Assembly (NCBI GenBank): GCA_035480055.1 | Contig: DATIIB010000006.1 | Location: forward strand, 73,209 to 137,208 | Source of the DNA: Candidatus Saccharimonadales bacterium | GTDB taxonomy: Bacteria; Patescibacteriota; Saccharimonadia; Saccharimonadales; DASZAF01 | DNA length: 64,000 nucleotides | Reading direction: 5' to 3' | Shown: positions 1 through 64,000 of the stretch, in pieces | Layout: every line of letters begins with the position of its first letter | Position numbering within the stretch: position 1 is the stretch's first letter | The notes under the pieces: model-generated | Seen by the model: only the letters and a program-made list of their open reading frames with translations | What the model was told of the DNA's origin: nothing | Database searches by the model: none | Translations under genes and position numbers: made by a program

Positions 1-553
1 TCGCCGGATGGAAATACACTAACTCTTTGTTAGCCTGGCTGCTCAGCGCTCTAAAGTACTCCTTGCTGGTTTCCGAGCCGTCATAGCCCTGTGTGAGCAA
101 GCCATAGAGTACTCTGCTGGTACGGCCGTTGCCGTCTTGAAAGGGATGAATGACCGATAGTGCCAGTCCGGTCAATGTTGCAGCTTGCTCGATGTCATTA
201 AGGCTCTGTGCCGTGGCCAGTGCTTCCCTGAGTAGGGTTTCCCTGTGGTCGTTTGGAGGCGCGAGGTATGCCGTTCGTACTTCGCTCTGCTTACCGGTCT
301 CTTCATCTATGGTTATGCTACGGATCAGCCGACTACGGTGATCGTTGGGGTCAATTGCTTCGTTCACGTCGAACGTACATGATTCGTTAATTGTAGTGAT
401 TAAGCCAATAAACTCCTCGAACTCAAGGTTCTGGAAGTAGGCGAGCCGCGATTCCGGGCTGCTGAGATAAGACGACGCGTCCAGTATCTCCAGAGTGGTA
501 ACTACCCCGTCATGTTCGTGGGGGTTGATAGACAGCTCAGGCTGGAATGTCAT
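1..553 (-). CDS. Fic/DOC family protein, first 184 codons (gene continues past the left edge)
   Basis: The minus-strand frame is open from ATG 553..551 to position 1. It is missing from the ORF track because no stop lies in the window. My translation reads ...LALSVIHPFQDGNGRTSRVLYGLL..., and the Fic core motif HPFx[D/E]GNGR is encoded at 119-148. Confidence 0.8.
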   Translation of the reverse strand, partial: MTFQPELSINPHEHDGVVTTLEILDASSYLSSPESRLAYFQNLEFEEFIGLITTINESCTFDVNEAIDPNDHRSRLIRSITIDEETGKQSEVRTAYLAPPNDHRETLLREALATAQSLNDIEQAATLTGLALSVIHPFQDGNGRTSRVLYGLLTQGYDGSETSKEYFRALSSQANKELVYFHPA

Positions 554-559
554 TTCTAT

Positions 560-588
560 ATTATACAATACTGTATGAGATAGGTCAA
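560..588 (-). promoter_or_regulatory. sigma70-type promoter TTGACC-17nt-TATAAT, ending 6 nt before the Fic ATG
   Basis: On the minus strand, TTGACC lies at 588..583 and TATAAT at 565..560, separated by a 17-nt spacer. The ATG is at 553 and there is no Shine-Dalgarno sequence. Confidence 0.6.
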
Positions 589-598
589 ATATACTTGA

Positions 599-973
599 TC
601 AACGCTCCTGCAACTTTTCCCAAAAACAAAGCTTATAGCCATCTGGGTCTTTCATAATGAACTCTCGATTACCCCAATGCCAATCTTTTGGCTCCGTGGC
701 TGGTTTGAATCCGTGTTCGAGTAATTGCTTGTGAGTCATGTCTACGTCTTCAACATTGATGTAAATGTATACACCGCGCCCCTTATCGCTTGCCATTGCA
801 TCACGCGCAAACTTCTCTTCGTCACGCATGGTGACTAGGTCAATGACAAATCCATTTAAAGAAATTAGGGAATGCTCGTCGTCAGATTGCAACACTTCAA
901 ACCCCAGTTTCTTATAGAATTTTTCAGAGAGCTTGTTTTCTTGTACCCAGAATAGTAAATTTGTAATCTTCAT
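599..973 (-). CDS. VOC (glyoxalase/bleomycin-resistance/dioxygenase) family protein
   Basis: 124-aa ORF. The pattern FYKKLGFEV...GVYIYINVEDVD...GNREFIMKDPDGYKLCFWE is typical of the VOC beta-alpha-beta-beta-beta fold. The gene looks more AT-rich than its neighbours. Confidence 0.7.
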   Translation of the reverse strand: MKITNLLFWVQENKLSEKFYKKLGFEVLQSDDEHSLISLNGFVIDLVTMRDEEKFARDAMASDKGRGVYIYINVEDVDMTHKQLLEHGFKPATEPKDWHWGNREFIMKDPDGYKLCFWEKLQER

Positions 974-1040
974 ACTTTAATTATGTAACACGGTGGAATA
1001 GCTTCAAAGTTGTAATTACAACAGGCAACGCTTCGCTACA

Positions 1041-1069
1041 TTGCTTCTTTAAGGTATTTATGGTATAAT
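1041..1069 (+). promoter_or_regulatory. promoter TTGCTT-17nt-TGGTATAAT (extended -10)
   Basis: TTGCTT lies at 1041-1046 and TGG+TATAAT at 1061-1069, upstream of the ORF starting at 1100. Confidence 0.5.
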
Positions 1070-1099
1070 AACCTAACGTAAAACTATAGATGTCTATAT

Positions 1100-1912
1100 A
1101 TGGCCCTCAGTAGTCCCACCCAAGAATTATTCGTAGCCCCAGAGAGTTACTCAATTTCTGATACGCAAATCGAGGAAATTGAAGGCAAGCTCGCAGAGGT
1201 CATTGCTGCTCGAACTCAAGCAAGCTTGGGCGCCCTAGTGCTCGCCAGCCCAGATCCTGAAGGTTATTTTGGAGCTCTGGGACGGCGCTTGGAGGTGCGA
1301 GATGGAAAATTCTATGAGATGCCAGAGGAGATGAAGGATGCCGAAGCCGAGAGTACCTTTATTTATATGTTTGATGCCGAGGCGTTGGCTCAAGATCGGC
1401 TTCGCGTTACCCATGTGACTCGTTTTTTGCAACCATCTCAAGACAACGCATGGAAACTACCCAGCGAGCTAGCCGAAGAACTTGATGCTGACCTTGAGGA
1501 AATAAGTGAATACCACAATATAGACAGGCTTGAAGATTGCCTGTATCTGACCACTGATCTGGCCGTGGCCGATATCATGCCCACGAGATTCAAACCGTAT
1601 GGCCTGTTAGCGTACCGGGCATTTATGGAATATGGCACCGATCACGGCTACGAACACGTCTTCGCCTATATGAATCCGAAAACAATCCGCGGACTAGGGC
1701 GGCTAGGAATCACTCCAGTGACACTGTGCGGTCGCAGTGATTATGATATCCCGCCTATTGGTGGCATTAGCTTTGAGCAGTACCAGCCGTATGTGCTCAG
1801 CTCTTCACAGGGCCACCAAGCTTTTACCGATCCGGAATTTGCCCGCCGCACACGTTGGGGCGAGGTTGTTATGAACACTTCTGTGGAGCTGCTTGAGGTA
1901 GAAGAGAGCTGA
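1100..1912 (+). CDS. hypothetical protein (possibly a GNAT-like acyltransferase fold)
   Basis: 270-aa ORF with coding-like composition. The segment LLAYRAFMEYGTDHGYEHVFAYMNPKTIRGLGRLGI loosely resembles acyl-amino-acid or autoinducer-synthase-like GNAT proteins. No firm motif was found. Confidence 0.55.
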   Translation: MALSSPTQELFVAPESYSISDTQIEEIEGKLAEVIAARTQASLGALVLASPDPEGYFGALGRRLEVRDGKFYEMPEEMKDAEAESTFIYMFDAEALAQDRLRVTHVTRFLQPSQDNAWKLPSELAEELDADLEEISEYHNIDRLEDCLYLTTDLAVADIMPTRFKPYGLLAYRAFMEYGTDHGYEHVFAYMNPKTIRGLGRLGITPVTLCGRSDYDIPPIGGISFEQYQPYVLSSSQGHQAFTDPEFARRTRWGEVVMNTSVELLEVEES

Positions 1913-1919
1913 CTTGTTG

Positions 1920-2564
1920 CTATTTGCTCAGGTGATACGCTACTACAGATAGCCATCCGAAAGCGGTAATACCGGCGGCGGCAAAGAATATGCCAGTTGA
2001 GCTGGTGCTTCCCAGCCCAAGCACTACCAATATCGGAGCGACGACACCGGTGAATAGGCTATAACGAGCCCAAGTCTTTTGCCCCAAACTGCTGAAGCGG
2101 CGAGCGAGCACGAAACAGGACGCGATTAGAGACAAAAAAATGATAAAGAAAGCAACACTGTGCACCATGGCATGCGGGCTAAAGCTTGCTGGTTTGCCGC
2201 TGGGGGCTCCAGCTGGAAAGCCAAAGCCGGCGTCAGGTTTGAAAAACCCAGCCAGGATGAGCCCTAGGCCGTAGGTGGTAATGAGAAGTGGGCCCCAGGT
2301 CTTGCCTCGACCATTTGCCAATACCTGGCGCAACCCAACTGCGCATAGTAGGGCTAACGCACCAGCACCAATAAAGTTAGTCACCTGAATCCAGCCCATA
2401 CTGCCTAAGCTCAGCGAGCTCACAGCCAATTCCCTGGGGTTAAAGCCCGATCGAGTGAACATCTCGATAATGGCCACAACCCAGAAGGCAGGCGCAAGCA
2501 CGGTTCCGCAAAGGAGGAGTAGTTTAGTATTTTTAGTGTTGATAGAGTTGGTTGTTGTAATCAT
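1920..2564 (-). CDS. integral membrane protein (DUF998-like, about 6 TM segments)
   Basis: 214-aa hydrophobic ORF with repeated TM-length segments. The family assignment is from memory only. Confidence 0.55.
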   Translation of the reverse strand: MITTTNSINTKNTKLLLLCGTVLAPAFWVVAIIEMFTRSGFNPRELAVSSLSLGSMGWIQVTNFIGAGALALLCAVGLRQVLANGRGKTWGPLLITTYGLGLILAGFFKPDAGFGFPAGAPSGKPASFSPHAMVHSVAFFIIFLSLIASCFVLARRFSSLGQKTWARYSLFTGVVAPILVVLGLGSTSSTGIFFAAAGITAFGWLSVVAYHLSK

Positions 2565-2568
2565 GGCA

Positions 2569-3168
2569 TTATTCTTCGCTTTCTTGTAGTGACTTGTGAG
2601 ATCGTTTCGGTCGGTAAATAAGCTCGACAGCGCCTGAGCCGTAAGGTGTGGCGCTTATTAATTCGAGCGGGGTGCGCTCGGGGAAGAGCGCCCGGCCCGA
2701 GCCTAGCGCGATTGGGGACATGTCGAGTCGGTATTCGTCGATGAGGTCGTACTCGATGAATGTGCGGGCGGTGTTAACGCCGCCGTAGACCACAATCTCG
2801 CCGCCAGGTTGTTTTTTTAGCTCCTGGATGTGGCGCACCATTTCTTCATCATCTGTGGCCAATAGTAGGGTGGCGTTGGTCCACGCGAGCGCTTCTTGGC
2901 GGGTCGAAATTACCAGCTTGGGCATGTCGTTCATGAGCTTGGCAAAGTCGCGGTCGGCCTGGCTAGACTTGGGGTTCTTCTCTGCGCCGGGCCAATATTC
3001 GGCGAGTTCTTGGTAGAGGTTGAAGCCCATCACTGCGGTAGCGTGCTCAGCCCATTCGTAGTGGCGGGTGGTCATGGCCGGATCGAAGGCCATCCAGTCG
3101 AGCGAACCGTCAGGGGCGCTGAGGAAACCATCGAGCGTGGTCATCATTTGCAAAATTACTTTTCGCAT
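2569..3168 (-). CDS. dihydrofolate reductase family protein (RibD C-terminal domain type)
   Basis: The N-terminus MRKVILQMMTTLDGFLSAPDGSLDWM and the segment GGEIVVYGGVNTARTFIEYDLIDEY are characteristic of this family. Confidence 0.75.
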   Translation of the reverse strand: MRKVILQMMTTLDGFLSAPDGSLDWMAFDPAMTTRHYEWAEHATAVMGFNLYQELAEYWPGAEKNPKSSQADRDFAKLMNDMPKLVISTRQEALAWTNATLLLATDDEEMVRHIQELKKQPGGEIVVYGGVNTARTFIEYDLIDEYRLDMSPIALGSGRALFPERTPLELISATPYGSGAVELIYRPKRSHKSLQESEE

Positions 3169-3195
3169 ATAGTGGTCTCCTGTCTATTTTGGATT

Positions 3196-3987
3196 TTATG
3201 CGCCAAAGAATTCTATGAGGACGGGCGCGATAACCTTGGGGTCGACTCCGTGGTCCTGGCCGGGCAAAGTGCGGTACTGCGCGCCGTCGATGGCGTCAGC
3301 CACGGCCTTGGTGGTTTCAAGAATCCAACCCCAACTCGCGCCACCGTCGATGGCAATGGTCGGGATTTTGATCTTGGCCAGCTCCGCCTTTGGGACCAGG
3401 AAGTCGCCAGCGGGCCCAGCGGTCAGGGCAGCGTCGTAAGGCAAACTGTGGGCAAATTTACGCATGCCTTCCCACATCGGTTGGCTCTTCATTCCGGCGA
3501 CTGCTGGGGCGGGGATGCCGACGAGCTTGGTCAAGAAGTACTCCATGGTGTCGCTCCATTTGTCTTTAGCCATGAGGTCCATCAAATGCTTGGGTGCACC
3601 GGCGGGAAGCTCGCGTTCACCCTTGCCAGTGCTAAAAGGTGGCTCAAATACCGCGATCTTGGTGATCCCGATGCCGCTCGAAGCCGCCAGTAACGTCAGG
3701 GCTGCACCCGACGATTGACCGTAGATGTAAGCTTCGCCACCAGCAGTTTCAATGACTGCGGCCAGGTCTTCGACTTCGCGCTGCGTGCTGTAAGGCTGAG
3801 TGTCGCCGCTGTCGCCGCGCCCACGCCGGTCGTAGTTATAGACTGTGAAATGGTCGGACAGCTCGGGGATGAACCCCTTATATTCCTGGCGATCCATAAA
3901 AGCCGCAGGGACGAGAATCAGCGCTGGTCCTTGGCCGGTTTTATCATACGCGATTGTGGTGCCGTCTTTAGATTGTACTGTGTGCAT
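3196..3987 (-). CDS. alpha/beta hydrolase
   Basis: The ORF track extends this frame to 4083. An internal ATG at 3987 is preceded by AAGGAG and avoids overlap with the divergent AraC gene. The nucleophile elbow is GQSSGA. Confidence 0.8.
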   Translation of the reverse strand: MHTVQSKDGTTIAYDKTGQGPALILVPAAFMDRQEYKGFIPELSDHFTVYNYDRRGRGDSGDTQPYSTQREVEDLAAVIETAGGEAYIYGQSSGAALTLLAASSGIGITKIAVFEPPFSTGKGERELPAGAPKHLMDLMAKDKWSDTMEYFLTKLVGIPAPAVAGMKSQPMWEGMRKFAHSLPYDAALTAGPAGDFLVPKAELAKIKIPTIAIDGGASWGWILETTKAVADAIDGAQYRTLPGQDHGVDPKVIAPVLIEFFGA

Positions 3988-4032
3988 AAAATTTCTCCTT
4001 GAGTTAGATGCTCTGTAGGTATAATAAGGCTC

Positions 4033-4863
4033 ATGATCGTCAAAAACTTGCAAAAAACCGCAGCCAATTTCCATGAATTGCATTATCCGCTTGATGGTGA
4101 CTTTGATATTAAAGATTTTGCCCCGTACTTTGACCTGAATTTCTACCAGCCATCACCGGATTTGGCGCCTTTCGTGGTGTATTACAGCGTGCTGCGCCCG
4201 AAGATTGCTTACGGCAAGACCCTCACAATGAGCATGGCTATGCAAACGCCTGGAGCTGGGCTACTCGTGAGCAAGCGGACAGCCAAGGTCTTTGGCGTGA
4301 CGACAGGCCAAATTATCAACCGCATCACTGGCGATACCATTAAGGTGCGGGCGCACTTTCGGCCGGCCGGGTTTTATGCATTTTGGGACAAGCCGATGTC
4401 GGAGCTGGTGGATCAAGCGCTGCCATTGGCCGAGGTCTTTCCGGCGGCGGATAGTGCATTCGTCGCCGACTTGCTGGCCTGCCCACGAGACCTTGAGGTG
4501 GTGTCGCGCCTGGAATCGTTACTGCGTCAAAAGCAGCCGGTGTACGACAAGAATATTGGAGTGGTAGACGATATCATCCAGAAGATTGAAGATGACGAAC
4601 TGTATACGGTGGCAGAGGTGGCCAAGGCTTGCGCTAAGAGCGAGCGCACTTTGCAGCAGCTGTTTTATACCTATGTTGGCGTTGGGATCAAACGGATCAT
4701 CATGCGCAATCGAATTATGAAGGCGATGCAACTGGCTGATGCTGCGGATAAAATTAATTGGACCACGATTGCCGCCGATTTAGGCTACAGTACGCAGTCG
4801 CACTTTGTGCATGATTTTAAAAAGTTAGCTGGGTATCCACCTTCCAAGTTTCGTACGCAATAA
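4033..4863 (+). CDS. AraC family transcriptional regulator
   Basis: The C-terminal double HTH reads TVAEVAKACAKSERTLQQLF...DLGYSTQSHFVHDFKKLAGYPPSKFR. TATAAT at 4020-4025 ends 7 nt before the ATG. Confidence 0.85.
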   Translation: MIVKNLQKTAANFHELHYPLDGDFDIKDFAPYFDLNFYQPSPDLAPFVVYYSVLRPKIAYGKTLTMSMAMQTPGAGLLVSKRTAKVFGVTTGQIINRITGDTIKVRAHFRPAGFYAFWDKPMSELVDQALPLAEVFPAADSAFVADLLACPRDLEVVSRLESLLRQKQPVYDKNIGVVDDIIQKIEDDELYTVAEVAKACAKSERTLQQLFYTYVGVGIKRIIMRNRIMKAMQLADAADKINWTTIAADLGYSTQSHFVHDFKKLAGYPPSKFRTQ

Positions 4864-4923
4864 CGGACGCTCAGGACTAAGTGATTATGCTATTATTTGT
4901 ATTGGTAAAATAAGGAGCAAAGT

Positions 4924-5973
4924 ATGAAATACCGATCATTTTTTGCAAAAGTATCGCACTATTTTGTTTTGGCGCTTGTGCTCGGCATGGTTTTTCTGCC
5001 AGCTCAGACGCATGCCCTTTCTAGCTCGCCCTGTCAGCAGTTGCAGCTGCCGGTTGCACTTGTCCCCGGCGGGCCTGCAGACCAGACCATCTCGGCACAA
5101 CTTTGTACGCCAAATTCTTGGTCAGGTGAACACCAAATAGACATTCTTAGCCCCGGCGCAACCTATAATCGCACTTACTGGGATTGGCCGCAGCAGCCAG
5201 AGCTGTACTCATATGCCCAAAAGACGCTGCAATCTGGACGAGCCGTATTACTCTACGATCGAGTGGGATCGGGCCAAAGTAGCCATCCATTAAGCGCTGC
5301 CATTACCTATGAGGGCGAGGCATATATCTTGCATCAGCTGGTCCAATGGTCTCGTCATCAGGGATATGCAGCGGTCAATACAGTTGGCCATTCGTATGGA
5401 TCAATGTTGGGCGTTGCCGAGGACGCTTCGTATAAGGACGTTGATCGAGTGGTGCTCACTGGACTTCTGCATACGATAGTCACACCGGGCTTTGTATCCG
5501 CGATAGGTTCGGCTTATCCTGCGGCGCTCGATCCACTCTTTTTAGGGAAGACTCTTGATGCAGGCTATATCACCACAGAACCTGGGACTAGAGGAGGCGA
5601 CTTCTATAACACGGCCACAGCTGACCCGGCGGTTATCGCCTATGACGAGACACACAAAGACATGATAACCTCTACAGGGTTAGGCGAGGCCGTCACTGCG
5701 ACAGCCGTGCCGTCTTCATTGAACATCTCGCGGCAAGTTACTGCACCTGTGCTTCTTATTGCAGGGCAGGAGGATGGTATATTTTGTCAGCCGCAACTAC
5801 TCGCATTGGACTGCAGCAATAGTGAAGCGGTGCGCACCTTTGAAGCCGCATATTTTCCAAATGCAGCGAATCTCACCGCGGTCACCGTTCCCGGCACAGG
5901 CCATGATCTCACGTTACATCCATCGGCCACCGACTCATTCAAGAGTATTGACGCCTGGATGAAGGCGCATTAG
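4924..5973 (+). CDS. secreted alpha/beta hydrolase
   Basis: The protein has an N-terminal signal-like hydrophobic segment and the nucleophile elbow GHSYGS. AAGGAG lies upstream of the ATG. Confidence 0.7.
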   Translation: MKYRSFFAKVSHYFVLALVLGMVFLPAQTHALSSSPCQQLQLPVALVPGGPADQTISAQLCTPNSWSGEHQIDILSPGATYNRTYWDWPQQPELYSYAQKTLQSGRAVLLYDRVGSGQSSHPLSAAITYEGEAYILHQLVQWSRHQGYAAVNTVGHSYGSMLGVAEDASYKDVDRVVLTGLLHTIVTPGFVSAIGSAYPAALDPLFLGKTLDAGYITTEPGTRGGDFYNTATADPAVIAYDETHKDMITSTGLGEAVTATAVPSSLNISRQVTAPVLLIAGQEDGIFCQPQLLALDCSNSEAVRTFEAAYFPNAANLTAVTVPGTGHDLTLHPSATDSFKSIDAWMKAH

Positions 5974-6039
5974 CTAGCCTACTTATCCGTATGTACTTAT
6001 CGCTTGTCTAGGGATATTATTTACCCATGCAGAGGGCAT

Positions 6040-7287
6040 ATGGATAAGGTACTAATAGACGTTGGGTCATCCACGGTGAAAGTATATAAACTCACGGATG
6101 GCAAACTTCTTCCTATAGAAACGAAGAGTATCCATTTTAAAGAAGATTTTGATCCAGCGCAGGGCATTACTGAATCAAATAAAGACATCCTAATCGAGTA
6201 TATCAATCAACTCAAAAAAAGATCCCCTGGGGGGATTAAAATTTTCGCCACGGCCATCTTCCGCAAGTTTGATGAGGCCGCGCGACAGGATTTTGGAGAC
6301 GAGTTCTTTAGACGAACTGATCTCTTTTTTTACATTGTCCCGCACGACCTCGAGGGTTATTACCTGGAGATGGCGTTGGCGGGCAAGAACACTCTTATCG
6401 ATCCACTGTTGCTCATTAATATCGGCGGCGGTTCAACTGAGCTAATCGTCACTCGTGGGACGGAAGTGATTGACCGGCACAATCTGGATATTGGGGTGAT
6501 GACCGTGCTCAAAGATTTTCCTTATATCAATAATGCCACCTCGGAGCATGTGCTGGCAGACGTTGTCCAGGGGATACAAGCTAAGCTACCGCCGACGACT
6601 CTTAAGACGCCCATCGCGATGTACAACGGGGGTGAGCTCACCTATATGAATTTGGCAGGGTATAAGCTCGAACTCAATACCGTCCTTAAAGACGAAGATC
6701 ATCCCTCAATGATTCGCGTGCAGGATTTTAGCAAGCGTAACGAGCAAGTTTTTCGCGAGGTGACATTGAAGTCCCTGGAAGCGCTTATGCCCAATGATCC
6801 GTTGTGGATGCACGGGGCACGAGCCTGCTCAGCGATAGCTCAGGCGATATGCGAGCATTTTGGGGTCGGCACGATTATTCCTTCGGATTCGAACATGGTG
6901 CATGGGGTTGTACGGCAGGAGTTTCGTACGGTTGTATTGAGCGGAAGTTTCAGAAAGCACCTCGAGTATATTCTTAAGGTAAAGAAAGAACTGGCCCAAA
7001 AGAATATCCAGATTTTGAGCCCGCGCTTTGAAGAGCCAAAGAACCCGGGTGAAGAATTTGTGGTGTTTGATGGCGAGGAAGGACTGTCGCCCCTTGACCT
7101 GGAACGATACCACTTGGATATGATCGACCAATGCGATGCCTTGGTTATCTGTTCACCCGGAGGCTATGTCGGTGCCTCTGCCTTGATTGAATTTGGATAT
7201 GCACAAGCTAAAGGCAAACGGATTATTTTTACTGAGAAACCAGAGGAGTTTATGCTGGGCACTTTACCTGCAGAAGTAGGTCTCTAA
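6040..7287 (+). CDS. fusion protein: Ppx/GppA-like ASKHA domain + nucleoside 2-deoxyribosyltransferase-like domain
   Basis: The N-terminal part (about 6040-6918) has the ASKHA phosphate motifs LIDVGSSTVKVY and INIGGGSTELIV. The C-terminal part (about 6925-7248) reads VVLSGSF...DALVICSPGGYVGASALIEFGYAQAKGKRIIF, an NDT-like pattern with a Glu in IEFGYA. The track starts the ORF at TTG 6004, but ATG 6040 is more likely. Confidence 0.7.
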   Translation: MDKVLIDVGSSTVKVYKLTDGKLLPIETKSIHFKEDFDPAQGITESNKDILIEYINQLKKRSPGGIKIFATAIFRKFDEAARQDFGDEFFRRTDLFFYIVPHDLEGYYLEMALAGKNTLIDPLLLINIGGGSTELIVTRGTEVIDRHNLDIGVMTVLKDFPYINNATSEHVLADVVQGIQAKLPPTTLKTPIAMYNGGELTYMNLAGYKLELNTVLKDEDHPSMIRVQDFSKRNEQVFREVTLKSLEALMPNDPLWMHGARACSAIAQAICEHFGVGTIIPSDSNMVHGVVRQEFRTVVLSGSFRKHLEYILKVKKELAQKNIQILSPRFEEPKNPGEEFVVFDGEEGLSPLDLERYHLDMIDQCDALVICSPGGYVGASALIEFGYAQAKGKRIIFTEKPEEFMLGTLPAEVGL

Positions 7288-7307
7288 CATCTAAAAGAGG
7301 ATATCCC

Positions 7308-7982
7308 ATGAATAGAGTAGTGGGATTTGCCGGCAAAGCAGAAACCGGCAAATCAACAGCAGCAGAAATGCTGCATACTATTGTGCGCCCCCAAAACGGG
7401 CAGCACTTGGAGTTTTCTAGTCCAATCCTTTCCTTGGCTCAGCAGTGGATGAGCATCTCACTCCCGGGCGCAGATTCTCGCACAGTAATTGAGAATCTTC
7501 GGGATCTTATTACTGAGGCTCATGCTGAACTGGTTGAGGCGCTTGTGAAGTCGGGGTTGGAATCGGATGGTTTGCAAGAGTATTTGGAGAATCGCACATC
7601 GGCACCAATTACCCCCGAGACAAAAGGAGCGCATCGGCAGCTGCTCGAGTGGTTGGGTAAAGGCGCGGTCGATCATATTGGCCCTACTTTTTGGGCTGAC
7701 AAACTGGAGATGAAAGCCCGCTCATCTCTGGAGGAAGGCGCCGACCTTCTGACAATCGGCGGAGTACGTTCAGGCTACGACGCACAGGTGGTGAGGAATC
7801 TTGGAGGGAGCATCATTCGTCTAACTCGGGGCAGAAAAACCCCAATACTTCCTTCGGAAGCGGGCTTAGAATCCTGGAGTGCTGATTTCGACATACCGAA
7901 CGATAGCACGCTTGAAGATTTACGGTATGCGATTTTTCAAGCTTGGGCTTCAACCATTGATCAGGCTAGGGAGGGTTCTTAA
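7308..7982 (+). CDS. P-loop kinase, deoxynucleoside-monophosphate-kinase-like
   Basis: The Walker A motif is GFAGKAETGKST. The later segments TIGGVRSGYDAQVVRNLGGSIIRLTRG and SEAGLESWSADFDIPNDSTLEDL resemble phage/bacterial dNMP kinases. Confidence 0.6.
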   Translation: MNRVVGFAGKAETGKSTAAEMLHTIVRPQNGQHLEFSSPILSLAQQWMSISLPGADSRTVIENLRDLITEAHAELVEALVKSGLESDGLQEYLENRTSAPITPETKGAHRQLLEWLGKGAVDHIGPTFWADKLEMKARSSLEEGADLLTIGGVRSGYDAQVVRNLGGSIIRLTRGRKTPILPSEAGLESWSADFDIPNDSTLEDLRYAIFQAWASTIDQAREGS

Positions 7983-8446
7983 GCCAGCTCTTCCTCAATC
8001 TTCTTCGTGTGCGTCTTTACGTTTTCGGTAAAGCGCGTCAAAAAATCTGCGATCACTTTAAGCTCCTGGTCTGAGTAGCTGGCAATCAGCTCATTGTGAG
8101 CTTGCTGCACGCCAGCAACGAGTGGCCGTGAGGTCTTGGCTGATTCCGGATTGATCTCGATGAAGAGCCCGCGCCGGTCTTTCGGATTTGGTTTACGGGT
8201 AATAAACTTGGCTTTTTCTAAGCGATCCAGCATTGCGGTGGTTGAACCGGTAGTTAGGCCGGTAAAACGCGCGAGTTCGGTAGGCGTAGAAGTGCCGCGT
8301 ATGGTGAGGAGACTCAGGCATTCTGAATCGGTGACGTTCAGGCCAAGCCGCCTGCCAATGGCATTCCGAAAGAGCACCGAGCTAATGCCTTGCTCGCGTG
8401 CGGCAATGAAAACCTGTTTTTGTAATTCTTCTTTTGTCTGAGTCAT
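7979..8446 (-). CDS. MarR family transcriptional regulator
   Basis: The winged-HTH region reads LTIRGTSTPTELARFTGLTTGSTTAMLDRLEKAKFITRKPNPKDRR. Confidence 0.85.
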   Translation of the reverse strand: MTQTKEELQKQVFIAAREQGISSVLFRNAIGRRLGLNVTDSECLSLLTIRGTSTPTELARFTGLTTGSTTAMLDRLEKAKFITRKPNPKDRRGLFIEINPESAKTSRPLVAGVQQAHNELIASYSDQELKVIADFLTRFTENVKTHTKKIEEELA

Positions 8447-8534
8447 AGTTTGCTAATTGTTGACAGTAGCTTTAATATCAAGTAAATTGATTATACGACT
8501 ATATTATAAAAATTGCAACAGGAAAGGACCCACT

Positions 8535-8912
8535 ATGCAAGTTATAGATAAACTGATGATGTTCAGCCTGGCGGTTACCGACATGCCAACTGCCAAGACA
8601 TTTTACGAGGACAAACTGGGCCTCAAAGTGACCACCGATTATCGCCAAGATGACGACAACTGGTGGGTCTCGTTGGCTCTTCCCGAAGGCGACATGACCA
8701 TCACTCTCTCGACTCACCATGGCAACATGAAGCCAGGCAGTATGGTGATGTACTTTGCAACTTCAGACATTACCGCAGCTCACGACGCACTCACTGGCAA
8801 AGAGGTAAAGGTGGGCAAAATTGGCGATGATCTCCACGGTCCTGGCTCTGGCACCAAGTGGTTCAACTTTAAGGACCCCGATGGTAATTTGATTCACATC
8901 GAACAAGCCTAA
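8535..8912 (+). CDS. VOC/glyoxalase family protein
   Basis: The internal ATG at 8535 is preceded by AGGAAAGGA. The segments AKTFYEDKLGLKV and FNFKDPDGNLIHIEQ fit the VOC family. The gene is divergent from the MarR gene. Confidence 0.75.
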   Translation: MQVIDKLMMFSLAVTDMPTAKTFYEDKLGLKVTTDYRQDDDNWWVSLALPEGDMTITLSTHHGNMKPGSMVMYFATSDITAAHDALTGKEVKVGKIGDDLHGPGSGTKWFNFKDPDGNLIHIEQA

Positions 8913-8968
8913 GGCATCTGTCCTTTATGAGAGTGGTATCATAAGAATACCGAAACTGGAGGACACTT

Positions 8969-9655
8969 ATGATACTTACCCTTATTGAAAAAGAGCACTT
9001 ATTAGACAACGTATGGGCCTTTCGGTTTGAGCCGAGCGAGCCGCTGGAATGGATGGCTGGGCAATATGTCAGCGTTGAGTTGCCGCATAAAGATCCTGAC
9101 GGCGAAGGCACGCGGCGTTGGTTTACCATTTCGTCTGCGCCTTACGAAAAAATCCTGCAGATTACCACCCGCGTGACACAAAGTACGTTTAAACAGGCAT
9201 TGTCGCAGCTGAATGTTGGCGACACTGCGCTGCAACTGCTGGACAAACCGCATGGTGATTTTGTGTGGGAAGATTCAGACAAACCGCTGGTCTTTGTGGC
9301 CGGCGGTATTGGTATTACCCCTTTTCATAGCATGCTAAAGCAGCGAGCGCATGAGAATCTGCCGCTGCACGTAACGCTTATATACGCCAGCCGCACCCCA
9401 GAAGTCCCATTCAAGGATGAGCTGCAGGCCTGGATAGAGAAAGATCCGCAGTTTAAGGTGCAGTACGTGGTAGGCGAGCCGCTCACTGCTGCACGCCTAA
9501 TGGCATTAGTACCAACTCTTAACCAGTCGCTTGTATATCTTACCGGCCCGCAACCATTGGTGGTGCCACTCGCCGACGACCTTGAGGCGCAAGGTTTACC
9601 CGAAGCCCAGCTCAAGCAAGATTTCTTCCCGGCCTACACCAAGCATAATTATTAA
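8969..9655 (+). CDS. FNR-like FAD/NAD(P)-binding oxidoreductase
   Basis: RRWFTISS is an RxYS-type FAD motif and GGIGITPF is an NAD(P)-binding motif. Confidence 0.75.
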   Translation: MILTLIEKEHLLDNVWAFRFEPSEPLEWMAGQYVSVELPHKDPDGEGTRRWFTISSAPYEKILQITTRVTQSTFKQALSQLNVGDTALQLLDKPHGDFVWEDSDKPLVFVAGGIGITPFHSMLKQRAHENLPLHVTLIYASRTPEVPFKDELQAWIEKDPQFKVQYVVGEPLTAARLMALVPTLNQSLVYLTGPQPLVVPLADDLEAQGLPEAQLKQDFFPAYTKHNY

Positions 9656-9758
9656 AATTTGACGATCGCTTTCCACTCAGGGCATACTGGAATTACAGCG
9701 TGCGGCAGATTTTTCCTGTACTGTTTAGGCAAATATAAGCTAAGCAAGGAGGTTAATT

Positions 9759-10661
9759 ATGACACATTCTTTAATCTCAACCGAGGAGCTCTCTTATCGC
9801 AAAAGAGTTTGGCTGCTTGGAACAAATATGGCCTACGTGGATGTCGGCGAAGGTGACCCAATCGTCTTTTTGCACGGCAACCCTACGCCATCGTATCTTT
9901 GGCGGAACATTATTCCCTATGTGCTGCCATTCGGGCGATGTTTGGCGCCTGATTATGTCGGAATGGGCAACTCAGGCGCAGCGCCAGATGGATCGTATCG
10001 GTTTGTAGATCACCAGCGCTACTTGGATGCCTGGTTTGAAGCCCTTGGTTTAGAGAAGAATGTTATTTTGGTGGTCCATGATTGGGGTTCGGCGTTGGGA
10101 TTCTCTTGGGCGCAGCGTCATCCTGAACGGGTGAAGGCGATTGTGTACATGGAATCGATTGTTCGCCCATTTTTTTCATGGGACGAATGGCCAGAAGCGA
10201 CTCGTGAATTCTTTAAACGCCAGCGCACGCCAGAGGGTGAGGATCTGATCCTTCAGAAAAATCTCTTTATCGAGTACCTTTTGCCGTTGCGCAATATTTC
10301 TGCCGATGCCATGGAAGTGTACCGGCGGTACTTTAGGAATCCTGGGCCTTCGCGAATGCCAATGCTGACGTGGACCCGAGAACTCCCGATCGAGGGTGAG
10401 CCAAAGGACGTTACACGGATTGTTGAGTCGTATTCTCAGTGGTTGGCGCAGAGCAGTTCTCTGCCCAAGCTCTTTATCGACGCCGATCCAGCCGGCTTTT
10501 TAATTGGCGCCCAGCGTGACTTTTGCCGGAAGTGGCCCAACCAGCAAACCGTGGTGGTCAAAGGATCACACTTTCTGCAAGAAGACGCACCCGATGAAGT
10601 TGGCGAGGCTACAGCCCGGTTTATAGCCAAAGTGCTCGCCGGGCAAATATCGTCAACCTAA
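9759..10661 (+). CDS. haloalkane dehalogenase (HLD-II type alpha/beta hydrolase)
   Basis: Three motifs support the call: FLHGNPTPSYLWRNIIP, the nucleophile context VVHDWGSALGF, and the C-terminal GSHFLQEDAPDE. AAGGAGG lies upstream of the ATG. Confidence 0.85.
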   Translation: MTHSLISTEELSYRKRVWLLGTNMAYVDVGEGDPIVFLHGNPTPSYLWRNIIPYVLPFGRCLAPDYVGMGNSGAAPDGSYRFVDHQRYLDAWFEALGLEKNVILVVHDWGSALGFSWAQRHPERVKAIVYMESIVRPFFSWDEWPEATREFFKRQRTPEGEDLILQKNLFIEYLLPLRNISADAMEVYRRYFRNPGPSRMPMLTWTRELPIEGEPKDVTRIVESYSQWLAQSSSLPKLFIDADPAGFLIGAQRDFCRKWPNQQTVVVKGSHFLQEDAPDEVGEATARFIAKVLAGQISST

Positions 10662-10747
10662 AAGCTGCCTTTGCAGGCGCAAGCGCAAGTGTTGTATTTT
10701 GTTGTCTGCCGAATTGTTGTAAGCTATAACAAATAAGGACAATCACC

Positions 10748-11929
10748 ATGCGCAAAGTGTCAGCAATTACCACTGGTGTAATAGGAGGGGCGTTGTTGTG
10801 CGGCGCGTTGGCTTGGCTGGTACCGAATCCAGTCAAGACCGATGGACTTCACTTCCATGTCTTTTTGAGCGCGGCTCTGGCAATGGCCATGCTTTTTATA
10901 GGAGCGAGCGCGCTCTTTGCGACCGGACTTGCTGGCTTTACTCCTAAGCTAAAGCGGGCATATCGATTGGTATGTATTGGCGTGGGTTTGTTTGGGCTTG
11001 CGCAGTTGCAACTGCCATTGACAGTTCTTGAGAACAACCAGGCCAGCTGGCATCGTCTTGATTTTATGCCAGTAGTGTTTTTTGCGGCAATCCTGACGTT
11101 ATTTTTGGGAATTAGAGCTTTTGCCAAACTATTTGGCATTAAGGGAATGAGCATGACGTGGTGGGCGCCGCTTCTAGTGTTTATCATACTTGCGAGTATT
11201 GCGGTCGCCTTGCCGCATCCGCCATCGCCAAACAGCGAGTTCCAGTTTGATGGCGCAAATGTATTTACTCTGTATATTGCCTCGTTTGTGTTGTTCGGCG
11301 AATGGCAACTTATCCAAGTTAAGCGAGCGGCAGGTGCGGCATATACCAATGCACTGGCCTGGTTGATCATTGGCTTTGGAGTAATTTATGCAGCCGGAAT
11401 TGCCACCGTGGTTGTGTCGCTCGCTGTAGGAAGCGGTCCCTGGTATATCGATATTTTTGACGTATTAGTACCATTTACCATTGCCGCCCTCCTGTTTATT
11501 CGAGCAGCATATAGTTTTAATTTTATTAGCACCACTGAACATGTTGAGACGCTGGGCACATCGCAAAGCTTCTTTGGCAATGCGCGTTCCACAGCTCGCT
11601 CAGCGAATGAGTCCGTCTCGTCCATTGACATTGTGGTTCTGGCGGCCAGCCTCGTTTCTAACCCGCGTGAAATCGACCCAATCCTGGATGGACTACGCGC
11701 ACTTACCTCTAAGTTACCTGTCGGCGCTCGGCCTTCAGCAGCGCAGGACGTTGAGTTACAACGTTTATACATGCAGATCGAGGATTATTTAGTCCACAAA
11801 GAGCAGGTACGATCGTTTACACGCGTTGATATTCGACAGCGAATCGGGAGCCAGCTGCAACTTGGAGCGGACAGCGCGACGTTTTGGACAGCGCTTCCAG
11901 AAGTAAAAGACTCATCTGCACATGCCTAA
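10748..11929 (+). CDS. polytopic membrane protein with a soluble C-terminal region (hypothetical)
   Basis: 393-aa ORF with about 8 hydrophobic segments followed by about 120 polar residues. Its stop overlaps the next gene's start (ATGCCTAA). Confidence 0.65.
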   Translation: MRKVSAITTGVIGGALLCGALAWLVPNPVKTDGLHFHVFLSAALAMAMLFIGASALFATGLAGFTPKLKRAYRLVCIGVGLFGLAQLQLPLTVLENNQASWHRLDFMPVVFFAAILTLFLGIRAFAKLFGIKGMSMTWWAPLLVFIILASIAVALPHPPSPNSEFQFDGANVFTLYIASFVLFGEWQLIQVKRAAGAAYTNALAWLIIGFGVIYAAGIATVVVSLAVGSGPWYIDIFDVLVPFTIAALLFIRAAYSFNFISTTEHVETLGTSQSFFGNARSTARSANESVSSIDIVVLAASLVSNPREIDPILDGLRALTSKLPVGARPSAAQDVELQRLYMQIEDYLVHKEQVRSFTRVDIRQRIGSQLQLGADSATFWTALPEVKDSSAHA

Positions 11930-12872
11930 AGCACCTCTTCGTCTCGCCGTCATTGATGTGGGTACCTTAAAGTGCAAGTTTGAGGTACGCGAATTTGATT
12001 CTCAAGGCAAAAGTACGGTACTGCATCGTGATAAGAAGTTAACCGTACTTGGTCGCGACTTACCCAAAACGAATAATCGTATTATCGAAAGCTCCATTGC
12101 CGCTACTATCGCCGCGCTGCAGGAATTTAAAGAGGTCATGACTAAGCTTGGGGTGACCGATTGTACCTGCATTACCACCGAAGCGATTCGAAAAGCAGTC
12201 AATGCCGAGGAAGTTTTGGAGCGTATTTTTAAAGAGACAGCGTTAGAACTAAAGATCATGACGCATGACGACGAAGCGCGCACTTTCTTTTCGCATCTCA
12301 CTAAAAAGTTTCCAGGCAAGAAGATCGCCGTGGCTGATATTGGTGGCGGCAGTGTGCAGTTAGTAATCGGGCACGACCAAACAATTGCGGATGCCTTTCT
12401 TTTCAAAAGCGGCACGTACTTTATGCAGGAGTTTTCGGCAACGCATCATCCCACGCACAGTGAACTTGCTGCTGCCAAAAAATATGTGCAAAAAGAATTT
12501 GTCCCGCTTGCGCGCAAGAAACACCAAGTAGATGAGCTGATTTATGGAAGCACAAATATCATTGATGTTATGCAAGCAGTTGGCGCCGCATTGCAGCCTT
12601 CGCATTACGCCGAGCCGCATCTGTATCGTGTGCATCGTGATGAGTTAGAAAAGCTGTATCAAAGAATCACCGTGCTCCCTTATGAAGCGCGCATGTCGAT
12701 GTATCCTGACGAACCGTATTACATGTGGTCAATGGATAACGCTTTGATTAACCTCTTTGCTTTTATGGATATTCTTGGTGTCGATACGGTTATCCCGACT
12801 AATGAAAATATTTCGAGCGGGCTTTTTAGCCAGCTGCTCGAGCTGCATGAAAGAAGCAGCTTATGTCTGTAA
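11922..12872 (+). CDS. Ppx/GppA family phosphatase (two-domain short form)
   Basis: ASKHA motifs AVIDVGTLKCKF and ADIGGGSVQLVIG are present. The 316-aa protein has no C-terminal HD-like extension. Confidence 0.8.
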   Translation: MPKAPLRLAVIDVGTLKCKFEVREFDSQGKSTVLHRDKKLTVLGRDLPKTNNRIIESSIAATIAALQEFKEVMTKLGVTDCTCITTEAIRKAVNAEEVLERIFKETALELKIMTHDDEARTFFSHLTKKFPGKKIAVADIGGGSVQLVIGHDQTIADAFLFKSGTYFMQEFSATHHPTHSELAAAKKYVQKEFVPLARKKHQVDELIYGSTNIIDVMQAVGAALQPSHYAEPHLYRVHRDELEKLYQRITVLPYEARMSMYPDEPYYMWSMDNALINLFAFMDILGVDTVIPTNENISSGLFSQLLELHERSSLCL

Positions 12873-13498
12873 TTAAAGATTTTTTTGCCCGTTACCCCAC
12901 CAAGACTTTTGCAAAGGGCGAGGTGCTTATTCAGGCAGAGAGCGAACCTCCGGGCATTTTTTATATACGTGAAGGACGAATAAGCCAATACGACATCGCT
13001 TCTAGCGGCAGGACGATTGTGGTAAATGTCTTTACGCCAGCTGCATTTTTTCCAATGAGTTGGGCGATCAACAGGACGCCAAACCATTACTTCTTTGAAG
13101 CCATGACCGAAGTGATAACTTACCAAGCGCCAGCTGAAGATGTGGTGGCATTCTTGCGGGATAATCAGGACGTTCTGTTTGATTTGCTCTCACGAGTGTA
13201 TCGAGGAACCGACGGTTTGCTCCGCCGAATAGCCCACCTTATGGGCGGGGATTCTCGGACACGTCTACAATTCGAATTGCTCAATGCGGCATATCGCTTT
13301 GGAGAGACACGGCCTGATGGCATGGTCTTTGTGCCGCTTAAAGAGAGCGATCTGGCACAATCGTCCGGGCTCGTCCGCGAAACAGTCAATCGTACTATCC
13401 ATCGTCTGAAAGTTGCCGGTCTGATTACGGTGACGCACCAGGGGTTTATTCTTCGTGATCTGGCTGAACTCGAGCGAACCTTGGGCGACGAACTATAG
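12863..13498 (+). CDS. Crp/Fnr family transcriptional regulator
   Basis: The N-terminal cNMP-binding beta-barrel pattern is FAKGEVLIQAESEPPGIFYIREGRI. The C-terminal HTH is QSSGLVRETVNRTIHRLKVAGLI. The gene overlaps the upstream gene by 10 nt. Confidence 0.85.
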   Translation: MSVIKDFFARYPTKTFAKGEVLIQAESEPPGIFYIREGRISQYDIASSGRTIVVNVFTPAAFFPMSWAINRTPNHYFFEAMTEVITYQAPAEDVVAFLRDNQDVLFDLLSRVYRGTDGLLRRIAHLMGGDSRTRLQFELLNAAYRFGETRPDGMVFVPLKESDLAQSSGLVRETVNRTIHRLKVAGLITVTHQGFILRDLAELERTLGDEL

Positions 13499-14065
13499 CT
13501 AACGGTTAAATTGTAAGAGCATCGCAAATGCAACCAGCGAGGCAAGTGCAACCCAAGCGAGGGTGTCGATATCTTTAGCAATCGCCTTCTTAACTAATTG
13601 GCGACCGCGTATACCAATGGGAAGATCGTTGGCGTTACTGCGCAGCCAAGCCCAGTTCACTAACAACAGCCCAGTAAGACAGAAGATGCACAGGATACAG
13701 AGAGCATGTATCCGATAGATACTTTGCCACAAAAACCATAATGCGAAGCCAAGAACCAGCAGTGCAATGACCTGAATGCTTAATCGAAGGCGGCGTCCCA
13801 GATTTCCACCACTAAGCCCAACCAGTCCGATGCTTGCAAAAATCGTAAAGAAAGTCAGACACATGAGCGAATTTGGGAAACCAAACACCGAGCTTTGCCA
13901 GGCGTTAAGCACATTCGTACAATTAAAAATGCTATTGAGATCACAGGGAAGCACCTGGCCGCTGTGCTGTAAGAGTTTGATTTTTTCGATTGATTGCAAA
14001 AAGGCCGCAACCATTCCGAGCAAACCTCCTAAAGTCATGAACGCGTAAATTGATCGTTTTTTCAT
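13499..14065 (-). CDS. vitamin K epoxide reductase (VKOR) family protein
   Basis: The start is placed at MKKRS (ATG 14065), which is preceded by GAGGT. The protein has the loop cysteines PCDLNSIFNC and a CILC redox motif inside a TM helix. Confidence 0.75.
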   Translation of the reverse strand: MKKRSIYAFMTLGGLLGMVAAFLQSIEKIKLLQHSGQVLPCDLNSIFNCTNVLNAWQSSVFGFPNSLMCLTFFTIFASIGLVGLSGGNLGRRLRLSIQVIALLVLGFALWFLWQSIYRIHALCILCIFCLTGLLLVNWAWLRSNANDLPIGIRGRQLVKKAIAKDIDTLAWVALASLVAFAMLLQFNR

Positions 14066-14146
14066 ACAAATTACCTCTACCGGATACCATAGCAGTATCG
14101 CCAAAAGCCGCCAGTGACCTACGTCATAGCGTTTTCGAGATGGCGT

Positions 14147-14569
14147 TTACTCAGCTGCTTCAATCGTGCAGAGTTTTTCGGTAATCCGGTGTAAGGTCTG
14201 ACGCTCTTCGGCACTTAACTTTTCGCAGTTGAGCTTGGCTGGCAAAGCTTCCTGGAGCGTATGCACGATCTGTGTGCCTTTATCGGTCAGGCGGAGGTTT
14301 TTAGTGCGGCGATCACGTACGTTTTCTTCCCTAGTGATGAGCTGTTGATTAACCAATCGATCCACAATACCGGTCACGTTTGAGGCATCGCAGTGTAGTA
14401 CGTCGGCAGCTTGGCGCATGGCCAGCTCACCATGCAAGCTGATAGAGTAGAGCGCAAAAAGTTGGACACGCGTTAAGCCCTGCGCTTCGGCGAGCGAGAG
14501 CGCACAGATCTTGACACGGTCCAATAACTGGAACAGGTCTTGGGCTACTTGTTGGGTAGAAATTTCCAT
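14147..14569 (-). CDS. MarR family transcriptional regulator
   Basis: The start is placed at MEISTQQ (14569). The longer track ORF (to 14821) would overlap the divergent MFS gene. The wHTH region reads MRQAADVLHCDASNVTGIVDRLVNQQLITREENVRDRR. Confidence 0.8.
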   Translation of the reverse strand: MEISTQQVAQDLFQLLDRVKICALSLAEAQGLTRVQLFALYSISLHGELAMRQAADVLHCDASNVTGIVDRLVNQQLITREENVRDRRTKNLRLTDKGTQIVHTLQEALPAKLNCEKLSAEERQTLHRITEKLCTIEAAE

Positions 14570-14611
14570 AATTCTATCGAGAGTATAGCACATTTTTAAA
14601 AAATTAGTTGA

Positions 14612-14659
14612 TAACATCAAGTATTTGTGTATAGTAATACTTTGTAACATCAAGTATTT
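14612..14659. promoter_or_regulatory. candidate MarR operator: 15-bp direct repeat TAACATCAAGTATTT x2 containing AATACTT/AAGTATT inverted half-sites
   Basis: Repeat copies lie at 14612-14626 and 14645-14659, a 33-bp offset. They sit in the divergent MarR/MFS intergenic region and overlap a TATAGT -10-like box at 14630-14635. Confidence 0.5.
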
Positions 14660-14680
14660 TCGTAAGCAGGAAAACAAACT

Positions 14681-16159
14681 ATGATTGAGAAAGTAAAACA
14701 TAAAGGATTGGCGCTGGCAGTGCTTGCTGCAGCCCAATTCATGGTAATTTTGGACGCCACAATTGTGAACGTTGCCTTGCCAGCGATTCAAAAGGCGCTT
14801 GGCTTCTCGAACGATTCCCAATTGCAGTGGGTCGTAACGGCCTATGCGTTGGTCTTTGGTGGCTTCTTGCTGCTGGGCGGCCGATTGGCTGACCTTTTTG
14901 GTCGCCGAAAAGTGTTCATAGCCGGAGTGGGGTTATTTGCCGCCGCTTCACTGATTGGCGGGTTGTCGCAAAGCCCAACAATGCTCATTGTCTTCCGCGC
15001 TTTGCAAGGTTTGGGCGGGGCATTGCTTGCGCCATCCGCTTTGTCGCTGGTGCTGACGATCTTCCGTGAAGGCCAAGAACGCAACCGTGCGCTTGGCATC
15101 TGGAGTATGATCTCTGGCGGTGGTGGCGCAGTGGGATTGCTGCTCGGTGGCGTGCTGACACAGTACGTTGACTGGCGCTGGATCTTCTTCATTAACGTTC
15201 CAATCGCCATTGGTGTGATGGCCATGGCTATGAAGTATGTGCCAAAGAGCACGCCGCAAGAAAGAGAATCCATCGACTTTGCTGGCGCAATTACAGTAAC
15301 CGGCAGTTTGATGAGCCTGGTGTATGCGCTTGCCCAGGCGCCTGAAAAAGGCTGGGGCAGCAGTGTCACGCTGGGCACCTTTGCACTCTCTGCAGTGCTG
15401 ATGGTGGCCTTTATCGTAAACGAGCTGCGAGTGCGTCATCCACTGATGACCCTGAGCATCTTCAAGCGCCGCAATGTCACTGGCGGTTCATTGATCCAGC
15501 TCTTTATGCCAGCTGCTTTGTTCGGAATGTTCTTCTACCTCTCGATTTACTTGCAGCAAATTCTGCATTACTCACCAACAATGACCGGTGTGGCTGATCT
15601 GCCCTTTACCTTGATCTTGATCGCGGTGGCAGGTGTGCTGTCCCAAAAGATTGGCAAGTTGAATGCCAAAGCTGTGCTGATAATTGCACCATTAATCGTT
15701 GGTGCAGGGCTGATGTTCTTTGCCCGAGTACCAGTGCATGCCAACTATTGGACAGACATTTTGCCAGGCATCGCGCTGATGTCCATGGGAATGGCCGCCG
15801 TTTTTGTGACTACCACTTTGGTGACCACTAGCGGCATCTCGCACAAAGAATCTGGCTTGGTATCCGGCATCTTGAACACCGCCCAGCAAGTTGGTGGAGC
15901 GCTCGGCTTGGCCGTACTTGCCGTGGTCTCAACTGCGGTAACCAAGAGCGACCTGATTGCCTCGCACGGTAATCCAGCGGCAGTGCCGAACGCCTTGGTG
16001 CATGGCTTCCAGCGCGGATTCTTAACAGCAGTTTTGTTCGCTGTTGCGGCAAGTATTGTCGCTGCGACGATTCTGAAAGTGCGTAAAACCACCCAAGCTG
16101 ATCTCGACCAAGAGGCCGAAACCGAAGCTGAGTCATTGTCGGCAATCCCTGGTGTATAA
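14681..16159 (+). CDS. MFS transporter, DHA2 (EmrB/QacA-like, 14-TMS) drug:H+ antiporter family
   Basis: 492 aa with about 14 hydrophobic segments. The segment LGGRLADLFGRRKVF matches MFS motif A. Confidence 0.85.
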   Translation: MIEKVKHKGLALAVLAAAQFMVILDATIVNVALPAIQKALGFSNDSQLQWVVTAYALVFGGFLLLGGRLADLFGRRKVFIAGVGLFAAASLIGGLSQSPTMLIVFRALQGLGGALLAPSALSLVLTIFREGQERNRALGIWSMISGGGGAVGLLLGGVLTQYVDWRWIFFINVPIAIGVMAMAMKYVPKSTPQERESIDFAGAITVTGSLMSLVYALAQAPEKGWGSSVTLGTFALSAVLMVAFIVNELRVRHPLMTLSIFKRRNVTGGSLIQLFMPAALFGMFFYLSIYLQQILHYSPTMTGVADLPFTLILIAVAGVLSQKIGKLNAKAVLIIAPLIVGAGLMFFARVPVHANYWTDILPGIALMSMGMAAVFVTTTLVTTSGISHKESGLVSGILNTAQQVGGALGLAVLAVVSTAVTKSDLIASHGNPAAVPNALVHGFQRGFLTAVLFAVAASIVAATILKVRKTTQADLDQEAETEAESLSAIPGV

Positions 16160-16178
16160 CCAGTGATGTACGCAATCT

Positions 16179-16205
16179 AAAAAGGAGCAGCAATGCTCCT
16201 TTTTT
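16179..16205. terminator. bidirectional intrinsic terminator
   Basis: The sequence AAAAAGGAGCA-GCAA-TGCTCCTTTTTT has a 6-bp GC-containing stem and a 4-nt loop, with A-tract and T-tract flanks. It lies between convergent genes. Confidence 0.7.
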
Positions 16206-16214
16206 CGTGGTGTG

Positions 16215-17276
16215 TCACTTTGCAAGCGGCAATTCTAAAAATGTGGCATAGCGCTCGGCAGCCGCTTCAAGCGCTAGACTGATGGCTGCAGCTACTGGAC
16301 TAAATGGCGAGAACGCAACCGTTACTCCCCGCTTGGTAATGGTGCGTTTCCAGGTGCCAATCACCTGGCCATCCACCACGATGATTGGCTTGAACATGCC
16401 ATTGGCACCTGGATTAATGTGTGTTGCATGAGCGGCTTGCAGCACAGCGCTGCGGTCAGTGTAGCCAAGGAGGTATTCGTCAAAAGGCGGCAACAGATGC
16501 ACCGAGGATGAACGTGGCGTAATCTTTGGGATATGCCTGGGAAGCCAATATGTTTTGCCGTTAATGTCCTCTGACACCAAATGCGTTTTGGCAGCTTCTA
16601 ACCCAGCCCGAGCTTCGCTCACCAGCAGCCCAGACCACCATACAAAGTCTTGTAATGTTGCCGGTCCGTGACTGGTAAAATAGCGACGTGTGAGTTCGGC
16701 AAGCGCCTCGTCCCTCTGAAGTTCCTTTTGCTGAGGGACCCATTCGTCTAACAAAGTGAATGTCTGCTGCGTGCCACGCGGCGCTCCCAGACAGATCAAC
16801 GCGGTTTGCGCCGCATGCCATAGCAGGTGGTAGCCACGTTGATTAGCGGTCGCAAAACCAGCCGCTTCTAATGTACTCATGATTTCTTGGCGTGTAAGTT
16901 GTTTGCCGCCCTGCAACATCGCTGCAAGTAGCTCATGACCCTTGGCTAATGCTCTGGAGTCAAGGTCCAACTGTTCGTGGCGCCCTTTGGCCCGCGCGAT
17001 GATCCTCGGCGTCAGCAATGCCAGCATCCAACGTACGTCTTGCGATGCCACAAAGTGCAGTGTGCCTCGCATCGGCCACGTTCGGACAATGGATCTATCG
17101 TTGAGCGCTTGGATGATATCGCGGTCGGTACTGCCAGGAACTCGCAAGCCCACCGCCCACTTTGCACCCAGAAAATCCTGAGCTTGCATCGCTCCCATAT
17201 GCGCGACCAGCTCGCCAGGTGTCCGAAAACGAGATGCAGAAATCTGCTGAGTGATAAGACGGATCTGGTCAATCAT
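16215..17276 (-). CDS. winged-helix DNA glycosylase-like protein (HTH_42 / AlkZ-YcaQ family)
   Basis: The N-terminus ...GELVAHMGAMQAQDFLGAKWAVGLR... carries a Q-A-Q motif at residues 31-33. The 353-aa length is typical of the family. Confidence 0.7.
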   Translation of the reverse strand: MIDQIRLITQQISASRFRTPGELVAHMGAMQAQDFLGAKWAVGLRVPGSTDRDIIQALNDRSIVRTWPMRGTLHFVASQDVRWMLALLTPRIIARAKGRHEQLDLDSRALAKGHELLAAMLQGGKQLTRQEIMSTLEAAGFATANQRGYHLLWHAAQTALICLGAPRGTQQTFTLLDEWVPQQKELQRDEALAELTRRYFTSHGPATLQDFVWWSGLLVSEARAGLEAAKTHLVSEDINGKTYWLPRHIPKITPRSSSVHLLPPFDEYLLGYTDRSAVLQAAHATHINPGANGMFKPIIVVDGQVIGTWKRTITKRGVTVAFSPFSPVAAAISLALEAAAERYATFLELPLAK

Positions 17277-17331
17277 ACTCCTTAGTATATACAGCGCCGG
17301 TTGTATAAAAAGCCCAAAGCTGGTACAACTG

Positions 17332-18189
17332 ATGCAAATGTCTACCGATATAGACTCGGTTCGGCTCTACTTTGGCAAGTTAGGGCTTGAGCCGGAAATT
17401 GCCGATATTTATTTGGCCCTCCATGCCTATGGGCCGCAAAGCATCACTGCGCTTTCGCGTAACTCTCATATCGAGCGCACTCGAATCTATCGGTTAGCTG
17501 AATCGCTGCGGACATCGGGTCTGGTCGAGATCGAAAAGCACTACAAGCGTGAGATCTATAAAGCGGCACCCATTACTAATCTCCAAATCCTGCTTAGCAA
17601 AAAAGAGGAAGAGCTTCGGGAGCTGCATACCGAGCTCGCCAACATCCATAGCGCACTTGACAGTGATAGCCTTACTTCGCCGCTGACGCACGTGCAGTTT
17701 TACCGAGGAGTAGAAGGGACGAAGCAAATGTTTTGGAACCAAACCAGAGCCAAAACTGAAAACTTATGTATTCTGTACGAAAACATGCAGAACCGCGTTG
17801 GGGCAACTTTTTTTGATCGCTGGGTACGCAAGTGCAATGACCAAAACATTCATTTCAGAGGAATCATCAGCGAAGCCTTTATGCCTGGCCAGGAAAGCTG
17901 GTACAAAAAGCGGCGTAACGAGCGTTTGGAACATTGGGAACAACGTAGCGTTTCGAGCGCTGTGTTTCCAGTAACGCACTCTTGCGTCACCTACGACGAT
18001 GTAGTTGCCTATTATAACTGGAAAGACGGGGAAGTATTCGGCATCGAAATTTATAATCAAGAAATCGCCGACGCGCAGCGCCACTTTTTTGAAATGTTAT
18101 GGAATCTGGGAGAGAGCGTAAAAGATGTGAACTTGCCCAAAGGAAAGGCTGCGTTGGATGTGCCGCTGCAGTTCAAAGATAAAGAGTAG
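17332..18189 (+). CDS. TrmB-like HTH transcriptional regulator
   Basis: The internal ATG at 17332 avoids overlap with the divergent gene. The N-terminal wHTH reads IADIYLALHAYGPQSITALSRNSHIERTRIYRLAESLRTSGLVE. Confidence 0.6.
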   Translation: MQMSTDIDSVRLYFGKLGLEPEIADIYLALHAYGPQSITALSRNSHIERTRIYRLAESLRTSGLVEIEKHYKREIYKAAPITNLQILLSKKEEELRELHTELANIHSALDSDSLTSPLTHVQFYRGVEGTKQMFWNQTRAKTENLCILYENMQNRVGATFFDRWVRKCNDQNIHFRGIISEAFMPGQESWYKKRRNERLEHWEQRSVSSAVFPVTHSCVTYDDVVAYYNWKDGEVFGIEIYNQEIADAQRHFFEMLWNLGESVKDVNLPKGKAALDVPLQFKDKE

Positions 18190-18192
18190 AGC

Positions 18193-18870
18193 CTATGCGT
18201 GGTTTTCTTCTTGAGTGAGCGCGGGGATATACTTCTCCCCATTAATTTGCGAGAGTAAACCGTGATTATTCGTTAGGACTGCTCGAACAGCCGCCTTACC
18301 TCGAAATACACGAGAACGCACGGTTCCTAAATTCAGGCCATGCGTGTCGGCGTATTCTTGATAAGACACCCCATAGCCACTACAGGCCATGACAGCCTCA
18401 AAGAGTGCAGGATGAATTTTTTCTTGCACCTTCTTTAAGGCGTCAATCGCATCCATCTCTCTCGAAGAGTCTGCGATAGGATCATGAGGAGCAGCAATGC
18501 CCGCTATTGATTCAGCAAGATCGCCTAGATCGTAAGAGGGCATCGCATTGTCTCGTTTTCTCTGGCGCTTTAAAACATCAAAGGAGAGGTTGCGAGCAAT
18601 GGTCATTACCCAAGGCGTGTACCCGCGTTCGGTAAGTTCAAAATTGCCTATATTCTGCGCAATCCGTATGGCTGTCTCTTGTAGAAGATCTTCGGCAGCT
18701 TGTGGACCATGGCGATGTCTGCCAAAGAGTCTGAGCATTTTAGGACCATCAGTTTCGAGTATCGCAAGCGCTTTCTGCCAATCTGCTTCTGAGATTTCTG
18801 GCGCTTCTGGGATTGTACCTTCGTGAGAGGGAGAAGTCTCTGGCTGATTAAGGACCTCTGTCATGGTCAT
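18193..18870 (-). CDS. RNA polymerase sigma-70 family (ECF-type) sigma factor
   Basis: Region 2 reads LLQETAIRIAQNIGNFE...YTPWVMTIARNLSFDVLKRQRK. Region 4 reads YQEYADTHGLNLGTVRSRVFRGKAAV. The second ATG (18864) lies 9 nt after a TAAAAT box and may be the true start. Confidence 0.8.
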   Translation of the reverse strand: MTMTEVLNQPETSPSHEGTIPEAPEISEADWQKALAILETDGPKMLRLFGRHRHGPQAAEDLLQETAIRIAQNIGNFELTERGYTPWVMTIARNLSFDVLKRQRKRDNAMPSYDLGDLAESIAGIAAPHDPIADSSREMDAIDALKKVQEKIHPALFEAVMACSGYGVSYQEYADTHGLNLGTVRSRVFRGKAAVRAVLTNNHGLLSQINGEKYIPALTQEENHA

Positions 18871-18983
18871 ACTATTTTACAATATTGTCATGGGAAGAGC
18901 AATAGAGGCTGTTGCCAAAACTCAATTAAAGGTGCATACTATGGACAACTTTAATTACTCAAATAATAATCTCTGGAGAAACT

Positions 18984-20423
18984 ATGACAGCAACCGACAA
19001 AGCCCCAAATGTGTCTTCGCGCGTCTTTAAGCGAACCAAAATCCTCGCCACCGTTGGCCCCGCAACTGACAGTTACGAGCAGATGTTTTCAATGCTCAAA
19101 ACCGGAGTGAATGGCTTTCGAATGAACTTTAGCCACGGCGACCACGAAGAACATGGCCGCCGCATCAAGTGGGCCCGCGAAGCCAGTACAGCCGTTGGCA
19201 AGCCGGTCGCGGTACTGCAAGATCTGCAAGGCCCCAAGATTCGCCTGGGCGACTTTGATGGCCGGATCGAAGTGCAAGCTGGCGATGTGCTGCAGTTTGG
19301 TTATAAGGTGACGTACCAAAAGGGCGGCATCATTCCAGTACAGTACGACCTTAGCCAAAAAATGAAGATTGGCGAACGGCTTTACCTTTTTGACGGCAAA
19401 CTGCGCGGGATTGTCAGCGATATTCAGCCGGGCATCGTGACTGCCAAGATTGATAACAATGGCTTTTTGCTGAAACGTAAAGGCATTAACTTACCTGATA
19501 CCGACTTTGGTGGCGACATTTTAACTCCCAAAGATCTTCGCGATATTGAATATGGAGTGACCCAGGATATCGATTATGTCGCGCTCAGTTTTGTGCAAAC
19601 CGCCGAGGATATCACCAATCTTCGCCGCATCCTTGAAAGCCATGGCAGCGACGCCAAAGTGATCGCCAAGATCGAAACGCAAGCAGCAATTGAACCAGCA
19701 AACCTGGAAGAGATTGTCCGCGTGAGCGACGGTGTGATGGTCGCTCGGGGTGACTTGGCCGTAGAAGTCAGCCCTGAAGTTGTTCCTGTGGTGCAACGCC
19801 AGATTATTGGTTACTGCCAACAATACGGCAAGCTGAGCATTGTGGCCACGCAAATGCTCGCCAGCATGGTGGATAATCCTGAACCAACTCGCGCCGAAGT
19901 CTCGGACGTAGCCAACGCGGTGATTACCGGTGCTGATTGCGTAATGCTGAGCGACGAGACCGCTAATGGCCAATATCCTATTGAAACCATTGCCACCATG
20001 AAGCGGATCATTCTGTTTACCCAAAACAATGCCGCGTTTAACCCAATCTTTGCGCATCAGAGCCAGGACACTTTGCAAGGCGCAATCAGCTCATCGGTAT
20101 TGACGCTCGCCAACCAGATTAAAGCAGCTGCCATTGTGGTGCAAACCAAATCCGGCGACACCGCGCTCAGTATGGCCAGCTATCGTCCGAACATGCCGTT
20201 GGTGGTGGTGACTTCAACTCCACGCGTGGCGAGTCAATTAGCGCTGATGCATGCCAGCAAGACCTTCCTGCGCGAAGATGTTGAGAATGTGGGCGCAAAC
20301 CTTGCTCAATGGCTCAAAGATCAGGGTGTCTTTACTCGCGGCGACCGCGTGGTGATCATTAGTGGCCGACAGCCAGGTTTAGTGGGCGGGACCGACACGA
20401 TCAAGGTGCGGGTGCTCGAGTAA
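18984..20423 (+). CDS. pyk: pyruvate kinase
   Basis: The segments KILATVGPAT...GVNGFRMNFSHGDHEEH and MVARGDLAVE are present. Length is 479 aa. Confidence 0.95.
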   Translation: MTATDKAPNVSSRVFKRTKILATVGPATDSYEQMFSMLKTGVNGFRMNFSHGDHEEHGRRIKWAREASTAVGKPVAVLQDLQGPKIRLGDFDGRIEVQAGDVLQFGYKVTYQKGGIIPVQYDLSQKMKIGERLYLFDGKLRGIVSDIQPGIVTAKIDNNGFLLKRKGINLPDTDFGGDILTPKDLRDIEYGVTQDIDYVALSFVQTAEDITNLRRILESHGSDAKVIAKIETQAAIEPANLEEIVRVSDGVMVARGDLAVEVSPEVVPVVQRQIIGYCQQYGKLSIVATQMLASMVDNPEPTRAEVSDVANAVITGADCVMLSDETANGQYPIETIATMKRIILFTQNNAAFNPIFAHQSQDTLQGAISSSVLTLANQIKAAAIVVQTKSGDTALSMASYRPNMPLVVVTSTPRVASQLALMHASKTFLREDVENVGANLAQWLKDQGVFTRGDRVVIISGRQPGLVGGTDTIKVRVLE

Positions 20424-20499
20424 TCTTGATTAATCGTAGTACAGTTGCGCGAGCTTCTTGCGGCGTGCTTTAATTAGGGTAAGCGCTTACGCTTTAATT

Positions 20500-21777
20500 A
20501 TGACGTTTTTCAAAAAAACCATTAAAGATGTCCCTTTGGCTGGTCGCACTGTGTTGGTGCGAGCTGATTATAATGTCCCGTTAACTCCGCAGGGCAAGAT
20601 TCACGATGATTATCGTATGCAGCAATCGCTGCCCACTTTGCAGTATTTGCTGGAGCAAGGATGCAAGGTGGTTATCTGTGCGCATCTTGGCCGGCCTGAG
20701 GGTAAGGTAAACCCAGAGTTTAGTCTCGAAGCTGTTGCCACGCATTTGGGCAAGCTGCTCGATCGGCCGGTGACGTTCGTGCCGCAAAGTGTCGGTGATT
20801 TAGTCAAGCAAACGGTCAGGAAGTTGCCAGCAGGATCGGTGGCGCTACTGGAGAATTTACGATTTCATCCAGGCGAAGAAGCCAACGATCCAGCTTTTGC
20901 CAAACGTCTAGCAACCGACAGCACCGCGACTTACTTTGTGCAGGATGGCTTTGGCGTGGTGCACCGTAAGCACGCCAGCACCGATGCGATCACTCAGTTT
21001 CTGCCCAGTGTCGCTGGCTTGTTATTGCGGAAAGAATACATGGCAATCACCAACGCTGTAGAGCATCCACAGCGCCCCTTAACCATTGTGATGGGTGGCG
21101 CCAAAGTGGCTGACAAGATCGATCTGATCGAAAAATTTATTGAGATTGCCGATACGTTAATTATTGGCGGCGCGATCGCGAATACCTTTCTTAAATTCTA
21201 TGCTGGCTACGAAGTAGGCAAGAGTATCTACGATGCTGATGCGGCTGACGAAGTGGCACGGCTGATGCAGAAAGCCTGCCAAAAGTGGTGCCAGCAACCC
21301 AAGGACAGCGCCTGTGATTGTTTGACCTGCCCAGATTGCGCGGCGCATCTGCTCTTGCCCGTGGATGTGGCGGTCGGTACCGCGATTGATCCAGCCACGA
21401 AGCGCGAGGTGGCTGCTCTGACAGAGGTAGATGCCGATGATTACATTTTGGATATGGGCAAGGAAACCATCTCGCGCATGGTTGATCATCTTGAAAAATC
21501 TGGCCAAGTATTGTGGAACGGGACGCTTGGGTATGCCGAGATTGCGCAATTTGCGTATGGCTCCAACTTTGTGGCCGGAACTTTGGCCAGCAATCATGGC
21601 AAGATCGCCAACCTAATCGGCGGTGGTGATACGGCCGACTTTGTGATGCATTGGTTGCACACGCAACATCGTAAGGTTGAGGATTGCTTTGATCATGTCT
21701 CAACTGGCGGCGGGGCGAGCTTGGATTTGCTGGCTGGCAAAAAATTACCGGGGATCGAAGCATTGCTGGACGCGTAG
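20500..21777 (+). CDS. pgk: phosphoglycerate kinase (with a Cys-rich insertion)
   Basis: The start is placed at MTFFKKTIKDVPLAGRTVLVRADYNVP (ATG 20500). The motifs GRPEGK and STGGGASLDLL are present. There is an extra segment CQKWCQQPKDSACDCLTCPDC. Confidence 0.93.
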   Translation: MTFFKKTIKDVPLAGRTVLVRADYNVPLTPQGKIHDDYRMQQSLPTLQYLLEQGCKVVICAHLGRPEGKVNPEFSLEAVATHLGKLLDRPVTFVPQSVGDLVKQTVRKLPAGSVALLENLRFHPGEEANDPAFAKRLATDSTATYFVQDGFGVVHRKHASTDAITQFLPSVAGLLLRKEYMAITNAVEHPQRPLTIVMGGAKVADKIDLIEKFIEIADTLIIGGAIANTFLKFYAGYEVGKSIYDADAADEVARLMQKACQKWCQQPKDSACDCLTCPDCAAHLLLPVDVAVGTAIDPATKREVAALTEVDADDYILDMGKETISRMVDHLEKSGQVLWNGTLGYAEIAQFAYGSNFVAGTLASNHGKIANLIGGGDTADFVMHWLHTQHRKVEDCFDHVSTGGGASLDLLAGKKLPGIEALLDA

Positions 21778-21817
21778 TTAAGAAGTATAGTAGGATATAA
21801 TCATAAGCGAAATATTT

Positions 21818-22591
21818 ATGGGCAAAAAACTGATCATTGCCAATTGGAAGATGCATTTTACGGTGGGGCAGGCAAGCCTGTTTTTACACCGATTGCAAGA
21901 ACGCGTGCCACTGCACCGCGACGTTGAAGTAGTGCTGTGTCCGAATTTTTTGGCCATGCAGTCGCTGTCGCTGCAACTCGATCGTCACAAGTTCAAACTT
22001 GGCGCTCAGAACTGTTACGAAAAAGACGAAGGCGCATTTACAGGTGAAGTTTCAGCCACTATGCTGCGTGGTTTGGCGAGCTATATTATTGCTGGCCACT
22101 CTGAGCGTCGGTATATTCTGGGAGAAACTGATAAGCAGATTGCCCAAAAAGTCTCCGCCATTATCCGTAACGATATCACTCCAGTGTTATGCGTAGGCGA
22201 GACCGAAATTGAGCGCAAGCACGGCGAGACGCGCGATGTACTCCACGACCAAGTAACAACTGGCGTGGCGCATTTGACTGCCAGTGAGATCAAAAACATG
22301 GTTATCGCCTACGAACCGGTGTGGGCAATTGGCACCGGTAATTACGCCAAACCAGATGATGTTGCCGAGGCAGTTGCTCTGATTCGTAACCAAATCAAAG
22401 CTCTATATGGTGCGCCAGCAGCCATGATGGTTCGCGTACTGTATGGCGGGAGTGTTGATGCTGATAATGCCGGAGCATACCTGGTGACCGAAGGCGTAGA
22501 CGGTTTATTAGTCGGTGGCGCAAGCCTCAATTATGATGTGTTTTCACGTATTGTAAGCAAAGCTCATCAAGTCGCTGAGCAAGAAAAATAA
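21818..22591 (+). CDS. tpiA: triose-phosphate isomerase
   Basis: The motifs IANWKM, AGHSERR and AYEPVWAIGTG are present. Confidence 0.95.
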   Translation: MGKKLIIANWKMHFTVGQASLFLHRLQERVPLHRDVEVVLCPNFLAMQSLSLQLDRHKFKLGAQNCYEKDEGAFTGEVSATMLRGLASYIIAGHSERRYILGETDKQIAQKVSAIIRNDITPVLCVGETEIERKHGETRDVLHDQVTTGVAHLTASEIKNMVIAYEPVWAIGTGNYAKPDDVAEAVALIRNQIKALYGAPAAMMVRVLYGGSVDADNAGAYLVTEGVDGLLVGGASLNYDVFSRIVSKAHQVAEQEK

Positions 22592-22605
22592 GGGAGAGGT
22601 GGGAC

Positions 22606-23724
22606 ATGGCGAACGATCTGAATTTCGATGAGCTTGATCAAGCAGTGAACAGTTATATGAAGAAGGGTCCGCCGAGCCAGCCTGCGCCGCCAGCAGATCC
22701 TCCCGTAACTCCTCCTTCAACTGCCATGCCGGTATCTTCTACGCCGCCGACAACTCCTGTTGCGACGCCTCCAACTCCAGCTTTAACGCCCGCGTCGCAG
22801 TCCGCTGCCTCGCGTGTGCAGCTGCGCCCCCGCCAAACTCTGGCTGGTCGACGCGCCGGTGGCACGACAACTTTTCATGATATTATGCCCGCGCACCGTC
22901 GTGCTGCAGTAAGTGCTCCAACAAAACCGGCGATGCCATCGCGGGTGGCAGTTGATATCCAGCCTCCAACCCTCACTGCGCCGCCCAAACCACCGGCTGC
23001 TGCACCCTTGCTTGGCAAACCGGAAGAGCCGGCCAAAGTGACTCTTTCAGATCAGCCGGAAGTTGCCACTTCAACAGCGGCGCTGATTGGTGAAAAGCCG
23101 AAGATTCTTGGCGGCGAAACCGACGCCTCGTCCGCGACATCTTCTACAGGCACAGCAACGATACCGCTCACTCCTCTCGATCCTCCAGTAAAGACAGATG
23201 AATCTCCAGCCGCGTCTTCAGAGTCAGAAACGTCCGCTCCTCCTCCTGCGGAGAGTGTCGGCGGCATTTCTGATGCACTGCTCGAAGACTTAGGCAAAGC
23301 CGGAAGCACAGGCGCGGTCGCCACTTCGCCTCAATCAGAGTCAAAGACTCCGTCACCTATGCCTGAGGTTCCCGCTGTTCCCACGCCAACCGAAAAACCT
23401 AAGCCAGCAGGAGTACTCTCGGGAACGCCACTTGAACTCGAAGATAAAGCGCCACCGCATGGCGGCATGTTAGACACTGGCGAACTGCACGCCGGCCTGC
23501 CAGCTGGTAAAGCCATGGATAGTGGCCACATGTTGGAGACCGGCGACGATAAAGAAGCCAAGGTCTTTGACACCAAGGAGTACCATACGCCAATCGCAGC
23601 CAATCACGAAGTGGCTCATGCCAAGAACAAAAAGTGGGAAGTGTTGATCGCTATTCTGGTCATTTTGATCGTCGGCGCCGCAGGCTTTGTGGCCTACATG
23701 ATGGCTTTCCAAAGCGGCAAATAG
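22606..23724 (+). CDS. proline/threonine/alanine-rich protein with a single C-terminal TM anchor (hypothetical)
   Basis: 372-aa low-complexity ORF ending in WEVLIAILVILIVGAAGFVAYMMAF. GGGAGAGG lies upstream of the ATG. Confidence 0.6.
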   Translation: MANDLNFDELDQAVNSYMKKGPPSQPAPPADPPVTPPSTAMPVSSTPPTTPVATPPTPALTPASQSAASRVQLRPRQTLAGRRAGGTTTFHDIMPAHRRAAVSAPTKPAMPSRVAVDIQPPTLTAPPKPPAAAPLLGKPEEPAKVTLSDQPEVATSTAALIGEKPKILGGETDASSATSSTGTATIPLTPLDPPVKTDESPAASSESETSAPPPAESVGGISDALLEDLGKAGSTGAVATSPQSESKTPSPMPEVPAVPTPTEKPKPAGVLSGTPLELEDKAPPHGGMLDTGELHAGLPAGKAMDSGHMLETGDDKEAKVFDTKEYHTPIAANHEVAHAKNKKWEVLIAILVILIVGAAGFVAYMMAFQSGK

Positions 23725-23770
23725 AGGATAGATAGGTTCTACAACAAATTGCCAGTGCTTTTCTGGTAGA

Positions 23771-25933
23771 ATGAACGTTGTGAATCATTTACTTGCGGAA
23801 TTGAACGACCAGCAGCGGGTGGCTGTAGAGCAGACCGAAGGTCCGGTGCTCATTCTCGCCGGAGCAGGCTCGGGTAAAACCAAGACACTGACGCATCGCA
23901 TTGCCTACATGCTGACCAGCAAAGAAACCAAGCCGCACAATGTTTTGGCGGTCACCTTTACCAACAAAGCGGCGCGCGAGATGCGCGAGCGACTTGCTCA
24001 TTTGATCGGTAACCCGCAGTTGGCATTTGATCGTAGCTTCATGCCTTATATGGGGACCTTTCACTCGATTTGCGTGCGACTATTAAGGATTGATGGCGAG
24101 CAGATTGGCATTAGCCGCAACTTTGTTATCTTTGATGAAGACGATCGCATCAGCGCAGTCAAACAAGCTATGAAACAAAAGGGAATTGGCGACAAGCAGT
24201 TCACGCCTCGAGCCATTCTCAGTTTGATCAGCTCGGCCAAAAACGAATTAATTGGTCACGAAGAATATGCTGGCAGCGCGAATATGCCACTGCAGCGGGC
24301 TGCAGCCGAAGTGTATCCGCTGTATGAACGGATGCGCAAAGACGCCTCGGCCATGGACTTTGATGATTTAATTGGCGAAACGGTTCGTTTGCTGCAAACT
24401 GTACCAGCCATTGGCGACAAGTGGCGCAACCAATTCCATTATGTGATGGTGGACGAGTATCAGGACACCAATGCGGCTCAGTATCGTTTGGTAAAGCTGC
24501 TGACCAATGAGCGGAATAATCTCTGCGTGGTCGGGGACGATTGGCAGTCTATTTACAGCTGGCGAGGGGCGGATTTTCGCAATATTCTTAATTTCGAACG
24601 TGATTACCCCAAAACGACAGTGATTAAACTGGAGCAAAACTATCGCAGCACCAAAAATATTTTGAATGCCGCACACAATGTGATCAGTAAGAACGAGCAA
24701 CGCTCGGACAAAAAGCTGTGGACCGCTGCTGGCGATGGCAGCCCGGTCAAGATCGATCAAGCGATCAACGAACATCACGAAGGCGAAATGATTGTGCAAC
24801 GAATTAAATCCGCGGTCGAGATCGGCGCGAGGCGCTATCGCGATCACGCTGTACTGTATCGCACCAACGCGCAGTCGCGGGCAATTGAAGAAAGCTTTAT
24901 TCGCTACGGCGTCCCGTATCGCATGGTTGGCGGCCAGCGTTTTTACGATCGCAAAGAGATCAAAGATATTATTGCCTACCTGCGATTGCTGTATCAACCA
25001 AACGATCGTCCGAGCTTTTTGCGCGTGGTAAATGTGCCCACGCGTGGTCTGGGAGCAACCTCGGTGACGAAGTTTTTGGATTGGCAAGCGTCGAGTGGAC
25101 TCACGATTATTGAGGCGCTGTATCAGGCCGAGCTGTGCACCGCTGTCCAGGCCCGGGCGCGCAAAAGCTTTTTTGAACTGGGCGAGATGCTCCAGAAGCT
25201 GGGCGAATTTTCCACTGACGCCAGCATTGCCGAACTCATTGACGCCATCATGCGCCGCACCGATTACGAGCACTTTATTAATGACGGGAGCGCACAGGCT
25301 GAAGCCCGGCTGGAAAACCTGAAAGAGCTCGTCTCTGTGGCGCGTGAGTATGAAGAATTAGGGCTAAGCGGTTTTCTGGAAGAAGTGGCTCTGATTTCTG
25401 ATCTCGACACCGTTGAAGACCAAAGCGATGCCGTGACCTTGATGACCCTCCACGCAGCCAAAGGGCTGGAATTCCCGGTGGTCTTTATGATTGGCATGGA
25501 GGAATCGATTTTCCCGCATTCCCGCGCCCTTTTTAATCCCGAAGAAATGGAAGAAGAGCGCCGCCTTTGCTATGTGGGAATGACGCGCGCCCGCGAGGAA
25601 CTGCATCTGTTAAGCGCTGCCTCACGTCTGATTTATGGCACCACGCAACACAATCCACCGTCGCGCTTTTTGGCAGATGTGGACCCGTCGCGCCAATACA
25701 ATTTGTCTGGATTTGCCGGCGCGCAGTCCAGCGAACCGATCGTTTTTGGTTACAGCGAACCCGAGTTTGTCCCAGATGAAGAAGAAACTTTGCATGTTGG
25801 CGAAGCGGTTCGTCATAAAATCTTCGGCCAAGGTAAGGTGGTGGCAATCGACGGCTTTAATGTCAGCATCGCGTTTGGCGATCGAGGCATCAAAAAGTTG
25901 AACGTCCAATTTGCGCCGATTGAGCGGGTATAA
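23771..25933 (+). CDS. pcrA: ATP-dependent DNA helicase PcrA/UvrD (SF1)
   Basis: Helicase motifs AGAGSGKTKTL, VDEYQDTN, QNYRST and TLHAAKGLEFPVVF are present. The listed ATG overlaps a TGGTAGAAT -10-like box, so GTG 23780 is an alternative start. Confidence 0.93.
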   Translation: MNVVNHLLAELNDQQRVAVEQTEGPVLILAGAGSGKTKTLTHRIAYMLTSKETKPHNVLAVTFTNKAAREMRERLAHLIGNPQLAFDRSFMPYMGTFHSICVRLLRIDGEQIGISRNFVIFDEDDRISAVKQAMKQKGIGDKQFTPRAILSLISSAKNELIGHEEYAGSANMPLQRAAAEVYPLYERMRKDASAMDFDDLIGETVRLLQTVPAIGDKWRNQFHYVMVDEYQDTNAAQYRLVKLLTNERNNLCVVGDDWQSIYSWRGADFRNILNFERDYPKTTVIKLEQNYRSTKNILNAAHNVISKNEQRSDKKLWTAAGDGSPVKIDQAINEHHEGEMIVQRIKSAVEIGARRYRDHAVLYRTNAQSRAIEESFIRYGVPYRMVGGQRFYDRKEIKDIIAYLRLLYQPNDRPSFLRVVNVPTRGLGATSVTKFLDWQASSGLTIIEALYQAELCTAVQARARKSFFELGEMLQKLGEFSTDASIAELIDAIMRRTDYEHFINDGSAQAEARLENLKELVSVAREYEELGLSGFLEEVALISDLDTVEDQSDAVTLMTLHAAKGLEFPVVFMIGMEESIFPHSRALFNPEEMEEERRLCYVGMTRAREELHLLSAASRLIYGTTQHNPPSRFLADVDPSRQYNLSGFAGAQSSEPIVFGYSEPEFVPDEEETLHVGEAVRHKIFGQGKVVAIDGFNVSIAFGDRGIKKLNVQFAPIERV

Positions 25934-25959
25934 TCAAAGAGAAACGCACAGCTGTATAC

Positions 25960-25988
25960 TTGACACAAATAAGCTTTTACAGTATAAT
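25960..25988 (+). promoter_or_regulatory. consensus sigma70 promoter TTGACA-17nt-TATAAT
   Basis: TTGACA lies at 25960-25965 and TATAAT at 25983-25988. The ATG at 26000 follows 11 nt later with no SD. Confidence 0.7.
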
Positions 25989-25999
25989 ATCCTATCGTT

Positions 26000-27220
26000 A
26001 TGTTGCAGAGTTTGTTATACTCGCTATCAGCTATTATGGCTATGAGTGAGCATATTACTAAAAAATTCACCCGCACATATCTTGTTGGCGCTGTTGTTGC
26101 GCTGACGCTGTTGGGAGTGATTGGTGTGATTCGGCCAAGACATCACGTTGTGGCCAGTAACTACACCTATGTGACGGTGCATTATGATGGCACCGAGCAA
26201 ACCCTTGCCACCGATGCCAAAACGGTCGGTGAACTCTTGGACCGTGCCAAAATTCCGGTTGATGCCAATGATGACATTGAGCCTTCCAAGGACACGGCGC
26301 TTATTTCGAACGATTATAACGTGAATATTTATCGTGCCCGTCCGATCATTGTTGTGGATGGCGCCAGCCGCTACAGCATTATTACCGCTGCCCAAAGTCC
26401 TAAGCAGATGGCTGAAGCTGCAGGGCTGACTCTTTATCCTGAAGACAAGGCGGACATCAGCCGCGTTGACGACTTTGTGAGCGACGGCACAGTAGGCACT
26501 AAGGTGACCGTTGATCGGGCAGTGCCTGTGAGCTTTGCACTTTATGGCAACCCGGCAGTTAACCGTACTCAAGCGACAACGGTTGGTGACTTTCTGCACG
26601 AGAAAAACATTACCCTGCAACAAGGCGATAGCGTTTCGCCAAGCCCGGCCACGCCGATTACGGCTGATATGACCATTGCGGTTACTCATAGCGGTACGCA
26701 ATTGGTCACGGTTGAAGAACCGATTCCGTTTGAAACGCAGAGCATTAACGATGCTGACCAACCTGTGGGCTATAAGCAAGTAAAGACGCCTGGACAGAAT
26801 GGCGCTAAGTTGGTGACCTACGAAGTGCAGATCGAAAACGGCAAAGAAGTCGGCCGTAAGGTACTGAACAGCATTACCAAAACCGATCCTACCAAGCAAA
26901 TCGAAGTGGTCGGTGTAAAGGTGAACCTGCCAGCTGGCTCGCACCAAGATTGGATGTCCGCAGCCGGGATTTCTGCAGGCGACTATGGCTATGTGGACTA
27001 CATTATTTCTCACGAAAGTGGCTGGCGCTACAACGCCCAGGGCTTTGGCACGACCTATGGTCTGTGTCAGGCATATCCTGGCGGCAAGATGGCCTCAGCT
27101 GGTGCTGACTGGCAAACCAACCCAGTGACGCAGCTGAAGTGGTGTAGCGGCTACGCGACCAGCCGATATGGCTCGTGGGCAGCTGCCTACAATCACTGGC
27201 TTGCTTCACATAACTGGTAA
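26000..27220 (+). CDS. membrane-anchored cell-wall protein: 3x DUF348 + G5 + C-terminal lysozyme-like domain (RpfB/YabE-like architecture)
   Basis: The N-terminus is a TM segment. Three repeats of about 50 aa follow (for example TVGELLDRAKIPV and TVGDFLHEKNITL). The G5-like segment is YKQVKTPGQNGAKLVTYEVQIENGKEVGRKVL...QIEVVGVK. The C-terminus is ISHESGWRYNAQ...YGLCQ...SRYGSWAAAYNHW. Confidence 0.75.
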   Translation: MLQSLLYSLSAIMAMSEHITKKFTRTYLVGAVVALTLLGVIGVIRPRHHVVASNYTYVTVHYDGTEQTLATDAKTVGELLDRAKIPVDANDDIEPSKDTALISNDYNVNIYRARPIIVVDGASRYSIITAAQSPKQMAEAAGLTLYPEDKADISRVDDFVSDGTVGTKVTVDRAVPVSFALYGNPAVNRTQATTVGDFLHEKNITLQQGDSVSPSPATPITADMTIAVTHSGTQLVTVEEPIPFETQSINDADQPVGYKQVKTPGQNGAKLVTYEVQIENGKEVGRKVLNSITKTDPTKQIEVVGVKVNLPAGSHQDWMSAAGISAGDYGYVDYIISHESGWRYNAQGFGTTYGLCQAYPGGKMASAGADWQTNPVTQLKWCSGYATSRYGSWAAAYNHWLASHNW

Positions 27221-27266
27221 TCCAGCGCCGTAGCGTTTCGACGAAGGCGAGTGCTATACTACTTGT

Positions 27267-27689
27267 ATGACCTATAGCTTCGACGGCGACACGTATATAG
27301 TAGTCCTCAAAAAAGACGAAGAACTCCTGCAAGAACTGCGCAACTTTGTACAGCAGACTGACCTAAAAGCTGCCTGGTTGAGCGCGGTGGGTGGGGCGCT
27401 CGGCGTCGAACTTGGCTACTACAACCTCGAAAAGCGCGAGTACCAGTGGCGGACCTTTGAGCAACTTTGTGAGATTGTCAGCCTTCAAGGGAATATCAGC
27501 CGTGACGAAAAAAACAAGCCAGCGATTCATCTGCATGGCGTCTTTGCGGACGAAGCCTATCAAACCATTGGTGGCCATGTGAACAAATTGATTGTGGGCG
27601 GGACCTGCGAAGTGATGCTCCGAGAGTTTAGCCAACCACTTGCGCGTCAGTTCGATGACGAGACTGGATTGCGATTGTTACAGATCTAG
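27267..27689 (+). CDS. PPC (DUF296) domain protein
   Basis: 140 aa. The pattern ...AWLSAVGGALGVELGYY...SLQGNIS....IHLHGVFAD...GGHV... is typical of PPC/DUF296. TGCTATACT ends 6 nt before the ATG. Confidence 0.6.
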   Translation: MTYSFDGDTYIVVLKKDEELLQELRNFVQQTDLKAAWLSAVGGALGVELGYYNLEKREYQWRTFEQLCEIVSLQGNISRDEKNKPAIHLHGVFADEAYQTIGGHVNKLIVGGTCEVMLREFSQPLARQFDDETGLRLLQI

Positions 27690-27721
27690 CCGCAGATTAA
27701 GAGATGCGCTAAGCTGGAAGC

Positions 27722-28513
27722 ATGACAGAGACCAAAAAATCACTTGGCCAACATTGGTTGCATGACGAAACCGCGTTACTTGCCGTGGCCGATGCTGCCG
27801 AAGTCGGTCCCGACGACACGGTGCTGGAGGTTGGCCCCGGACTTGGGACGCTCACCAATGTGTTGGTCCAGCGCGCTCATAAGGTAGTCGCTGTGGAGTT
27901 TGATACCGACCTGGCGCGCGATCTTTCGTCGCGAGTGCTTGCCGACAATTTGGAGGTGATTCACCAGGACATTCTGGCTTTTGATCTCTCCAAACTGCCG
28001 CGTGATTATAAGGTGGCGGCCAACATTCCGTACTATCTCACCTCTAAACTGGTGCGCTTGCTTTTGGAATCGCCAAAACCACCAGCCATGACCGCGCTAT
28101 TGGTTCAGAAGGAAGTTGCCGAACGCATGGCCGCTCAACCTGGCGCGCTGTCTATTCTGGGGATTAGCGTGCAGTTTTACTGCGAAGCTACTCTTCGCGA
28201 AATGGTTCCGGCCAAGCTTTTTACACCGCCGCCAGAAGTGGATTCGCAAATCATCCAACTGGTCCGACGGTCGCATCCGTTGTTTACCGATGTCACGCCG
28301 CAGCAGTATTTCCGCATCGTCCGGGCCGGCTTTAGCGAAAAGCGCAAAAAGCTCCGCAGCAGCCTCAGCGGCGGATTGCACCTTTCAAAAGAAGCGGCAG
28401 ATGCTTGGTTGGCCACGGCTCAAATCAGTCCTGAAGCCAGGGCGCAAGAGCTTTCCTTGGAAGATTGGCATCGGCTGGTTACGGCTTTTGACCGTATATC
28501 GCCGGATTTATAA
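27722..28513 (+). CDS. rsmA: 16S rRNA (adenine1518/1519-N6)-dimethyltransferase
   Basis: The motifs KKSLGQHWL, VLEVGPGLGTLT and ANIPYYLTS are present. Confidence 0.93.
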   Translation: MTETKKSLGQHWLHDETALLAVADAAEVGPDDTVLEVGPGLGTLTNVLVQRAHKVVAVEFDTDLARDLSSRVLADNLEVIHQDILAFDLSKLPRDYKVAANIPYYLTSKLVRLLLESPKPPAMTALLVQKEVAERMAAQPGALSILGISVQFYCEATLREMVPAKLFTPPPEVDSQIIQLVRRSHPLFTDVTPQQYFRIVRAGFSEKRKKLRSSLSGGLHLSKEAADAWLATAQISPEARAQELSLEDWHRLVTAFDRISPDL

Positions 28514-29641
28514 TCTCGCAGTAATTAAAGAACTGATTATTGGGAAACCATTTGTCCGTAACAAAACGGTTGTGTCATGCTCGATATGCTGCGCAAAATC
28601 GGGCATGCTTGCCAGAAAAGTATCCAGATTGGCGGCTGTAATGGTATCAGCCTTGAGGCCAAAACCATGTTGCTGGAGAACCTCGGCGTTCATTTGTTGC
28701 TCGTACAGAGCTAACGGCAGCGCATATACCGGTATGCCTAAATACATTGCTTCGGAAAGAAGAGTGTGGCCAGCGGTACTGATAATTCCCGCGCAGTCTC
28801 TCAGGATTGGCCCAAATTCGCGCGCTCCATGCGCGTAGAAAATGACGTTAGCGGGTTGCTTAAGAGGAAGGTTCTGAGATGCGGGTGCAAAAACGTGGAA
28901 TGTGTAACCCTTTTTGTGGCCGAGGATAGGCATAATTTGGGCGAGCGATTGCGTGAAGCCAGATTGCGCACTTTGGTACACCAAAATACTTTTGGGATTT
29001 GGCTGGCGCTTAGCTTTGCTGCGCACAAGCTCGTGGCGCAATACCGGCGGTACGATCGTTACGTCCATGCCGCCTGCGCGCTGCGGTACAGTAAAAAATG
29101 AGCAGGCGATGCGACAATCGGCGAGAGGAAAGAACATTCGTAGCCGCATGACTTCGTCAGCGAAACCGGTGCCAGCAAGAACCTTGGGAAACTCGCCGCT
29201 GAGATATTTGCTTTGTTGGTCAATGGTGACAAGCGGGGCGCCAAACGCGTAGGCGTACTGCGCGCAGACGGGCTCGTAATCGGTGATCACCAGGTCGGGT
29301 TTGCCGATAAGCTGATTGGCTTGATGCATAGCTCGGGCGTTTTCGGCAACGTAGTTTTTGTGGGCAGCCTCGCGGTGACGTGCGGTGGCGGCAAAGTCCA
29401 GGCCAAACCAATAGCGCTTGCCGGCGACGATAAATTCAAAGGCATGACCGATATGTTCGCTTGTAATTCGCTTTACCGTAGTTTCGACACCCAAAGTGTC
29501 CAGGGCCTGCATAAAGGATGGCAGGTGATGATTGTGAGTGTACAAATCACAGGTGCCCGAGGCCAGCAGTCCGTCGACCACGTAGTCATCTGGCAAACCT
29601 ATACTTTTTCTTAGGGCAGCGGCGGTAAGAGTGGTGTACAT
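28508..29641 (-). CDS. glycosyltransferase (GT28/MurG-like C-terminal half; atypical N-terminal half)
   Basis: The C-terminal pattern is AGIISTAGHTLLSEAMYLGIPVYALPLALYEQQMNAEVL. The N-terminal roughly 100 aa lack the usual Gly-rich loop. Confidence 0.6.
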   Translation of the reverse strand: MYTTLTAAALRKSIGLPDDYVVDGLLASGTCDLYTHNHHLPSFMQALDTLGVETTVKRITSEHIGHAFEFIVAGKRYWFGLDFAATARHREAAHKNYVAENARAMHQANQLIGKPDLVITDYEPVCAQYAYAFGAPLVTIDQQSKYLSGEFPKVLAGTGFADEVMRLRMFFPLADCRIACSFFTVPQRAGGMDVTIVPPVLRHELVRSKAKRQPNPKSILVYQSAQSGFTQSLAQIMPILGHKKGYTFHVFAPASQNLPLKQPANVIFYAHGAREFGPILRDCAGIISTAGHTLLSEAMYLGIPVYALPLALYEQQMNAEVLQQHGFGLKADTITAANLDTFLASMPDFAQHIEHDTTVLLRTNGFPIISSLITARL

Positions 29642-29694
29642 TTTTTAACAGTACCAAGAAAGTGCGCCGCCAGGAGGAAACTTGATTTTACAAA

Positions 29695-29724
29695 TTGTGT
29701 AATCTGTTACGTTTATGGTATAAT
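29695..29724 (+). promoter_or_regulatory. promoter TTGTGT-18nt-TGGTATAAT (extended -10)
   Basis: TGG+TATAAT lies at 29716-29724. The next ATG (29734) is 9 nt downstream. Confidence 0.55.
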
Positions 29725-29733
29725 ATAAAAACT

Positions 29734-29808
29734 ATGACCAACAGTGCTCACCAATCTTCGACTCTTGATCGCGTCTTGGCGATGTTGTTCATGGCGCCCC
29801 GCGCCTAA
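29734..29808 (+). other. candidate leaderless upstream ORF (24 codons, MTNSAHQSSTLDRVLAMLFMAPRA) in the metG leader
   Basis: The ATG lies 9 nt after a TATAAT box. Its last codons overlap the hairpin GGCGC-CCC-GCGCC (29793-29805), which is followed by TAAATCTTTGTCT. metG begins 55 nt downstream. Confidence 0.3.
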
Positions 29809-29862
29809 ATCTTTGTCTCATCAGTTAGAACTTGATATCATCGTTGAAGAGGAACGTAACCT

Positions 29863-31323
29863 ATGAATACATTTTATGTGACTACCGCTATTCCATATGC
29901 CACCACGCCGCCCCATATTGGGAACGCGCTGGACTACATTCTGGCCGATAGCCTGAGTCGTTACCATCAAAAACAAAAAGACGCCGTCTACTTTAGTACC
30001 GGTGCGGACGAACATGGCCAAAAAGTTGCCCAAAAAGCGGCTGATGCCAACATTACGCCTCAAAAGTACACCGATGCCATGGACGTGATCTTTAAACAGT
30101 TTGCCAAAACACTTGGCGTTGAGTATAGCTACTGGCTGCGAACCACTGAACCCAAGCACATCAAAGGTGCGCAGGCTTTGTGGAAACAGCTTGAACCCTA
30201 CATTTACAAAAAACAATATACCGGCTTGTACTGTGTCGGCTGCGAACGCTTTGTGACCGAAAAAGAAGCCAGGGCCGAAAAAGGCATCTGCCCTGATCAC
30301 AAAAAAGCCTACACGACTATTAGCGAAGAAAACTACTTCTTTAAACTTTCTGACTTTGGCGACAAGATTAAAGAAGCGCTCGAGAGCGGCACCTTTAAGA
30401 TCGTGCCAGAAACCCGCCGTAACGAAGTCATCTCGCTGATCAACGACGGTTTGGAAGACATCAGCATTAGCCGAGATGCCAGCCGTATGAGCTGGGGCAT
30501 TCCTGTGCCAGGCGATAAGACACATGTCATGTATGTGTGGTTTGAGGCGCTGATGAACTACATCACCACTCTTGATTATCCAAATGGCGAAAACTTTAAA
30601 ACCTTTTGGCCAGCTGATGTGCAAATAATTGGCAAAGATATCATTCGGTTCCACGCGGTGATTTGGCCAGCCATGCTGCTTGCGATGAACCTTCCTTTGC
30701 CGCGGCAACTCTTTGTGCATGGTCACATTCAGGCTGGCAATCAAAAAATGAGCAAAACCATTGGTAATGTGATTGAGCCTAAGCAGATTGTAGAAAGCTA
30801 TGGCCTCGACGCCTTTCGCTACTTCTTTTTGCGGCACATTCCCAGCCAAGAGGACGGGGATTTTACCTGGGAGAAGTTTGAAGCTGCGTATAACAATGAG
30901 CTAGGCAACGAACTTGGAAACCTGGTGCAACGATTGGCGGCAATGATCAATCGGTATCAAGATGGCGTCATCGGCACCATTCCTGGTCCCGAGCACGACA
31001 TTGCTCCTTACAACGATGCCATGACTGCGCTGCGCATCGATCAAGCCCTTGACTATGTCTGGACGCTGATTCGTGGCCTTAACCAATACTTAGAAGAAGA
31101 AAAGCCTTGGGAAATTGCCAAGCAGCAAGACCCTGAGCATTTGCAAGAAGTGTTGGCGTATGGAGTGAGTTCGCTTATGCAAATTGCTGATTTGCTGAGT
31201 CCATTTTTGCCCGGCACCAGCAAGGTCATTACCGAGATTTTCGAAAAAGGTCTGGTAAAGCAATACCACGGCGTGCTCTTCCCACGCATTTACAACTACT
31301 CTGAGGCTCCGACCAAGAGGTAG
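29863..31323 (+). CDS. metG: methionine--tRNA ligase (minimal form, no C-terminal tRNA-binding domain)
   Basis: The HIGH-type motif is PPHIGNALDY. The KMSKS motif is QKMSKTIGN. There is a single Cys knuckle, CVGCERF...CPDH. Confidence 0.93.
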   Translation: MNTFYVTTAIPYATTPPHIGNALDYILADSLSRYHQKQKDAVYFSTGADEHGQKVAQKAADANITPQKYTDAMDVIFKQFAKTLGVEYSYWLRTTEPKHIKGAQALWKQLEPYIYKKQYTGLYCVGCERFVTEKEARAEKGICPDHKKAYTTISEENYFFKLSDFGDKIKEALESGTFKIVPETRRNEVISLINDGLEDISISRDASRMSWGIPVPGDKTHVMYVWFEALMNYITTLDYPNGENFKTFWPADVQIIGKDIIRFHAVIWPAMLLAMNLPLPRQLFVHGHIQAGNQKMSKTIGNVIEPKQIVESYGLDAFRYFFLRHIPSQEDGDFTWEKFEAAYNNELGNELGNLVQRLAAMINRYQDGVIGTIPGPEHDIAPYNDAMTALRIDQALDYVWTLIRGLNQYLEEEKPWEIAKQQDPEHLQEVLAYGVSSLMQIADLLSPFLPGTSKVITEIFEKGLVKQYHGVLFPRIYNYSEAPTKR

Positions 31324-31325
31324 CT

Positions 31326-32108
31326 ATGCAGTTGGTCGATACCCACTGCCATATCCATTCGGTTGATTATCCTCTCGATCCTGAAGCAGTGATCGCGCGT
31401 GCTCATGCAGCTGGCGTGACTCGTTTGCTCTGTGTGGGCACGACGGCCGAGGACAGCGAACGTGCGGTTGCTTTTGCGGCTGCGCACAAAAATTGTTGGG
31501 CAACGGTGGGGTTGCATCCGCATGATGCCAAAGCAGGAGAGCGGGTGTTTGCACAGATGGAGGCCATCTTTACCTCTGTACCGGGCGGCGGATCAAAGCA
31601 AAAAATTGTGGCCATTGGCGAATGCGGCCTCGACTACTTTTACGGTCACTCCTCCAAAGAGGATCAAGAAAAGGCGCTGCGGTTCCAAATTGAACTGGCC
31701 CAGCGACACAATTTGCCAATGATCTTTCATGTTCGCGAAGCATTTGACGATTTTTGGCCAATCTTTGATAGCTACCAACATATTCGTGGCGTGCTCCATA
31801 GTTTTACCGATTCTGCCAAAAACCTTGACATGGCGCTTGCGAGGGGTTTATATATCGGCGTGAATGGCATCGCGACCTTCACTAAGAACGAGTGGCAGCA
31901 GCAGGTGTACAAGCAAATCCCTCTCGAGAGGATGTTACTGGAAACAGACGCACCATTCTTGACACCGGTACCACTCCGTGGTAAAGTGAACCAGTCAGCG
32001 TATCTTTCGCATGTGGGTAAGTTTATGTCTGTGCTTTGTGAAAAGCCAGAAGATCTGCTTGCTGCGCAAACGACGGATAACGCCATCACTTTATTTAACC
32101 TCCAATAA
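31326..32108 (+). CDS. TatD family metal-dependent hydrolase
   Basis: The motifs VDTHCHI, IGECGLDY and LLETDAPFL are present. Confidence 0.9.
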   Translation: MQLVDTHCHIHSVDYPLDPEAVIARAHAAGVTRLLCVGTTAEDSERAVAFAAAHKNCWATVGLHPHDAKAGERVFAQMEAIFTSVPGGGSKQKIVAIGECGLDYFYGHSSKEDQEKALRFQIELAQRHNLPMIFHVREAFDDFWPIFDSYQHIRGVLHSFTDSAKNLDMALARGLYIGVNGIATFTKNEWQQQVYKQIPLERMLLETDAPFLTPVPLRGKVNQSAYLSHVGKFMSVLCEKPEDLLAAQTTDNAITLFNLQ

Positions 32109-32111
32109 ATT

Positions 32112-32558
32112 ATGCTCAAAGGTTTCCACAAATCACCAGCTGGAACTGCCGACGACGGCAGCGGCGAGACTCTTGCTCCTCGCTCAGTTCCTGTTGAAGG
32201 AATGCAGGCCAACATGGGTGGTCAACCAATTTCCTATGCGGATACTCTGGAGAGTGCCTTTTCTGGTCTTAACTACGACACAGAGCCTCTTAACCCGGCT
32301 GCTGAACGTGTGCGGGCCGAACAAGCTGCAGCGCCAGCTCAACCCGACCATCGTCCAGGCACCGTACATCCTTTGCGCACCGAGGTTGGCATGGTTCAAG
32401 AAGGCATTGATGAGCATCTCTCGCCAGAAGTCCGCGCGTTTAACGATAGCTGTCGCGCACAGCTTGATTGGATCGGCGAGGCTGTCCAAGGCCAACGCAC
32501 GTATCATTTAGCTAAAGATAAAAACGGAGGCACCCAAGACTATGCTCTTGCGGCATAA
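32112..32558 (+). CDS. hypothetical protein
   Basis: 148-aa ORF starting 3 nt after the tatD stop. No recognisable motif was found. Confidence 0.5.
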   Translation: MLKGFHKSPAGTADDGSGETLAPRSVPVEGMQANMGGQPISYADTLESAFSGLNYDTEPLNPAAERVRAEQAAAPAQPDHRPGTVHPLRTEVGMVQEGIDEHLSPEVRAFNDSCRAQLDWIGEAVQGQRTYHLAKDKNGGTQDYALAA

Positions 32559-32961
32559 CAAAGACCGGCGTTTTACCCAGAAGCTGCTCAAGCTGGCAAT
32601 GGGTACCTCTCCATCGCAGTTACGACGCGGCGTTTCCGAACGCGAGCTGATCTCTGAAGAATCTAAAATCGGTCGTCAATTGTTTGGCCCAGTCCCTCGT
32701 GGGCATTCGCGGGAATTCTTTTGCCTGGATAAAAACACCTGGATCTGGCACGAAAGTTGGACCGATCCACGTAATGGTCGTCGATCGGAATGCACCACTC
32801 GCTATGAAATCCATCCGCACTGCGTGCTCAAGATTCAAGACGGCCAACCTTACAAAGAGGTAACCGGCCAAGAGCTCTACAACCTGACGCTAGCCTGTCG
32901 CCAATACCTGCTGCGTACCGCAAGCGAAGTCTATGGCCACACCGTGCCACAAGGCGTCTAA
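32542..32961 (+). CDS. hypothetical protein
   Basis: 139-aa ORF. GGAGG lies 11 nt upstream of the ATG. It overlaps the previous ORF by 17 nt and contains the segment REFFCLDKNTWIWHESWTD. Confidence 0.55.
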   Translation: MLLRHNKDRRFTQKLLKLAMGTSPSQLRRGVSERELISEESKIGRQLFGPVPRGHSREFFCLDKNTWIWHESWTDPRNGRRSECTTRYEIHPHCVLKIQDGQPYKEVTGQELYNLTLACRQYLLRTASEVYGHTVPQGV

Positions 32962-32981
32962 TCCCAGCATTCACTGCTACA

Positions 32982-34142
32982 ATGGTAAGCGTGGAAACCC
33001 CAATTTATCTTGATTACGCCGCAGCCACACCTCTGGACGATGAGGTGTTTGCTGCCATGCAGCCATATTTTGCTACTCAATTTTATAATCCATCGAGCAG
33101 TTATTTGGCGGCACGAAAAGTGCATGACGATCTGGAAAAAGCTCGTGCTACCGTAGCTCAGCAGCTGGGTGCAAAGCCAGCGGAGATCGTGTTTACTGCC
33201 GGCGCGACTGAAGCCAATAATCTGGCCGTCCACGGCGTGATGCAGCGCTATCCTGGCGCAAACTTATTAGTGGCGAGTACTGAGCACGAAGCAACTTTGG
33301 CACCAGCGCGACAATATGTGCACGAACTCATTCCAGTGACGCCAAAGGGCGTTGTCGATATGGTGCTTCTTGAGAATTTAATTGACGAGCGCACCGTTTT
33401 GGTAAGTGTGGGCTATGCCAACAACGAAATTGGCACCATTCAGCCGCTTCGCCACATTGCTGACCTCTTGGCCCGCGTACGAGAAACCCGGCGCCAAGCT
33501 GGCAATGACTTGCCGCTCTTTTTGCATTCCGATGCTGCGCAAGCTGCGCCATATTTGGACATGCACGCGTCGCGGTTGGGCGTGGATCTGATGACCATTA
33601 ATGGTGGCAAAATGTATGGCCCAAAGCAAGTCGGCGCCTTGTTCATTAGCGCCAAAGTGGTCTTGCAACCCCAGATTAGCGGCGGCCAGCAAGAACGAGG
33701 CCTGCGCAGCGGGACCGAAAACGTGGCAGGGGTGATTGGTTTGGCTACCGCCTTTGCGAAGGTTCAAAAAAGCCGCAAAGATACCGTTCATCGTGAACAA
33801 CAGTTGCGCGATCTCCTGCTTGCAGAACTGACCAAGGTTTTTCCGGACCTCATCGTTAATGGCGACCGCAAGCGACGGCTTCCTAATAACCTCAATGTTT
33901 CCTTTCCAGGTCTTGATGGCGAACGGATTTTGATGGCGGCCGATGAGCGCGGTCTGCAAATTGCCACCGGTGCGGCTTGTAGCGCAAATCACCAAACCGG
34001 CTCGCACGTGCTCAGCGCAATCGGGTGCCAGCCACACGTGGCGAATGGGAGCATCCGTATCACCCTAGGCGCCCAGACTACCGAAGAAGAAATCCGCCAG
34101 GCTGCGACAATCCTGACAGAGGTAGTCAGGAGTATGCGCTAA
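32982..34142 (+). CDS. cysteine desulfurase (class V aminotransferase, NifS/IscS-like)
   Basis: The motifs IYLDYAAATP, HSDAAQA, NGGKMYGPKQVGAL (PLP lysine) and ATGAACSA (active-site Cys) are present. Confidence 0.9.
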   Translation: MVSVETPIYLDYAAATPLDDEVFAAMQPYFATQFYNPSSSYLAARKVHDDLEKARATVAQQLGAKPAEIVFTAGATEANNLAVHGVMQRYPGANLLVASTEHEATLAPARQYVHELIPVTPKGVVDMVLLENLIDERTVLVSVGYANNEIGTIQPLRHIADLLARVRETRRQAGNDLPLFLHSDAAQAAPYLDMHASRLGVDLMTINGGKMYGPKQVGALFISAKVVLQPQISGGQQERGLRSGTENVAGVIGLATAFAKVQKSRKDTVHREQQLRDLLLAELTKVFPDLIVNGDRKRRLPNNLNVSFPGLDGERILMAADERGLQIATGAACSANHQTGSHVLSAIGCQPHVANGSIRITLGAQTTEEEIRQAATILTEVVRSMR

Positions 34143-34756
34143 TGGCCACGCTCTTTTTTGGACTCCTCAAAAAACTATTCCTTCTTGCCCTTTTGGTGGG
34201 AATTATTTTGTTTGGACTGATCGTGGCCATCCCGCAATGGCTTGGCCCCAGCGGACAACTACAAAAAGCTGATGCAATTGTGGCCATCAGTGGCGGCGAC
34301 ACCCAAGCCAGAACCAACGAAGCGATTCGTTTACAAAAAGAAGGGTGGGCTGATAACCTGATCTTTTCTGGCGCCGCAAAAGATCCCAACAGCCCTTCGA
34401 ATGCTGAAGTCATGCGCCGCGGGGCGATTGCCGCCGGTGTTGCGCCAACCTCGATCGATATTGAGGAACTGGCCACCAATACCATCGGCAATGCGACAGG
34501 CACGGCCAAGATCATCAACGAGCGCCATTACAAAAAGATAATTCTGGTCACTTCCAAGTATCACCAACGTCGTGCCGGCATGGAATTTCAGCGTCTGCTA
34601 GAGAGCAATGTGCTGATTATCAATCACCCTGCACCGCACGACCGTAATTGGCCAGCCAAAAGTTGGTGGCTGCACCCAAGCAGTTTGTTTTTGGGCATTG
34701 TAGAAACGGTCAAGACCACCTATGTGTGGGTAAATTATAGGGTGCACGGCGTATGA
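34142..34756 (+). CDS. YdcF/ElyC (DUF218) family membrane-anchored protein
   Basis: The start is placed at MATLFFGLL (ATG 34142, a TAATG overlap with the upstream stop). The segments ADAIVAISGGD and ILVTSKYHQRRA are present. Confidence 0.75.
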   Translation: MATLFFGLLKKLFLLALLVGIILFGLIVAIPQWLGPSGQLQKADAIVAISGGDTQARTNEAIRLQKEGWADNLIFSGAAKDPNSPSNAEVMRRGAIAAGVAPTSIDIEELATNTIGNATGTAKIINERHYKKIILVTSKYHQRRAGMEFQRLLESNVLIINHPAPHDRNWPAKSWWLHPSSLFLGIVETVKTTYVWVNYRVHGV

Positions 34757-35820
34757 GTCGGGTGTACGTGGGCATGAGTGGCGGCGTGGACAGCTCGGTG
34801 ACGGCGGCGCTGCTGAAAGCTGAAGGCCACGAGGTGATCGGCGTCTACATGAAAAACTGGACGCAGGATCTACCCGGCATGAAGTGTCCATGGGCAGAGG
34901 ATTTAGCCGACGCCAAACGCGTGGCAGTGCAGCTTGGCATCGATTTTAAGGTCTTTGATTTTCAGGAAGAATATCGCCAAAAAGTAGTGGATTATATGAT
35001 CCGCGAGTACCAGGCTGGGCGAACTCCCAATCCGGATATTATGTGTAACCAAGAGATTAAGTTCAAACTCTTTTTGGAAACAGCGCTAGAAGACGGCGCG
35101 GAACTGATTGCGACCGGGCACTATGCAAGAGTGCGACGTATGCACGAACAGCCTGCGGTTCACGCGTCTTTACTGATGGGTCTGGACCAAAACAAAGATC
35201 AGACTTACTTTCTGTACCGCGTGACCGAAGAAGCGCTCGCACACACTCTTTTCCCGGTCGGCGAATTAACCAAGCCAGAGGTTCGAGCCAAGGCTGCAGC
35301 GTTTGGCTTGGTAACGGCCGCCAAAAAAGATTCCCAAGGTATTTGCTTTGTGGGCGAGATCGGCATCAAAGAATTTCTGCAGCAATATGTAGCCGGTGAA
35401 CCAGGTCAAATTATCGACAAAAAAACCGGCCAGCACATCGGCCAGCACGAAGGCGCGATTTTTTATACCCTTGGCCAACGTCATGGACTAGGCGTCGGCG
35501 GCGGACTGCCGTATTACGTGGTGGGCAAAGATATGGCCAAAAATGTGGTGTATGTTACCACTGATTTAAACGATGAAACGCTGTGGCGATCCACACTCAC
35601 TTTGCGCCAGCTCCATTGGATCAATGAACCGCCGCAAGAGAACCTTGCCTATCAGGTGCGGACTCGGTACCGCGCGAAGTTAATTGAATGTCGCGTTCAC
35701 TTTGAAGATGATGATCGCCTGACGCTCGACCTTAAAGATCCTGAGCGCGCCATCACGCCTGGCCAGTCGGCGGTGCTTTACCTCGGAGAAACGGTCATTG
35801 GCGGCGGGATAGTCGAATAA
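34753..35820 (+). CDS. mnmA: tRNA 2-thiouridine(34) synthase
   Basis: The PP-loop is VGMSGGVDSSV. The segments CNQEIKF and DSQGICFVG are also present. Confidence 0.93.
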   Translation: MSRVYVGMSGGVDSSVTAALLKAEGHEVIGVYMKNWTQDLPGMKCPWAEDLADAKRVAVQLGIDFKVFDFQEEYRQKVVDYMIREYQAGRTPNPDIMCNQEIKFKLFLETALEDGAELIATGHYARVRRMHEQPAVHASLLMGLDQNKDQTYFLYRVTEEALAHTLFPVGELTKPEVRAKAAAFGLVTAAKKDSQGICFVGEIGIKEFLQQYVAGEPGQIIDKKTGQHIGQHEGAIFYTLGQRHGLGVGGGLPYYVVGKDMAKNVVYVTTDLNDETLWRSTLTLRQLHWINEPPQENLAYQVRTRYRAKLIECRVHFEDDDRLTLDLKDPERAITPGQSAVLYLGETVIGGGIVE

Positions 35821-35893
35821 CTATTATGCACTCGTTTCTGGCATTTAGTGCTATACTGCTCATATCGTAGCTAATAGTTAGAAGGGGGAAACC

Positions 35894-36181
35894 ATGGGTT
35901 TATTCGGCCACGACGACGACAAAAAACCAGAGGAACAAGGAGCAGCTGACAGCGGTCAGACTCCAACGAGCGACACACCAGCTGCCCCGCAGACTGGCGG
36001 TAGCGACGACCAATGGGCGACGCCTCCAAGTGACGCACCAACGCCTCCAGCAGACACGCAGCCACCAGTAGAAGGCGACGACACTCCAGCTCCAGAAGCT
36101 GGTGAGGGCGACACCCCTGCCGAAGGTGGTGACGACCAAGGCGACGACGAGCAAATGCCTCCCGCCGCTCCTCAACAGTAG
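35894..36181 (+). CDS. small acidic Pro/Asp/Thr-rich protein (hypothetical, likely disordered)
   Basis: 95-aa ORF preceded by GAAGGGGGA. A terminator hairpin follows it. Confidence 0.5.
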   Translation: MGLFGHDDDKKPEEQGAADSGQTPTSDTPAAPQTGGSDDQWATPPSDAPTPPADTQPPVEGDDTPAPEAGEGDTPAEGGDDQGDDEQMPPAAPQQ

Positions 36182-36209
36182 ACGCTTACTATAAGCATCT
36201 ACACTTTCA

Positions 36210-36230
36210 ACTGGCTCTCGGGCCAGTTTT
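36210..36230 (+). terminator. intrinsic terminator
   Basis: The sequence ACTGGC(T)-CTCG-(G)GCCAGTTTT has a 6-bp stem and a T-tract. Confidence 0.6.
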
Positions 36231-36259
36231 AAGTGTCACTACTGTGAGCAAAAATAATC

Positions 36260-36268
36260 TGGTATAAT
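36260..36268 (+). promoter_or_regulatory. extended -10 promoter TGGTATAAT for alaS
   Basis: TATAAT lies at 36263-36268. The alaS ATG at 36280 follows 11 nt later with no SD. Confidence 0.55.
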
Positions 36269-36279
36269 CGACCTCAGTT

Positions 36280-38166
36280 ATGAACGCACAACAAATTCGC
36301 AAAGCTTATGTAGATTTCTTTACGGCACGTGGCCACAAAGTGATTCCGCGTGCTTTGTTGGTTCCCCAAAACGACCCAACCACTCTTTTTACTGGTAGCG
36401 GCATGCAACCATTGTTGCCGTATCTGCTGGGCGAAGAACATCCTGATGGCACGCGCTTGGTTGACTCGCAGACTTGCTTGCGTGCGCAGGATATCGAGGA
36501 AGTGGGCGATAATCGCCACACCACCTTTTTTGAGATGCTCGGCAACTGGAGTTTGGGCGACTACTTTAAATCAGAACAACTCCCGCAATTTTTTGAATTC
36601 CTGACCGACGTCGTTGGCCTGGATCCACAAAAAATATACGTGACCTGTTTTATTGGTGATGAAGCGAGCGGCGTACCACGTGACACCGAAAGCGCCGAGA
36701 TTTGGCAAAACCTGTTTAGCAAAAAAGGCATCACTGCCGAGACAGCCGACATCGGTTCCGAAGCCGCTGGCTATACGCGCGGCATCAAACCAGGCGAACG
36801 CATCTTTTACTATGATGCTGACAAAAACTGGTGGTGGCGTGGCGACAAAATCAGCGACATGCCGGCAGGTGAACCAGGCGGCCCAGACAGCGAAGTCTTT
36901 TACGAGTTTGATTTTGTGCAGCACAACCCCGACTATGGCGACCACTGTCATCCTAACTGCGACTGCGGCCGCTTTATGGAAATTGGCAACAGCGTCTTTA
37001 TGGAATACCTCAAAACCGAGAATGGTTTTGAAAAACTCCCCAAACAAAATGTTGATTTTGGCGGTGGTTTAGAGCGAATCGCGACAGCTGCCATCGACAA
37101 CCCTGATATGTTTAAAATTAGCGTGCTGTGGCCAATCGTTGAAAAACTCGAGCAGCTCAGTGGCAAAACCTATGATAGCCACACCAACGCCATGCGAGTG
37201 ATTGCTGATCACATGCGGGCGGCCACTTTTTTGGCCGTAGACGGCGTGGTACCCAGCAACAAAGAGCAAGGCTATGTGATGCGCCGACTGATGCGCCGGG
37301 CGATTCGTTTTGCCTTTGACCTGGGGATTGAGCAGAACTTCTGCGAAGAAGTAGTGCCAGTGATTGTGAGCCTCTATGCTGATGACTTTCCAGAGATGGC
37401 TGAGCGCCGTTTGCAGGTGATTGAAACATTGGTGAACGAAGAAAAATTATTCCGCAAGACGCTGCGTAAAGGTATCCACGAATTTGCCAAACTGACCGAA
37501 GGCCGCAAACTTTTGGATGGCGAAGTGATCTTTAAACTTTACGATACCTATGGTTTTCCAACCGAACTGAGCATCGAGGAAGCATACAAAAACGAGCTAG
37601 AAGTTTCCAAAGATTGGCAACATGAGTTCGAACATCACATGCAAGCCCAGCGCGACCGCTCCCGCACCGCCACCAAAGGTGAATTCAAAGGCGGCTTGGC
37701 CGATCATTCCGAAATCACCACCAAGTATCACACCGCGACTCACTTGATGTACCGTGCCCTGCGGACCATTCTGGGCGACCACGTGGTGCAACGCGGTAGC
37801 AACATTACAGCTGAGCGGATTCGTTTTGACTTTTCGCACCCAGAAAAGGTCACGTCCGAACAACTCAAGCAAGTCGAAGATATGGTGAACGAGCAGATTG
37901 CCAAAGATTGGCCCATGAGCTGGCGCGAAGAAAAGACCAAGGATGTGCTGGGCAAAGTCCTGGGTGCTTTTGGCGATCGCTACGGCGAAACGGTCAAAGT
38001 GTACACCGTAGGCGACCCTGATGGCGAGCAGTACAGTCGCGAAATTTGTGGCGGCCCGCACGTGGAACACACCGGGCAACTAGCCGAAGGTGGCAAAACC
38101 TTCAAGATTCTCAAGGAAGAGTCGAGCTCGGCCGGGGTGCGGCGGATTAAAGCTGCGTTGGTGTAG
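36280..38166 (+). CDS. alaS: alanine--tRNA ligase (628 aa; catalytic + editing domains, no C-Ala domain)
   Basis: The segments FFTARGHKVIP and FEMLGNWSLGDYFK are present. The editing-domain motifs are HTATHLMYRAL and CGGPHV. The protein ends at SSSAGVRRIKAALV. Confidence 0.93.
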   Translation: MNAQQIRKAYVDFFTARGHKVIPRALLVPQNDPTTLFTGSGMQPLLPYLLGEEHPDGTRLVDSQTCLRAQDIEEVGDNRHTTFFEMLGNWSLGDYFKSEQLPQFFEFLTDVVGLDPQKIYVTCFIGDEASGVPRDTESAEIWQNLFSKKGITAETADIGSEAAGYTRGIKPGERIFYYDADKNWWWRGDKISDMPAGEPGGPDSEVFYEFDFVQHNPDYGDHCHPNCDCGRFMEIGNSVFMEYLKTENGFEKLPKQNVDFGGGLERIATAAIDNPDMFKISVLWPIVEKLEQLSGKTYDSHTNAMRVIADHMRAATFLAVDGVVPSNKEQGYVMRRLMRRAIRFAFDLGIEQNFCEEVVPVIVSLYADDFPEMAERRLQVIETLVNEEKLFRKTLRKGIHEFAKLTEGRKLLDGEVIFKLYDTYGFPTELSIEEAYKNELEVSKDWQHEFEHHMQAQRDRSRTATKGEFKGGLADHSEITTKYHTATHLMYRALRTILGDHVVQRGSNITAERIRFDFSHPEKVTSEQLKQVEDMVNEQIAKDWPMSWREEKTKDVLGKVLGAFGDRYGETVKVYTVGDPDGEQYSREICGGPHVEHTGQLAEGGKTFKILKEESSSAGVRRIKAALV

Positions 38167-38560
38167 TCTCTGATCTTCCTTTAAAGACTGCAAGTCCAAC
38201 TGTATAGAATAAAGATATGGCGCCACTGTAGGCTACTATTTGAATGCGCACATCCGGGATAATCCTGATCGCATAGAATGCAACAAGTGTGCATAGAGCT
38301 GATAAGGTTGCAATTAAGCCGTTGTGCCTGAACCGGTAATAGCGAAGAAGACCCGCTCCGGCCGCGTGTGCAATGACGTTGCTTGCTAGAAAGATAAAGG
38401 GGGAGCTAAAGGTGCAATATCCGTAACTTCGGAAGTGTCCGACCGCATCTTTGCATGCATTGACTGGATGCTGTAGGGGGGTAAGCGTGATGAGGAAGAC
38501 TAGGAGGCAGCTAGTGGTGGCCAGCGTAATTAAGAAAAGTTTTCTAATATCTTTTTTCAT
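38147..38560 (-). CDS. hypothetical membrane protein (about 4 TM segments)
   Basis: The start is placed at MKKDIRKLF (ATG 38560). The 3' end overlaps alaS by 20 nt (convergent). Confidence 0.55.
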   Translation of the reverse strand: MKKDIRKLFLITLATTSCLLVFLITLTPLQHPVNACKDAVGHFRSYGYCTFSSPFIFLASNVIAHAAGAGLLRYYRFRHNGLIATLSALCTLVAFYAIRIIPDVRIQIVAYSGAISLFYTVGLAVFKGRSETTPTQL

Positions 38561-38582
38561 GGCTACATAGTAGCATTTTGCT

Positions 38583-38910
38583 ACCCCTCCTCCCCCTACG
38601 CTCCTCGCACCCCAACAGCCCAAAGACAGAAATCCGCCTTTCAGGCGTCATACAGTCTCTTGGAATGGGAGGTGGTTGCGGACTGTCCTCCGCTCGGTAG
38701 AGCGATAAGAATATTAGGAATCAGCTTTCAGACAACCACCATATCGCTATTACCAACAACGAGGACAGCCATCACTCTTCCGAGGGCTCCCAAAAGTAAT
38801 GTCGGCTTACGAAGTAAACGGTTACGTTGCTTTTGGGAAACGGAAGGGTGAGGAGCGACCTGAGATGGTATGGGCGGATTAGGGGGTGGGAGCCGTGGAA
38901 TAGGTAGGGG
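38583..38910. ncRNA. candidate structured non-coding region (unassigned class)
   Basis: A 413-bp gap without a credible ORF in an otherwise gap-free locus. The C-rich 5' segment CGCTCCTC(G)CACCC (38599-38612) is complementary to GGGTGAGGAGCG (38846-38857). There are several further 7-8 bp complementary pairs. Confidence 0.3.
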
Positions 38911-38976
38911 ATATATGGGTGCAACGCAAGGGTTAACCATAAACAAAATCCACATATTGTTGTATAATTCCAGGTG

Positions 38977-40251
38977 ATGATTCTCGATAAACTGCATCGT
39001 AAAAAACCAGCGGGCGGCCATGCTGATGGCGCACCGTTTGTTGCTCTTGATATTGGTACCGAATACGTAAAGGCCTTGATCGCCAGAGTGAATGGCGAAG
39101 CGATTGAAATTATTGGTATGGGACGTGCCCACCAGGGGTTGGACGACATGCACTCTGGCGCCATTGCCGACATTGCTGGCGTGGTGCATAACTGCGAACA
39201 AGCCCTTGGCGACGCCGAACAGCAAGCTGGCGTGACTGGCCGGCAGGCGGTTCTGGGCATTGCGGGCGAATTGGTCAAGGGCGTCACGCACACCATTCGC
39301 TACAAACGGCCGCAGCCCGAAAAGCCACTCGACATGCGCGAGATGGAGTTTATTATCCAAAAAGTCCAAGAACGTGCGCACGAAAAAGTCCAACGCCAAG
39401 TGGCGAGAGAGACCGGTAATCCAGATGTCGAAATCAAACTGGTCAACAGCGCGATTGTCAGCATCCACATCGATAGTTACAAGGTAAGCAATCCAATTGG
39501 TTTTCAGGGCAAAGACGTCGCGATCCAAATTTACACCGCTTTTGCGCCCATGGTCCATATTGGGGCGTTGGAGCAGACAGCTAACGAGCTAGATCTGGAT
39601 TTGCTGGCGGTTGCTGCTGAGCCATTCGCGGTTAGCCGATCGGTGCTAGGGACGGATGCGAGTAGTAACTTCACCGCAATTTTAGTAGACATTGGTGGCG
39701 GCACCACAGACATTGCCGTGATTAACGACGGCGGCGTGGAAGGAACTAAATCGTATGGCATTGGTGGCCGCGCGTTTACGCGAACTATTGCCAACGAGAT
39801 GGATATTGATTTTGGTAAAGCCGAAGACATGAAGATCAAACTTGGCACAGGTGAGCTAAACGGAGCTGATAAAGCCAAGGTCATCAGCGCACTCAAAAAG
39901 ACGCTCGGTGTCTGGCTGGATGGTCTGGAATTGGCACTCAGTGAGTTCGACGCCATTGACCATCTGCCAAGCCGCATCCTGTTGTGCGGTGGTGGCGCCA
40001 GCTTACAACCCCTGGTGCTGTCGCTCCGTGAGACCAGTTGGTATAAAAATCTGCCATTTACCAAGCAGCCTTCAATCCACCATGTGACGCCTGATGATGT
40101 TGCTGGGATTCGCGACGTGACGGGCAAAGTTCACGATCACACCTTTGTGACCGCCATGGGCTTGCTCAGGGTCGGCTATGATACTATAGAAGGAACAGGC
40201 GAGCAGTCTGACTCTATAAAAGACAAATTTAACCGCATGCTGCGTATATGA
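38977..40251 (+). CDS. ftsA: cell division protein FtsA (actin-like ATPase)
   Basis: The motifs FVALDIGTEYVKALIA and VDIGGGTTDIAV are present. TATAAT at 38963-38968 ends 8 nt before ATG 38977. GTG 38974 is the start given in the ORF track. Confidence 0.88.
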   Translation: MILDKLHRKKPAGGHADGAPFVALDIGTEYVKALIARVNGEAIEIIGMGRAHQGLDDMHSGAIADIAGVVHNCEQALGDAEQQAGVTGRQAVLGIAGELVKGVTHTIRYKRPQPEKPLDMREMEFIIQKVQERAHEKVQRQVARETGNPDVEIKLVNSAIVSIHIDSYKVSNPIGFQGKDVAIQIYTAFAPMVHIGALEQTANELDLDLLAVAAEPFAVSRSVLGTDASSNFTAILVDIGGGTTDIAVINDGGVEGTKSYGIGGRAFTRTIANEMDIDFGKAEDMKIKLGTGELNGADKAKVISALKKTLGVWLDGLELALSEFDAIDHLPSRILLCGGGASLQPLVLSLRETSWYKNLPFTKQPSIHHVTPDDVAGIRDVTGKVHDHTFVTAMGLLRVGYDTIEGTGEQSDSIKDKFNRMLRI

Positions 40252-41873
40252 AAAAAGACATAATTTATATTGATGTTGAAGATGATCTGACCGCGATTAT
40301 CGAGAAGATCAAAAAATCTGGCGCGTCGATTATTGCTTTGGTGCCGCCACGTCGGTTGGGCGTATTGCAAAGTGTGGTCAACCTTAAGCTTTTAAAACGC
40401 GCTGCCGACGAAGTGGACAAAAAAGCGGTCCTGATCACCAGCGATCAATCTTTAATGTCGTTGACCGCAGGTATTGGATTGCCAATAGCGCGCAATTTGC
40501 AGTCGCGACCCGAGATTGTTCCGGAAAATCCTGAAGAATCGGCAGAGCCAGATATCATTGAAGGGCAGGCGATGACTGACGCAACGCCAGAAGAGCCTCA
40601 AGACGACAACGTGATTGCACCTTCAGCTGGTCCTGCTGCTGCTTCGCCCCGAGCCGTAAAGCCCAAAAAACCGAAGAGCACCAAAAAATTTAAAGTACCA
40701 AACTTTGAGTCATTCCGAAAACGCATTTTACTGATTGGCGGCGGTCTGGTGCTGTTGATCGGCTTTTTGGTATGGGCGGTGATGTATGCGCCAAAAGCCA
40801 CGGTGGTGGTGAAGGCTCAGACGCAAAAGGTGCACGGCAAGATTGATGCAACCGTTGATAGCGATGCCTCCAAAACCGACGCGAATGCCAAAGCCTTTAA
40901 GGGCCAGCTTCGCCAAGACACCAAAAACCTGACGCAGACCTTTACTCCAACCGGCAAAAAGGACGTGGGCGACAAAGCAGGTGGCAATATCACCATCCGA
41001 AACTGTGATTACTCCGATGGCTTTACCTTGCAAGCTGGCGCCCAATTTGTCGCCGCCAGCGGCCAGACATTTGTAAGCACCCAAAGTGTGACCGTGCCGA
41101 AGTTTAGCGGCTCGGCCAGCACCTGTACTACCAATGGCAGCACCGCCGGATCGGCAACGGTTGCGGTGCAAGCTTCGGCCATTGGTGATAGCTACAATGT
41201 GGTTGCCCAAAACTATTCCCTGCCTGGCATCACTGGCAAGGTTGATGCTGTGGGCACAGCCATGACCGGGGGCAGCAAAAAGACGGTTACTGTAGTCACT
41301 CAGGATGATGTCGACAAGGCTAAACAACTTGCCTTGGCTCAAGATCCAAACATCGAGAAGCAGGCGCTCATTAAGCAATTTGATAAATCAGCCTGGGTGC
41401 TTGATGATACTTTTGTGGCAAAACAGGGCACGACGGCAGTGAGTCCTAACGTTGATCAAGAAGCCACTGGTCAGGCAACGCTTACCATCCCTATGACCTA
41501 CACGGTGCTCGGCATTGCCAACAGCGATATCAACAGCATGCTCAGTGCGTATTTTAACGGGCAGATCGAAAATAAAGCCCAGCAAAAAGTGTACGATAAT
41601 GGCTACAGCAAGTTAAGCCTCACGATCACCGACAAACCTACGCCCCAAAAAGCAACCATCTCTCTTGATACCAATGGCTATCTGGGCCCGAATATTGACA
41701 CAGCTGCGCTTGCAACGCAACTGGTCGGCAAGCGGTATGGCGAGATTGAATCGATCGTGAAGCCAATCTCTGGCGTCCAAAGTGTGGATTCCAAGTTCTC
41801 ACCGTTCTGGGTAACCAAAGCGCCAAAGGCCACCAAAATTACCATTAAACTCGAAGTCGCCAATGCGCAGTAA
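40248..41873 (+). CDS. bitopic membrane protein of unknown function, translationally coupled to ftsA
   Basis: ATGA overlap with the ftsA stop. The protein has an N-terminal cytoplasmic domain of about 90 aa, an acidic linker, one TM segment (ILLIGGGLVLLIGFLVWAVMYA) and an extracytoplasmic region of about 370 aa rich in beta-strand-like sequence. Confidence 0.7.
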   Translation: MKKDIIYIDVEDDLTAIIEKIKKSGASIIALVPPRRLGVLQSVVNLKLLKRAADEVDKKAVLITSDQSLMSLTAGIGLPIARNLQSRPEIVPENPEESAEPDIIEGQAMTDATPEEPQDDNVIAPSAGPAAASPRAVKPKKPKSTKKFKVPNFESFRKRILLIGGGLVLLIGFLVWAVMYAPKATVVVKAQTQKVHGKIDATVDSDASKTDANAKAFKGQLRQDTKNLTQTFTPTGKKDVGDKAGGNITIRNCDYSDGFTLQAGAQFVAASGQTFVSTQSVTVPKFSGSASTCTTNGSTAGSATVAVQASAIGDSYNVVAQNYSLPGITGKVDAVGTAMTGGSKKTVTVVTQDDVDKAKQLALAQDPNIEKQALIKQFDKSAWVLDDTFVAKQGTTAVSPNVDQEATGQATLTIPMTYTVLGIANSDINSMLSAYFNGQIENKAQQKVYDNGYSKLSLTITDKPTPQKATISLDTNGYLGPNIDTAALATQLVGKRYGEIESIVKPISGVQSVDSKFSPFWVTKAPKATKITIKLEVANAQ

Positions 41874-42303
41874 GCAGGATACGACGCCTGCGGCGCTGGC
41901 CAGCTCGATTCTGTCGTTGGACGTTGGGGAACGCCGGATTGGCGTGGCCTGGGCTGATGGGACGCTGCGCATTCCCTTTCCGCTGGTCACTCTTCCCGCT
42001 GATAAAGCGCCCATTCTTAAGATCAAAGAATTGTACGAGGACCAACGTGCGGGCTTGATCGTGATCGGCTTGCCTCGCAATCAGCAAGGTGAAGAAACAG
42101 CTCAGAGCGCGTACGCTCGTGCCTTTGCCGCCAAGCTCACCGAAGAAGGGCTGCCCGTAACTTTTCAAGATGAGTCACTCACTTCGGTTCTGGCCGAAGA
42201 AGAACTCAAACAACGCGGCAAACCCTACAAAAAAGAAGAAATTGATAGTCTGGCTGCGACCTTAATTCTCCAAGATTATCTGCAAAGGAGTGTTCATGTC
42301 TAA
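41863..42303 (+). CDS. ruvX: Holliday junction resolvase-like protein RuvX (YqgF)
   Basis: The segments ILSLDVGERRIGVAWAD and VIGLPRNQQGEE are present. Confidence 0.88.
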   Translation: MRSKQDTTPAALASSILSLDVGERRIGVAWADGTLRIPFPLVTLPADKAPILKIKELYEDQRAGLIVIGLPRNQQGEETAQSAYARAFAAKLTEEGLPVTFQDESLTSVLAEEELKQRGKPYKKEEIDSLAATLILQDYLQRSVHV

Positions 42304-43363
42304 TCTACCCGCACCTATGCTCATTACTAAAAAACAACCTCGATGGTTTACTCGTCCACTCACAATCATTATTGCGGCAGCCATAATTGTCGCTATCGGT
42401 ACCGTCGGCGGTGTGTTGTACATGAATCATTGGTACAAGGCCAGTTTAAAGCCGTTGAGTAGCGAGCAGCAACGTATTCGAGTCACTATTTCTGAAGGGG
42501 CAGACGCCGGCCAGATTGGTAAATTGCTGCAGGGAAAGGGAGTCATTCGGAGTGCGCGCAGCTTTAGTCGCTACGTGGATAATACTCATAATAAGGAGCG
42601 CCTTCAGGCAGGCACTTATCTGTTTTCGCCAAGCGAATCGGTGCAAACGATTGTAGACATGCTGGCTAATGGCAAGGTTGATACTTTTAACCTAACCCTA
42701 GTGCCAGGCAAGCGCCTCGACCAAATCAAAGCGAGTCTGGTTAAAGCTGGGTTTGATGAAACACAGGTTGCGACCGCCTTAGCTGCCAAGTACGACAGCC
42801 CTTTGTTGGCTGACAAACCGGCCAGCGCTGATCTGGAGGGCTACATTTTTCCAGATACGTATCAGCTAAACTCCGAGACCACACCGTCGCAGTTTTTTGA
42901 GATTGCCCTCGCCAACCTATATAAACGAGTTCAAGATGAGGGGTTGATTGATAAACTGCACCAGCGCGGTCTCAATTTGCACCAAGCCTTTACGCTGGCC
43001 TCAATTGTGCAGCAAGAAGCAAGTAATGCCGATGATCAACGCATGGTTGCGCAAGTGTTTTTGAGCCGGCTGCAGCAGAATATGATGTTGGGTTCGGATG
43101 TGACTGCGTTTTACGCTTCGTACAAGGCGGGCATCGCCAACAATATCAGCATAAACTCGCCGTATAACACTCGCGTAAACAAAGGTTTGCCGCCAGGACC
43201 TATTGGTAACTTTAACTTAAGCGCGCTTGAAGCCGTAGCTAATCCTTCCAACACAGATTATTTGTTCTTCGTGGCTGGCGACGATGGGAAGATCTATTAT
43301 AGTCACACGCAAGCTGAGCACGAGCAATTGACCAAAGAATATTGCACCAAGCTTTGCCAATGA
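42296..43363 (+). CDS. mltG: endolytic murein transglycosylase MltG (YceG-like)
   Basis: ATG 42296 is preceded by AAAGGAG (the track starts at GTG 42290). The protein has an N-terminal TM segment and the segments LASIVQQEA and SPYNTRVNKGLPPGPIGN. Confidence 0.88.
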   Translation: MSNLPAPMLITKKQPRWFTRPLTIIIAAAIIVAIGTVGGVLYMNHWYKASLKPLSSEQQRIRVTISEGADAGQIGKLLQGKGVIRSARSFSRYVDNTHNKERLQAGTYLFSPSESVQTIVDMLANGKVDTFNLTLVPGKRLDQIKASLVKAGFDETQVATALAAKYDSPLLADKPASADLEGYIFPDTYQLNSETTPSQFFEIALANLYKRVQDEGLIDKLHQRGLNLHQAFTLASIVQQEASNADDQRMVAQVFLSRLQQNMMLGSDVTAFYASYKAGIANNISINSPYNTRVNKGLPPGPIGNFNLSALEAVANPSNTDYLFFVAGDDGKIYYSHTQAEHEQLTKEYCTKLCQ

Positions 43364-43367
43364 TAAA

Positions 43368-43664
43368 TTAGTGAGTGATTAGTATAGCTACAATGGCAGA
43401 GATCGCTGATGTGATAATGGCAGCCACTACGGTTGAAACCCAAAACCGACCACTCTTTAGCAGTCGGTTCTCATATTCCTTGCCAGCATATTTCATAACT
43501 AACTCTTCAAACTCAACAGTTCCTGTATATGCAACGATCATGTCGTGAATCTTTTCTTTATATCTGTCATGCTGTAGCGCTTCAAGAATTTGATCGCCAA
43601 TAGCACTGTCGAGTGATACTGCGGGGATTTTTTGAGTTTGAGAGACCTTGCGATTTGTCATCAC
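43368..43664 (-). CDS. small tail-anchored membrane protein (hypothetical)
   Basis: 98 aa with the C-terminal TM segment FWVSTVVAAIITSAISAIVAILI. Its start directly abuts the upstream gene's stop. The locus is AT-rich. Confidence 0.55.
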   Translation of the reverse strand: MMTNRKVSQTQKIPAVSLDSAIGDQILEALQHDRYKEKIHDMIVAYTGTVEFEELVMKYAGKEYENRLLKSGRFWVSTVVAAIITSAISAIVAILITH

Positions 43665-43889
43665 CTAACTCACTTTGGCATCTTTTGATTTTTCGCTATT
43701 TTCTTTTATCTTTTCCAAGAAACCGATTGCAAGATTGATCGTCTCGTAAGGATCCTTACCTTCTATTTTGAAGAACTCTGCTAAGTCACGCAGCTGTTGG
43801 AGTGAACCATTACTAAATTCAACCACCAGCTTTTGCCTGGTTGAACCGTCGTCTTTTGACTCCTCTTCTATGTGTGATTGCGTTGGCAT
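43665..43889 (-). CDS. small protein with a ribbon-helix-helix-like pattern (hypothetical)
   Basis: 74 aa. The segment KLVVEFSNGSLQQLRDLAEFFKIEGKDPYETINLAIGFLEKI fits a beta-strand/helix/helix layout. Confidence 0.5.
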   Translation of the reverse strand: MPTQSHIEEESKDDGSTRQKLVVEFSNGSLQQLRDLAEFFKIEGKDPYETINLAIGFLEKIKENSEKSKDAKVS

Positions 43890-43977
43890 ACCTATAGTCT
43901 ACCTGATTTGTATAGCAAAAAGACAGTTTAAAATCAATTGCATTTTCGATGTTGTGAAATGTAGTCCTCGCACTGCA

Positions 43978-44006
43978 TTGACGGAGGTCATAAGAACGCT
44001 TACAAT
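43978..44006 (+). promoter_or_regulatory. sigma70 promoter TTGACG-17nt-TACAAT
   Basis: TTGACG lies at 43978-43983 and TACAAT at 44001-44006. The predicted TSS is near 44013, more than 200 nt before the next CDS. Confidence 0.6.
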
Positions 44007-44007
44007 A

Positions 44008-44272
44008 TGGGATGTACGTCAGTGCTGTCACGAGGCGTTATTACTGTAAAGTAAGTCCGGGTGTGGCATATAGACGGTACTCGGCGACCTTCCACAAATG
44101 TCGTAAGGGTTACATCTTAATAAGGTCGACTAGCCCCTGTTCTTTTATAGAAGCTAAGGCTGCAATGGAAGTCGCTTGCTGGTAACAGGAAGCACGGAGT
44201 ACGCATATTAGTAATATTGGTACAAAGACGGGCGAAGACTTAGTGTCTAAACCTGCTCGGCTTAATCTCCCA
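44008..44272 (+). ncRNA. rnpB: candidate RNase P RNA (type-A-like, reduced); flanking complementarity could extend it to 43963-44314
   Basis: Motifs are collinear with E. coli M1 RNA as I recall it. They are GTAAGTCCGGG (44051-61, CR-I GAAAGUCCGGG), CCACAAA (44092-98), GTAAGGGT (44103-10), GCTGGTAACAG (44178-88, GNRA hairpin), GCACGG (44192-97) and CGGCTTA (44258-64, CR-V). AAG(U)CCGGG pairs with GCUCGGCUU to give a P4-like helix with the bulged U. The boundaries and the 5' helices are unresolved. Confidence 0.45.
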
Positions 44273-45370
44273 ACGCGCAGTGGTTTGCAAGCATTCGTCG
44301 CAAATGCGAGGACTTGGAATCTTCCTGTGCTTTTTTCTCATGTCTTCATTTTTGTCTTGGTGATTGTGGTATTAACCACTGGCTATCAACCAAACGGTAA
44401 TCGCGCTCAAGCGAACTTGAGTAGCATCACCGCTAATAACGATAAAACTCCAACGGTTGATGAAGTGGCGTCGGTAACGATTGCGGCCTCTGTGGCCCAA
44501 AGTGCGGATTATCTGGTAGCCAACAACGTGGCTGAGCGAGCTAACTCGGTGCAGGTAAAGACCGCGCTGGCGCAATCCACCGATGCGAACTATCTGTCTA
44601 AGCCGCAGTTTGTTGACCAAGGCCAACGCCACGGCGTCACCAAGTACACAGTCAAATCTGGTGACACCGTTCCATCGGTTGCGACCAGTTTTAAACTGAC
44701 CACGCAGACCATTAAATTTTCGAACAACCTTACCTCAGATGCGCTGTCGCCTGGCCAAGAGCTGTTAATCCCGGCGGTTGATGGTATCGCCTACACGGTT
44801 AAAGCTGGTGATACCCCTGATTCTCTGGCAGCCAAATATAAGAGCGATAAAGACCGGATTGTTGCACTAAACGACGCCGAACTCGGCGGCCTGCAGCCCG
44901 GCCAATTGATTGTGATTCCTGGCGCAGTGGTTCCAGCAAATGAGCAGCCAGGCGCTTCGCGAAGCAGTAGCGTGGTGAGCTCTTCGGGCAGCTCGCTGGG
45001 AAGTGGATTTGCCTTTGGCAGCAGTCCGGTATTCGGAAGCAATGGCTATGCGTATGGGTACTGCACCTGGCACGTTGCCAACCGCCGCGCCGCTATCGGT
45101 CAACCTATTCCAAACAACTGGGGTAACGCTTCTACCTGGGCAGAAGGTGCACGTGCTATGGGTATGCGCGTTGACCACACTCCGGAGGTAGGCTCGATTA
45201 TGCAAACAGGTGGCGGATGGGGAGGCTTTGGGCACGTTGCTTTTGTTGAATCAGTGGGCGCAGATGGCACCTGGACCGTTTCGGAGATGAACTTTTCGCA
45301 CTGGGGCCCTCCTGCGACTGGCCGATCGTTTACGCCTGGCGAAGCTGGCAACTATAATTTCATCCACTAA
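44243..45370 (+). CDS. membrane-anchored peptidoglycan hydrolase: 2x LysM + C-terminal CHAP domain
   Basis: The LysM repeats are YTVKSGDTVPSVATSF...ELLIP and YTVKAGDTPDSLAAKY...LIVIPG. The CHAP region is YGYCTWHVANRR...GFGHVAFVESV. The start is uncertain: GTG 44243 overlaps the RNA candidate, and the in-frame alternatives are TTG 44285 and GTG 44327. Confidence 0.85.
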   Translation: MSKPARLNLPTRSGLQAFVANARTWNLPVLFSHVFIFVLVIVVLTTGYQPNGNRAQANLSSITANNDKTPTVDEVASVTIAASVAQSADYLVANNVAERANSVQVKTALAQSTDANYLSKPQFVDQGQRHGVTKYTVKSGDTVPSVATSFKLTTQTIKFSNNLTSDALSPGQELLIPAVDGIAYTVKAGDTPDSLAAKYKSDKDRIVALNDAELGGLQPGQLIVIPGAVVPANEQPGASRSSSVVSSSGSSLGSGFAFGSSPVFGSNGYAYGYCTWHVANRRAAIGQPIPNNWGNASTWAEGARAMGMRVDHTPEVGSIMQTGGGWGGFGHVAFVESVGADGTWTVSEMNFSHWGPPATGRSFTPGEAGNYNFIH

Positions 45371-45394
45371 AAAGTGAATATAGCGGTACTCTAG

Positions 45395-47132
<1,738 letters not shown>

Positions 47133-47144
47133 TGCTACACTAAG

Positions 47145-48572
47145 GTGGTGAAAACTACTTCAACGCCCACCTTCTTTTTTTACGACCTCGAGACGTCGGG
47201 TCTTGATCCTCGCTTACATCGTATTATGCAGTTTGCTGGCCAGCGGACCGATCTGGAGCTTCGGCCCATTGGCGAGCCAGTGAACATCTTGGTCAGTTTG
47301 AGTGATGAAGTCCTGCCTGATCCAGGCGCCATTTTGGTTACCGGTATTACGCCGCAAAAAACGCGCGAAGAAGGCTATAGCGAAGCAGAGTTCCTAAAGA
47401 TTCTGCACGACAAAGTGGTCACTCCCGGCACTACCATCGTGGGCTTTAACAGCGTCCGTTTTGATGACGAATTTATGCGCTTTGTGTTGTACCGCAACTT
47501 CTACGACCCCTATGAATGGCAGTGGAAGGACAACTGCTCGCGCTGGGATATGCTGGATGTCGTGCGTATGACTCGCGCACTGCGCCCCGAAGGTATTGAG
47601 TGGCCAGTCGATGATCAGGGCAATCCGACCAACCGCTTGGAATTAATTACCGCTCGAAATGGTTTAGCGCACGAGAACGCGCACGATGCCCTCAGCGATG
47701 TCTTTGCGTTGATTGACGTGGCGCGGCTGATCAAAACCAAGCAACCAAAACTTTTTACCTACCTTTTGGATTGCCGCACGAAGCATGCCGTGGGTGATGT
47801 GGTGAGCTTGGAAAATCCGCAGCCTTTTGTATACACTTCGGGTCGATACCCTAAAGAGCATTTGCATACCACTGTTGCCTATCCGGTAGCAGAGGGGAGC
47901 AGGCCAGGCACGGCGATTGTCTACGATCTCCGACATGACCCAAACGACTGGAAGAATGCCTCTATCGCCGAGATGAAACAAGCACGCTTTGCCACGCGAG
48001 AGCAACGTCTGGCTGAAAACTTCAAGCCGCTTCCAGCCAAAGAGCTAGCCTTTAACAAATGCCCGGCCATTGCGCCGCTCGGCGTGTTAGATGAACCTGC
48101 CCGCGAGCGGTTAGGAATTGATCTGGCAGTGATTGAGCGCAACCTGAAAACGCTGCGGACCTCTGGTCTGGCCGAACGACTCAGCGAGGTTTTTGCTCGC
48201 GATGGGGCATGGCCAAAAGCGGCAGATGTGGATGCCAGTTTGTACGATGGATTCATTGGCGATCAGGACAAAACCTTGATGAGCGCTATTCGGGCCAGCG
48301 ATGCCAAAGCGCTCATCAACTTTAAACCAGAGTTTCGCGATGCCCGGCTTACAGAACTTCTGCTTCGTTATAAGGCTCGCAACTTTCCGCAAAGTTTGTC
48401 AGACAGCGAGCGCGAAGCTTGGGAGGCCTACCGTACCGAGCGATTGCAAACCGATTTGCCAAAGTTTATTGCGCAGCTCAGCCGTATCGCCAGCCAAACT
48501 ACCGAAGAGCAACACCACTTTTTGCTCCGCGAACTCCAACTTTGGGCAGAGAGTGTCGCCCCAAGCGAATAG
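47145..48572 (+). CDS. sbcB: exodeoxyribonuclease I
   Basis: The DEDDh exonuclease motif is FFFYDLETSGLDP. The segment HDALSDV is present. The 475-aa length matches E. coli SbcB. GTG start. Confidence 0.88.
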   Translation: MVKTTSTPTFFFYDLETSGLDPRLHRIMQFAGQRTDLELRPIGEPVNILVSLSDEVLPDPGAILVTGITPQKTREEGYSEAEFLKILHDKVVTPGTTIVGFNSVRFDDEFMRFVLYRNFYDPYEWQWKDNCSRWDMLDVVRMTRALRPEGIEWPVDDQGNPTNRLELITARNGLAHENAHDALSDVFALIDVARLIKTKQPKLFTYLLDCRTKHAVGDVVSLENPQPFVYTSGRYPKEHLHTTVAYPVAEGSRPGTAIVYDLRHDPNDWKNASIAEMKQARFATREQRLAENFKPLPAKELAFNKCPAIAPLGVLDEPARERLGIDLAVIERNLKTLRTSGLAERLSEVFARDGAWPKAADVDASLYDGFIGDQDKTLMSAIRASDAKALINFKPEFRDARLTELLLRYKARNFPQSLSDSEREAWEAYRTERLQTDLPKFIAQLSRIASQTTEEQHHFLLRELQLWAESVAPSE

Positions 48573-48574
48573 CG

Positions 48575-48916
48575 CTATACTTCGATCTGCGTAAAACGGC
48601 GGCGCGCTTTTGCAGGTTTGTGGTGGGTGTGGCTGGTCATCTTGAGCGATTTAACCGGCTTTTCGTCCTTAGCTTCGGTCTGATGGTGCGAAAGTCGAAA
48701 GTCCATCAGCGGCAGCATAATCAAAATTGCCAACCCGCAGATAAGAGCGAGACCAAACATCACATACGGGCTTACCAGCAGATGCACGCCAGGCACGGCA
48801 CCAGCCGCAATAAAGTTGACCAACAATTGCAGCGGGCTGTGGCCGCTGAGGGTTAATCCTAAAATCGTCAAAATAAAGACGGTAAGTAGCCGCTTTTTCA
48901 TCATCGTTCGCTCCAC
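48575..48916 (-). CDS. small membrane protein (hypothetical, about 3 TM segments)
   Basis: 113-aa hydrophobic ORF with a basic C-terminal tail. Confidence 0.55.
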   Translation of the reverse strand: MERTMMKKRLLTVFILTILGLTLSGHSPLQLLVNFIAAGAVPGVHLLVSPYVMFGLALICGLAILIMLPLMDFRLSHHQTEAKDEKPVKSLKMTSHTHHKPAKARRRFTQIEV

Positions 48917-48974
48917 GTATTCCTTTTACTCCATTCTTGAATATAATGGCCAAAATTGCAAGAGTATCGTGAAA

Positions 48975-49238
48975 CTATTTTTTACGTAAGCGCTTTGCGC
49001 GCTTTTTTGCAGCCAGCGCGGCCCGGATAAGGCGGTTTTGGGTGGTAATTTTGAGACGCATCGCCAGCTCAAACTCGGTGGCTAAAATCGCCAGGCCCAC
49101 AAACACGATTGCCCAGCCAGGACCGGGCAAGGGAATCAAGATAATCCCGACAATCACAATCAGGCCGCCCACAGCAAAGATGAACGGTTTACGGATGAGT
49201 GGAGGTGTTCGGCGCCATATATCTTTGAGACCTCTCAT
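48975..49238 (-). CDS. PGPGW-domain small membrane protein
   Basis: Contains ILIPLPGPGWAIVFVGLAILATEF. Confidence 0.7.
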   Translation of the reverse strand: MRGLKDIWRRTPPLIRKPFIFAVGGLIVIVGIILIPLPGPGWAIVFVGLAILATEFELAMRLKITTQNRLIRAALAAKKRAKRLRKK

Positions 49239-49254
49239 ACTTTTAGTATACGCG

Positions 49255-50100
49255 CTATAGGTCGGCCAACTCTTCTAAAGTATTATGTGGCGCGTAACTT
49301 CCGAGTATCCGGATGACACAGCCAAGGCGCGTGATCTCTTCGACTGCTTGGGTAAAGTCCGGACGAGCCGCAGAAGCATCGATATCAATGTAGAATTGGT
49401 ACTTGCCTGGTTTGCCAATAATAGGGCGGGAGATAAGCATGCTCAGATTTAGCTGATGCTTGGCAAAAATTCCCAGAACTTCGTGCAATGCACCGGTGTG
49501 GCTTTGGAATTGTAACAGTAGCGTTGTCTTGGAAGCATTTGGCGGAATGTGGTGCGTGCGGCTGAGCAGAGCAAAACGGGTGTAGTTATGGTGATTTGTT
49601 TCAATATGGTCGGCAAGCACTGGAAGCTTATAGTGAGCTGCAGCAAAAGCACTGGCAATCGCGGCGTTGTGCGGATTTTGCCAGGCCTTGATATCGGCAA
49701 CCGCACCAGCAGTGTCAGGATGGACGTGCCGCGCGGCTCTTGGAAGGTGTTGATCGAGATATTCTCGGCATTGGCTCAGTGCCGCAAAGTGCGTGTAGAC
49801 GTCGGTAATGTCTTCTGGAGTGGCGCCTGGCAAGCCTACCAAGCATTGCTCGATGTGCAGATATTGTTCGCCAGCAATCCATAAATGATGCGCGTCCAAC
49901 AGATCATATGATTCATTGATCGCCCCATGAATGGAGTTTTCAACCGCAACCACCGCATAGTCTGCCTGCTTTGCAGCAAGCGCGTCAAAGGTCTCGGTAA
50001 AAGTGTCAAAGCCGATAGTCGCAATTTTTTGGCCACCAAAAAACAGCCGAGCAGCTTGGTCGTGAAACGAGGCGGGTTGGCCTTGGATTGCAACTTTCAT
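49255..50100 (-). CDS. pheA: prephenate dehydratase (PDT + ACT domains)
   Basis: The N-terminus is MKVAIQGQPASFHDQAA. The segment NYTRFALLS is present. The ACT-like C-terminus is TTLLLQFQSHTGALHEVLGIFAKHQLNLSMLISRP. Confidence 0.88.
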   Translation of the reverse strand: MKVAIQGQPASFHDQAARLFFGGQKIATIGFDTFTETFDALAAKQADYAVVAVENSIHGAINESYDLLDAHHLWIAGEQYLHIEQCLVGLPGATPEDITDVYTHFAALSQCREYLDQHLPRAARHVHPDTAGAVADIKAWQNPHNAAIASAFAAAHYKLPVLADHIETNHHNYTRFALLSRTHHIPPNASKTTLLLQFQSHTGALHEVLGIFAKHQLNLSMLISRPIIGKPGKYQFYIDIDASAARPDFTQAVEEITRLGCVIRILGSYAPHNTLEELADL

Positions 50101-50160
50101 CAGTCAGTATAGTGCTGGGAAGTGAGGATAAAGTCAAATGCTGTTCTTGCAAAAGGCAGT

Positions 50161-51543
50161 TTACCCAGCCATGAGTGATTCAAAAGCTGTCCTAAAAGTG
50201 AGCTGAACCTTGAGGGCATTTATTCCGACAGATTGTGTTTGGTCGGCAAGGTCTTCGCCCACACGGCTGAGAAGTTGTTCGCAGCTGGCATCGTTGAGAT
50301 AATTCACTAGTTTCTTGGCGATCCGTGGTGCTTCCCACTGCTTCTCTTGACTGACAGAGACACTCCAAGTAGACATGTACGATTCTAGTAACGCTCTGTC
50401 AGTGTACGCTGCTGCCCCCTCCGCGTCCCCATCGATTGTCGCCTGCACTGCGCGGGCAAATGAAGAAAGGTGTGGAGTGACTTCCTGGGCGACCGATTTC
50501 GTCCCACTCGTGACTTCTTGGCCGAGACCGGCAAGTGCCCTGTAGCGACTGGCGGCGGCAACTATACCAATTGTGGTTTCGGTTTCTTGAGCGCCGTAAT
50601 CTGCGGCTATCTCTTGGACCTGTTGCTGCATCAGAGTATCTCTTACTCGAGTGGCTTCAGCCTGTTTGTGGACTGCCTCTTTAAGCGCCACTCGTGCTTG
50701 CGGCACTGGCGCAAGCTGTCTGACGGTCTGCATGCATTCCTCAATAGTTGCATGAGTCTCTTGAACTGCAGTTGGATAGCGAGGATCATCTTCGCTCATA
50801 TCAGCGAATCGTACTGCTTTACCAGTCGCTCTTAAATGAGCGAGGACACCTGCTGGGCTCCATTCTTGCTGATCCTTTGCGCTCGCAAACAAGTCTTCGT
50901 ATTCTTCAGCATTCGCACCTACGGCAAGTGCGTCGGTATAGTTTGCTTCGGATTTGCGACGCTCCTCTTCGGTGCGGCCAACCGCTTCAAGTATGACTAC
51001 CTCGCAGTCTTTAAGGCTCTCAGCCACTGCTGCGTAGTTGTCCGGCGTAGGTTCAACAAGTGTGATGAGCACGTCCGCATTGCCAACCTGGCGGTGCGCT
51101 TCAACTAAGAGTGGTGAAAGGTCTTCGGGCTGTGCCTCAGAAGATTTTCCTGAATCATTTGATTCTGGATCACGATCCCCATCCCCATCTTCATCACCGC
51201 CTTCGGCGACATTTCCACTATCTTCAGGTGGCTTTTGGCCGCTTCCGCTCCCTGTGTCGGTAGGGTCAGGTGTTTCTTCTGGTTGTTCTCCCGCATCGGG
51301 TTGAGGTGTCGGCGACCGATCAAATACTGAGGCCGGAGTATCTGGCGTCTCTGAGTCGTCTGACGGTGCAGCCTCTAGTATTCTCTCTGGCGACCAAGCA
51401 GTAGCCTGCAAAGTAGCCGCTAGCTCAGCCTGTTCATCTTCAACTGTTGGTTGCGCCGCGCCGCGGTCACTATCGGGAGTCCTATTTGGAGCAGAAGATG
51501 GTTCATCGTTTTCGGGTGGTATGTAAGATTCGAGCATAAGCAT
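50161..51543 (-). CDS. hypothetical protein with a long acidic disordered N-terminal region
   Basis: 460-aa ORF. The first roughly 135 aa are rich in D/E/P/S/T. The remainder is predicted helical. No known motif was recognised. Confidence 0.6.
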   Translation of the reverse strand: MLMLESYIPPENDEPSSAPNRTPDSDRGAAQPTVEDEQAELAATLQATAWSPERILEAAPSDDSETPDTPASVFDRSPTPQPDAGEQPEETPDPTDTGSGSGQKPPEDSGNVAEGGDEDGDGDRDPESNDSGKSSEAQPEDLSPLLVEAHRQVGNADVLITLVEPTPDNYAAVAESLKDCEVVILEAVGRTEEERRKSEANYTDALAVGANAEEYEDLFASAKDQQEWSPAGVLAHLRATGKAVRFADMSEDDPRYPTAVQETHATIEECMQTVRQLAPVPQARVALKEAVHKQAEATRVRDTLMQQQVQEIAADYGAQETETTIGIVAAASRYRALAGLGQEVTSGTKSVAQEVTPHLSSFARAVQATIDGDAEGAAAYTDRALLESYMSTWSVSVSQEKQWEAPRIAKKLVNYLNDASCEQLLSRVGEDLADQTQSVGINALKVQLTFRTAFESLMAG

Positions 51544-51629
51544 ACATTATGCAATAAAGTACGGAAGAGGTCTAGGCCCATGTTTGCCTACTCGCATAAA
51601 TGTAACAAACATTGTAAAATAGATGGGTT

Positions 51630-54443
51630 ATGGCAGATGAGATAGTTGTTCGAGGTGCCCGGGAACATAACCTTCAAGATGTCGACGTGGCAATTCCGCG
51701 CGAAAAATTAGTGGTTATCACAGGGCTAAGCGGCTCGGGAAAGTCGAGTTTAGCTTTTGATACCATTTATGCCGAAGGCCAGCGCCGGTATGTGGAAAGC
51801 CTCAGCAGCTATGCTCGCCAATTCTTGGGACTCATGGAAAAGCCAGATGTCGACCAGATTGATGGCCTGAGCCCGGCGATTAGCATTGATCAAAAGTCGA
51901 CCAGCCGCAATCCGCGTTCAACCGTGGCCACGGTGACCGAAATTTACGACTATCTGCGATTACTTTTTGCGCGTATTGGCGTGCCGCACTGTCCAATTTG
52001 TGGCAAACCGGTGCAGCGTCTGACCATCCAACAGATTGTTGACAAGGTGATGCAACTTCCCGAAGCCGCCCGTTTGATGATCCTGGCGCCAGTGGTCGTG
52101 GACAAAAAAGGTGAGTTTGCGCATATTCCGGCACAGTATCGCAAAGCAGGCTTTGCCCGCGTGCGTGTGGACGGCGTGATCTATACGTTGGAAGAATTTC
52201 CTGACCTGGACAAAAAATACAAACACAGCATTGATGTAGTTGTTGACCGTGTCGTTAACGAAGCAGCAAACCAAACGCGCATCGCCCAGTCCATTGAGCA
52301 AGCGCTGGATGTAGGTGATGGCGTGGTGACCGTCATTAATGCTGATACCGAAGAAGAAAAACTGTTTTCACAACGCTACGCCTGCGTTGACCATCCTGAT
52401 ATTGCAATTCCCGAACTCCAACCGCGCCTCTTTAGCTTTAACTCGCCGCATGGAGCATGTCCAGTCTGCACCGGTTTGGGCACTCGGCTGGAAGTTGACC
52501 CCGAGATGATTCTTAACCCCAACCTGACGATTGCAGAGGGCGCAATTCGTCCATGGAATCGCATGCGCTACGACACATGGTACATGAAAAAGGTGGCGGT
52601 GATGGCTAGCGAGCAAGGGTTTGACACCAATACGCCGCTTAAAAATCTCAACGAAACGCAGCTGCAGGCTTTGCTGTATGGCACGGGCGCGCGTAGTTAC
52701 AAGATTCCACTCAGCTTGGGGCGTTCGTTTGACGCAACATTCGAAGGTATTATTCCCAACATGGAGCGCCGCTACAAAGAATCCGAGAGCGATTTTGTGC
52801 GCCGCGATATCGAACGCTACATGCGGGAGCGTCAGTGTGGCACCTGCAAAGGCGCCCGGCTCAAGCCCGAAGCGCTGGCGGTGACGGTACATGATTTTTC
52901 GATCATGGATGTGGCCCGTTTGTCGGTAAAAGATGCGGTAGAATATTTTGCCCACATTCAACTGACCGATAAAGAGCAGTTTATTGCCAAGCAGATTTTC
53001 CGAGAGATTACGGCCCGCTTGAGCTTTTTGCAAGACGTTGGTTTGGATTACCTGGAGCTGGCCCGCAGCGCGAACACTCTGAGTGGTGGCGAAGCGCAGC
53101 GCATTCGACTGGCTACCCAGATCGGTTCTGGCCTGATGGGCGTGCTGTACGTCTTGGACGAACCAAGCATTGGCTTGCACCAACGCGACAATGCTCGGCT
53201 TATCGCTACCCTGAAGCATCTGCGCGACCTGGGTAACACCGTGATCGTGGTAGAGCACGATGAAGAAACCATCGAAAGCGCTGATCACCTCATCGACATT
53301 GGTCCCGGCGCGGGCGTCCATGGTGGTAAGGTAGTTGCTCAGGGTACACCGGCCGAAGTAGCCAAAGACCCCAAGAGCATCACGGGTAAATACTTAGCGG
53401 GTACGGAAAAAATCGCTGTTCCCAAAAAGCGTCGCAAAGGTAACGGCAAACAATTGGTTATCAGAAATGCCCGCGAGCACAATCTGCACAATTTGGATGT
53501 CACGCTTCCGCTTGGCAAGCTGGTCGTCGTTTCGGGCGTGTCCGGTTCGGGCAAGTCAACGTTGGTGAATGACATCCTTGCCAAAGAACTCGCCCGCCGT
53601 TTACATCGAGCTGGTGAAGTAGCTGGGCATCATGACGATATTGAAGGTATTTCTCATCTTGATAAAGTGATTGTCATCGACCAATCGCCCATCGGTCGCA
53701 CGCCTCGTTCTAACCCCGCGACCTATACGGGAGTCTTTACCCCGGTGCGCGAATTATTCGCCAACACGTCCGAGGCTCAAGTCCGCGGTTACAAGGCTGG
53801 ACGCTTTAGCTTCAACGTCAAGGGCGGCCGTTGCGAGAATTGCCAAGGCGATGGGATCATTAAGATTGAAATGCATTTTTTGCCCGACGTGTACGTGCAG
53901 TGCGAAGAGTGCAAGGGCCAACGCTATAACCGTGAGGCGCTCGAGATTCATTACAAGGGCAAAACGATCGCCGACGTGTTGCAAATGACGGTTGAGCAAG
54001 CGGTGACTTTTTTTGAGAACATCCCGAGCATTGCTCGCAAAATGCAGACCCTCCAAGACGTCGGCTTGGGATATATTAAACTTGGCCAGCCTGCCACAAC
54101 TTTGAGTGGTGGCGAAGCGCAGCGCATCAAACTGGCCAGCGAGCTGAGTCGGCGGGCAACTGGCAAGACACTCTATATTTTGGATGAGCCTACCACCGGC
54201 CTCCACAGCGCGGATGTGAAAAAACTGCTCCACGTCTTGCAAGCGCTGGTTGATACCGGCAATAGTATGGTGATCATCGAGCACAACTTAGACGTTATTA
54301 AGAGCGCCGATTGGCTCATCGATATGGGTCCCGAAGGCGGCGAGGGCGGCGGCCAAGTGGTCGCGGAGGGCACACCAGAAGCGGTAGCTAAAAGCAAAGC
54401 CTCGTACACAGGCCACTACTTACAAAAACTGCTCAACAAGTAA
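51630..54443 (+). CDS. uvrA: excinuclease ABC subunit UvrA
   Basis: There are two ABC ATPase modules, [12 protein letters not shown] and [11 protein letters not shown], each with LSGGE(A)QRI. The zinc-finger cysteines are [14 protein letters not shown] and CENCQGDG...CEECKG. Confidence 0.97.
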
Positions 54444-54995
54444 TTACTTTGTGGCGTACTCGAGGTGGGGCGCGCCCAGCTCACTCTTGGCTTGTTCAAG
54501 TAGGCGGCGAAAGGATGCTTTGACTCGCGAGCTAATGAGCGTGAGTTCGTGCGCACTTAGGGAATAATCCTGCTGGCTAAGGTTCTTGAGAATAAAATTG
54601 AGCTCTGCAGCTTCCAGCTTTGGCAAATTGGCAATGGTCATGTCTTTTATGTGCGCCACGATCACTTCGCGAGTAAAGGCATCCACCTCTGGGTGAAAGA
54701 TCGGCTTTTTAACCAGAACGATTGGTTTAGATTTAGCCATCGCATGCAAAATCTGTAGCGCCAGTGCGGCAGTAATCTCGCCATCCTCGTTCCATACAAT
54801 ATGAAATGAACTGCGGCTGATCGAATCGTAGAAGTGCAGTTCGCTTTCGTAAGCCGCCCAAGGGCTGGAAGATGTTGATATGTCGATTGGATCGGTGACG
54901 GCAATGTCGAGCTCGTGTAGTTGGGAAGTACACGCGATTAAAGAACTTTTTCTGGTGTGCGGCTGGCTACCAATTTGAGTGAGTGGACGCTGCAT
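54444..54995 (-). CDS. hypothetical protein, NDT-like fold with Gln in place of the catalytic Glu
   Basis: The segment FYDSISRSSFHIVWNEDGEITAALALQILHAMAKSKPIVLVKKP aligns by eye with the NDT-like cores of 6040..7287 and 55132..55659. A helical C-terminal extension follows. Confidence 0.5.
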   Translation of the reverse strand: MQRPLTQIGSQPHTRKSSLIACTSQLHELDIAVTDPIDISTSSSPWAAYESELHFYDSISRSSFHIVWNEDGEITAALALQILHAMAKSKPIVLVKKPIFHPEVDAFTREVIVAHIKDMTIANLPKLEAAELNFILKNLSQQDYSLSAHELTLISSRVKASFRRLLEQAKSELGAPHLEYATK

Positions 54996-55031
54996 TATGG
55001 TTCCTCGCTATATAACTTTTTACAACTATCT

Positions 55032-55053
55032 ATACACACATCATACACACATC
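55032..55053. repeat. perfect 11-bp tandem direct repeat ATACACACATC x2 (candidate operator)
   Basis: The two copies lie at 55032-55042 and 55043-55053. They are flanked by TATAACTTT at 55011-55019 and 55058-55066, in a divergent intergenic region next to an RHH-domain gene. Confidence 0.55.
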
Positions 55054-55131
55054 TTTTTATAACTTTCAATGCTTATTTTTGGCTACCTCTGGGCGACAAG
55101 AGAGGGATATGGTAAAATAAAAGTACTGAAT

Positions 55132-55659
55132 ATGCGAGTTCACTTTATAACCTCACGACCTACTGCAGAAAAGAATACTCCTTTTCTAGAACTGGTGTTA
55201 CGTACAATCGAAGCCTCTGGTCATGTGTTTGCCAACACCACTGCGGGCACGGGCACGTCGCGCAAAGCACCAACCGATATTGAGGCTATCGCCAAGTCAG
55301 ACGCCGTGATCGCCGAAGTGAGCCAAGAGAGTTTTGAAGTTGGCTATTTGTGCGCAGTGGCAGTGCAACAAAAGAAGCCGCTGCTGCTATTGAATAACCA
55401 GCCAGCCGCAGGTGATACTTTTATGGAAGGGCTTACCGAAGCGTGGGTGGCTCGTTTCTCCTACGCAAACGATGACGAAGCGGTCGGGGCGATACAGCAA
55501 TTCTTAAACGACAATGATATCGCCACCAAAGATATGCGCTTTAACTTTTTCATTGACCGCCAAATTTATAACTACCTGCGCAGTGCTGCCTTCAAAACCG
55601 GCAAGACCAAAGCCGAAATTCTTCGTGAACTTGTCCAACGCGAGATTGAAAAACTATAA
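55132..55659 (+). CDS. NDT-like domain protein fused to a C-terminal ribbon-helix-helix domain
   Basis: The start is placed at MRVHFITS (ATG 55132), after TGGTAAAAT at 55110-55118. The core is IAKSDAVIAEVSQESFEVGYLCAVAVQQKKPLLLL. The C-terminus is RFNFFIDRQIYNYLRSAAFKTGKTKAEILRELVQREIEKL. Confidence 0.6.
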   Translation: MRVHFITSRPTAEKNTPFLELVLRTIEASGHVFANTTAGTGTSRKAPTDIEAIAKSDAVIAEVSQESFEVGYLCAVAVQQKKPLLLLNNQPAAGDTFMEGLTEAWVARFSYANDDEAVGAIQQFLNDNDIATKDMRFNFFIDRQIYNYLRSAAFKTGKTKAEILRELVQREIEKL

Positions 55660-55666
55660 ACCAGCG

Positions 55667-56344
55667 CTAGAATATCTTGCGCTTACGAAGATTTTTTAAG
55701 CCAGCTCGGGCTCGAGTACGGTTTTCTTTGTCCTTTAAAAGGTGGATGGCAGGTGGGGCAAGGGAGATGACGATAATAAAGCCGATGATTGGCAGCACGT
55801 AGTGGTCAATGTTTGGAACTTTTGTCCCCAAGATATAGCCCAAGTAGGTCATGCTGGCGGTCCACAAAAAGCCGCCCACAAAGTTGAAGGCCACAAATTT
55901 GCGATACTTCATACGACCGACGCCAGCGACAATTGGCGCAAAGGCGCGAACCATTGGAACAAATCGAGCAAGGATGATCGTCTTGCCACCATGTCGTTCG
56001 TAAAAGGCTTCGGCACGGCGGATATTCTCGGGGTGAAACAGCAACGACTCTTCCCTTCTGAAGATGCGTTTACCAACACGCCGACCAAACGCGTACCCAA
56101 CGCTATCGCCAAAGACAGCTGACAAAAAGAGTAGGATCACCAGTACATGAATGTTCACATTAAGGAGATGCTGGCTGGCCAAAATGCCGGCAGTAAATAA
56201 CAAGCTGTCCCCAGGGAATAAAAATCCGACCAAAAGTCCGGACTCAGCAAAAATAATAGCCATGACACCAATAAGGCCAATGGCTTTGATCACATCTGTA
56301 AGATCAAATCCGAAAGTCATCCCTCGTATTGTAGCACGGATCAT
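55667..56344 (-). CDS. DedA family (VTT domain) membrane protein
   Basis: The segments FAESGLLVGFLFPGDSLLFTAG and ARFVPMVRAFAPIVAG are present. Confidence 0.85.
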   Translation of the reverse strand: MIRATIRGMTFGFDLTDVIKAIGLIGVMAIIFAESGLLVGFLFPGDSLLFTAGILASQHLLNVNIHVLVILLFLSAVFGDSVGYAFGRRVGKRIFRREESLLFHPENIRRAEAFYERHGGKTIILARFVPMVRAFAPIVAGVGRMKYRKFVAFNFVGGFLWTASMTYLGYILGTKVPNIDHYVLPIIGFIIVISLAPPAIHLLKDKENRTRARAGLKNLRKRKIF

Positions 56345-56391
56345 TCCAGAGGTCTGGTATAATTAAGTCACACAGTTCGTAAGGAGGATTC

Positions 56392-57084
56392 ATGCAAGAG
56401 ACGACTATACTGACACTTGAAGAACGCACCGCCACCGGCAGCCGGGCAGCGAGAAAGATGCGCACCAATGGCTTTGTCCCTGCAGTTGTCTATGGTCACA
56501 ACCTTGACTCCCAGACATTACAGGCGCCGTATACCGACATCGCCAAAGCCTACCACAAAGTGGGCAAACACAGTCCAATCGAGCTGCACATTGGCGACAA
56601 AAAGCGCTTGGCCATGGTCAAACGCGTCGACATTGAGCCGGTGAAGCGCAAGCTGCAGCACATTGCCTTTTACATCGTCAAACAAAACGAGAAGGTACAG
56701 ACCGAGGTTTCGATTCATCTGATCGGTGAGGGCGAAAGTGCAGCCGAAAAGGCGGGCCTCGTCTTAATTAAAAACGTTGATACTGTGCAGATCGAAGCCT
56801 TTCCGCGTGACCTGCCAGAATTTCTTGAACTTTCGATTGTCGATCTCACCGATGCGGGCGACCACCGTACGGTTGGCGATATTGTGGCACCTGAGGGTGT
56901 GACGATCTTGAGCGATACCGCGCAGCAGATCGTCTCGGCGGTTGAGCCAGCTGCACTTGCCGCTGCCAACGACGCTGCCGGTGGTGACGCAGAAGACGAA
57001 TCTGAAGTGGCTGCTGAGCATGGCGCTGAAGAAGGTGAAGAATCAAGCGAGAAAACTGAAGGCGAAGCAGCCAAGAAGGACTAG
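56392..57084 (+). CDS. rplY: 50S ribosomal protein L25 / general stress protein Ctc
   Basis: The segment RKMRTNGFVPAVVYGH is present and the C-terminal tail is acidic. Canonical AAGGAGG lies 5 nt upstream, and TGGTATAAT lies at 56355-56363. Confidence 0.9.
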   Translation: MQETTILTLEERTATGSRAARKMRTNGFVPAVVYGHNLDSQTLQAPYTDIAKAYHKVGKHSPIELHIGDKKRLAMVKRVDIEPVKRKLQHIAFYIVKQNEKVQTEVSIHLIGEGESAAEKAGLVLIKNVDTVQIEAFPRDLPEFLELSIVDLTDAGDHRTVGDIVAPEGVTILSDTAQQIVSAVEPAALAAANDAAGGDAEDESEVAAEHGAEEGEESSEKTEGEAAKKD

Positions 57085-57085
57085 C

Positions 57086-58870
57086 TTACTCTTCGATAAA
57101 CCCACCAGACTGGTGAGTCCACAGTTCTGCATATACGCCCTTCTTTTTGAGAAGGGCTTTGTGCGTGCCTTGCTCCACAATCTGGCCATTCTCGAGCACC
57201 AGAATGCGATCCATCTTTTGCACAGTGCTCAGGCGGTGGGCAATGACAATTGCGGTGCGGCCTTTCATTAATTCCCACAACGCGGCTTGGATGAGCTTTT
57301 CGCTTTCGCTGTCCAAGGCGCTGGTCGCTTCGTCTAACAGGAGAATAGGCGCGTCTTTTAGGATAGCCCGGGCAATCGCAATCCGCTGCCGTTGTCCGCC
57401 ACTCAATTTGACACCTCGTTCGCCAACGAGCGTCTTGTAGCCTAAGGGAAGTTTATTGATAAACTCTGTCGCATGCGCTTTGCGCGCGGCGGCCTCAACT
57501 TCTTCGTCAGTTGCTTCGGGCCGACCGTAGGCAATGTTTTCGCGAAGTGTTCGGTGAAAGAGTAGTGGTTCTTGCGGCACATACGCAATGCGCGCACGCA
57601 GATCGTCCTGGCGAATATGCGCAATGTTCTGACCATCAACACAAATCTGGCCTTGGTTAATGTCTGCAAAACGGAGCAGCAAACGGGTTAAGGTAGTTTT
57701 GCCCGATCCAGAATGCCCAACCAGCCCGACTTTTTCGCCCGGAGCGATCGTAAGGTCGAAGTTGGTAAAAAGAGTGTTCTCTTTGTGGGCGTCGGCATGC
57801 CGGAAAGTCATATTTTGGAACGCGATGGCCCCCTCGGTAATCTGGACCTTTTCGGGAGTAGCGGGATCTTTGACGCCAAGTGGGGTATTAAGGATCTCGG
57901 TCATCTCTATGGCGTCAGAGAGATGCTGCTCCGCTGTGCGCGTAATGCTCCCCAAATTCCAAAGGGCGCCCATGAGTTGCGCGAGGTACACCTGAATCAT
58001 CAGGAGTGTCCCGAGCTGGATCCGCCGACTCATCAAGGCATAAATGGAAAGTACCAATACAATAAATTGAATCAAGATCATCATGACGGCAATAATTCGT
58101 CCGTTTTTGATGCCTCTGGTCCAGGCTGCCAGCTTCTTACGGCCGCGATCGCGTGACTTATCGGTGTAGGTAGCCTGCTCGTGCTTCTCTGCGGCAAACG
58201 ACTTAATCACCCCCAGATTACCCATGGCATCCGCCAAGTAGCCGGTGAGCACGCTATCGGCTTCAGCCGCGGTCTTGGAAAGGTGGATGCGTTTTTTGGT
58301 AAGGTAGACGTTCAAACAGACATAGACAATTGCCCACAGAAACATGGCGAGCGCAATGGTTGGCGCAAAGAAGGCGATGATGGCGATCGCAATAACAGAT
58401 TTCACCAAAAGATTCATAAAGCTGATAGTGAAGACATCGCTGAGACCGACATACGCATTAGTAAAGCGGTTTGCTTGGTTGACGAGTGAACCGCTGAAGT
58501 TGTTATTGTGAAAATCCATACTGTGCAACAACAATTTGGTAAAGACTTGGCGTTCAAGATGTTGTCTTCCAGAAGTTTGCAGCCGAGACATAATCAGCAG
58601 CGCGCATGAAGTAATTAGTTGCCCCAGAAGCCCTGTGGCCAAAAACAGCACCAAATAGGGCGTAAAGTAGTGCCAATAGTTGGCGGTGACGCCGTGGTTA
58701 TAGAGTTTGACGAGCTTGTTGATCGCTTGCGAACCGATCAAGGGCAGCATCAAATCCTGCAATATGACGCCGAGTGGCCACAGCGTAAATACGCCGAGGA
58801 GTTGCTTAGGATGTCGCCGACTTTCGCGAACATAAATAGACAAAGTCTGCCAATGTGTTGACATACGCAC
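57086..58870 (-). CDS. ABC transporter permease/ATP-binding protein (type I exporter, MsbA-like)
   Basis: The N-terminal half is a 6-TM domain. Walker A is GHSGSGKTT, the signature is LSGGQRQRIAIARA and Walker B is LLLDEATSALD. Confidence 0.9.
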   Translation of the reverse strand: MRMSTHWQTLSIYVRESRRHPKQLLGVFTLWPLGVILQDLMLPLIGSQAINKLVKLYNHGVTANYWHYFTPYLVLFLATGLLGQLITSCALLIMSRLQTSGRQHLERQVFTKLLLHSMDFHNNNFSGSLVNQANRFTNAYVGLSDVFTISFMNLLVKSVIAIAIIAFFAPTIALAMFLWAIVYVCLNVYLTKKRIHLSKTAAEADSVLTGYLADAMGNLGVIKSFAAEKHEQATYTDKSRDRGRKKLAAWTRGIKNGRIIAVMMILIQFIVLVLSIYALMSRRIQLGTLLMIQVYLAQLMGALWNLGSITRTAEQHLSDAIEMTEILNTPLGVKDPATPEKVQITEGAIAFQNMTFRHADAHKENTLFTNFDLTIAPGEKVGLVGHSGSGKTTLTRLLLRFADINQGQICVDGQNIAHIRQDDLRARIAYVPQEPLLFHRTLRENIAYGRPEATDEEVEAAARKAHATEFINKLPLGYKTLVGERGVKLSGGQRQRIAIARAILKDAPILLLDEATSALDSESEKLIQAALWELMKGRTAIVIAHRLSTVQKMDRILVLENGQIVEQGTHKALLKKKGVYAELWTHQSGGFIEE

Positions 58871-59002
58871 CTTTACTTTTTTAGAAAATTGTTTGTTTAC
58901 AGCGGATAGCCACCTCGACTATCGTGCTCTCCATCAGCGGGCCTTTATGGCCATAATTTTTTGATTATACTACCTGTCCATCTGTAAAAACAAGCTGTTT
59001 TT

Positions 59003-59011
59003 TGGTATAAT
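59003..59011 (+). promoter_or_regulatory. extended -10 promoter TGGTATAAT for trhO
   Basis: TATAAT lies at 59006-59011. ATG 59022 follows 10 nt later with no SD. Confidence 0.55.
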
Positions 59012-59021
59012 CCTGTTGTTT

Positions 59022-59909
59022 ATGCAGAAAATCATCATTTATTACAAATTTGCACCCCTCAGTGATCCCGAGGCTATTAAGCTGTGGCAAAAAGCACTGG
59101 CCGAGAATTTACAGTTGCGTGGCCGAGTACTCATCTCGCAGCATGGCATCAATGGTACACTCGGCGGCGACATGGAAGCGCTGAAGGCGTACATCAAGGC
59201 CACCAAACAGTACGAGCTTTTTAAAGGGACCGTTTTTAAATGGAGCGATGGGACAGGCGATGATTTCCCCAAGCTGAGCATTAAGGTTCGCGATGAGATC
59301 GTGAGCTTTGGTGCACCTGGTGAATTAGAAGTGGACGAAGGCGGGGTGATTGGCGGCGGCAAGCACCTGAAACCCGAAGAAGTGCAGCAACTCGTTGCAG
59401 AACGCGGTGAGGACGTTATCTTTTTTGATGGTCGCAATGCGTACGAAGCAGCCATCGGCAAGTTCAAAAACGCGGTCGTTCCCGACACACGAACCACCAA
59501 GGATTTTGTCAAAGAACTCGAAAGCGGCAAGTATAACGACATTAAGGATAAACCCGTGGTTACCTATTGCACCGCTGGCGTGCGCTGTGAAGTATTGAGC
59601 GCGCTGATGAAAAAGCGCGGCTTTAGCGAGGTCTACCAAATGGATGGTGGTATCGTAAAGTACGGCGAAAAATACAAAGATGAAGGATTGTGGGAAGGGT
59701 CGCTTTACGTGTTTGATGGGCGGATGAAGCTCGAGTTTTCGGAAAACGCCACCACGATTGGTGAGTGCATTCACTGTCAGAATAGCACCAGCAACTACGA
59801 GAACTGTGCGCTCAAAAGCTGCAACAACCTAGTGCTCATCTGCGAAGAGTGCCGGACAGATAACGACACTTGCACCGCTGCTTGTGCGGCGCAACTTGCA
59901 AGCGTGTAG
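59022..59909 (+). CDS. trhO: rhodanese-domain tRNA uridine(34) hydroxylase TrhO (YceA/UPF0176)
   Basis: The N-terminus is [13 protein letters not shown]...[18 protein letters not shown]. The rhodanese active-site loop is YCTAGVRCE. The C-terminus is Cys-rich. Confidence 0.85.
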
Positions 59910-59921
59910 AGCCTATACCGG

Positions 59922-60710
59922 CTATGCGTCTGGGCAGAGCAAACTGACTTCAGTAGCAAGGCGCACCATCTCGCCTTCGGTCAATTCTAGCGATTCCAAA
60001 CTGAGAAGATAGCCGTAGAAGAAGCTCTCTTTTTCGCGCTCGTCTGGTTCAAGCATCTCAACCAGACCAATCATTACGCCCGCATCGAGATCGGAAAGCG
60101 CTCCGATCTCTCTATTTTGGACAAGGACATCTTTGGCCATATCGACTACGATTATGTCATGATAGCCCCTGGCGGCCAATGCTCGGACGTAGTGACTGGC
60201 GCCAAAGATGTACTCCGTTTCTTGACCAGAATCCACAAGCCTACTCCTCGCTTCCTCCAATCCAAGAAAGAGATTATCCGAAGCCTCATGGTTAGATGCA
60301 TCGCCGCTCAGACGACCCATAATTGCTTCGCTGTATTCCTGCAAACCACGGGTCATAAAGGAGTAGCCTGCTTTTTGAGGACTTCGAGGTTGGCCCGGCA
60401 GAACTTTTTGCAGCATCACGTCGCCTTGAGCAGGAACGATACGGAGCATGTTTACTCCCCAAGCTTTTTCTGCCTCACTGCCATCGGTGTGCTGCAAAAA
60501 AGCTTCAAGTGCGCCCCGCATCACTGCCAGGTGCGCTTCGGCTTGCTCTTGAAAAGGAGCCAGCGTGTTTTGATCGAGCTGCCTAAAGAGATCACTGAAT
60601 GTTTCATCGCCCGGCGTCACGCCCTCGGAAATTTTCTCCAGAATCTGTGTGGCGAGCGCCGTTGGTGATGCAGTAAGATTTTCTCCAGATGAAGTATCTA
60701 ATTCAGCCAT
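59922..60710 (-). CDS. hypothetical protein
   Basis: 262-aa ORF with coding-like composition. No motif was recognised. Confidence 0.55.
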   Translation of the reverse strand: MAELDTSSGENLTASPTALATQILEKISEGVTPGDETFSDLFRQLDQNTLAPFQEQAEAHLAVMRGALEAFLQHTDGSEAEKAWGVNMLRIVPAQGDVMLQKVLPGQPRSPQKAGYSFMTRGLQEYSEAIMGRLSGDASNHEASDNLFLGLEEARSRLVDSGQETEYIFGASHYVRALAARGYHDIIVVDMAKDVLVQNREIGALSDLDAGVMIGLVEMLEPDEREKESFFYGYLLSLESLELTEGEMVRLATEVSLLCPDA

Positions 60711-60793
60711 AGGTACCTTTCTTAATTTTCATATTGTACCCTGGTCTTTCGCTGCCGCCAATCGGATCTGTAAAATAGTTTATAATTATCTCT

Positions 60794-62275
60794 ATGACCG
60801 ATGCGGTGACCAAAAAATTAAAAGAATTGCCCACCTCGGCAGGTGTCTATTTTCATAAATCAGCAGCTGGCGAGATTATTTATGTGGGCAAGGCCGCGGT
60901 ACTGCGGAACCGAGTCCGGCAATACTTTCAGAAAACGCGTGAGCTAGATGCAAAAACCCAAGCGTTGGTGGCCGAGATTGCGGATATTGACTGGATTACG
61001 GTAGAGTCGGAGATCGATGCGCTCTTTTTGGAGAGTGAAATGATCAAGCGCTATAAGCCACGATATAACATACTGCTTCGCGACGACAAAAGCCAGATTT
61101 TTGTGCGCTTGAATATGCGTGATCCTTATCCCTACCTCAGTTTTACGCACCAACCGATGGACGATGGAGCAGAATATTTTGGGCCATACTATAACGGCTG
61201 GGCGGTTAAAAAAGCGTTGCGATATTTGCGCCGAGTGTTTCCGTATTCCACGCATGTGACTATGCCGCGGCGCGTCTGTTTGCAGTACCATTTGGGGTTA
61301 TGTCCTGGGGTAGAGGAGCAAAAAGTTTCATCAGCAGAATACAAAAAGACGCTACGTAAACTGATTATGTATCTGAGGGGTGAGCGTGTGCAGTTGATTA
61401 CCCAGCTTGAGAGCGAAATGAAAACAGCCGCCAAAGCGCACCAGTACGAGCTGGCAGCGTCGCTCCGCAACCAGATATATAATTTGCGACAATTGAGCAA
61501 GCAAATTATATTTGGCGATCGCGAATTTATGGATGTAAGCAAAGACAAGGCCTTGAGCGGGCTCAAAGAATTGTTGGGTCTACCCGCAGTGCCGCGGCGA
61601 ATCGAAGGCTATGATATTAGTCACATGCAAGGCACCAATAATGTGGCCAGTATGGTGGTGGCGACGAATGGCATTGCCGACAAAGCACAGTACCGCAAGT
61701 TTAAAATGCAGATTCCTGGCAACAACGACTTTGCGCACATGCACGAAGTGATTTCGCGTCGCTTCAGTGGCAAACATACCGATTGGCCAACTCCAGCACT
61801 CCTGTTAATTGACGGCGGGAAGGGTCAGCTGCAGGCGGCCTTGGCGGCGCTGCACGAGCAAGGGCAAGCGATTCCGGCCATTGGTCTGGCGAAGCGCCTG
61901 GAAGAGATTGTGATTGCCAAAGATTCTGCCATTCGCTTAAAGCCCGGCGTGTATCCAGAAGCGTATATTACCGAGAATGAAGAGTTTTATGTGGTGCTTT
62001 TGCCCAAAGACTCGCATATTGTGAAGTTGCTGCAACGTATTCGGGATGAATCGCATCGCTTTGCGGTGAGCTATCACACCCACCTGAAGCGCAAAGGTCA
62101 GACAGCCAGTGAACTTGACGATATTCCAGGCGTGGGGCCAGCCACTCGTCGTAAACTCATCACTTCTTTTGGAAGTTTGCGGGGAGTAAAAGCGGCGCAA
62201 TTACCTCAGTTAGAATCAGTACTCGGTGCTGCTAAGGCCACGCTCATTTGGCAGCAACTTCATAAGGATGCCTGA
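60794..62275 (+). CDS. uvrC: excinuclease ABC subunit UvrC (short form)
   Basis: The GIY-YIG motif is GVYFHKSAAGEIIYVGKA. The UVR-like segment is AAKAHQYELAASLRNQI. The C-terminal HhH is IPGVGPATRRKLITSFGS. TATAAT ends 7 nt before the ATG. Confidence 0.9.
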   Translation: MTDAVTKKLKELPTSAGVYFHKSAAGEIIYVGKAAVLRNRVRQYFQKTRELDAKTQALVAEIADIDWITVESEIDALFLESEMIKRYKPRYNILLRDDKSQIFVRLNMRDPYPYLSFTHQPMDDGAEYFGPYYNGWAVKKALRYLRRVFPYSTHVTMPRRVCLQYHLGLCPGVEEQKVSSAEYKKTLRKLIMYLRGERVQLITQLESEMKTAAKAHQYELAASLRNQIYNLRQLSKQIIFGDREFMDVSKDKALSGLKELLGLPAVPRRIEGYDISHMQGTNNVASMVVATNGIADKAQYRKFKMQIPGNNDFAHMHEVISRRFSGKHTDWPTPALLLIDGGKGQLQAALAALHEQGQAIPAIGLAKRLEEIVIAKDSAIRLKPGVYPEAYITENEEFYVVLLPKDSHIVKLLQRIRDESHRFAVSYHTHLKRKGQTASELDDIPGVGPATRRKLITSFGSLRGVKAAQLPQLESVLGAAKATLIWQQLHKDA

Positions 62276-62302
62276 GGTAAAAAATGATATACTGTGTGTG
62301 CA

Positions 62303-62674
62303 ATGAATGTTCGACAACAGTTTATATATTTTGTCCTGCGCTGGATTTTGAATAGTTTGGGTCTGTGGGTTGCGGTGCGATTGATTGGTTCAATCGATTA
62401 CGACGGTGATTTGTCGGTTATTTTAATTGCAGGGCTTATCTTATCGGTGATTAATGTCATCCTCAAGCCAATCCTCGTGATTCTTTCGCTGCCCTTTATC
62501 CTTATTACGCTCGGCCTCTTTATGGTCGTGGTAAATGGCATAATGGTGTACGTGGCAGCGGCATTGTCGCCTGGACTCTCGATGGGCTTTGGCAGCGCAA
62601 TACTTGCCGGACTGATCATTGGCCTGATAAACTATACATTGACACACATTCTAGATTTAAAGAGAAATTACTGA
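62303..62674 (+). CDS. phage-holin-4_2-like (YvlD-type) small membrane protein
   Basis: There are four hydrophobic segments. The pattern is NSLGLWVAVRLI...ILKPILVILSLPFILITLGLF. ATG 62303 lies 9 nt after TGATATACT. Confidence 0.65.
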   Translation: MNVRQQFIYFVLRWILNSLGLWVAVRLIGSIDYDGDLSVILIAGLILSVINVILKPILVILSLPFILITLGLFMVVVNGIMVYVAAALSPGLSMGFGSAILAGLIIGLINYTLTHILDLKRNY

Positions 62675-62676
62675 TT

Positions 62677-62895
62677 ATGCAACTTGCCCTCAAATTTATT
62701 ACTATTGGTTCTGCCGCACTTATGATCCTTTTGATTCTGGTGCAACAACGCGGCGCTTCGCTTGGTGCTGGCTTTGGTGCAAGTAGCGAGCTGTACACTA
62801 CCCGCCGCGGTACGGACAAAACCCTGCATGAGATTACCGTGATTGTTGCCGTCATCTTTGTTGTCTCGTTGGTAGTGGGCCTTGTCCGAGGCTGA
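62677..62895 (+). CDS. secG: preprotein translocase subunit SecG
   Basis: 72 aa with two TM segments and the central segment LVQQRGASLGAGFGAS. Confidence 0.85.
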   Translation: MQLALKFITIGSAALMILLILVQQRGASLGAGFGASSELYTTRRGTDKTLHEITVIVAVIFVVSLVVGLVRG

Positions 62896-62906
62896 TCTCA
62901 GGACGT

Positions 62907-64000
62907 ATGAATCTCTCATTTAAAAAACCAAAAATTCCCGACAATCCCTCTGAGACGATTAAAGATCGCCTTGAAGAGATCGAACAAGCGACAGTCTCAC
63001 ATGCGCAAAAGTATTTGGTGCGCCGTTGGGCTAACTTTCGTGATGTTGGCCAAAAAGCCCTCATCTGGCTGATTGTGGTGATGGCTATCTCGATTGGGGT
63101 TATCCAACAGACCAAAGCGCTAGACGGTTTTTATAAAGTGAGTATTCCAGCAGTTGGCGGCGTATATAGCGAAGGTGTAGTGGGCCGAGCGGAAAACTTT
63201 AATCCCATGTTTGCCAGTTCCGAAGCTGAAGCAACCGTTTCGCATCTACTATTTAGTGGGCTGCTGAAGTACGATGCCAGCAACAACCTCACCGGCGATT
63301 TGGCCTCTGGGTGGAACGCGGATGAGACTGGCAAGGTATATACCGTGACACTGCGGGCCGACGCCCGTTGGCAAGATGGCACTCCGGTTCGCAGCGACGA
63401 TGTGGTCTACACAGTTCACACCATTCAAGATCCGGCAACTCGCTCGCCGCTGGAAAGCAGTTGGCGGGGGGTGAGTGTTCAGGCGCTTGACCCAACAACC
63501 GTACGGTTTACGCTTCCTTCGCCGTTCCCGCCGTTCCCGTATTCGCTGACTTTGGGCATTATTCCGCAACATATTCTGGGTGATACGCCGGCATATCAGC
63601 TGCGCACTTCGAGCTTCAACCTTCAACCCACAGTTGGGGATGGACCGTTCAGCTTTCAAGAGGCGCGCGCTTTTCAGAATCACGAAGAAGTTAAACTGGT
63701 GCGCAATCCTGGCTTTTACGGCGGCCAAGCCAAGCCGGATCGCTTTGTCGTGGAGGCATATCAAAATTACGACGACATGGTTGATGCCTTTCGCAATCAC
63801 GAGATCTCGGCGGCTGGCGGATTACGCCCGGCTGAGCTGACCAGCTTGAAAGCCCAAGGAGTGCAGCGGTTTAACGCACCATTGCAGCATGCGACCTTCG
63901 CGTTCTTTAAGACATCACAGATTGAACTACAAGACATTCACGTTCGCCAAGCGCTGACGCTTGCCACAGACAAGACTACGTTACTTAAAAAACTCGATAA
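62907..64000 (+). CDS. ABC transporter substrate-binding protein, family 5 (peptide/nickel type), N-terminal part; runs off the right edge
   Basis: The frame is open from ATG 62907 to the window end (missing from the ORF track because no stop lies in the window). The protein has a TM/signal anchor and the segments VYSEGVVGRAENFNPMF and WQDGTPVRSDDVVYT. Confidence 0.75.
   Translation, partial: MNLSFKKPKIPDNPSETIKDRLEEIEQATVSHAQKYLVRRWANFRDVGQKALIWLIVVMAISIGVIQQTKALDGFYKVSIPAVGGVYSEGVVGRAENFNPMFASSEAEATVSHLLFSGLLKYDASNNLTGDLASGWNADETGKVYTVTLRADARWQDGTPVRSDDVVYTVHTIQDPATRSPLESSWRGVSVQALDPTTVRFTLPSPFPPFPYSLTLGIIPQHILGDTPAYQLRTSSFNLQPTVGDGPFSFQEARAFQNHEEVKLVRNPGFYGGQAKPDRFVVEAYQNYDDMVDAFRNHEISAAGGLRPAELTSLKAQGVQRFNAPLQHATFAFFKTSQIELQDIHVRQALTLATDKTTLLKKLD

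Follow-up and report, generated by a model that had tools for sequence, protein, structure and literature searches.

A single gene in the DNA that we analysed (a stretch of 64,000 nucleotides from a Candidatus Saccharimonadales MAG, hereafter the window) joins a Ppx/GppA-type ASKHA module to a domain of the NDT superfamily, and this fusion is a genuine conserved family. It comprises 597 protein clusters of the same full-length architecture, all about 416 aa, and occupies 133 loci of a one-genome-per-species collection, nearly all in Patescibacteria, with 55-74% full-length identity. The first-pass annotation had placed both domains in one open reading frame, and both calls hold, the first in Pfam, profile and Foldseek searches and the second in phmmer and Foldseek searches. 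The frame is open from 6004 and the gene starts at the ATG at 6040, the start common to all homologues of the fusion and that of the database protein P0001 (415 aa, 100% identity and coverage); the product is also 100% identical to the protein that the Candidatus Saccharimonadales MAG lists as 'hypothetical protein VLF60_02260'. We located the motifs DVGSSTVKVY (aa 7-16), NIGGGSTELIV (aa 127-137) and SPGGYVGASALIEFGYAQAKGKRIIF (aa 372-397). Because the 597 homologous clusters keep an identical full-length architecture, and a confident single AF2 model covers both halves (pLDDT 90.3, pTM 0.84), we reject a frameshift or two-gene artefact. Literature searches on the fusion, on NDT+MazG fusions and on CPR nucleotide salvage yielded no characterization, in agreement with the earlier remark, which knew of none; the sole related mention is the supplementary-table annotation of a short relative, SEML1_0813 of S. 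epibionticum, as hypothetical and non-essential.

Table 1. Features of the window, with supporting evidence and key residues
Feature	Position	Strand	Extent	Evidence and residues
Fusion gene	6040..7287	+	415 aa plus stop	Ppx/GppA-type ASKHA module plus NDT-superfamily domain
ASKHA (Ppx/GppA-like) half	6040..6921	+	aa 1-294	PF02541, profile against PDB, Foldseek; lobe I: D7, S10-S11-T12, K14, K34, T71, R75, E105; lobe II: N127-IGGGSTE134, G197-G198-E199, W256-MHGAR261 motif
NDT-superfamily C-domain	6928..7284	+	aa 297-415	phmmer, Foldseek of separate model, family alignment; G302-S303-F304-R305-K306 motif, P328, E346, H358, D366, G375-Y376-V377-G378, S380, E384 (putative nucleophile), conserved C-terminal tail L406..P410-x-E412
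T4-type dNMP-kinase homologue	7308..7982	+	224 aa	Pfam DNMK, phrog_139; 20 nt separate it from the fusion upstream; Walker A motif G-K-A-E-T-G-K-S-T
Second Ppx/GppA gene	11922..12872			PF02541
Marginal C-domain-family relative	54444..54995	-		hhalign probability 66%; Gln at nucleophile position
Stand-alone NDT-like protein	55069..55659	+		C-terminal CopG/RHH-like tail; cluster-12 orthologue

The N-terminal half exceeds the gathering score of the Pfam Ppx-GppA family (PF02541; 32.8 bits against 27), and the fusion-family profile matched solved PPX/GppA structures in the PDB at E = 1e-13. When the AF2 model was searched with Foldseek, the top 37 matches were all PPX/GppA (best 1t6d, E = 7e-19; TM on target up to 0.74), the next family being represented by Legionella NTPDase1 (E = 6e-12); in model and search alike, the two RNase-H-like lobes of the ASKHA cleft are present. 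Residues were mapped to A. aeolicus PPX and to DrPPX (PMC11234463). Fusion D7, R75, E105 and E134, all invariant in the family, correspond to DrPPX D7, R86, E114 and E143, and S10-S11-T12, T71, K14 and K34 are counterparts of PPX residues in contact with the phosphate chain. Of the DrPPX catalytic set (D7, R86, E114, D136, E143), four residues are kept, and the counterpart of D136 is an invariant Asn127. This phosphate-2 Asp is conserved in PPX, and its replacement by Ala costs DrPPX about 90% of its activity (PMC11234463). Since Asn127 replaces it in the fusion, the chemistry of the ASKHA half may differ from simple hydrolysis. A short relative also exists that carries ASKHA lobe I alone plus the C-domain, an arrangement that fits poorly with a phosphohydrolase of the classical two-lobe type. 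The second Ppx/GppA gene of the window is more canonical than the fused copy (125.8 bits against 32.8).

The C-terminal domain had been described as NDT-like, a description that stands for the fold and for the catalytic Glu, while canonical NDT membership does not. Its scores are below the thresholds of both Pfam NDT models (18.9-22.3 bits for PF05014, threshold 28.8; 18-22 bits for PF15891, threshold 30), and PF05014 is matched at E <= 1e-3 by 32 of 54 relatives. With phmmer we recovered the CMP N-glycosidase BcmB (4jen, E = 5e-4), and a separate model of the domain (pLDDT 88) has the flavodoxin-like NDT fold and matches NDT, BcmB/MilB and DNPH1 structures (2a0k, 4jen, 6qai, 2klh, 4jem and 4kxm; E = 5e-5 to 2e-3, TM 0.55-0.66), as well as viral NDT-like proteins and a Gordonia phage Ghobes protein that is probably DmtZ. 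By sequence, its nearest solved relatives are the CMP N-glycosidases BcmB and MilB. The earlier expectation of an NDT-like or LOG-like match was borne out on the NDT/BcmB side, by phmmer and by structure; the LOG family (PF03641) gave no match to the fusion at E <= 1, and we reject LOG/PpnN membership, the resemblance being one of concept.

E384 aligns with the Glu of the BcmB/MilB I-E-I-G-W-A motif, and all but two of the 148 family members aligned (146) have this nucleophile Glu. The two other triad positions have changed. The Tyr (DNPH1 Y24, DmtZ Y6), placed by mapping motifs onto the DNPH1 numbering of PMC10603095, is V299 in the fusion and V, T, A, S or C across the family; the Asp/Asn (DNPH1 D80, DmtZ N77) is His358, assigned from HMMER alignments to MilB and BcmB plus motif spacing, which is invariant in the fusion family and found in 95 of 150 relatives of the wider clade. 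The V-L-S-G-S-F-R motif aligns with DNPH1 Y24-F-C26-G-S-I29-R30. G302 and S303 are kept in about 140 of 142 aligned members, R305 in 95 of 141, and P328, directly after strand 2, in 147 of 148. In the 5'-phosphate pocket (MilB R23, S97; DNPH1 S98, S128'), R305 of G-S-F-R matches by motif the conserved Arg, which in MilB (R23) binds phosphate, and the S97/S98 position is G378, with S380 two residues off in the sequence alignment. Judged from these alignments, the domain is a non-canonical NDT in which the nucleophile Glu alone is left of the Tyr-Asp-Glu triad, and we reject the reading of it as a canonical nucleoside transferase, since Tyr and Asp are absent and the Pfam scores sub-threshold. 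With two of three triad residues missing and both Pfam NDT models below threshold, the C-domain is not certain to be catalytic.

An HMMER search of 1.8 billion representatives returned 681 relatives of the C-domain at E <= 1e-3, about half of the family being stand-alone proteins of 120-170 aa. The fusion partners found among 73 multidomain relatives were MazG or MazG-like (24-25), Ppx/GppA (11), NUDIX (3), ITPase, HAD and ADK (one each), and in some members of the family the domain is joined to an HTH or receiver domain. The MazG parts are similar to DCTPP1 and MazZ. The names that the sources give to relatives told us little ('NTP pyrophosphatase (non-canonical NTP hydrolase)' or 'hypothetical'). 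All six partner kinds counted make or handle NMPs, and the main ones (MazG, Ppx/GppA, NUDIX, ITPase) yield them from NTPs. The DNPH1/MilB-like G-S-x-R motif and these NTP-pyrophosphatase partners point to nucleoside 5'-monophosphates, rather than nucleosides, as the probable substrates of the C-domain. His in place of Asp and the loss of Tyr define, at the level of sequence, a distinct clade of the NDT superfamily.

The downstream P-loop protein, previously called dNMP-kinase-like, is indeed a dNMP-kinase homologue: it exceeds the gathering score of Pfam DNMK (PF21448; 30.6 bits against 27.1) and matches phrog_139 'dNMP kinase' at E = 2e-19 over aa 1-215. The sequence AAAAGAGGA precedes its reading frame. 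Orthologues lie directly downstream of the fusion at seven loci (L001, L005, L008, L009, L010, L012, L018; gaps of -3 to +19 nt), and at five loci the two genes overlap or abut (-3 to 0 nt). With one further weak match, these stand against a total of 84 loci, or about 30 distinct non-redundant contexts, and a word-seeded search gave only five clusters of kinase homologues. The proposed co-occurrence of fusion and kinase across genomes is real at these 7-8 loci of the closest clade and is not conserved across the others; since the kinase neighbour is kept in the closest clade only, the cassette is clade-specific.

Elsewhere the surroundings of the fusion are varied. In independent lineages its neighbours include DNMK, NDT-like and Ham1 genes (seven loci each), ASCH (six loci), Pur_DNA_glyco (seven loci in five genomes), GMK (L057), an ADK-like gene (L004) and a YfbR-like HD gene (L002). 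In 44 host-associated genomes it lies among housekeeping genes (S21, YqeY, ADK, MAP), a context that says little about function, and in environmental lineages the neighbourhoods are variable. A prophage or mobile-element origin of the cassette was rejected: a tRNA search of the window found none, the GC content of the cassette (0.47-0.50) is similar to that of its surroundings, and a PHROG search of the fusion gave no match, the kinase being the only part of the cassette that matches a phage family. A search for promoters and terminators around the cassette showed no more than shuffled sequence would give.

Two more NDT-like proteins had been noticed near the end of the window (54.4-55.7 kb), and only one of them is solid. 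The stand-alone protein scores below the Pfam NDT threshold (14.4 bits), and its orthologues secure it: it is 37-43% identical to most cluster-12 proteins (L001, L005, L006, L018, L057) and 28-30% identical to those of L035 and L015, and the cluster-12 representative, from the orthologues of 37-43% identity, passes PF05014 at 30.7 bits. In seven other genomes its orthologue lies divergently upstream of the fusion. The RHH tail has only a weak match to phrog_7325. The second protein is marginal: the C-domain family HMM matched it at E = 1.4e-8 in a search against the ORFs of the window, a Pfam search returned nothing, and with Gln at the nucleophile position it is probably, on sequence grounds, a degenerate and inactive relative of the C-domain family.

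We tentatively favour, with a little less than even confidence, the view that the fusion is a bifunctional enzyme that converts a nucleoside polyphosphate to the 5'-monophosphate and then cleaves off the base. Domain identities, conserved residues, family distribution, neighbours and fusion partners are observed; the substrates, the reaction direction and the coupling of the two steps are what we infer. We read it so because both folds are confidently assigned and the phosphate-handling residues of PPX are kept, because the C-domain keeps the nucleophile Glu and G-S-x-R, because its fusion partners make or handle NMPs (a Rosetta-stone argument), and because of the DmtZ/DutZ precedent described below, the nucleotide-enzyme neighbours and the abutting fusion and kinase genes. 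In the first step, the ASKHA half would bind the phosphate chain of a (d)NTP, (d)NDP or alarmone-like nucleotide and strip terminal phosphates down to the 5'-monophosphate, as in NTPDase and Ppx/GppA enzymes. Ppx/GppA enzymes are themselves known for polyP and pppGpp, not for converting NTPs to NMPs. In the second step, the C-domain would receive the (d)NMP and grip its 5'-phosphate by the G-S-x-R motif and S380. Glu384 could then attack C1', giving a covalent (deoxy)ribose-5-phosphate-enzyme intermediate, with His358 protonating the leaving base in the role that Asp normally has, and water would free (d)ribose-5-phosphate and the free base. The net effect would be the destruction of non-canonical or surplus scavenged nucleotides and the recovery of sugar-phosphate and bases, and in the clade of the window a co-transcribed dNMP kinase might recharge usable dNMPs. 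The earlier suggestion of coupled nucleotide salvage, remodelling or base exchange is supported in part: the general idea gains from the recurrent nucleotide-metabolism neighbours and the C-domain partners, and what needs correcting is the kinase cassette, which is clade-specific, the C-domain, which is non-canonical, and the number of solid NDT-like ORFs.

An alternative that we consider unlikely, yet the strongest rival of that view, is that the C-domain is a phospho(deoxy)ribosyltransferase (dNMP + base' -> dN'MP + base) and the ASKHA half a phosphotransferase, for example in polyP- or NTP-dependent phosphorylation, the two rebalancing pools with kinases in an organism that lacks de novo synthesis. 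Kinases (DNMK, GMK, ADK-like) and a stand-alone NDT-like gene do recur beside the fusion, and the invariant Asn127 in place of the water-contacting Asp of PPX could disfavour hydrolysis. DmtZ is a natural NDT-family enzyme able to transfer dR5P to a base, and the water-excluding Pro described for transferases has in P328 a candidate counterpart at most (PMC12884076). One Ppx is reported to serve also as a polyP:ADP phosphotransferase (PMC4631893). On the other hand, the dominant C-domain partners are hydrolytic NTP pyrophosphatases, which fit degradation better than synthesis, the nearest solved relatives by sequence (BcmB, MilB) are hydrolases, and we found no sequence sign favouring kinase over phosphatase activity. 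Somewhat more doubtful still is the fuller scheme in which fusion, kinase and NDT-like partners would form a nucleotide-level base-exchange machine, a Glu384-covalent phospho(deoxy)ribosyltransferase with His358 as acid/base, coupled to the phosphate-chain chemistry of the ASKHA half.

Many SLOG, TIR and NDT-like domains are non-catalytic nucleotide-binding sensors, and the C-domain could likewise gate a phosphatase of Ppx/GppA type whose substrates are polyP or (p)ppGpp-like alarmones, a reading that we regard as improbable. The incomplete triad, the family members fused to HTH or receiver domains and the degenerate paralogue in the window, whose nucleophile position holds Gln, are all in keeping with such a sensor. 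Since a second and more canonical Ppx/GppA gene is present in the window, the fused copy could be a specialized, regulated paralogue. The NMP nucleosidase PpnN, which is under (p)ppGpp control, offers a conceptual parallel. What argues against a sensor is that the Glu (146 of 148 members) combines with G-S, [DE]346, D366 and G-Y-x-G-x-S into an active-site pattern beyond what mere binding would need, and that the stand-alone half of the family has no effector domain to regulate. Finally, an anti-phage effector that depletes nucleotides upon infection is very improbable: NDT-like, TIR and SLOG folds are common among defence systems, neighbourhoods vary in environmental lineages, and at three loci of one lineage (L002, L003, L019) HTH genes and the gene of an OLD-family ATPase/TOPRIM protein precede the fusion by a few genes, but the PADLOC-DB 2.0 models gave no match at E <= 0.1 to the fusion, the kinase or either NDT-like ORF, on which we reject membership of a defence system, and the identity across the 133 loci and the fixed housekeeping context in 44 host-associated genomes form a conservation pattern that one expects of core metabolism rather than of defence islands.

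Patescibacteria are not known to make nucleotides de novo. Members of this group (CPR) are described as having limited biosynthetic capacity and as host-dependent. The fusion may help nucleotide-auxotrophic Saccharibacteria to clean, recycle or rebalance scavenged nucleotides, and it is among their better-conserved uncharacterized enzymes, including in host-associated metagenome lineages such as Candidatus Nanoperiomorbus. The repeated fusion of the C-domain clade to MazG, NUDIX, ITPase and Ppx/GppA suggests that a module 'NTP to NMP to base + sugar-phosphate', so far unstudied, is widespread. If it works in the two steps that we favour, it would give bacteria an equivalent of the human DCTPP1/DNPH1 sanitising axis and of the DutZ-DmtZ pair of phages. 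A base-exchange machine, if true, would turn an abundant scavenged nucleotide into lacking ones without de novo synthesis, a new salvage route, and would add a new catalytic variant (Val/His/Glu) to the NDT superfamily. NDT-family enzymes serve as biocatalysts for nucleoside and nucleotide analogues.

Compared with known systems, the ASKHA half shares its two-lobe fold (TM on target about 0.73) with short Ppx/GppA phosphatases (A. aeolicus PPX/GPPA, 1t6c/2j4r) and with the N-terminal domains of D. radiodurans, E. coli and H. pylori PPX/GppA. It passes PF02541 and keeps D7, R75, E105, E134, the G-G-G-S-T loop and the phosphate-contacting S/T/K residues, but its score is very low for the family, Asn127 stands in place of the phosphate-2 Asp, and the NDT-like domain takes the place of a C-terminal HD-like domain III/IV. 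The neighbouring gene shares its family match (PF21448, phrog_139) and Walker A motif with the T4 gp1-type dNMP kinase, but belongs to a narrow, fast-evolving cellular family.

The C-domain in turn shares its fold with DNPH1/Rcl (2'-deoxynucleoside 5'-phosphate N-hydrolase) and with MilB/BcmB (CMP and hydroxymethyl-CMP N-glycosidases). The nucleophile Glu lies in the same I-E-x-G-[YW]-A context, G-S-[hydrophobic]-R corresponds to DNPH1 G27-S28-I29-R30 and MilB R23, and the predicted substrates are likewise nucleoside 5'-monophosphates. It differs in Val299 for Tyr and the invariant His358 for Asp, in an identity of about 16-22%, in scores below the Pfam NDT thresholds and in its fusion to an ASKHA module. 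The triad Tyr is reportedly missing from MilB-type ribo-specific enzymes too, a finding ascribed to Sikowitz and colleagues in 2013. Relatives fused to MazG, NUDIX and ITPase, themselves uncharacterized, belong to the same C-domain clade and share with the fusion the signature G-S-[FY]-R-K ... P ... H ... G-Y-x-G-x-S ... E; each is joined to an NTP pyrophosphohydrolase, of a fold other than ASKHA. In phages, the dATP/dGTP hydrolase DutZ has as its neighbour or fusion partner the NDT-family enzyme DmtZ, which is both a dAMP N-glycosidase and a dR5P transferase (PMC12884076). The DmtZ-DutZ pair of Z-genome phages follows the same logic as the fusion, an NTP phosphohydrolase joined to an NDT-superfamily enzyme that uses the resulting dNMP. 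The phosphohydrolase partner in the fusion, however, is ASKHA and not dUTPase-like, the triad of the C-domain differs from Tyr6, Asn77 and Glu103 of DmtZ, and the hosts of the fusion are cellular (Patescibacteria) rather than phage, with no link to Z-base biosynthesis.

The fusion of a Ppx/GppA-type ASKHA half (aa 1-294) with an NDT-superfamily C-domain (aa 297-415) is genuine and not an artefact, since it recurs in a family of 597 clusters (E <= 1e-3). Among the 120 clusters listed the proteins are ~416 aa, nearly all full length, with 56-74% identity, and across the family the two halves and their junction are all very highly conserved. A census of one genome per GTDB species gave 133 fusion loci, overwhelmingly from Saccharibacteria and also from WWE3, Woesebacteria and other Patescibacteria, part of them from host-associated metagenomes (e.g. 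Candidatus Nanoperiomorbus). Several fusion-bearing MAG records are labelled Gammaproteobacteria, Babeliales or Pacearchaeota, probably through binning or labelling errors. The protein of the window matches a 'hypothetical protein' from a Candidatus Saccharimonadales MAG at 100% identity, which identifies the source of the window as a soil-type Saccharibacterium (Patescibacteria/CPR).

The fusion starts at ATG 6040; the TTG at 6004, also in frame, was rejected as its start. The downstream kinase ORF is preceded by AAAAGAGGA, a ribosome-binding-like sequence, and since the next gene is convergent, fusion and kinase form a two-gene unit; 5' of it lie an AraC-type regulator and a secreted-type alpha/beta hydrolase. 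Accessory-type genes abound around this cassette (3196..10661), including AraC-type and MarR-type regulators, an FNR-like reductase and a possible glyoxalase-like protein, a load unusual among reduced CPR genomes. The entire 64 kb yielded no tRNA gene.

Features of the window and one-off neighbours of the fusion in other genomes (locus coordinates for L007 and L055)
Feature	Position	Strand	Remarks
Fusion ORF	6040..7287	+	ATG 6040, stop 7285-7287; 415 aa
dNMP-kinase homologue	7308..7982	+	224 aa; 20 nt 3' of fusion
MarR family gene	7979..8446		convergent with fusion and kinase
Alpha/beta hydrolase	3196..4083		in accessory-rich stretch
Alpha/beta hydrolase	4924..5973		in accessory-rich stretch
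Alpha/beta hydrolase	9759..10661		in accessory-rich stretch
Stand-alone short Ppx/GppA	11922..12872	+	316 aa; PF02541, 125.8 bits
Crp-type regulator (cNMP-binding domain, HTH)	12863..13498	+	10-nt overlap with Ppx/GppA gene
NDT-like gene, C-terminal CopG/RHH-like tail	55069..55659	+	orthologues beside fusion in 7 other genomes
Weak relative of C-domain clade	54444..54995	-	Gln at nucleophile position; divergent pair with 55069..55659
One-off neighbour, L007	6946..7314	-
One-off neighbour, L055	5067..5729	-
One-off neighbour, L055	7279..7905	+

Database searches bore out two assignments that the first-pass annotation had made from sequence alone. The N-terminal half scores 32.8 bits with Pfam Ppx-GppA, above the threshold of 27, and a profile built from 47 homologues matches solved PPX/GppA chains over aa 5-290 (E = 1e-13); the neighbouring gene passes the threshold of Pfam DNMK (PF21448) and matches phrog_139 ('dNMP kinase') over its whole length (E = 2e-19). 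With an AlphaFold2 model of the whole fusion (pLDDT 90.3, pTM 0.84), the 37 best Foldseek matches are all PPX/GppA structures (E down to 7e-19), and the next family is Legionella NTPDase1 (E = 6e-12). The NDT-like character of the C-terminal half stands as to fold, although both Pfam NDT families stayed below threshold: plain phmmer finds the CMP N-glycosidase BcmB (E = 5e-4), and when aa 294-415 were modelled on their own (pLDDT 88), the structural matches were T. brucei NDT, BcmB/MilB and Rcl/DNPH1 (E = 5e-5 to 2e-3, TM 0.55-0.66), as well as phage NDT-like proteins.

We mapped the ASKHA residues by alignment to A. aeolicus PPX and by reference to published mutants and structures of D. radiodurans PPX (DrPPX; PMC11234463). 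The family keeps D7, at an Mg2+ ligand position, the phosphate-chain contacts S10-S11-T12, K14 and K34 (DrPPX T10/N11/S12, H14 and K35), T71 and R75 (T82 and R86), E105 (E114), and E134 (E143) with the G-G-G-S-T loop. The sole departure is the phosphate-2 Asp (DrPPX D136), here an invariant Asn127; the DrPPX mutant D136A keeps ~10% activity (PMC11234463). This pattern of residues therefore makes the ASKHA half look able to bind a phosphate chain competently, with its set of water-activating residues altered. Because the window also carries a much more canonical stand-alone Ppx/GppA, the fused copy is a diverged paralogue. The stand-alone gene lies 4.6 kb from the fusion, and its phosphate-2 motif is D-I-G-G-G-S-V-Q-L, with Gln replacing the PPX catalytic Glu.

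In the C-domain, HMMER alignments place E384 at the I-E-I-G-W-A glutamate of MilB and BcmB, the position of the covalent nucleophile in the superfamily (DNPH1 E104, DmtZ E103; PMC10603095, PMC12884076). Strand 1 (V299-L-S-G302-S303-F304-R305) matches DNPH1 Y24-F-C26-G-S-I29-R30, a G-S-x-R motif whose Arg in MilB (R23) binds the 5'-phosphate and whose hydrophobic residue stacks on the base (PMC10603095). Of the NDT triad, the Tyr position is occupied by V299 and the Asp position (DNPH1 D80) by His358, invariant across the fusion family. Searched alone against 1.84 billion cluster representatives, the C-domain has 681 relatives. Among the best 150 of these, the signature comprises G302 and S303 (~98%), R305 (95/141) flanked by [FY]304 and K/R306, P328 (147/148), [DE]346, H358 (95/150), D366, S/T380, E384 (146/148) and G-Y-x-G, and Tyr at the triad position is outside the six commonest residues. 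Judged by these residues, the relatives form a clade of their own within the NDT superfamily, conserved in the manner of an active site. Some carry two or three tandem C-domains, P0196 (535 aa) among them, and in one such case the repeats follow a full ASKHA module.

The best 150 divide into 77 stand-alone proteins (~120-170 aa) and 73 multidomain ones, in which Pfam scans identified MazG (20, plus 4 MazG-like and 1 PRA-PH), Ppx-GppA (11), NUDIX (3), ITPase (NTPase_I-T, 1), HAD (1), ADK (1) and a few HTH or receiver domains; the MazG portions resemble DCTPP1 and phage MazZ. The recurrent partners are nucleoside-triphosphate phosphohydrolases that yield nucleoside 5'-monophosphates, and by this Rosetta-stone argument the clade would act on (d)NMPs.

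ORFs were called and clustered around the fusion in 84 loci. A common housekeeping synteny (RecJ ... fusion, S21, YqeY, ADK, MetAP) is shared by 44 host-associated genomes and was counted as a single observation; the ~30 other contexts are diverse, yet repeatedly nucleotide-related. Ham1/ITPase (7 loci) and ASCH (6 loci) lie near the fusion and Pur_DNA_glyco directly 3' of it (7 loci, 5 genomes), and single loci have guanylate kinase (L057), an ADK-like protein (L004) or a YfbR-like HD protein (L002). The dNMP-kinase homologue is conserved beside the fusion only among close relatives (60-73% identity), immediately 3' of it in 7 loci with gaps of -3 to +19 nt; L020 has a weak match. Divergently upstream in 7 loci, a WWE3 genome included, lies a gene for an NDT-like protein of 196 aa that has an RHH tail. 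Of two further NDT-like ORFs claimed for the window, 55069..55659, 48 kb from the fusion, is the orthologue of this RHH-tailed protein, whereas 54444..54995 is a marginal C-domain relative whose product may be inactive or regulatory. One-off neighbours (a DUF488-N3a protein, a PHP-domain protein and a LigT/2H phosphoesterase) are plausibly tied to nucleotide or RNA ends. Three loci (L002, L003 and L019) are one Patescibacteria chromosome labelled 'Gammaproteobacteria', where 640..5917, 5' of the fusion, holds an OLD-family ATPase/TOPRIM, three unknown genes and SET-domain, YfbR-like HD and HTH genes; here the fusion-Pur_DNA_glyco pair may adjoin a region of defence or mobile genes.

Beyond domain identity, the inferred reading that has most support, held tentatively and with somewhat less than even confidence, is a two-step enzyme: the ASKHA half would cut a nucleoside polyphosphate down to the monophosphate, and the C-domain would then cleave the N-glycosidic bond by way of a sugar-phosphate intermediate on Glu384, His358 taking the part of the usual Asp, releasing (deoxy)ribose-5-phosphate and free base. 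The presence of Ham1, Pur_DNA_glyco, ASCH and YfbR nearby suggests disposal of non-canonical or damaged scavenged nucleotides, and that of kinases suggests recharging of usable (d)NMPs. The kinases, together with Asn127 and with DmtZ, an NDT-family dAMP N-glycosidase of Z-genome phages that also moves dR5P to a base (PMC12884076), would suit a transferase that rebalances the nucleotide pool, which we consider rather unlikely. It seems improbable that the C-domain is a sensor by which nucleotides control a phosphatase of polyP or alarmones. A defence effector is very hard to credit, given the lack of PADLOC matches and the housekeeping-like conservation.

The two-step, transferase, sensor and defence readings all leave a short form (~255-260 aa) without explanation, in which ASKHA lobe I (profile positions ~2-117) is joined straight to the C-domain and the second lobe is wholly absent (P0163, P0168, from a cluster of 210 members, P0177, P0185, P0213, P0227 and P0267); action through homodimerisation is one possibility. 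S. epibionticum SEML1_0813 appears to be of this type; published Tn-seq scored it as non-essential, and its annotation says no more than hypothetical (PMC10633639).

Our literature search found no paper characterising the fusion, in agreement with the first-pass annotation, nor one on its MazG- or NUDIX-fused relatives, and these proteins are named 'hypothetical', 'exopolyphosphatase/pppGpp-phosphohydrolase' or 'NTP pyrophosphatase' at source. The fusion merits attention for its wide distribution in Patescibacteria and its bearing on their nucleotide economy, and it offers a hypothesis directly testable biochemically. Neither the two folds nor the logic of the coupling is new: DmtZ adjoins or is fused with the dATP/dGTP hydrolase DutZ (PMC12884076), a coupling whose logic would be shared by the fusions of ASKHA or NTP-hydrolase domains with the C-domain.

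What the first reader, a model, noticed from the sequence alone, without database searches (positions are those of the whole stretch)
43963..44314. RNase P RNA-like element directly upstream of, and possibly overlapping, a LysM-CHAP hydrolase gene
One of only two long non-coding stretches in the window contains six motifs in the same order as in E. coli M1 RNA as I remember it. They are GUAAGUCCGGG (CR-I-like), CCACAAA (J11/12-like), GUAAGGGU, a GNRA hairpin GCUGGUAACAG, GCACGG and CGGCUUA (CR-V-like). AAG(U)CCGGG (44053-61) can pair with GCUCGGCUU (44255-63), reproducing helix P4 with its bulged U. In addition, TGGGA (44008-12) pairs with TCCCA (44268-72), and AGTCCTCGCA (43963-72) pairs perfectly with TGCGAGGACT (44305-14).

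Three things are odd:
- The specificity domain would be much reduced, with only about 40 nt between CR-I and the J11/12-like motif.
- A strong TTGACG-17-TACAAT promoter predicts a TSS near 44013, inside the putative P1 helix.
- The CR-V-like strand lies inside the ORF-track start of the hydrolase gene (GTG 44243).

So either this is a compact rnpB abutting or co-transcribed with the hydrolase gene, or it is a long regulatory leader that mimics these motifs.
Basis: partly seen in the sequence, partly recalled or inferred. Interest (0 to 1): 0.58.

Follow-up and report, generated by a model that had tools for sequence, protein, structure and literature searches.

The report
Known lysM-TM7 leader, not RNase P
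The supposed RNase P-like RNA is a divergent copy of a known but unexplained regulatory leader (lysM-TM7) ahead of a Saccharibacteria cell-wall hydrolase gene. The comparison also suggests that this RNA family starts further upstream than catalogued and that the gene probably begins at a rare AUU start codon.

Summary
No RNase P or ydaO model matches 43800-44500 even at E<=10. The only real match is lysM-TM7 (RF03005), full length at 44087-44199, with 53.7 bits and E=6e-9. That is below the Rfam cut-off of 61.5 because the P2 loop is about 21-25 nt shorter than consensus.

A covariance model (CM) built without the window also finds it (49.1 bits, E=8e-9). Ten of the 20 closest genome loci carry above-threshold lysM-TM7 at the same place.

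The two "P1" 5' arms lie upstream of the predicted transcription start. The 10-bp inverted repeat is at chance level (13.8% of shuffles) and is not conserved.

Three further points emerged:
- The gene most likely starts at ATT 44207, 7 nt after GGAG. ATT or ATC was called by one scripted search in all 78 instances with a recognisable start region, and where the contig allows it opens a 370-407-aa ORF.
- The leader has a conserved, covarying 5' helix (P0) that begins near the transcription start and is absent from the Rfam model.
- The RNA core is lost in 4 of the 9 closest relatives.

The ligand and mechanism remain unknown. Translational control is inferred, not shown.

The parts
43978..44006 (+). 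Sigma-70-type promoter: TTGACG (43978-83), 17-nt spacer, TACAAT (44001-06). Predicted transcription start about 44013-44015.
   Evidence: 10 of 12 consensus matches. Both hexamers are invariant in 9 close relatives, including those that lost the RNA. An equivalent strong promoter lies 44-105 nt upstream of the Rfam motif in 80 of the 81 leaders examined. The transcription start is inferred, not measured.
44017..44086 (+). 5' domain, not in Rfam RF03005. Long-range helix P0: CGUCAGUGCUGUC (44017-29) pairs with GACGGUACU(C)GGCG (44073-86), 13 bp with C44082 bulged. It encloses a small GNRA-capped hairpin, UUACU-GUAA-AGUAA (44041-54), and a G-rich box (44057-68). The 3' strand of P0 ends 2 nt before P1.
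   Evidence: Minimum-free-energy fold of 44014-44088. The duplex between the 5' end and the P1-proximal segment is -19.1 kcal/mol. Across 30 leaders outside the main subgroup ('group I'), each leader's own partner averages -14.8 against -8.7 kcal/mol for swapped partners, 0 of 2000 permutations. In group I, 13 of 20 pairs covary, with 56 compensatory cells against 18.9 in shuffles.
44087..44199 (+). lysM-TM7 core (RF03005 positions 1-138).
- P1: 44089-94 / 44166-71
- P1b: 44099-102 / 44158-61
- Junction GUAA: 44103-06
- P2: GGGUUA 44107-12 / UAGCCC 44131-36, with GGUCGA (44124-29) in its loop
- P3: UUCU 44140-43 / AGAA 44149-52
- P4: 44174-81 / 44186-93, with a GUAA tetraloop (44182-85)
   Evidence: Rfam cmscan gives 53.7 bits and E=5.8e-9 over the full-length model. 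My own CM, built without the window, gives 49.1 bits and E=8e-9. The window matches 34 of the 37 columns that are at least 90% conserved in 83 other members. In the family core, 18 of 28 pairs covary and 97% of cells are paired. Helix coordinates were read from the sequence.
44196..44199 (+). Shine-Dalgarno GGAG, 2 nt after P4. It forms the 3' end of the Rfam model.
   Evidence: It is conserved in the relatives.
44207..45370 (+). LysM-LysM-CHAP peptidoglycan hydrolase gene with an N-terminal membrane anchor. The proposed real start is ATT 44207, 7 nt after GGAG, rather than GTG 44243 (ORF list) or GTG 44327 (public annotation).
   Evidence: ATT 75 / ATC 3 over 78 distinct instances, chosen by one scripted pattern search as the triplet 3-10 nt after an SD-type purine run; it heads a 370-407-aa ORF wherever the contig is long enough. 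The same ATT/ATC sits in the frame of the tblastn protein match in all 20 genome loci. The in-frame stop TAA 44183-85 bounds the ORF upstream. The N-terminal peptide from ATT onward is conserved in 9 relatives. Pfam finds LysM x2 plus CHAP. P0001 begins MLFSHV..., inside the membrane helix.

Best explanation
Region 44014-44209 is the 5' untranslated leader of a LysM-CHAP cell-wall hydrolase gene in a Saccharibacteria (TM7) genome. Its core, 44087-44199, is a divergent, compact member of the lysM-TM7 RNA family (Rfam RF03005), a candidate cis-regulatory RNA or orphan riboswitch.

Shown here:
- Family membership, by covariance model, helices, conserved nucleotides, gene context and orthologous loci.
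- A covarying helix P0 that pairs the first nucleotides of the predicted transcript with the segment abutting P1.
- A GGAG directly after P4.

Strongly inferred: translation starts at the conserved AUU at 44207, so the leader ends at the initiation site.

Inferred mechanism (my estimate about 0.5): the folded leader controls translation initiation at the adjacent GGAG/AUU site, probably in response to an unknown ligand or factor. There is no room and no terminator for transcription attenuation. The weak AUU codon keeps basal output low.
For: Identity:
- The only significant Rfam match is lysM-TM7, full length, E=5.8e-9.
- An independent CM gives 49.1 bits.
- 34 of 37 conserved columns are kept.
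- All five helices can form.
- The gene is LysM x2 plus CHAP, and relatives are Saccharibacteria.
- 10 of the 20 closest genome loci carry lysM-TM7 at 73-110 bits at the same position.
- The core structure covaries.

Start codon.

P0 and the 5' domain.

No terminator-like site on the + strand between promoter and gene. The GGAG lies 2 nt after P4 and the AUU 7 nt further on.
Against: - The score is below the Rfam gathering cut-off (53.7 against 61.5).
- The P2 loop lacks about 21-25 nt, including most of the AAUAUUAAUUAA box.
- P1b is weakened (GACA changed to GGCU), and P4 has a G-G mismatch.
- Four of the 9 closest relatives have lost the core and one has lost P4, so this copy could be dispensable or decaying.
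- No ligand is known, and c-di-AMP did not bind in vitro (PMC5737381).
- Thermodynamic folds are not better than shuffles (z = -0.6).
- No consistent sequestration of the SD or start codon is predicted across 81 leaders.
- The transcription start and the AUU start are inferred from sequence only.
Confidence: 0.85

Rival explanations
1. A compact bacterial RNase P RNA (rnpB) abutting or overlapping the hydrolase gene.
For: There is a GNRA hairpin, and P4-like and P1-like complementarities are present in the sequence.
Against: - No RNase P family match in the whole window at gathering score, or in 43800-44500 at E<=10.
- Four of the six motifs are accounted for as conserved parts of the lysM-TM7 core. 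The GUAAGUCCGGG motif lies in the window's own 5' domain, and CGGCUUA lies in coding sequence.
- The 3' strands lie in a conserved peptide-coding region.
- The 5' arms of 'P1' lie upstream of the promoter's transcription start.
- The 10-bp repeat is at chance level and unconserved.
- Close relatives delete the whole core while keeping the gene. That is impossible for an essential rnpB.
Confidence: 0.01
2. A non-functional, decaying remnant of a lysM-TM7 element in a lineage that is losing it.
For: The score is below threshold, the P2 loop is truncated, and P1b and P4 carry defects. Among relatives whose proteins are 57-75% identical, L203, L205, L207 and L208 lack the core and L204 lacks P4.
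Against: All helices remain formable and 34 of 37 conserved positions are intact. P0 is strong at -19.1 kcal/mol. Relatives L206, L209, L210 and L211 keep full elements at 59-77 bits. A neutral relic would be expected to accumulate helix-breaking changes.
Confidence: 0.12
3. The leader is functional but is not a small-molecule riboswitch. It could bind a protein (for example for autoregulation or an envelope-stress factor). It could instead act as an RNA stability or 5'-end protection element, or tune IF3-dependent initiation at AUU.
For: - c-di-AMP did not bind (PMC5737381).
- P0 sequesters the very 5' end of the transcript.
- The AUU/AUC start is kept even where the RNA is lost, so the two are separable.
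- No alternative fold that sequesters the SD is detectable.
Against: The element has many invariant unpaired nucleotides in junctions and loops (CGUACG, GGUCGA, GAAA), embedded in covarying helices. By general knowledge of riboswitch anatomy, this is the usual signature of a ligand-binding aptamer. No candidate protein partner is encoded nearby.
Confidence: 0.3
4. A ydaO-type c-di-AMP riboswitch (RF00379).
For: The gene class, cell-wall hydrolases with LysM, is often controlled by ydaO riboswitches in Firmicutes and Actinobacteria (PMC5737381).
Against: There is no RF00379 match at E<=10. The element matches a different family. The family's discoverers saw no c-di-AMP binding.
Confidence: 0.02

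Closest known systems
lysM-TM7 RNA motif (Rfam RF03005; Weinberg et al. 2017, PMC5737381)
   Same: It shares the helices (P1, P1b, P2, P3 and the GNRA-capped P4) and the conserved junction nucleotides. It also shares the GGUCGA loop box, the terminal GGAG, the position in the 5' UTR of a LysM gene, and the phylum.
   Different: The P2 loop is about 21-25 nt shorter, P1b is weakened, and the score is below the gathering cut-off. The family as a whole appears to have a 5' domain (P0) and an AUU start codon. Neither is part of the Rfam model or mentioned in the paper's main text.
lysM-Actino, lysM-Prevotella and M23 motifs (same paper)
   Same: They are candidate cis-regulatory RNAs upstream of cell-wall hydrolase genes, with unknown ligands, and they tested negative for c-di-AMP.
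   Different: They have different structures and occur in different phyla. No sequence or structure match was found here.
ydaO/yuaA c-di-AMP riboswitch (RF00379)
   Same: It regulates the same functional class of genes (peptidoglycan hydrolases and osmotic or cell-wall genes).
   Different: No covariance-model match, a different architecture, and no c-di-AMP binding reported for lysM-TM7.
Bacterial RNase P RNA (RF00010/RF00011)
   Same: Only short motif resemblances and a GNRA hairpin.
   Different: No model match. The element is cis-linked to one gene, lost in close relatives, and its proposed helices are not co-transcribed or lie in coding sequence.
infC-type AUU initiation (established knowledge: E. 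coli infC and pcnB use AUU, and IF3 discriminates against it)
   Same: An Ile-codon start (AUU, rarely AUC) is conserved at a proper distance from the SD.
   Different: The gene is a hydrolase, not IF3. Dependence on IF3 is untested, so this is a functional analogy only.

Membership tests
lysM-TM7 (RF03005) | Statistically significant, full-length covariance-model match | tested here: met
   53.7 bits, E=5.8e-9, model positions 1-138. An independent CM without the window in its seed gives 49.1 bits, E=8e-9.
lysM-TM7 (RF03005) | Rfam curated gathering score of 61.5 bits (an operational cut-off, not a biological feature) | tested here: not met
   53.7 bits. The deficit is explained by the deletion of about 21 nt in the P2 loop and by the change of P1b from GACA to GGCU.
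lysM-TM7 (RF03005) | Helices P1, P1b, P2, P3 and P4 can form | tested here: met
   P1 6 bp, P1b 3 of 4, P2 6 of 6 (including one G-U), P3 4 of 4, P4 7 of 8 with a GUAA loop (sequence). The helices covary across the family.
lysM-TM7 (RF03005) | Conserved unpaired nucleotides (UGUCG-A-G junction, GGUCGA, GAAA-type junction, GNRA loop, GGAG) | tested here: met
   34 of 37 columns that are at least 90% conserved are identical. GGUCGA is at 44124-29.
lysM-TM7 (RF03005) | AU-rich box AAUAUUAAUUAA in the P2 loop | tested here: inconclusive
   Only UUAAUAA remains (44117-23). The 5' part of the loop is deleted.
lysM-TM7 (RF03005) | Located in the 5' UTR of a LysM-domain gene, on the same strand, in TM7/Saccharibacteria | tested here: met
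   LysM x2 plus CHAP. Saccharibacteria relatives and source MAG. Ten orthologous loci carry above-threshold hits at the same place.
lysM-TM7 (RF03005) | Regulatory function or ligand | not testable with these tools
   The family itself is an orphan. No c-di-AMP binding was seen (PMC5737381).
Bacterial RNase P RNA (RF00010/RF00011) | Covariance-model match including the P4 core and conserved regions CR-I to CR-V | tested here: not met
   No hit at gathering score in 64 kb, or at E<=10 in 43800-44500.
Bacterial RNase P RNA (RF00010/RF00011) | P1 and P4 long-range helices lie within one transcript and are conserved or covarying | tested here: not met
   The 5' arms lie upstream of the transcription start, and the 3' arms lie in a conserved coding region. 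The repeat is at chance level and absent from relatives.
Bacterial RNase P RNA (RF00010/RF00011) | Essential gene retained in related genomes | tested here: not met
   The core region is deleted in L203, L205, L207 and L208.
Bacterial RNase P RNA (RF00010/RF00011) | A clear rnpB elsewhere in the same genome | not testable with these tools
   Only 64 kb of the 491-kb contig is available. There is none in the window.
ydaO c-di-AMP riboswitch (RF00379) | Covariance-model match | tested here: not met
   No hit at E<=10.

The most novel reading that the evidence does not exclude
lysM-TM7 is really a two-domain leader of about 200-250 nt. It begins at the transcription start, with a covarying P0 helix and a 5' domain missing from RF03005, and it ends at a conserved AUU initiation codon. 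If the 5' domain is part of the ligand-binding fold, and if the constructs originally tested lacked it, the published negative binding tests may not be decisive. I could not check which constructs were used. The element could then be a new riboswitch class, or an initiation-factor-sensitive switch, that gates a cell-wall hydrolase in Saccharibacteria.
Probability: 0.25. Interest if true: 0.6.

Novelty: new member of a known kind. Interest (0 to 1): 0.3.

Why it matters
For this window the result is mostly clarifying. The element is a sub-threshold member of a catalogued orphan RNA, not a reduced RNase P.

It has three practical consequences:
- **Rfam cut-off.** The Rfam cut-off misses a whole divergent sub-lineage, including the window, L001, L002, L005 and others.
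- **Gene annotation.** Saccharibacteria LysM-CHAP hydrolase genes are systematically mis-started by gene callers, because the likely start is AUU or AUC. The public protein for this gene lacks its first 40 residues and starts inside its membrane anchor.
- **Re-testing the family.** Anyone re-testing lysM-TM7 for a ligand should use constructs that include the 5' P0 domain.

Cell-wall remodelling is central to the epibiotic lifestyle of Saccharibacteria. A dedicated RNA control on this hydrolase is therefore biologically relevant, though not surprising.

Tried and rejected
- **RNase P and ydaO.** The Rfam gathering scan of the whole window found nothing. The E<=10 scan of 43800-44500 found only lysM-TM7 plus two chance hits.
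- **RNAalifold on plain MAFFT alignments.** This recovered only P4. I therefore trimmed the variable loops, built CM R1 and realigned.
- **Thermodynamic folding of the window leader.** z-scores were -0.6, not better than shuffles, so it is uninformative alone.
- **A conserved fold sequestering the SD or start codon.** Base-pair probabilities in 81 full leaders gave mean P(paired) of 0.43 for the SD and 0.39 for the AUU, with no consistent partner.
- **The local hairpin over the start codon (44199-44223).** It has -5.2 kcal/mol, is specific to the window and is not conserved.
- **Pairings checked by eye.** I looked at P2-loop box with start region, junction CGUACG with codon 2, G-box with P1 5' strand, and P3 5' strand with the SD. 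None showed convincing covariation, and none was pursued.
- **The -2 codon (ACG or ATG) as the universal start.** Rejected because it varies (ACG, ATG, ACT, AAG, ATA, AGG, GTT, TAC) and lies only 1 nt from GGAG.
- **The group-I 5'-domain model R2.** It does not detect the window's 5' domain. Support for P0 in the window rests on the partner-swap test and on its near relatives.
- **Literature.** No follow-up on the lysM motifs, and nothing on AUU starts in Saccharibacteria, in the held library. The supplement listing the tested constructs is not held.
Full report
**Observation.** The perfect 10-bp inverted repeat 43963-72/44305-14 exists, and so does the TTGACG-17-TACAAT promoter at 43978-44006. 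The description is accurate. The question is what the pieces add up to.

**Not RNase P, not ydaO.** An Rfam scan of the whole 64-kb window at gathering thresholds returns nothing. A permissive scan of 43800-44500 (E<=10) returns no RNase P and no ydaO match.

The long-range helices that would make an RNase P fold do not hold up:
- The 5' arms at 43963-72 and 44008-12 lie upstream of the transcription start predicted from the promoter, about 44013.
- The 3' arms at 44255-63, 44268-72 and 44305-14 lie inside the coding sequence.
- 13.8% of dinucleotide shuffles of the 601-nt region contain a perfect inverted repeat of 10 bp or more.
- None of nine close relatives keeps that complementarity.

**What it is.** The one significant Rfam match is lysM-TM7 (RF03005) at 44087-44199 on the + strand. 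It covers the full-length model at 53.7 bits and E=5.8e-9, below the curated cut-off of 61.5. The downstream ORF is a LysM-LysM-CHAP hydrolase. Its relatives are all Candidatus Saccharibacteria, and the source is MAG GCA_964479845.1.

Of the 20 closest genome loci, 10 carry lysM-TM7 at 73-110 bits immediately upstream of the orthologous gene. I built a covariance model (CM), R1, from those ten loci and left the window out. It finds the window at 49.1 bits, E=8e-9, as the only hit in 64 kb. It also finds weaker versions in the closest protein relatives L005, L002 and L001.

In a joint alignment of 84 distinct members, the window is identical at 34 of the 37 columns that are at least 90% conserved. 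The family's core structure is strongly supported. 97% of cells are paired, against 32-49% when partners are slid. 18 of 28 pairs show compensatory change. One caveat applies: that alignment is fitted to the model.

**Anatomy in the window.**

| Element | Coordinates |
|---|---|
| P1 | 44089-94 / 44166-71 |
| P1b | 44099-102 / 44158-61 (weakened, GGCU instead of GACA) |
| Junction GUAA | 44103-06 |
| P2 | GGGUUA 44107-12 / UAGCCC 44131-36 |
| GGUCGA box in the P2 loop | 44124-29 |
| P3 | 44140-43 / 44149-52 |
| P4 | 44174-81 / 44186-93, GUAA tetraloop, one G-G mismatch |
| GGAG | 44196-99 |

The P2 loop is about 21-25 nt shorter than consensus, which explains the sub-threshold score.

- CCACAAA is the end of P1 plus the junction.
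- GUAAGGGU is the junction plus P2.
- GCUGGUAACAG is the tip of P4.
- GCACGG is the end of P4 plus the SD.

The other two lie outside it. GUAAGUCCGGG lies in the 5' domain described below. CGGCUUA is codons (Ala-Arg-Leu-Asn).

**Start codon.** GTG 44243 has no SD, while the GGAG sits 44 nt upstream of it. In the 20 genome loci, an ATT (ATC in 2) lies 6-8 nt after the GGAG-type SD and sits in the frame of the tblastn protein match. I re-placed two loci by hand where the script had picked a later site.

Across all 78 distinct motif instances with a recognisable start region, one scripted search gives ATT 75 times and ATC 3 times. The search takes the first ATT/ATC/ATA or canonical start that lies 3-10 nt after an SD-type purine run and is followed by [CA]G[TC]. 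Three further instances did not fit the search. Wherever the contig is long enough, that triplet opens an ORF of 370-407 aa.

In-frame stops occur 0-53 codons upstream. The next canonical start can be up to 178 codons downstream, beyond the membrane anchor.

In the window the stop is TAA 44183-85 and the ATT is 44207. Nine relatives at 57-75% protein identity keep GGAG-N6-8-AT[TC]. They also conserve the peptide from the Ile onward (I[SR]x[IL]xTK...).

Gene callers disagree widely on these genes. The public protein for the window (P0001) starts at GTG 44327 inside the membrane helix, and others run upstream through the RNA. I conclude that the gene starts at AUU 44207. This is inferred, not shown.

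**A 5' domain not in the Rfam model.** In 80 of the 81 distinct leaders examined, a promoter matching 9-12 of 12 consensus positions lies 44-105 nt upstream of the Rfam motif start.

- **Largest subgroup ("group I").** The transcript begins AGCACAUUUGUG..., which pairs with ...CAUAAAUGAGC ending at Rfam position 2, directly next to P1. RNAalifold finds this helix. 96% of cells are paired against about 40% when slid. The variable inner part covaries: each leader's own partner gives -4.1 against -2.7 kcal/mol for swapped partners, 0 of 2000 permutations. A dedicated CM, R2, finds it in 52 loci, with 13 of 20 pairs and 56 cells compensatory against 18.9 in shuffles.
- **Other subgroups, including the window's clade.** The same 5'-end-to-P1-proximal pairing holds over 30 leaders: -14.8 against -8.7 kcal/mol, 0 of 2000 permutations. 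One caveat: the two segments overlap in the shortest leaders.
- **In the window.** P0 is 44017-29 / 44073-86, 13 bp with one bulge, at -19.1 kcal/mol. Inside it are a small GUAA-capped hairpin (44041-54) and a G-rich box (44057-68).

The whole interval from the predicted start to the AUU, about 195 nt, is therefore one structured leader.

**Evolution.** The promoter, the GGAG and the AUU are kept in all nine close relatives, and synteny is YceG/MltG, then LysM-CHAP, then Obg. The RNA core, however, is deleted in L203, L205, L207 and L208, and P4 is deleted in L204. L206, L209, L210 and L211 keep it at 59-77 bits. The element is dispensable on short evolutionary time scales. The window's compact copy could be either functional or on its way out.

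**Mechanism.**
- Shown: the SD follows P4 by 2 nt and the AUU lies 7 nt further on. There is no terminator-like site on the + strand.
- Inferred: control acts on translation initiation or on mRNA stability, not on transcription attenuation.

I could not find a conserved alternative pairing that hides the SD or the AUU. The small hairpin over the start codon is specific to the window. The many invariant unpaired nucleotides set in covarying helices suggest a ligand-binding RNA. The family's discoverers saw no c-di-AMP binding (PMC5737381), and the constructs they used are not available to me. A weak AUU start would keep basal hydrolase synthesis low. By analogy with infC, it could also make synthesis sensitive to IF3. 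That analogy rests on established knowledge and is untested here.

**Comparison and novelty.** This is a divergent new member of a known family, RF03005. Failing the Rfam gathering score is an operational miss, not a failed defining feature. The 5' domain and the AUU start are properties of the family that I did not find described. The main text of the 2017 paper does not mention a start codon, and no follow-up exists in the held library. They are refinements rather than a new kind of system.

**Verdict.** The RNase P interpretation is refuted, and the fallback "regulatory leader" interpretation is confirmed and given a name. Interest is modest at 0.3. The most novel reading still open has a probability of about 0.25. 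In it, lysM-TM7 is a two-domain riboswitch-like leader whose full-length form has not been tested.

Noticed in passing
window 44207-44327 (and P0001-P0012): The public annotation of this gene starts at GTG 44327, inside the membrane helix (347 aa instead of 387 aa). Homologues are called with very different N-termini, some reading upstream through the RNA. The likely reason is that the probable start is AUU or AUC.
   Followed up: yes
L203, L205, L207, L208 (core lost); L204 587-702 (P4 lost): The closest relatives (63-75% protein identity) have deleted the lysM-TM7 core but kept the promoter, the GGAG and the AUU/AUC start. In L205 the leader is only about 25 nt long.
   Followed up: yes
window 43368-43664 (-) and 43665-43889 (-): Two small ORFs (98 and 74 aa) lie between yceG/mltG and the LysM gene, oriented divergently from the LysM gene. 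They have no Pfam match. In six of the nine relatives examined the called YceG gene is the last upstream gene, but L203 and L204 carry a minus-strand gene there (93 aa in L204).
   Followed up: partly
L016, L029, L014, L018, L023, L047 (upstream of match): LysM-CHAP loci with no CM hit still show GGAG-N6-8-ATT (or ATA) followed by AGT AAC ('ISN...'). The Ile-codon start is therefore wider than the detectable RNA. Oral TM7 loci (L026, L032-L045) seem to use ATG instead.
   Followed up: partly
family alignment A10; window 44117-23 versus 44204-15: The AU-rich box in the P2 loop (AAUAUUAAUUAAU) resembles, in the same sense, the start region (GAUAAUUCGUAAU). In L209 both contain AUUAGUG. This could be mimicry of the initiation region or just AU-rich coincidence.
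   Followed up: no
window 44199-44223: An imperfect 12-nt-arm hairpin, GUACGCAUAUUA/UAAUAUUGGUAC, covers the AUU start codon (-5.2 kcal/mol, 12 of 200 shuffles as good). It is not conserved in relatives.
   Followed up: yes
codon 2 of the gene, window 44210-12 and family: The second codon is almost always CGT or AGT (Arg or Ser). The G and T are conserved at nucleotide level while the amino acid changes. This hints at an RNA-level or initiation-context constraint.
   Followed up: no
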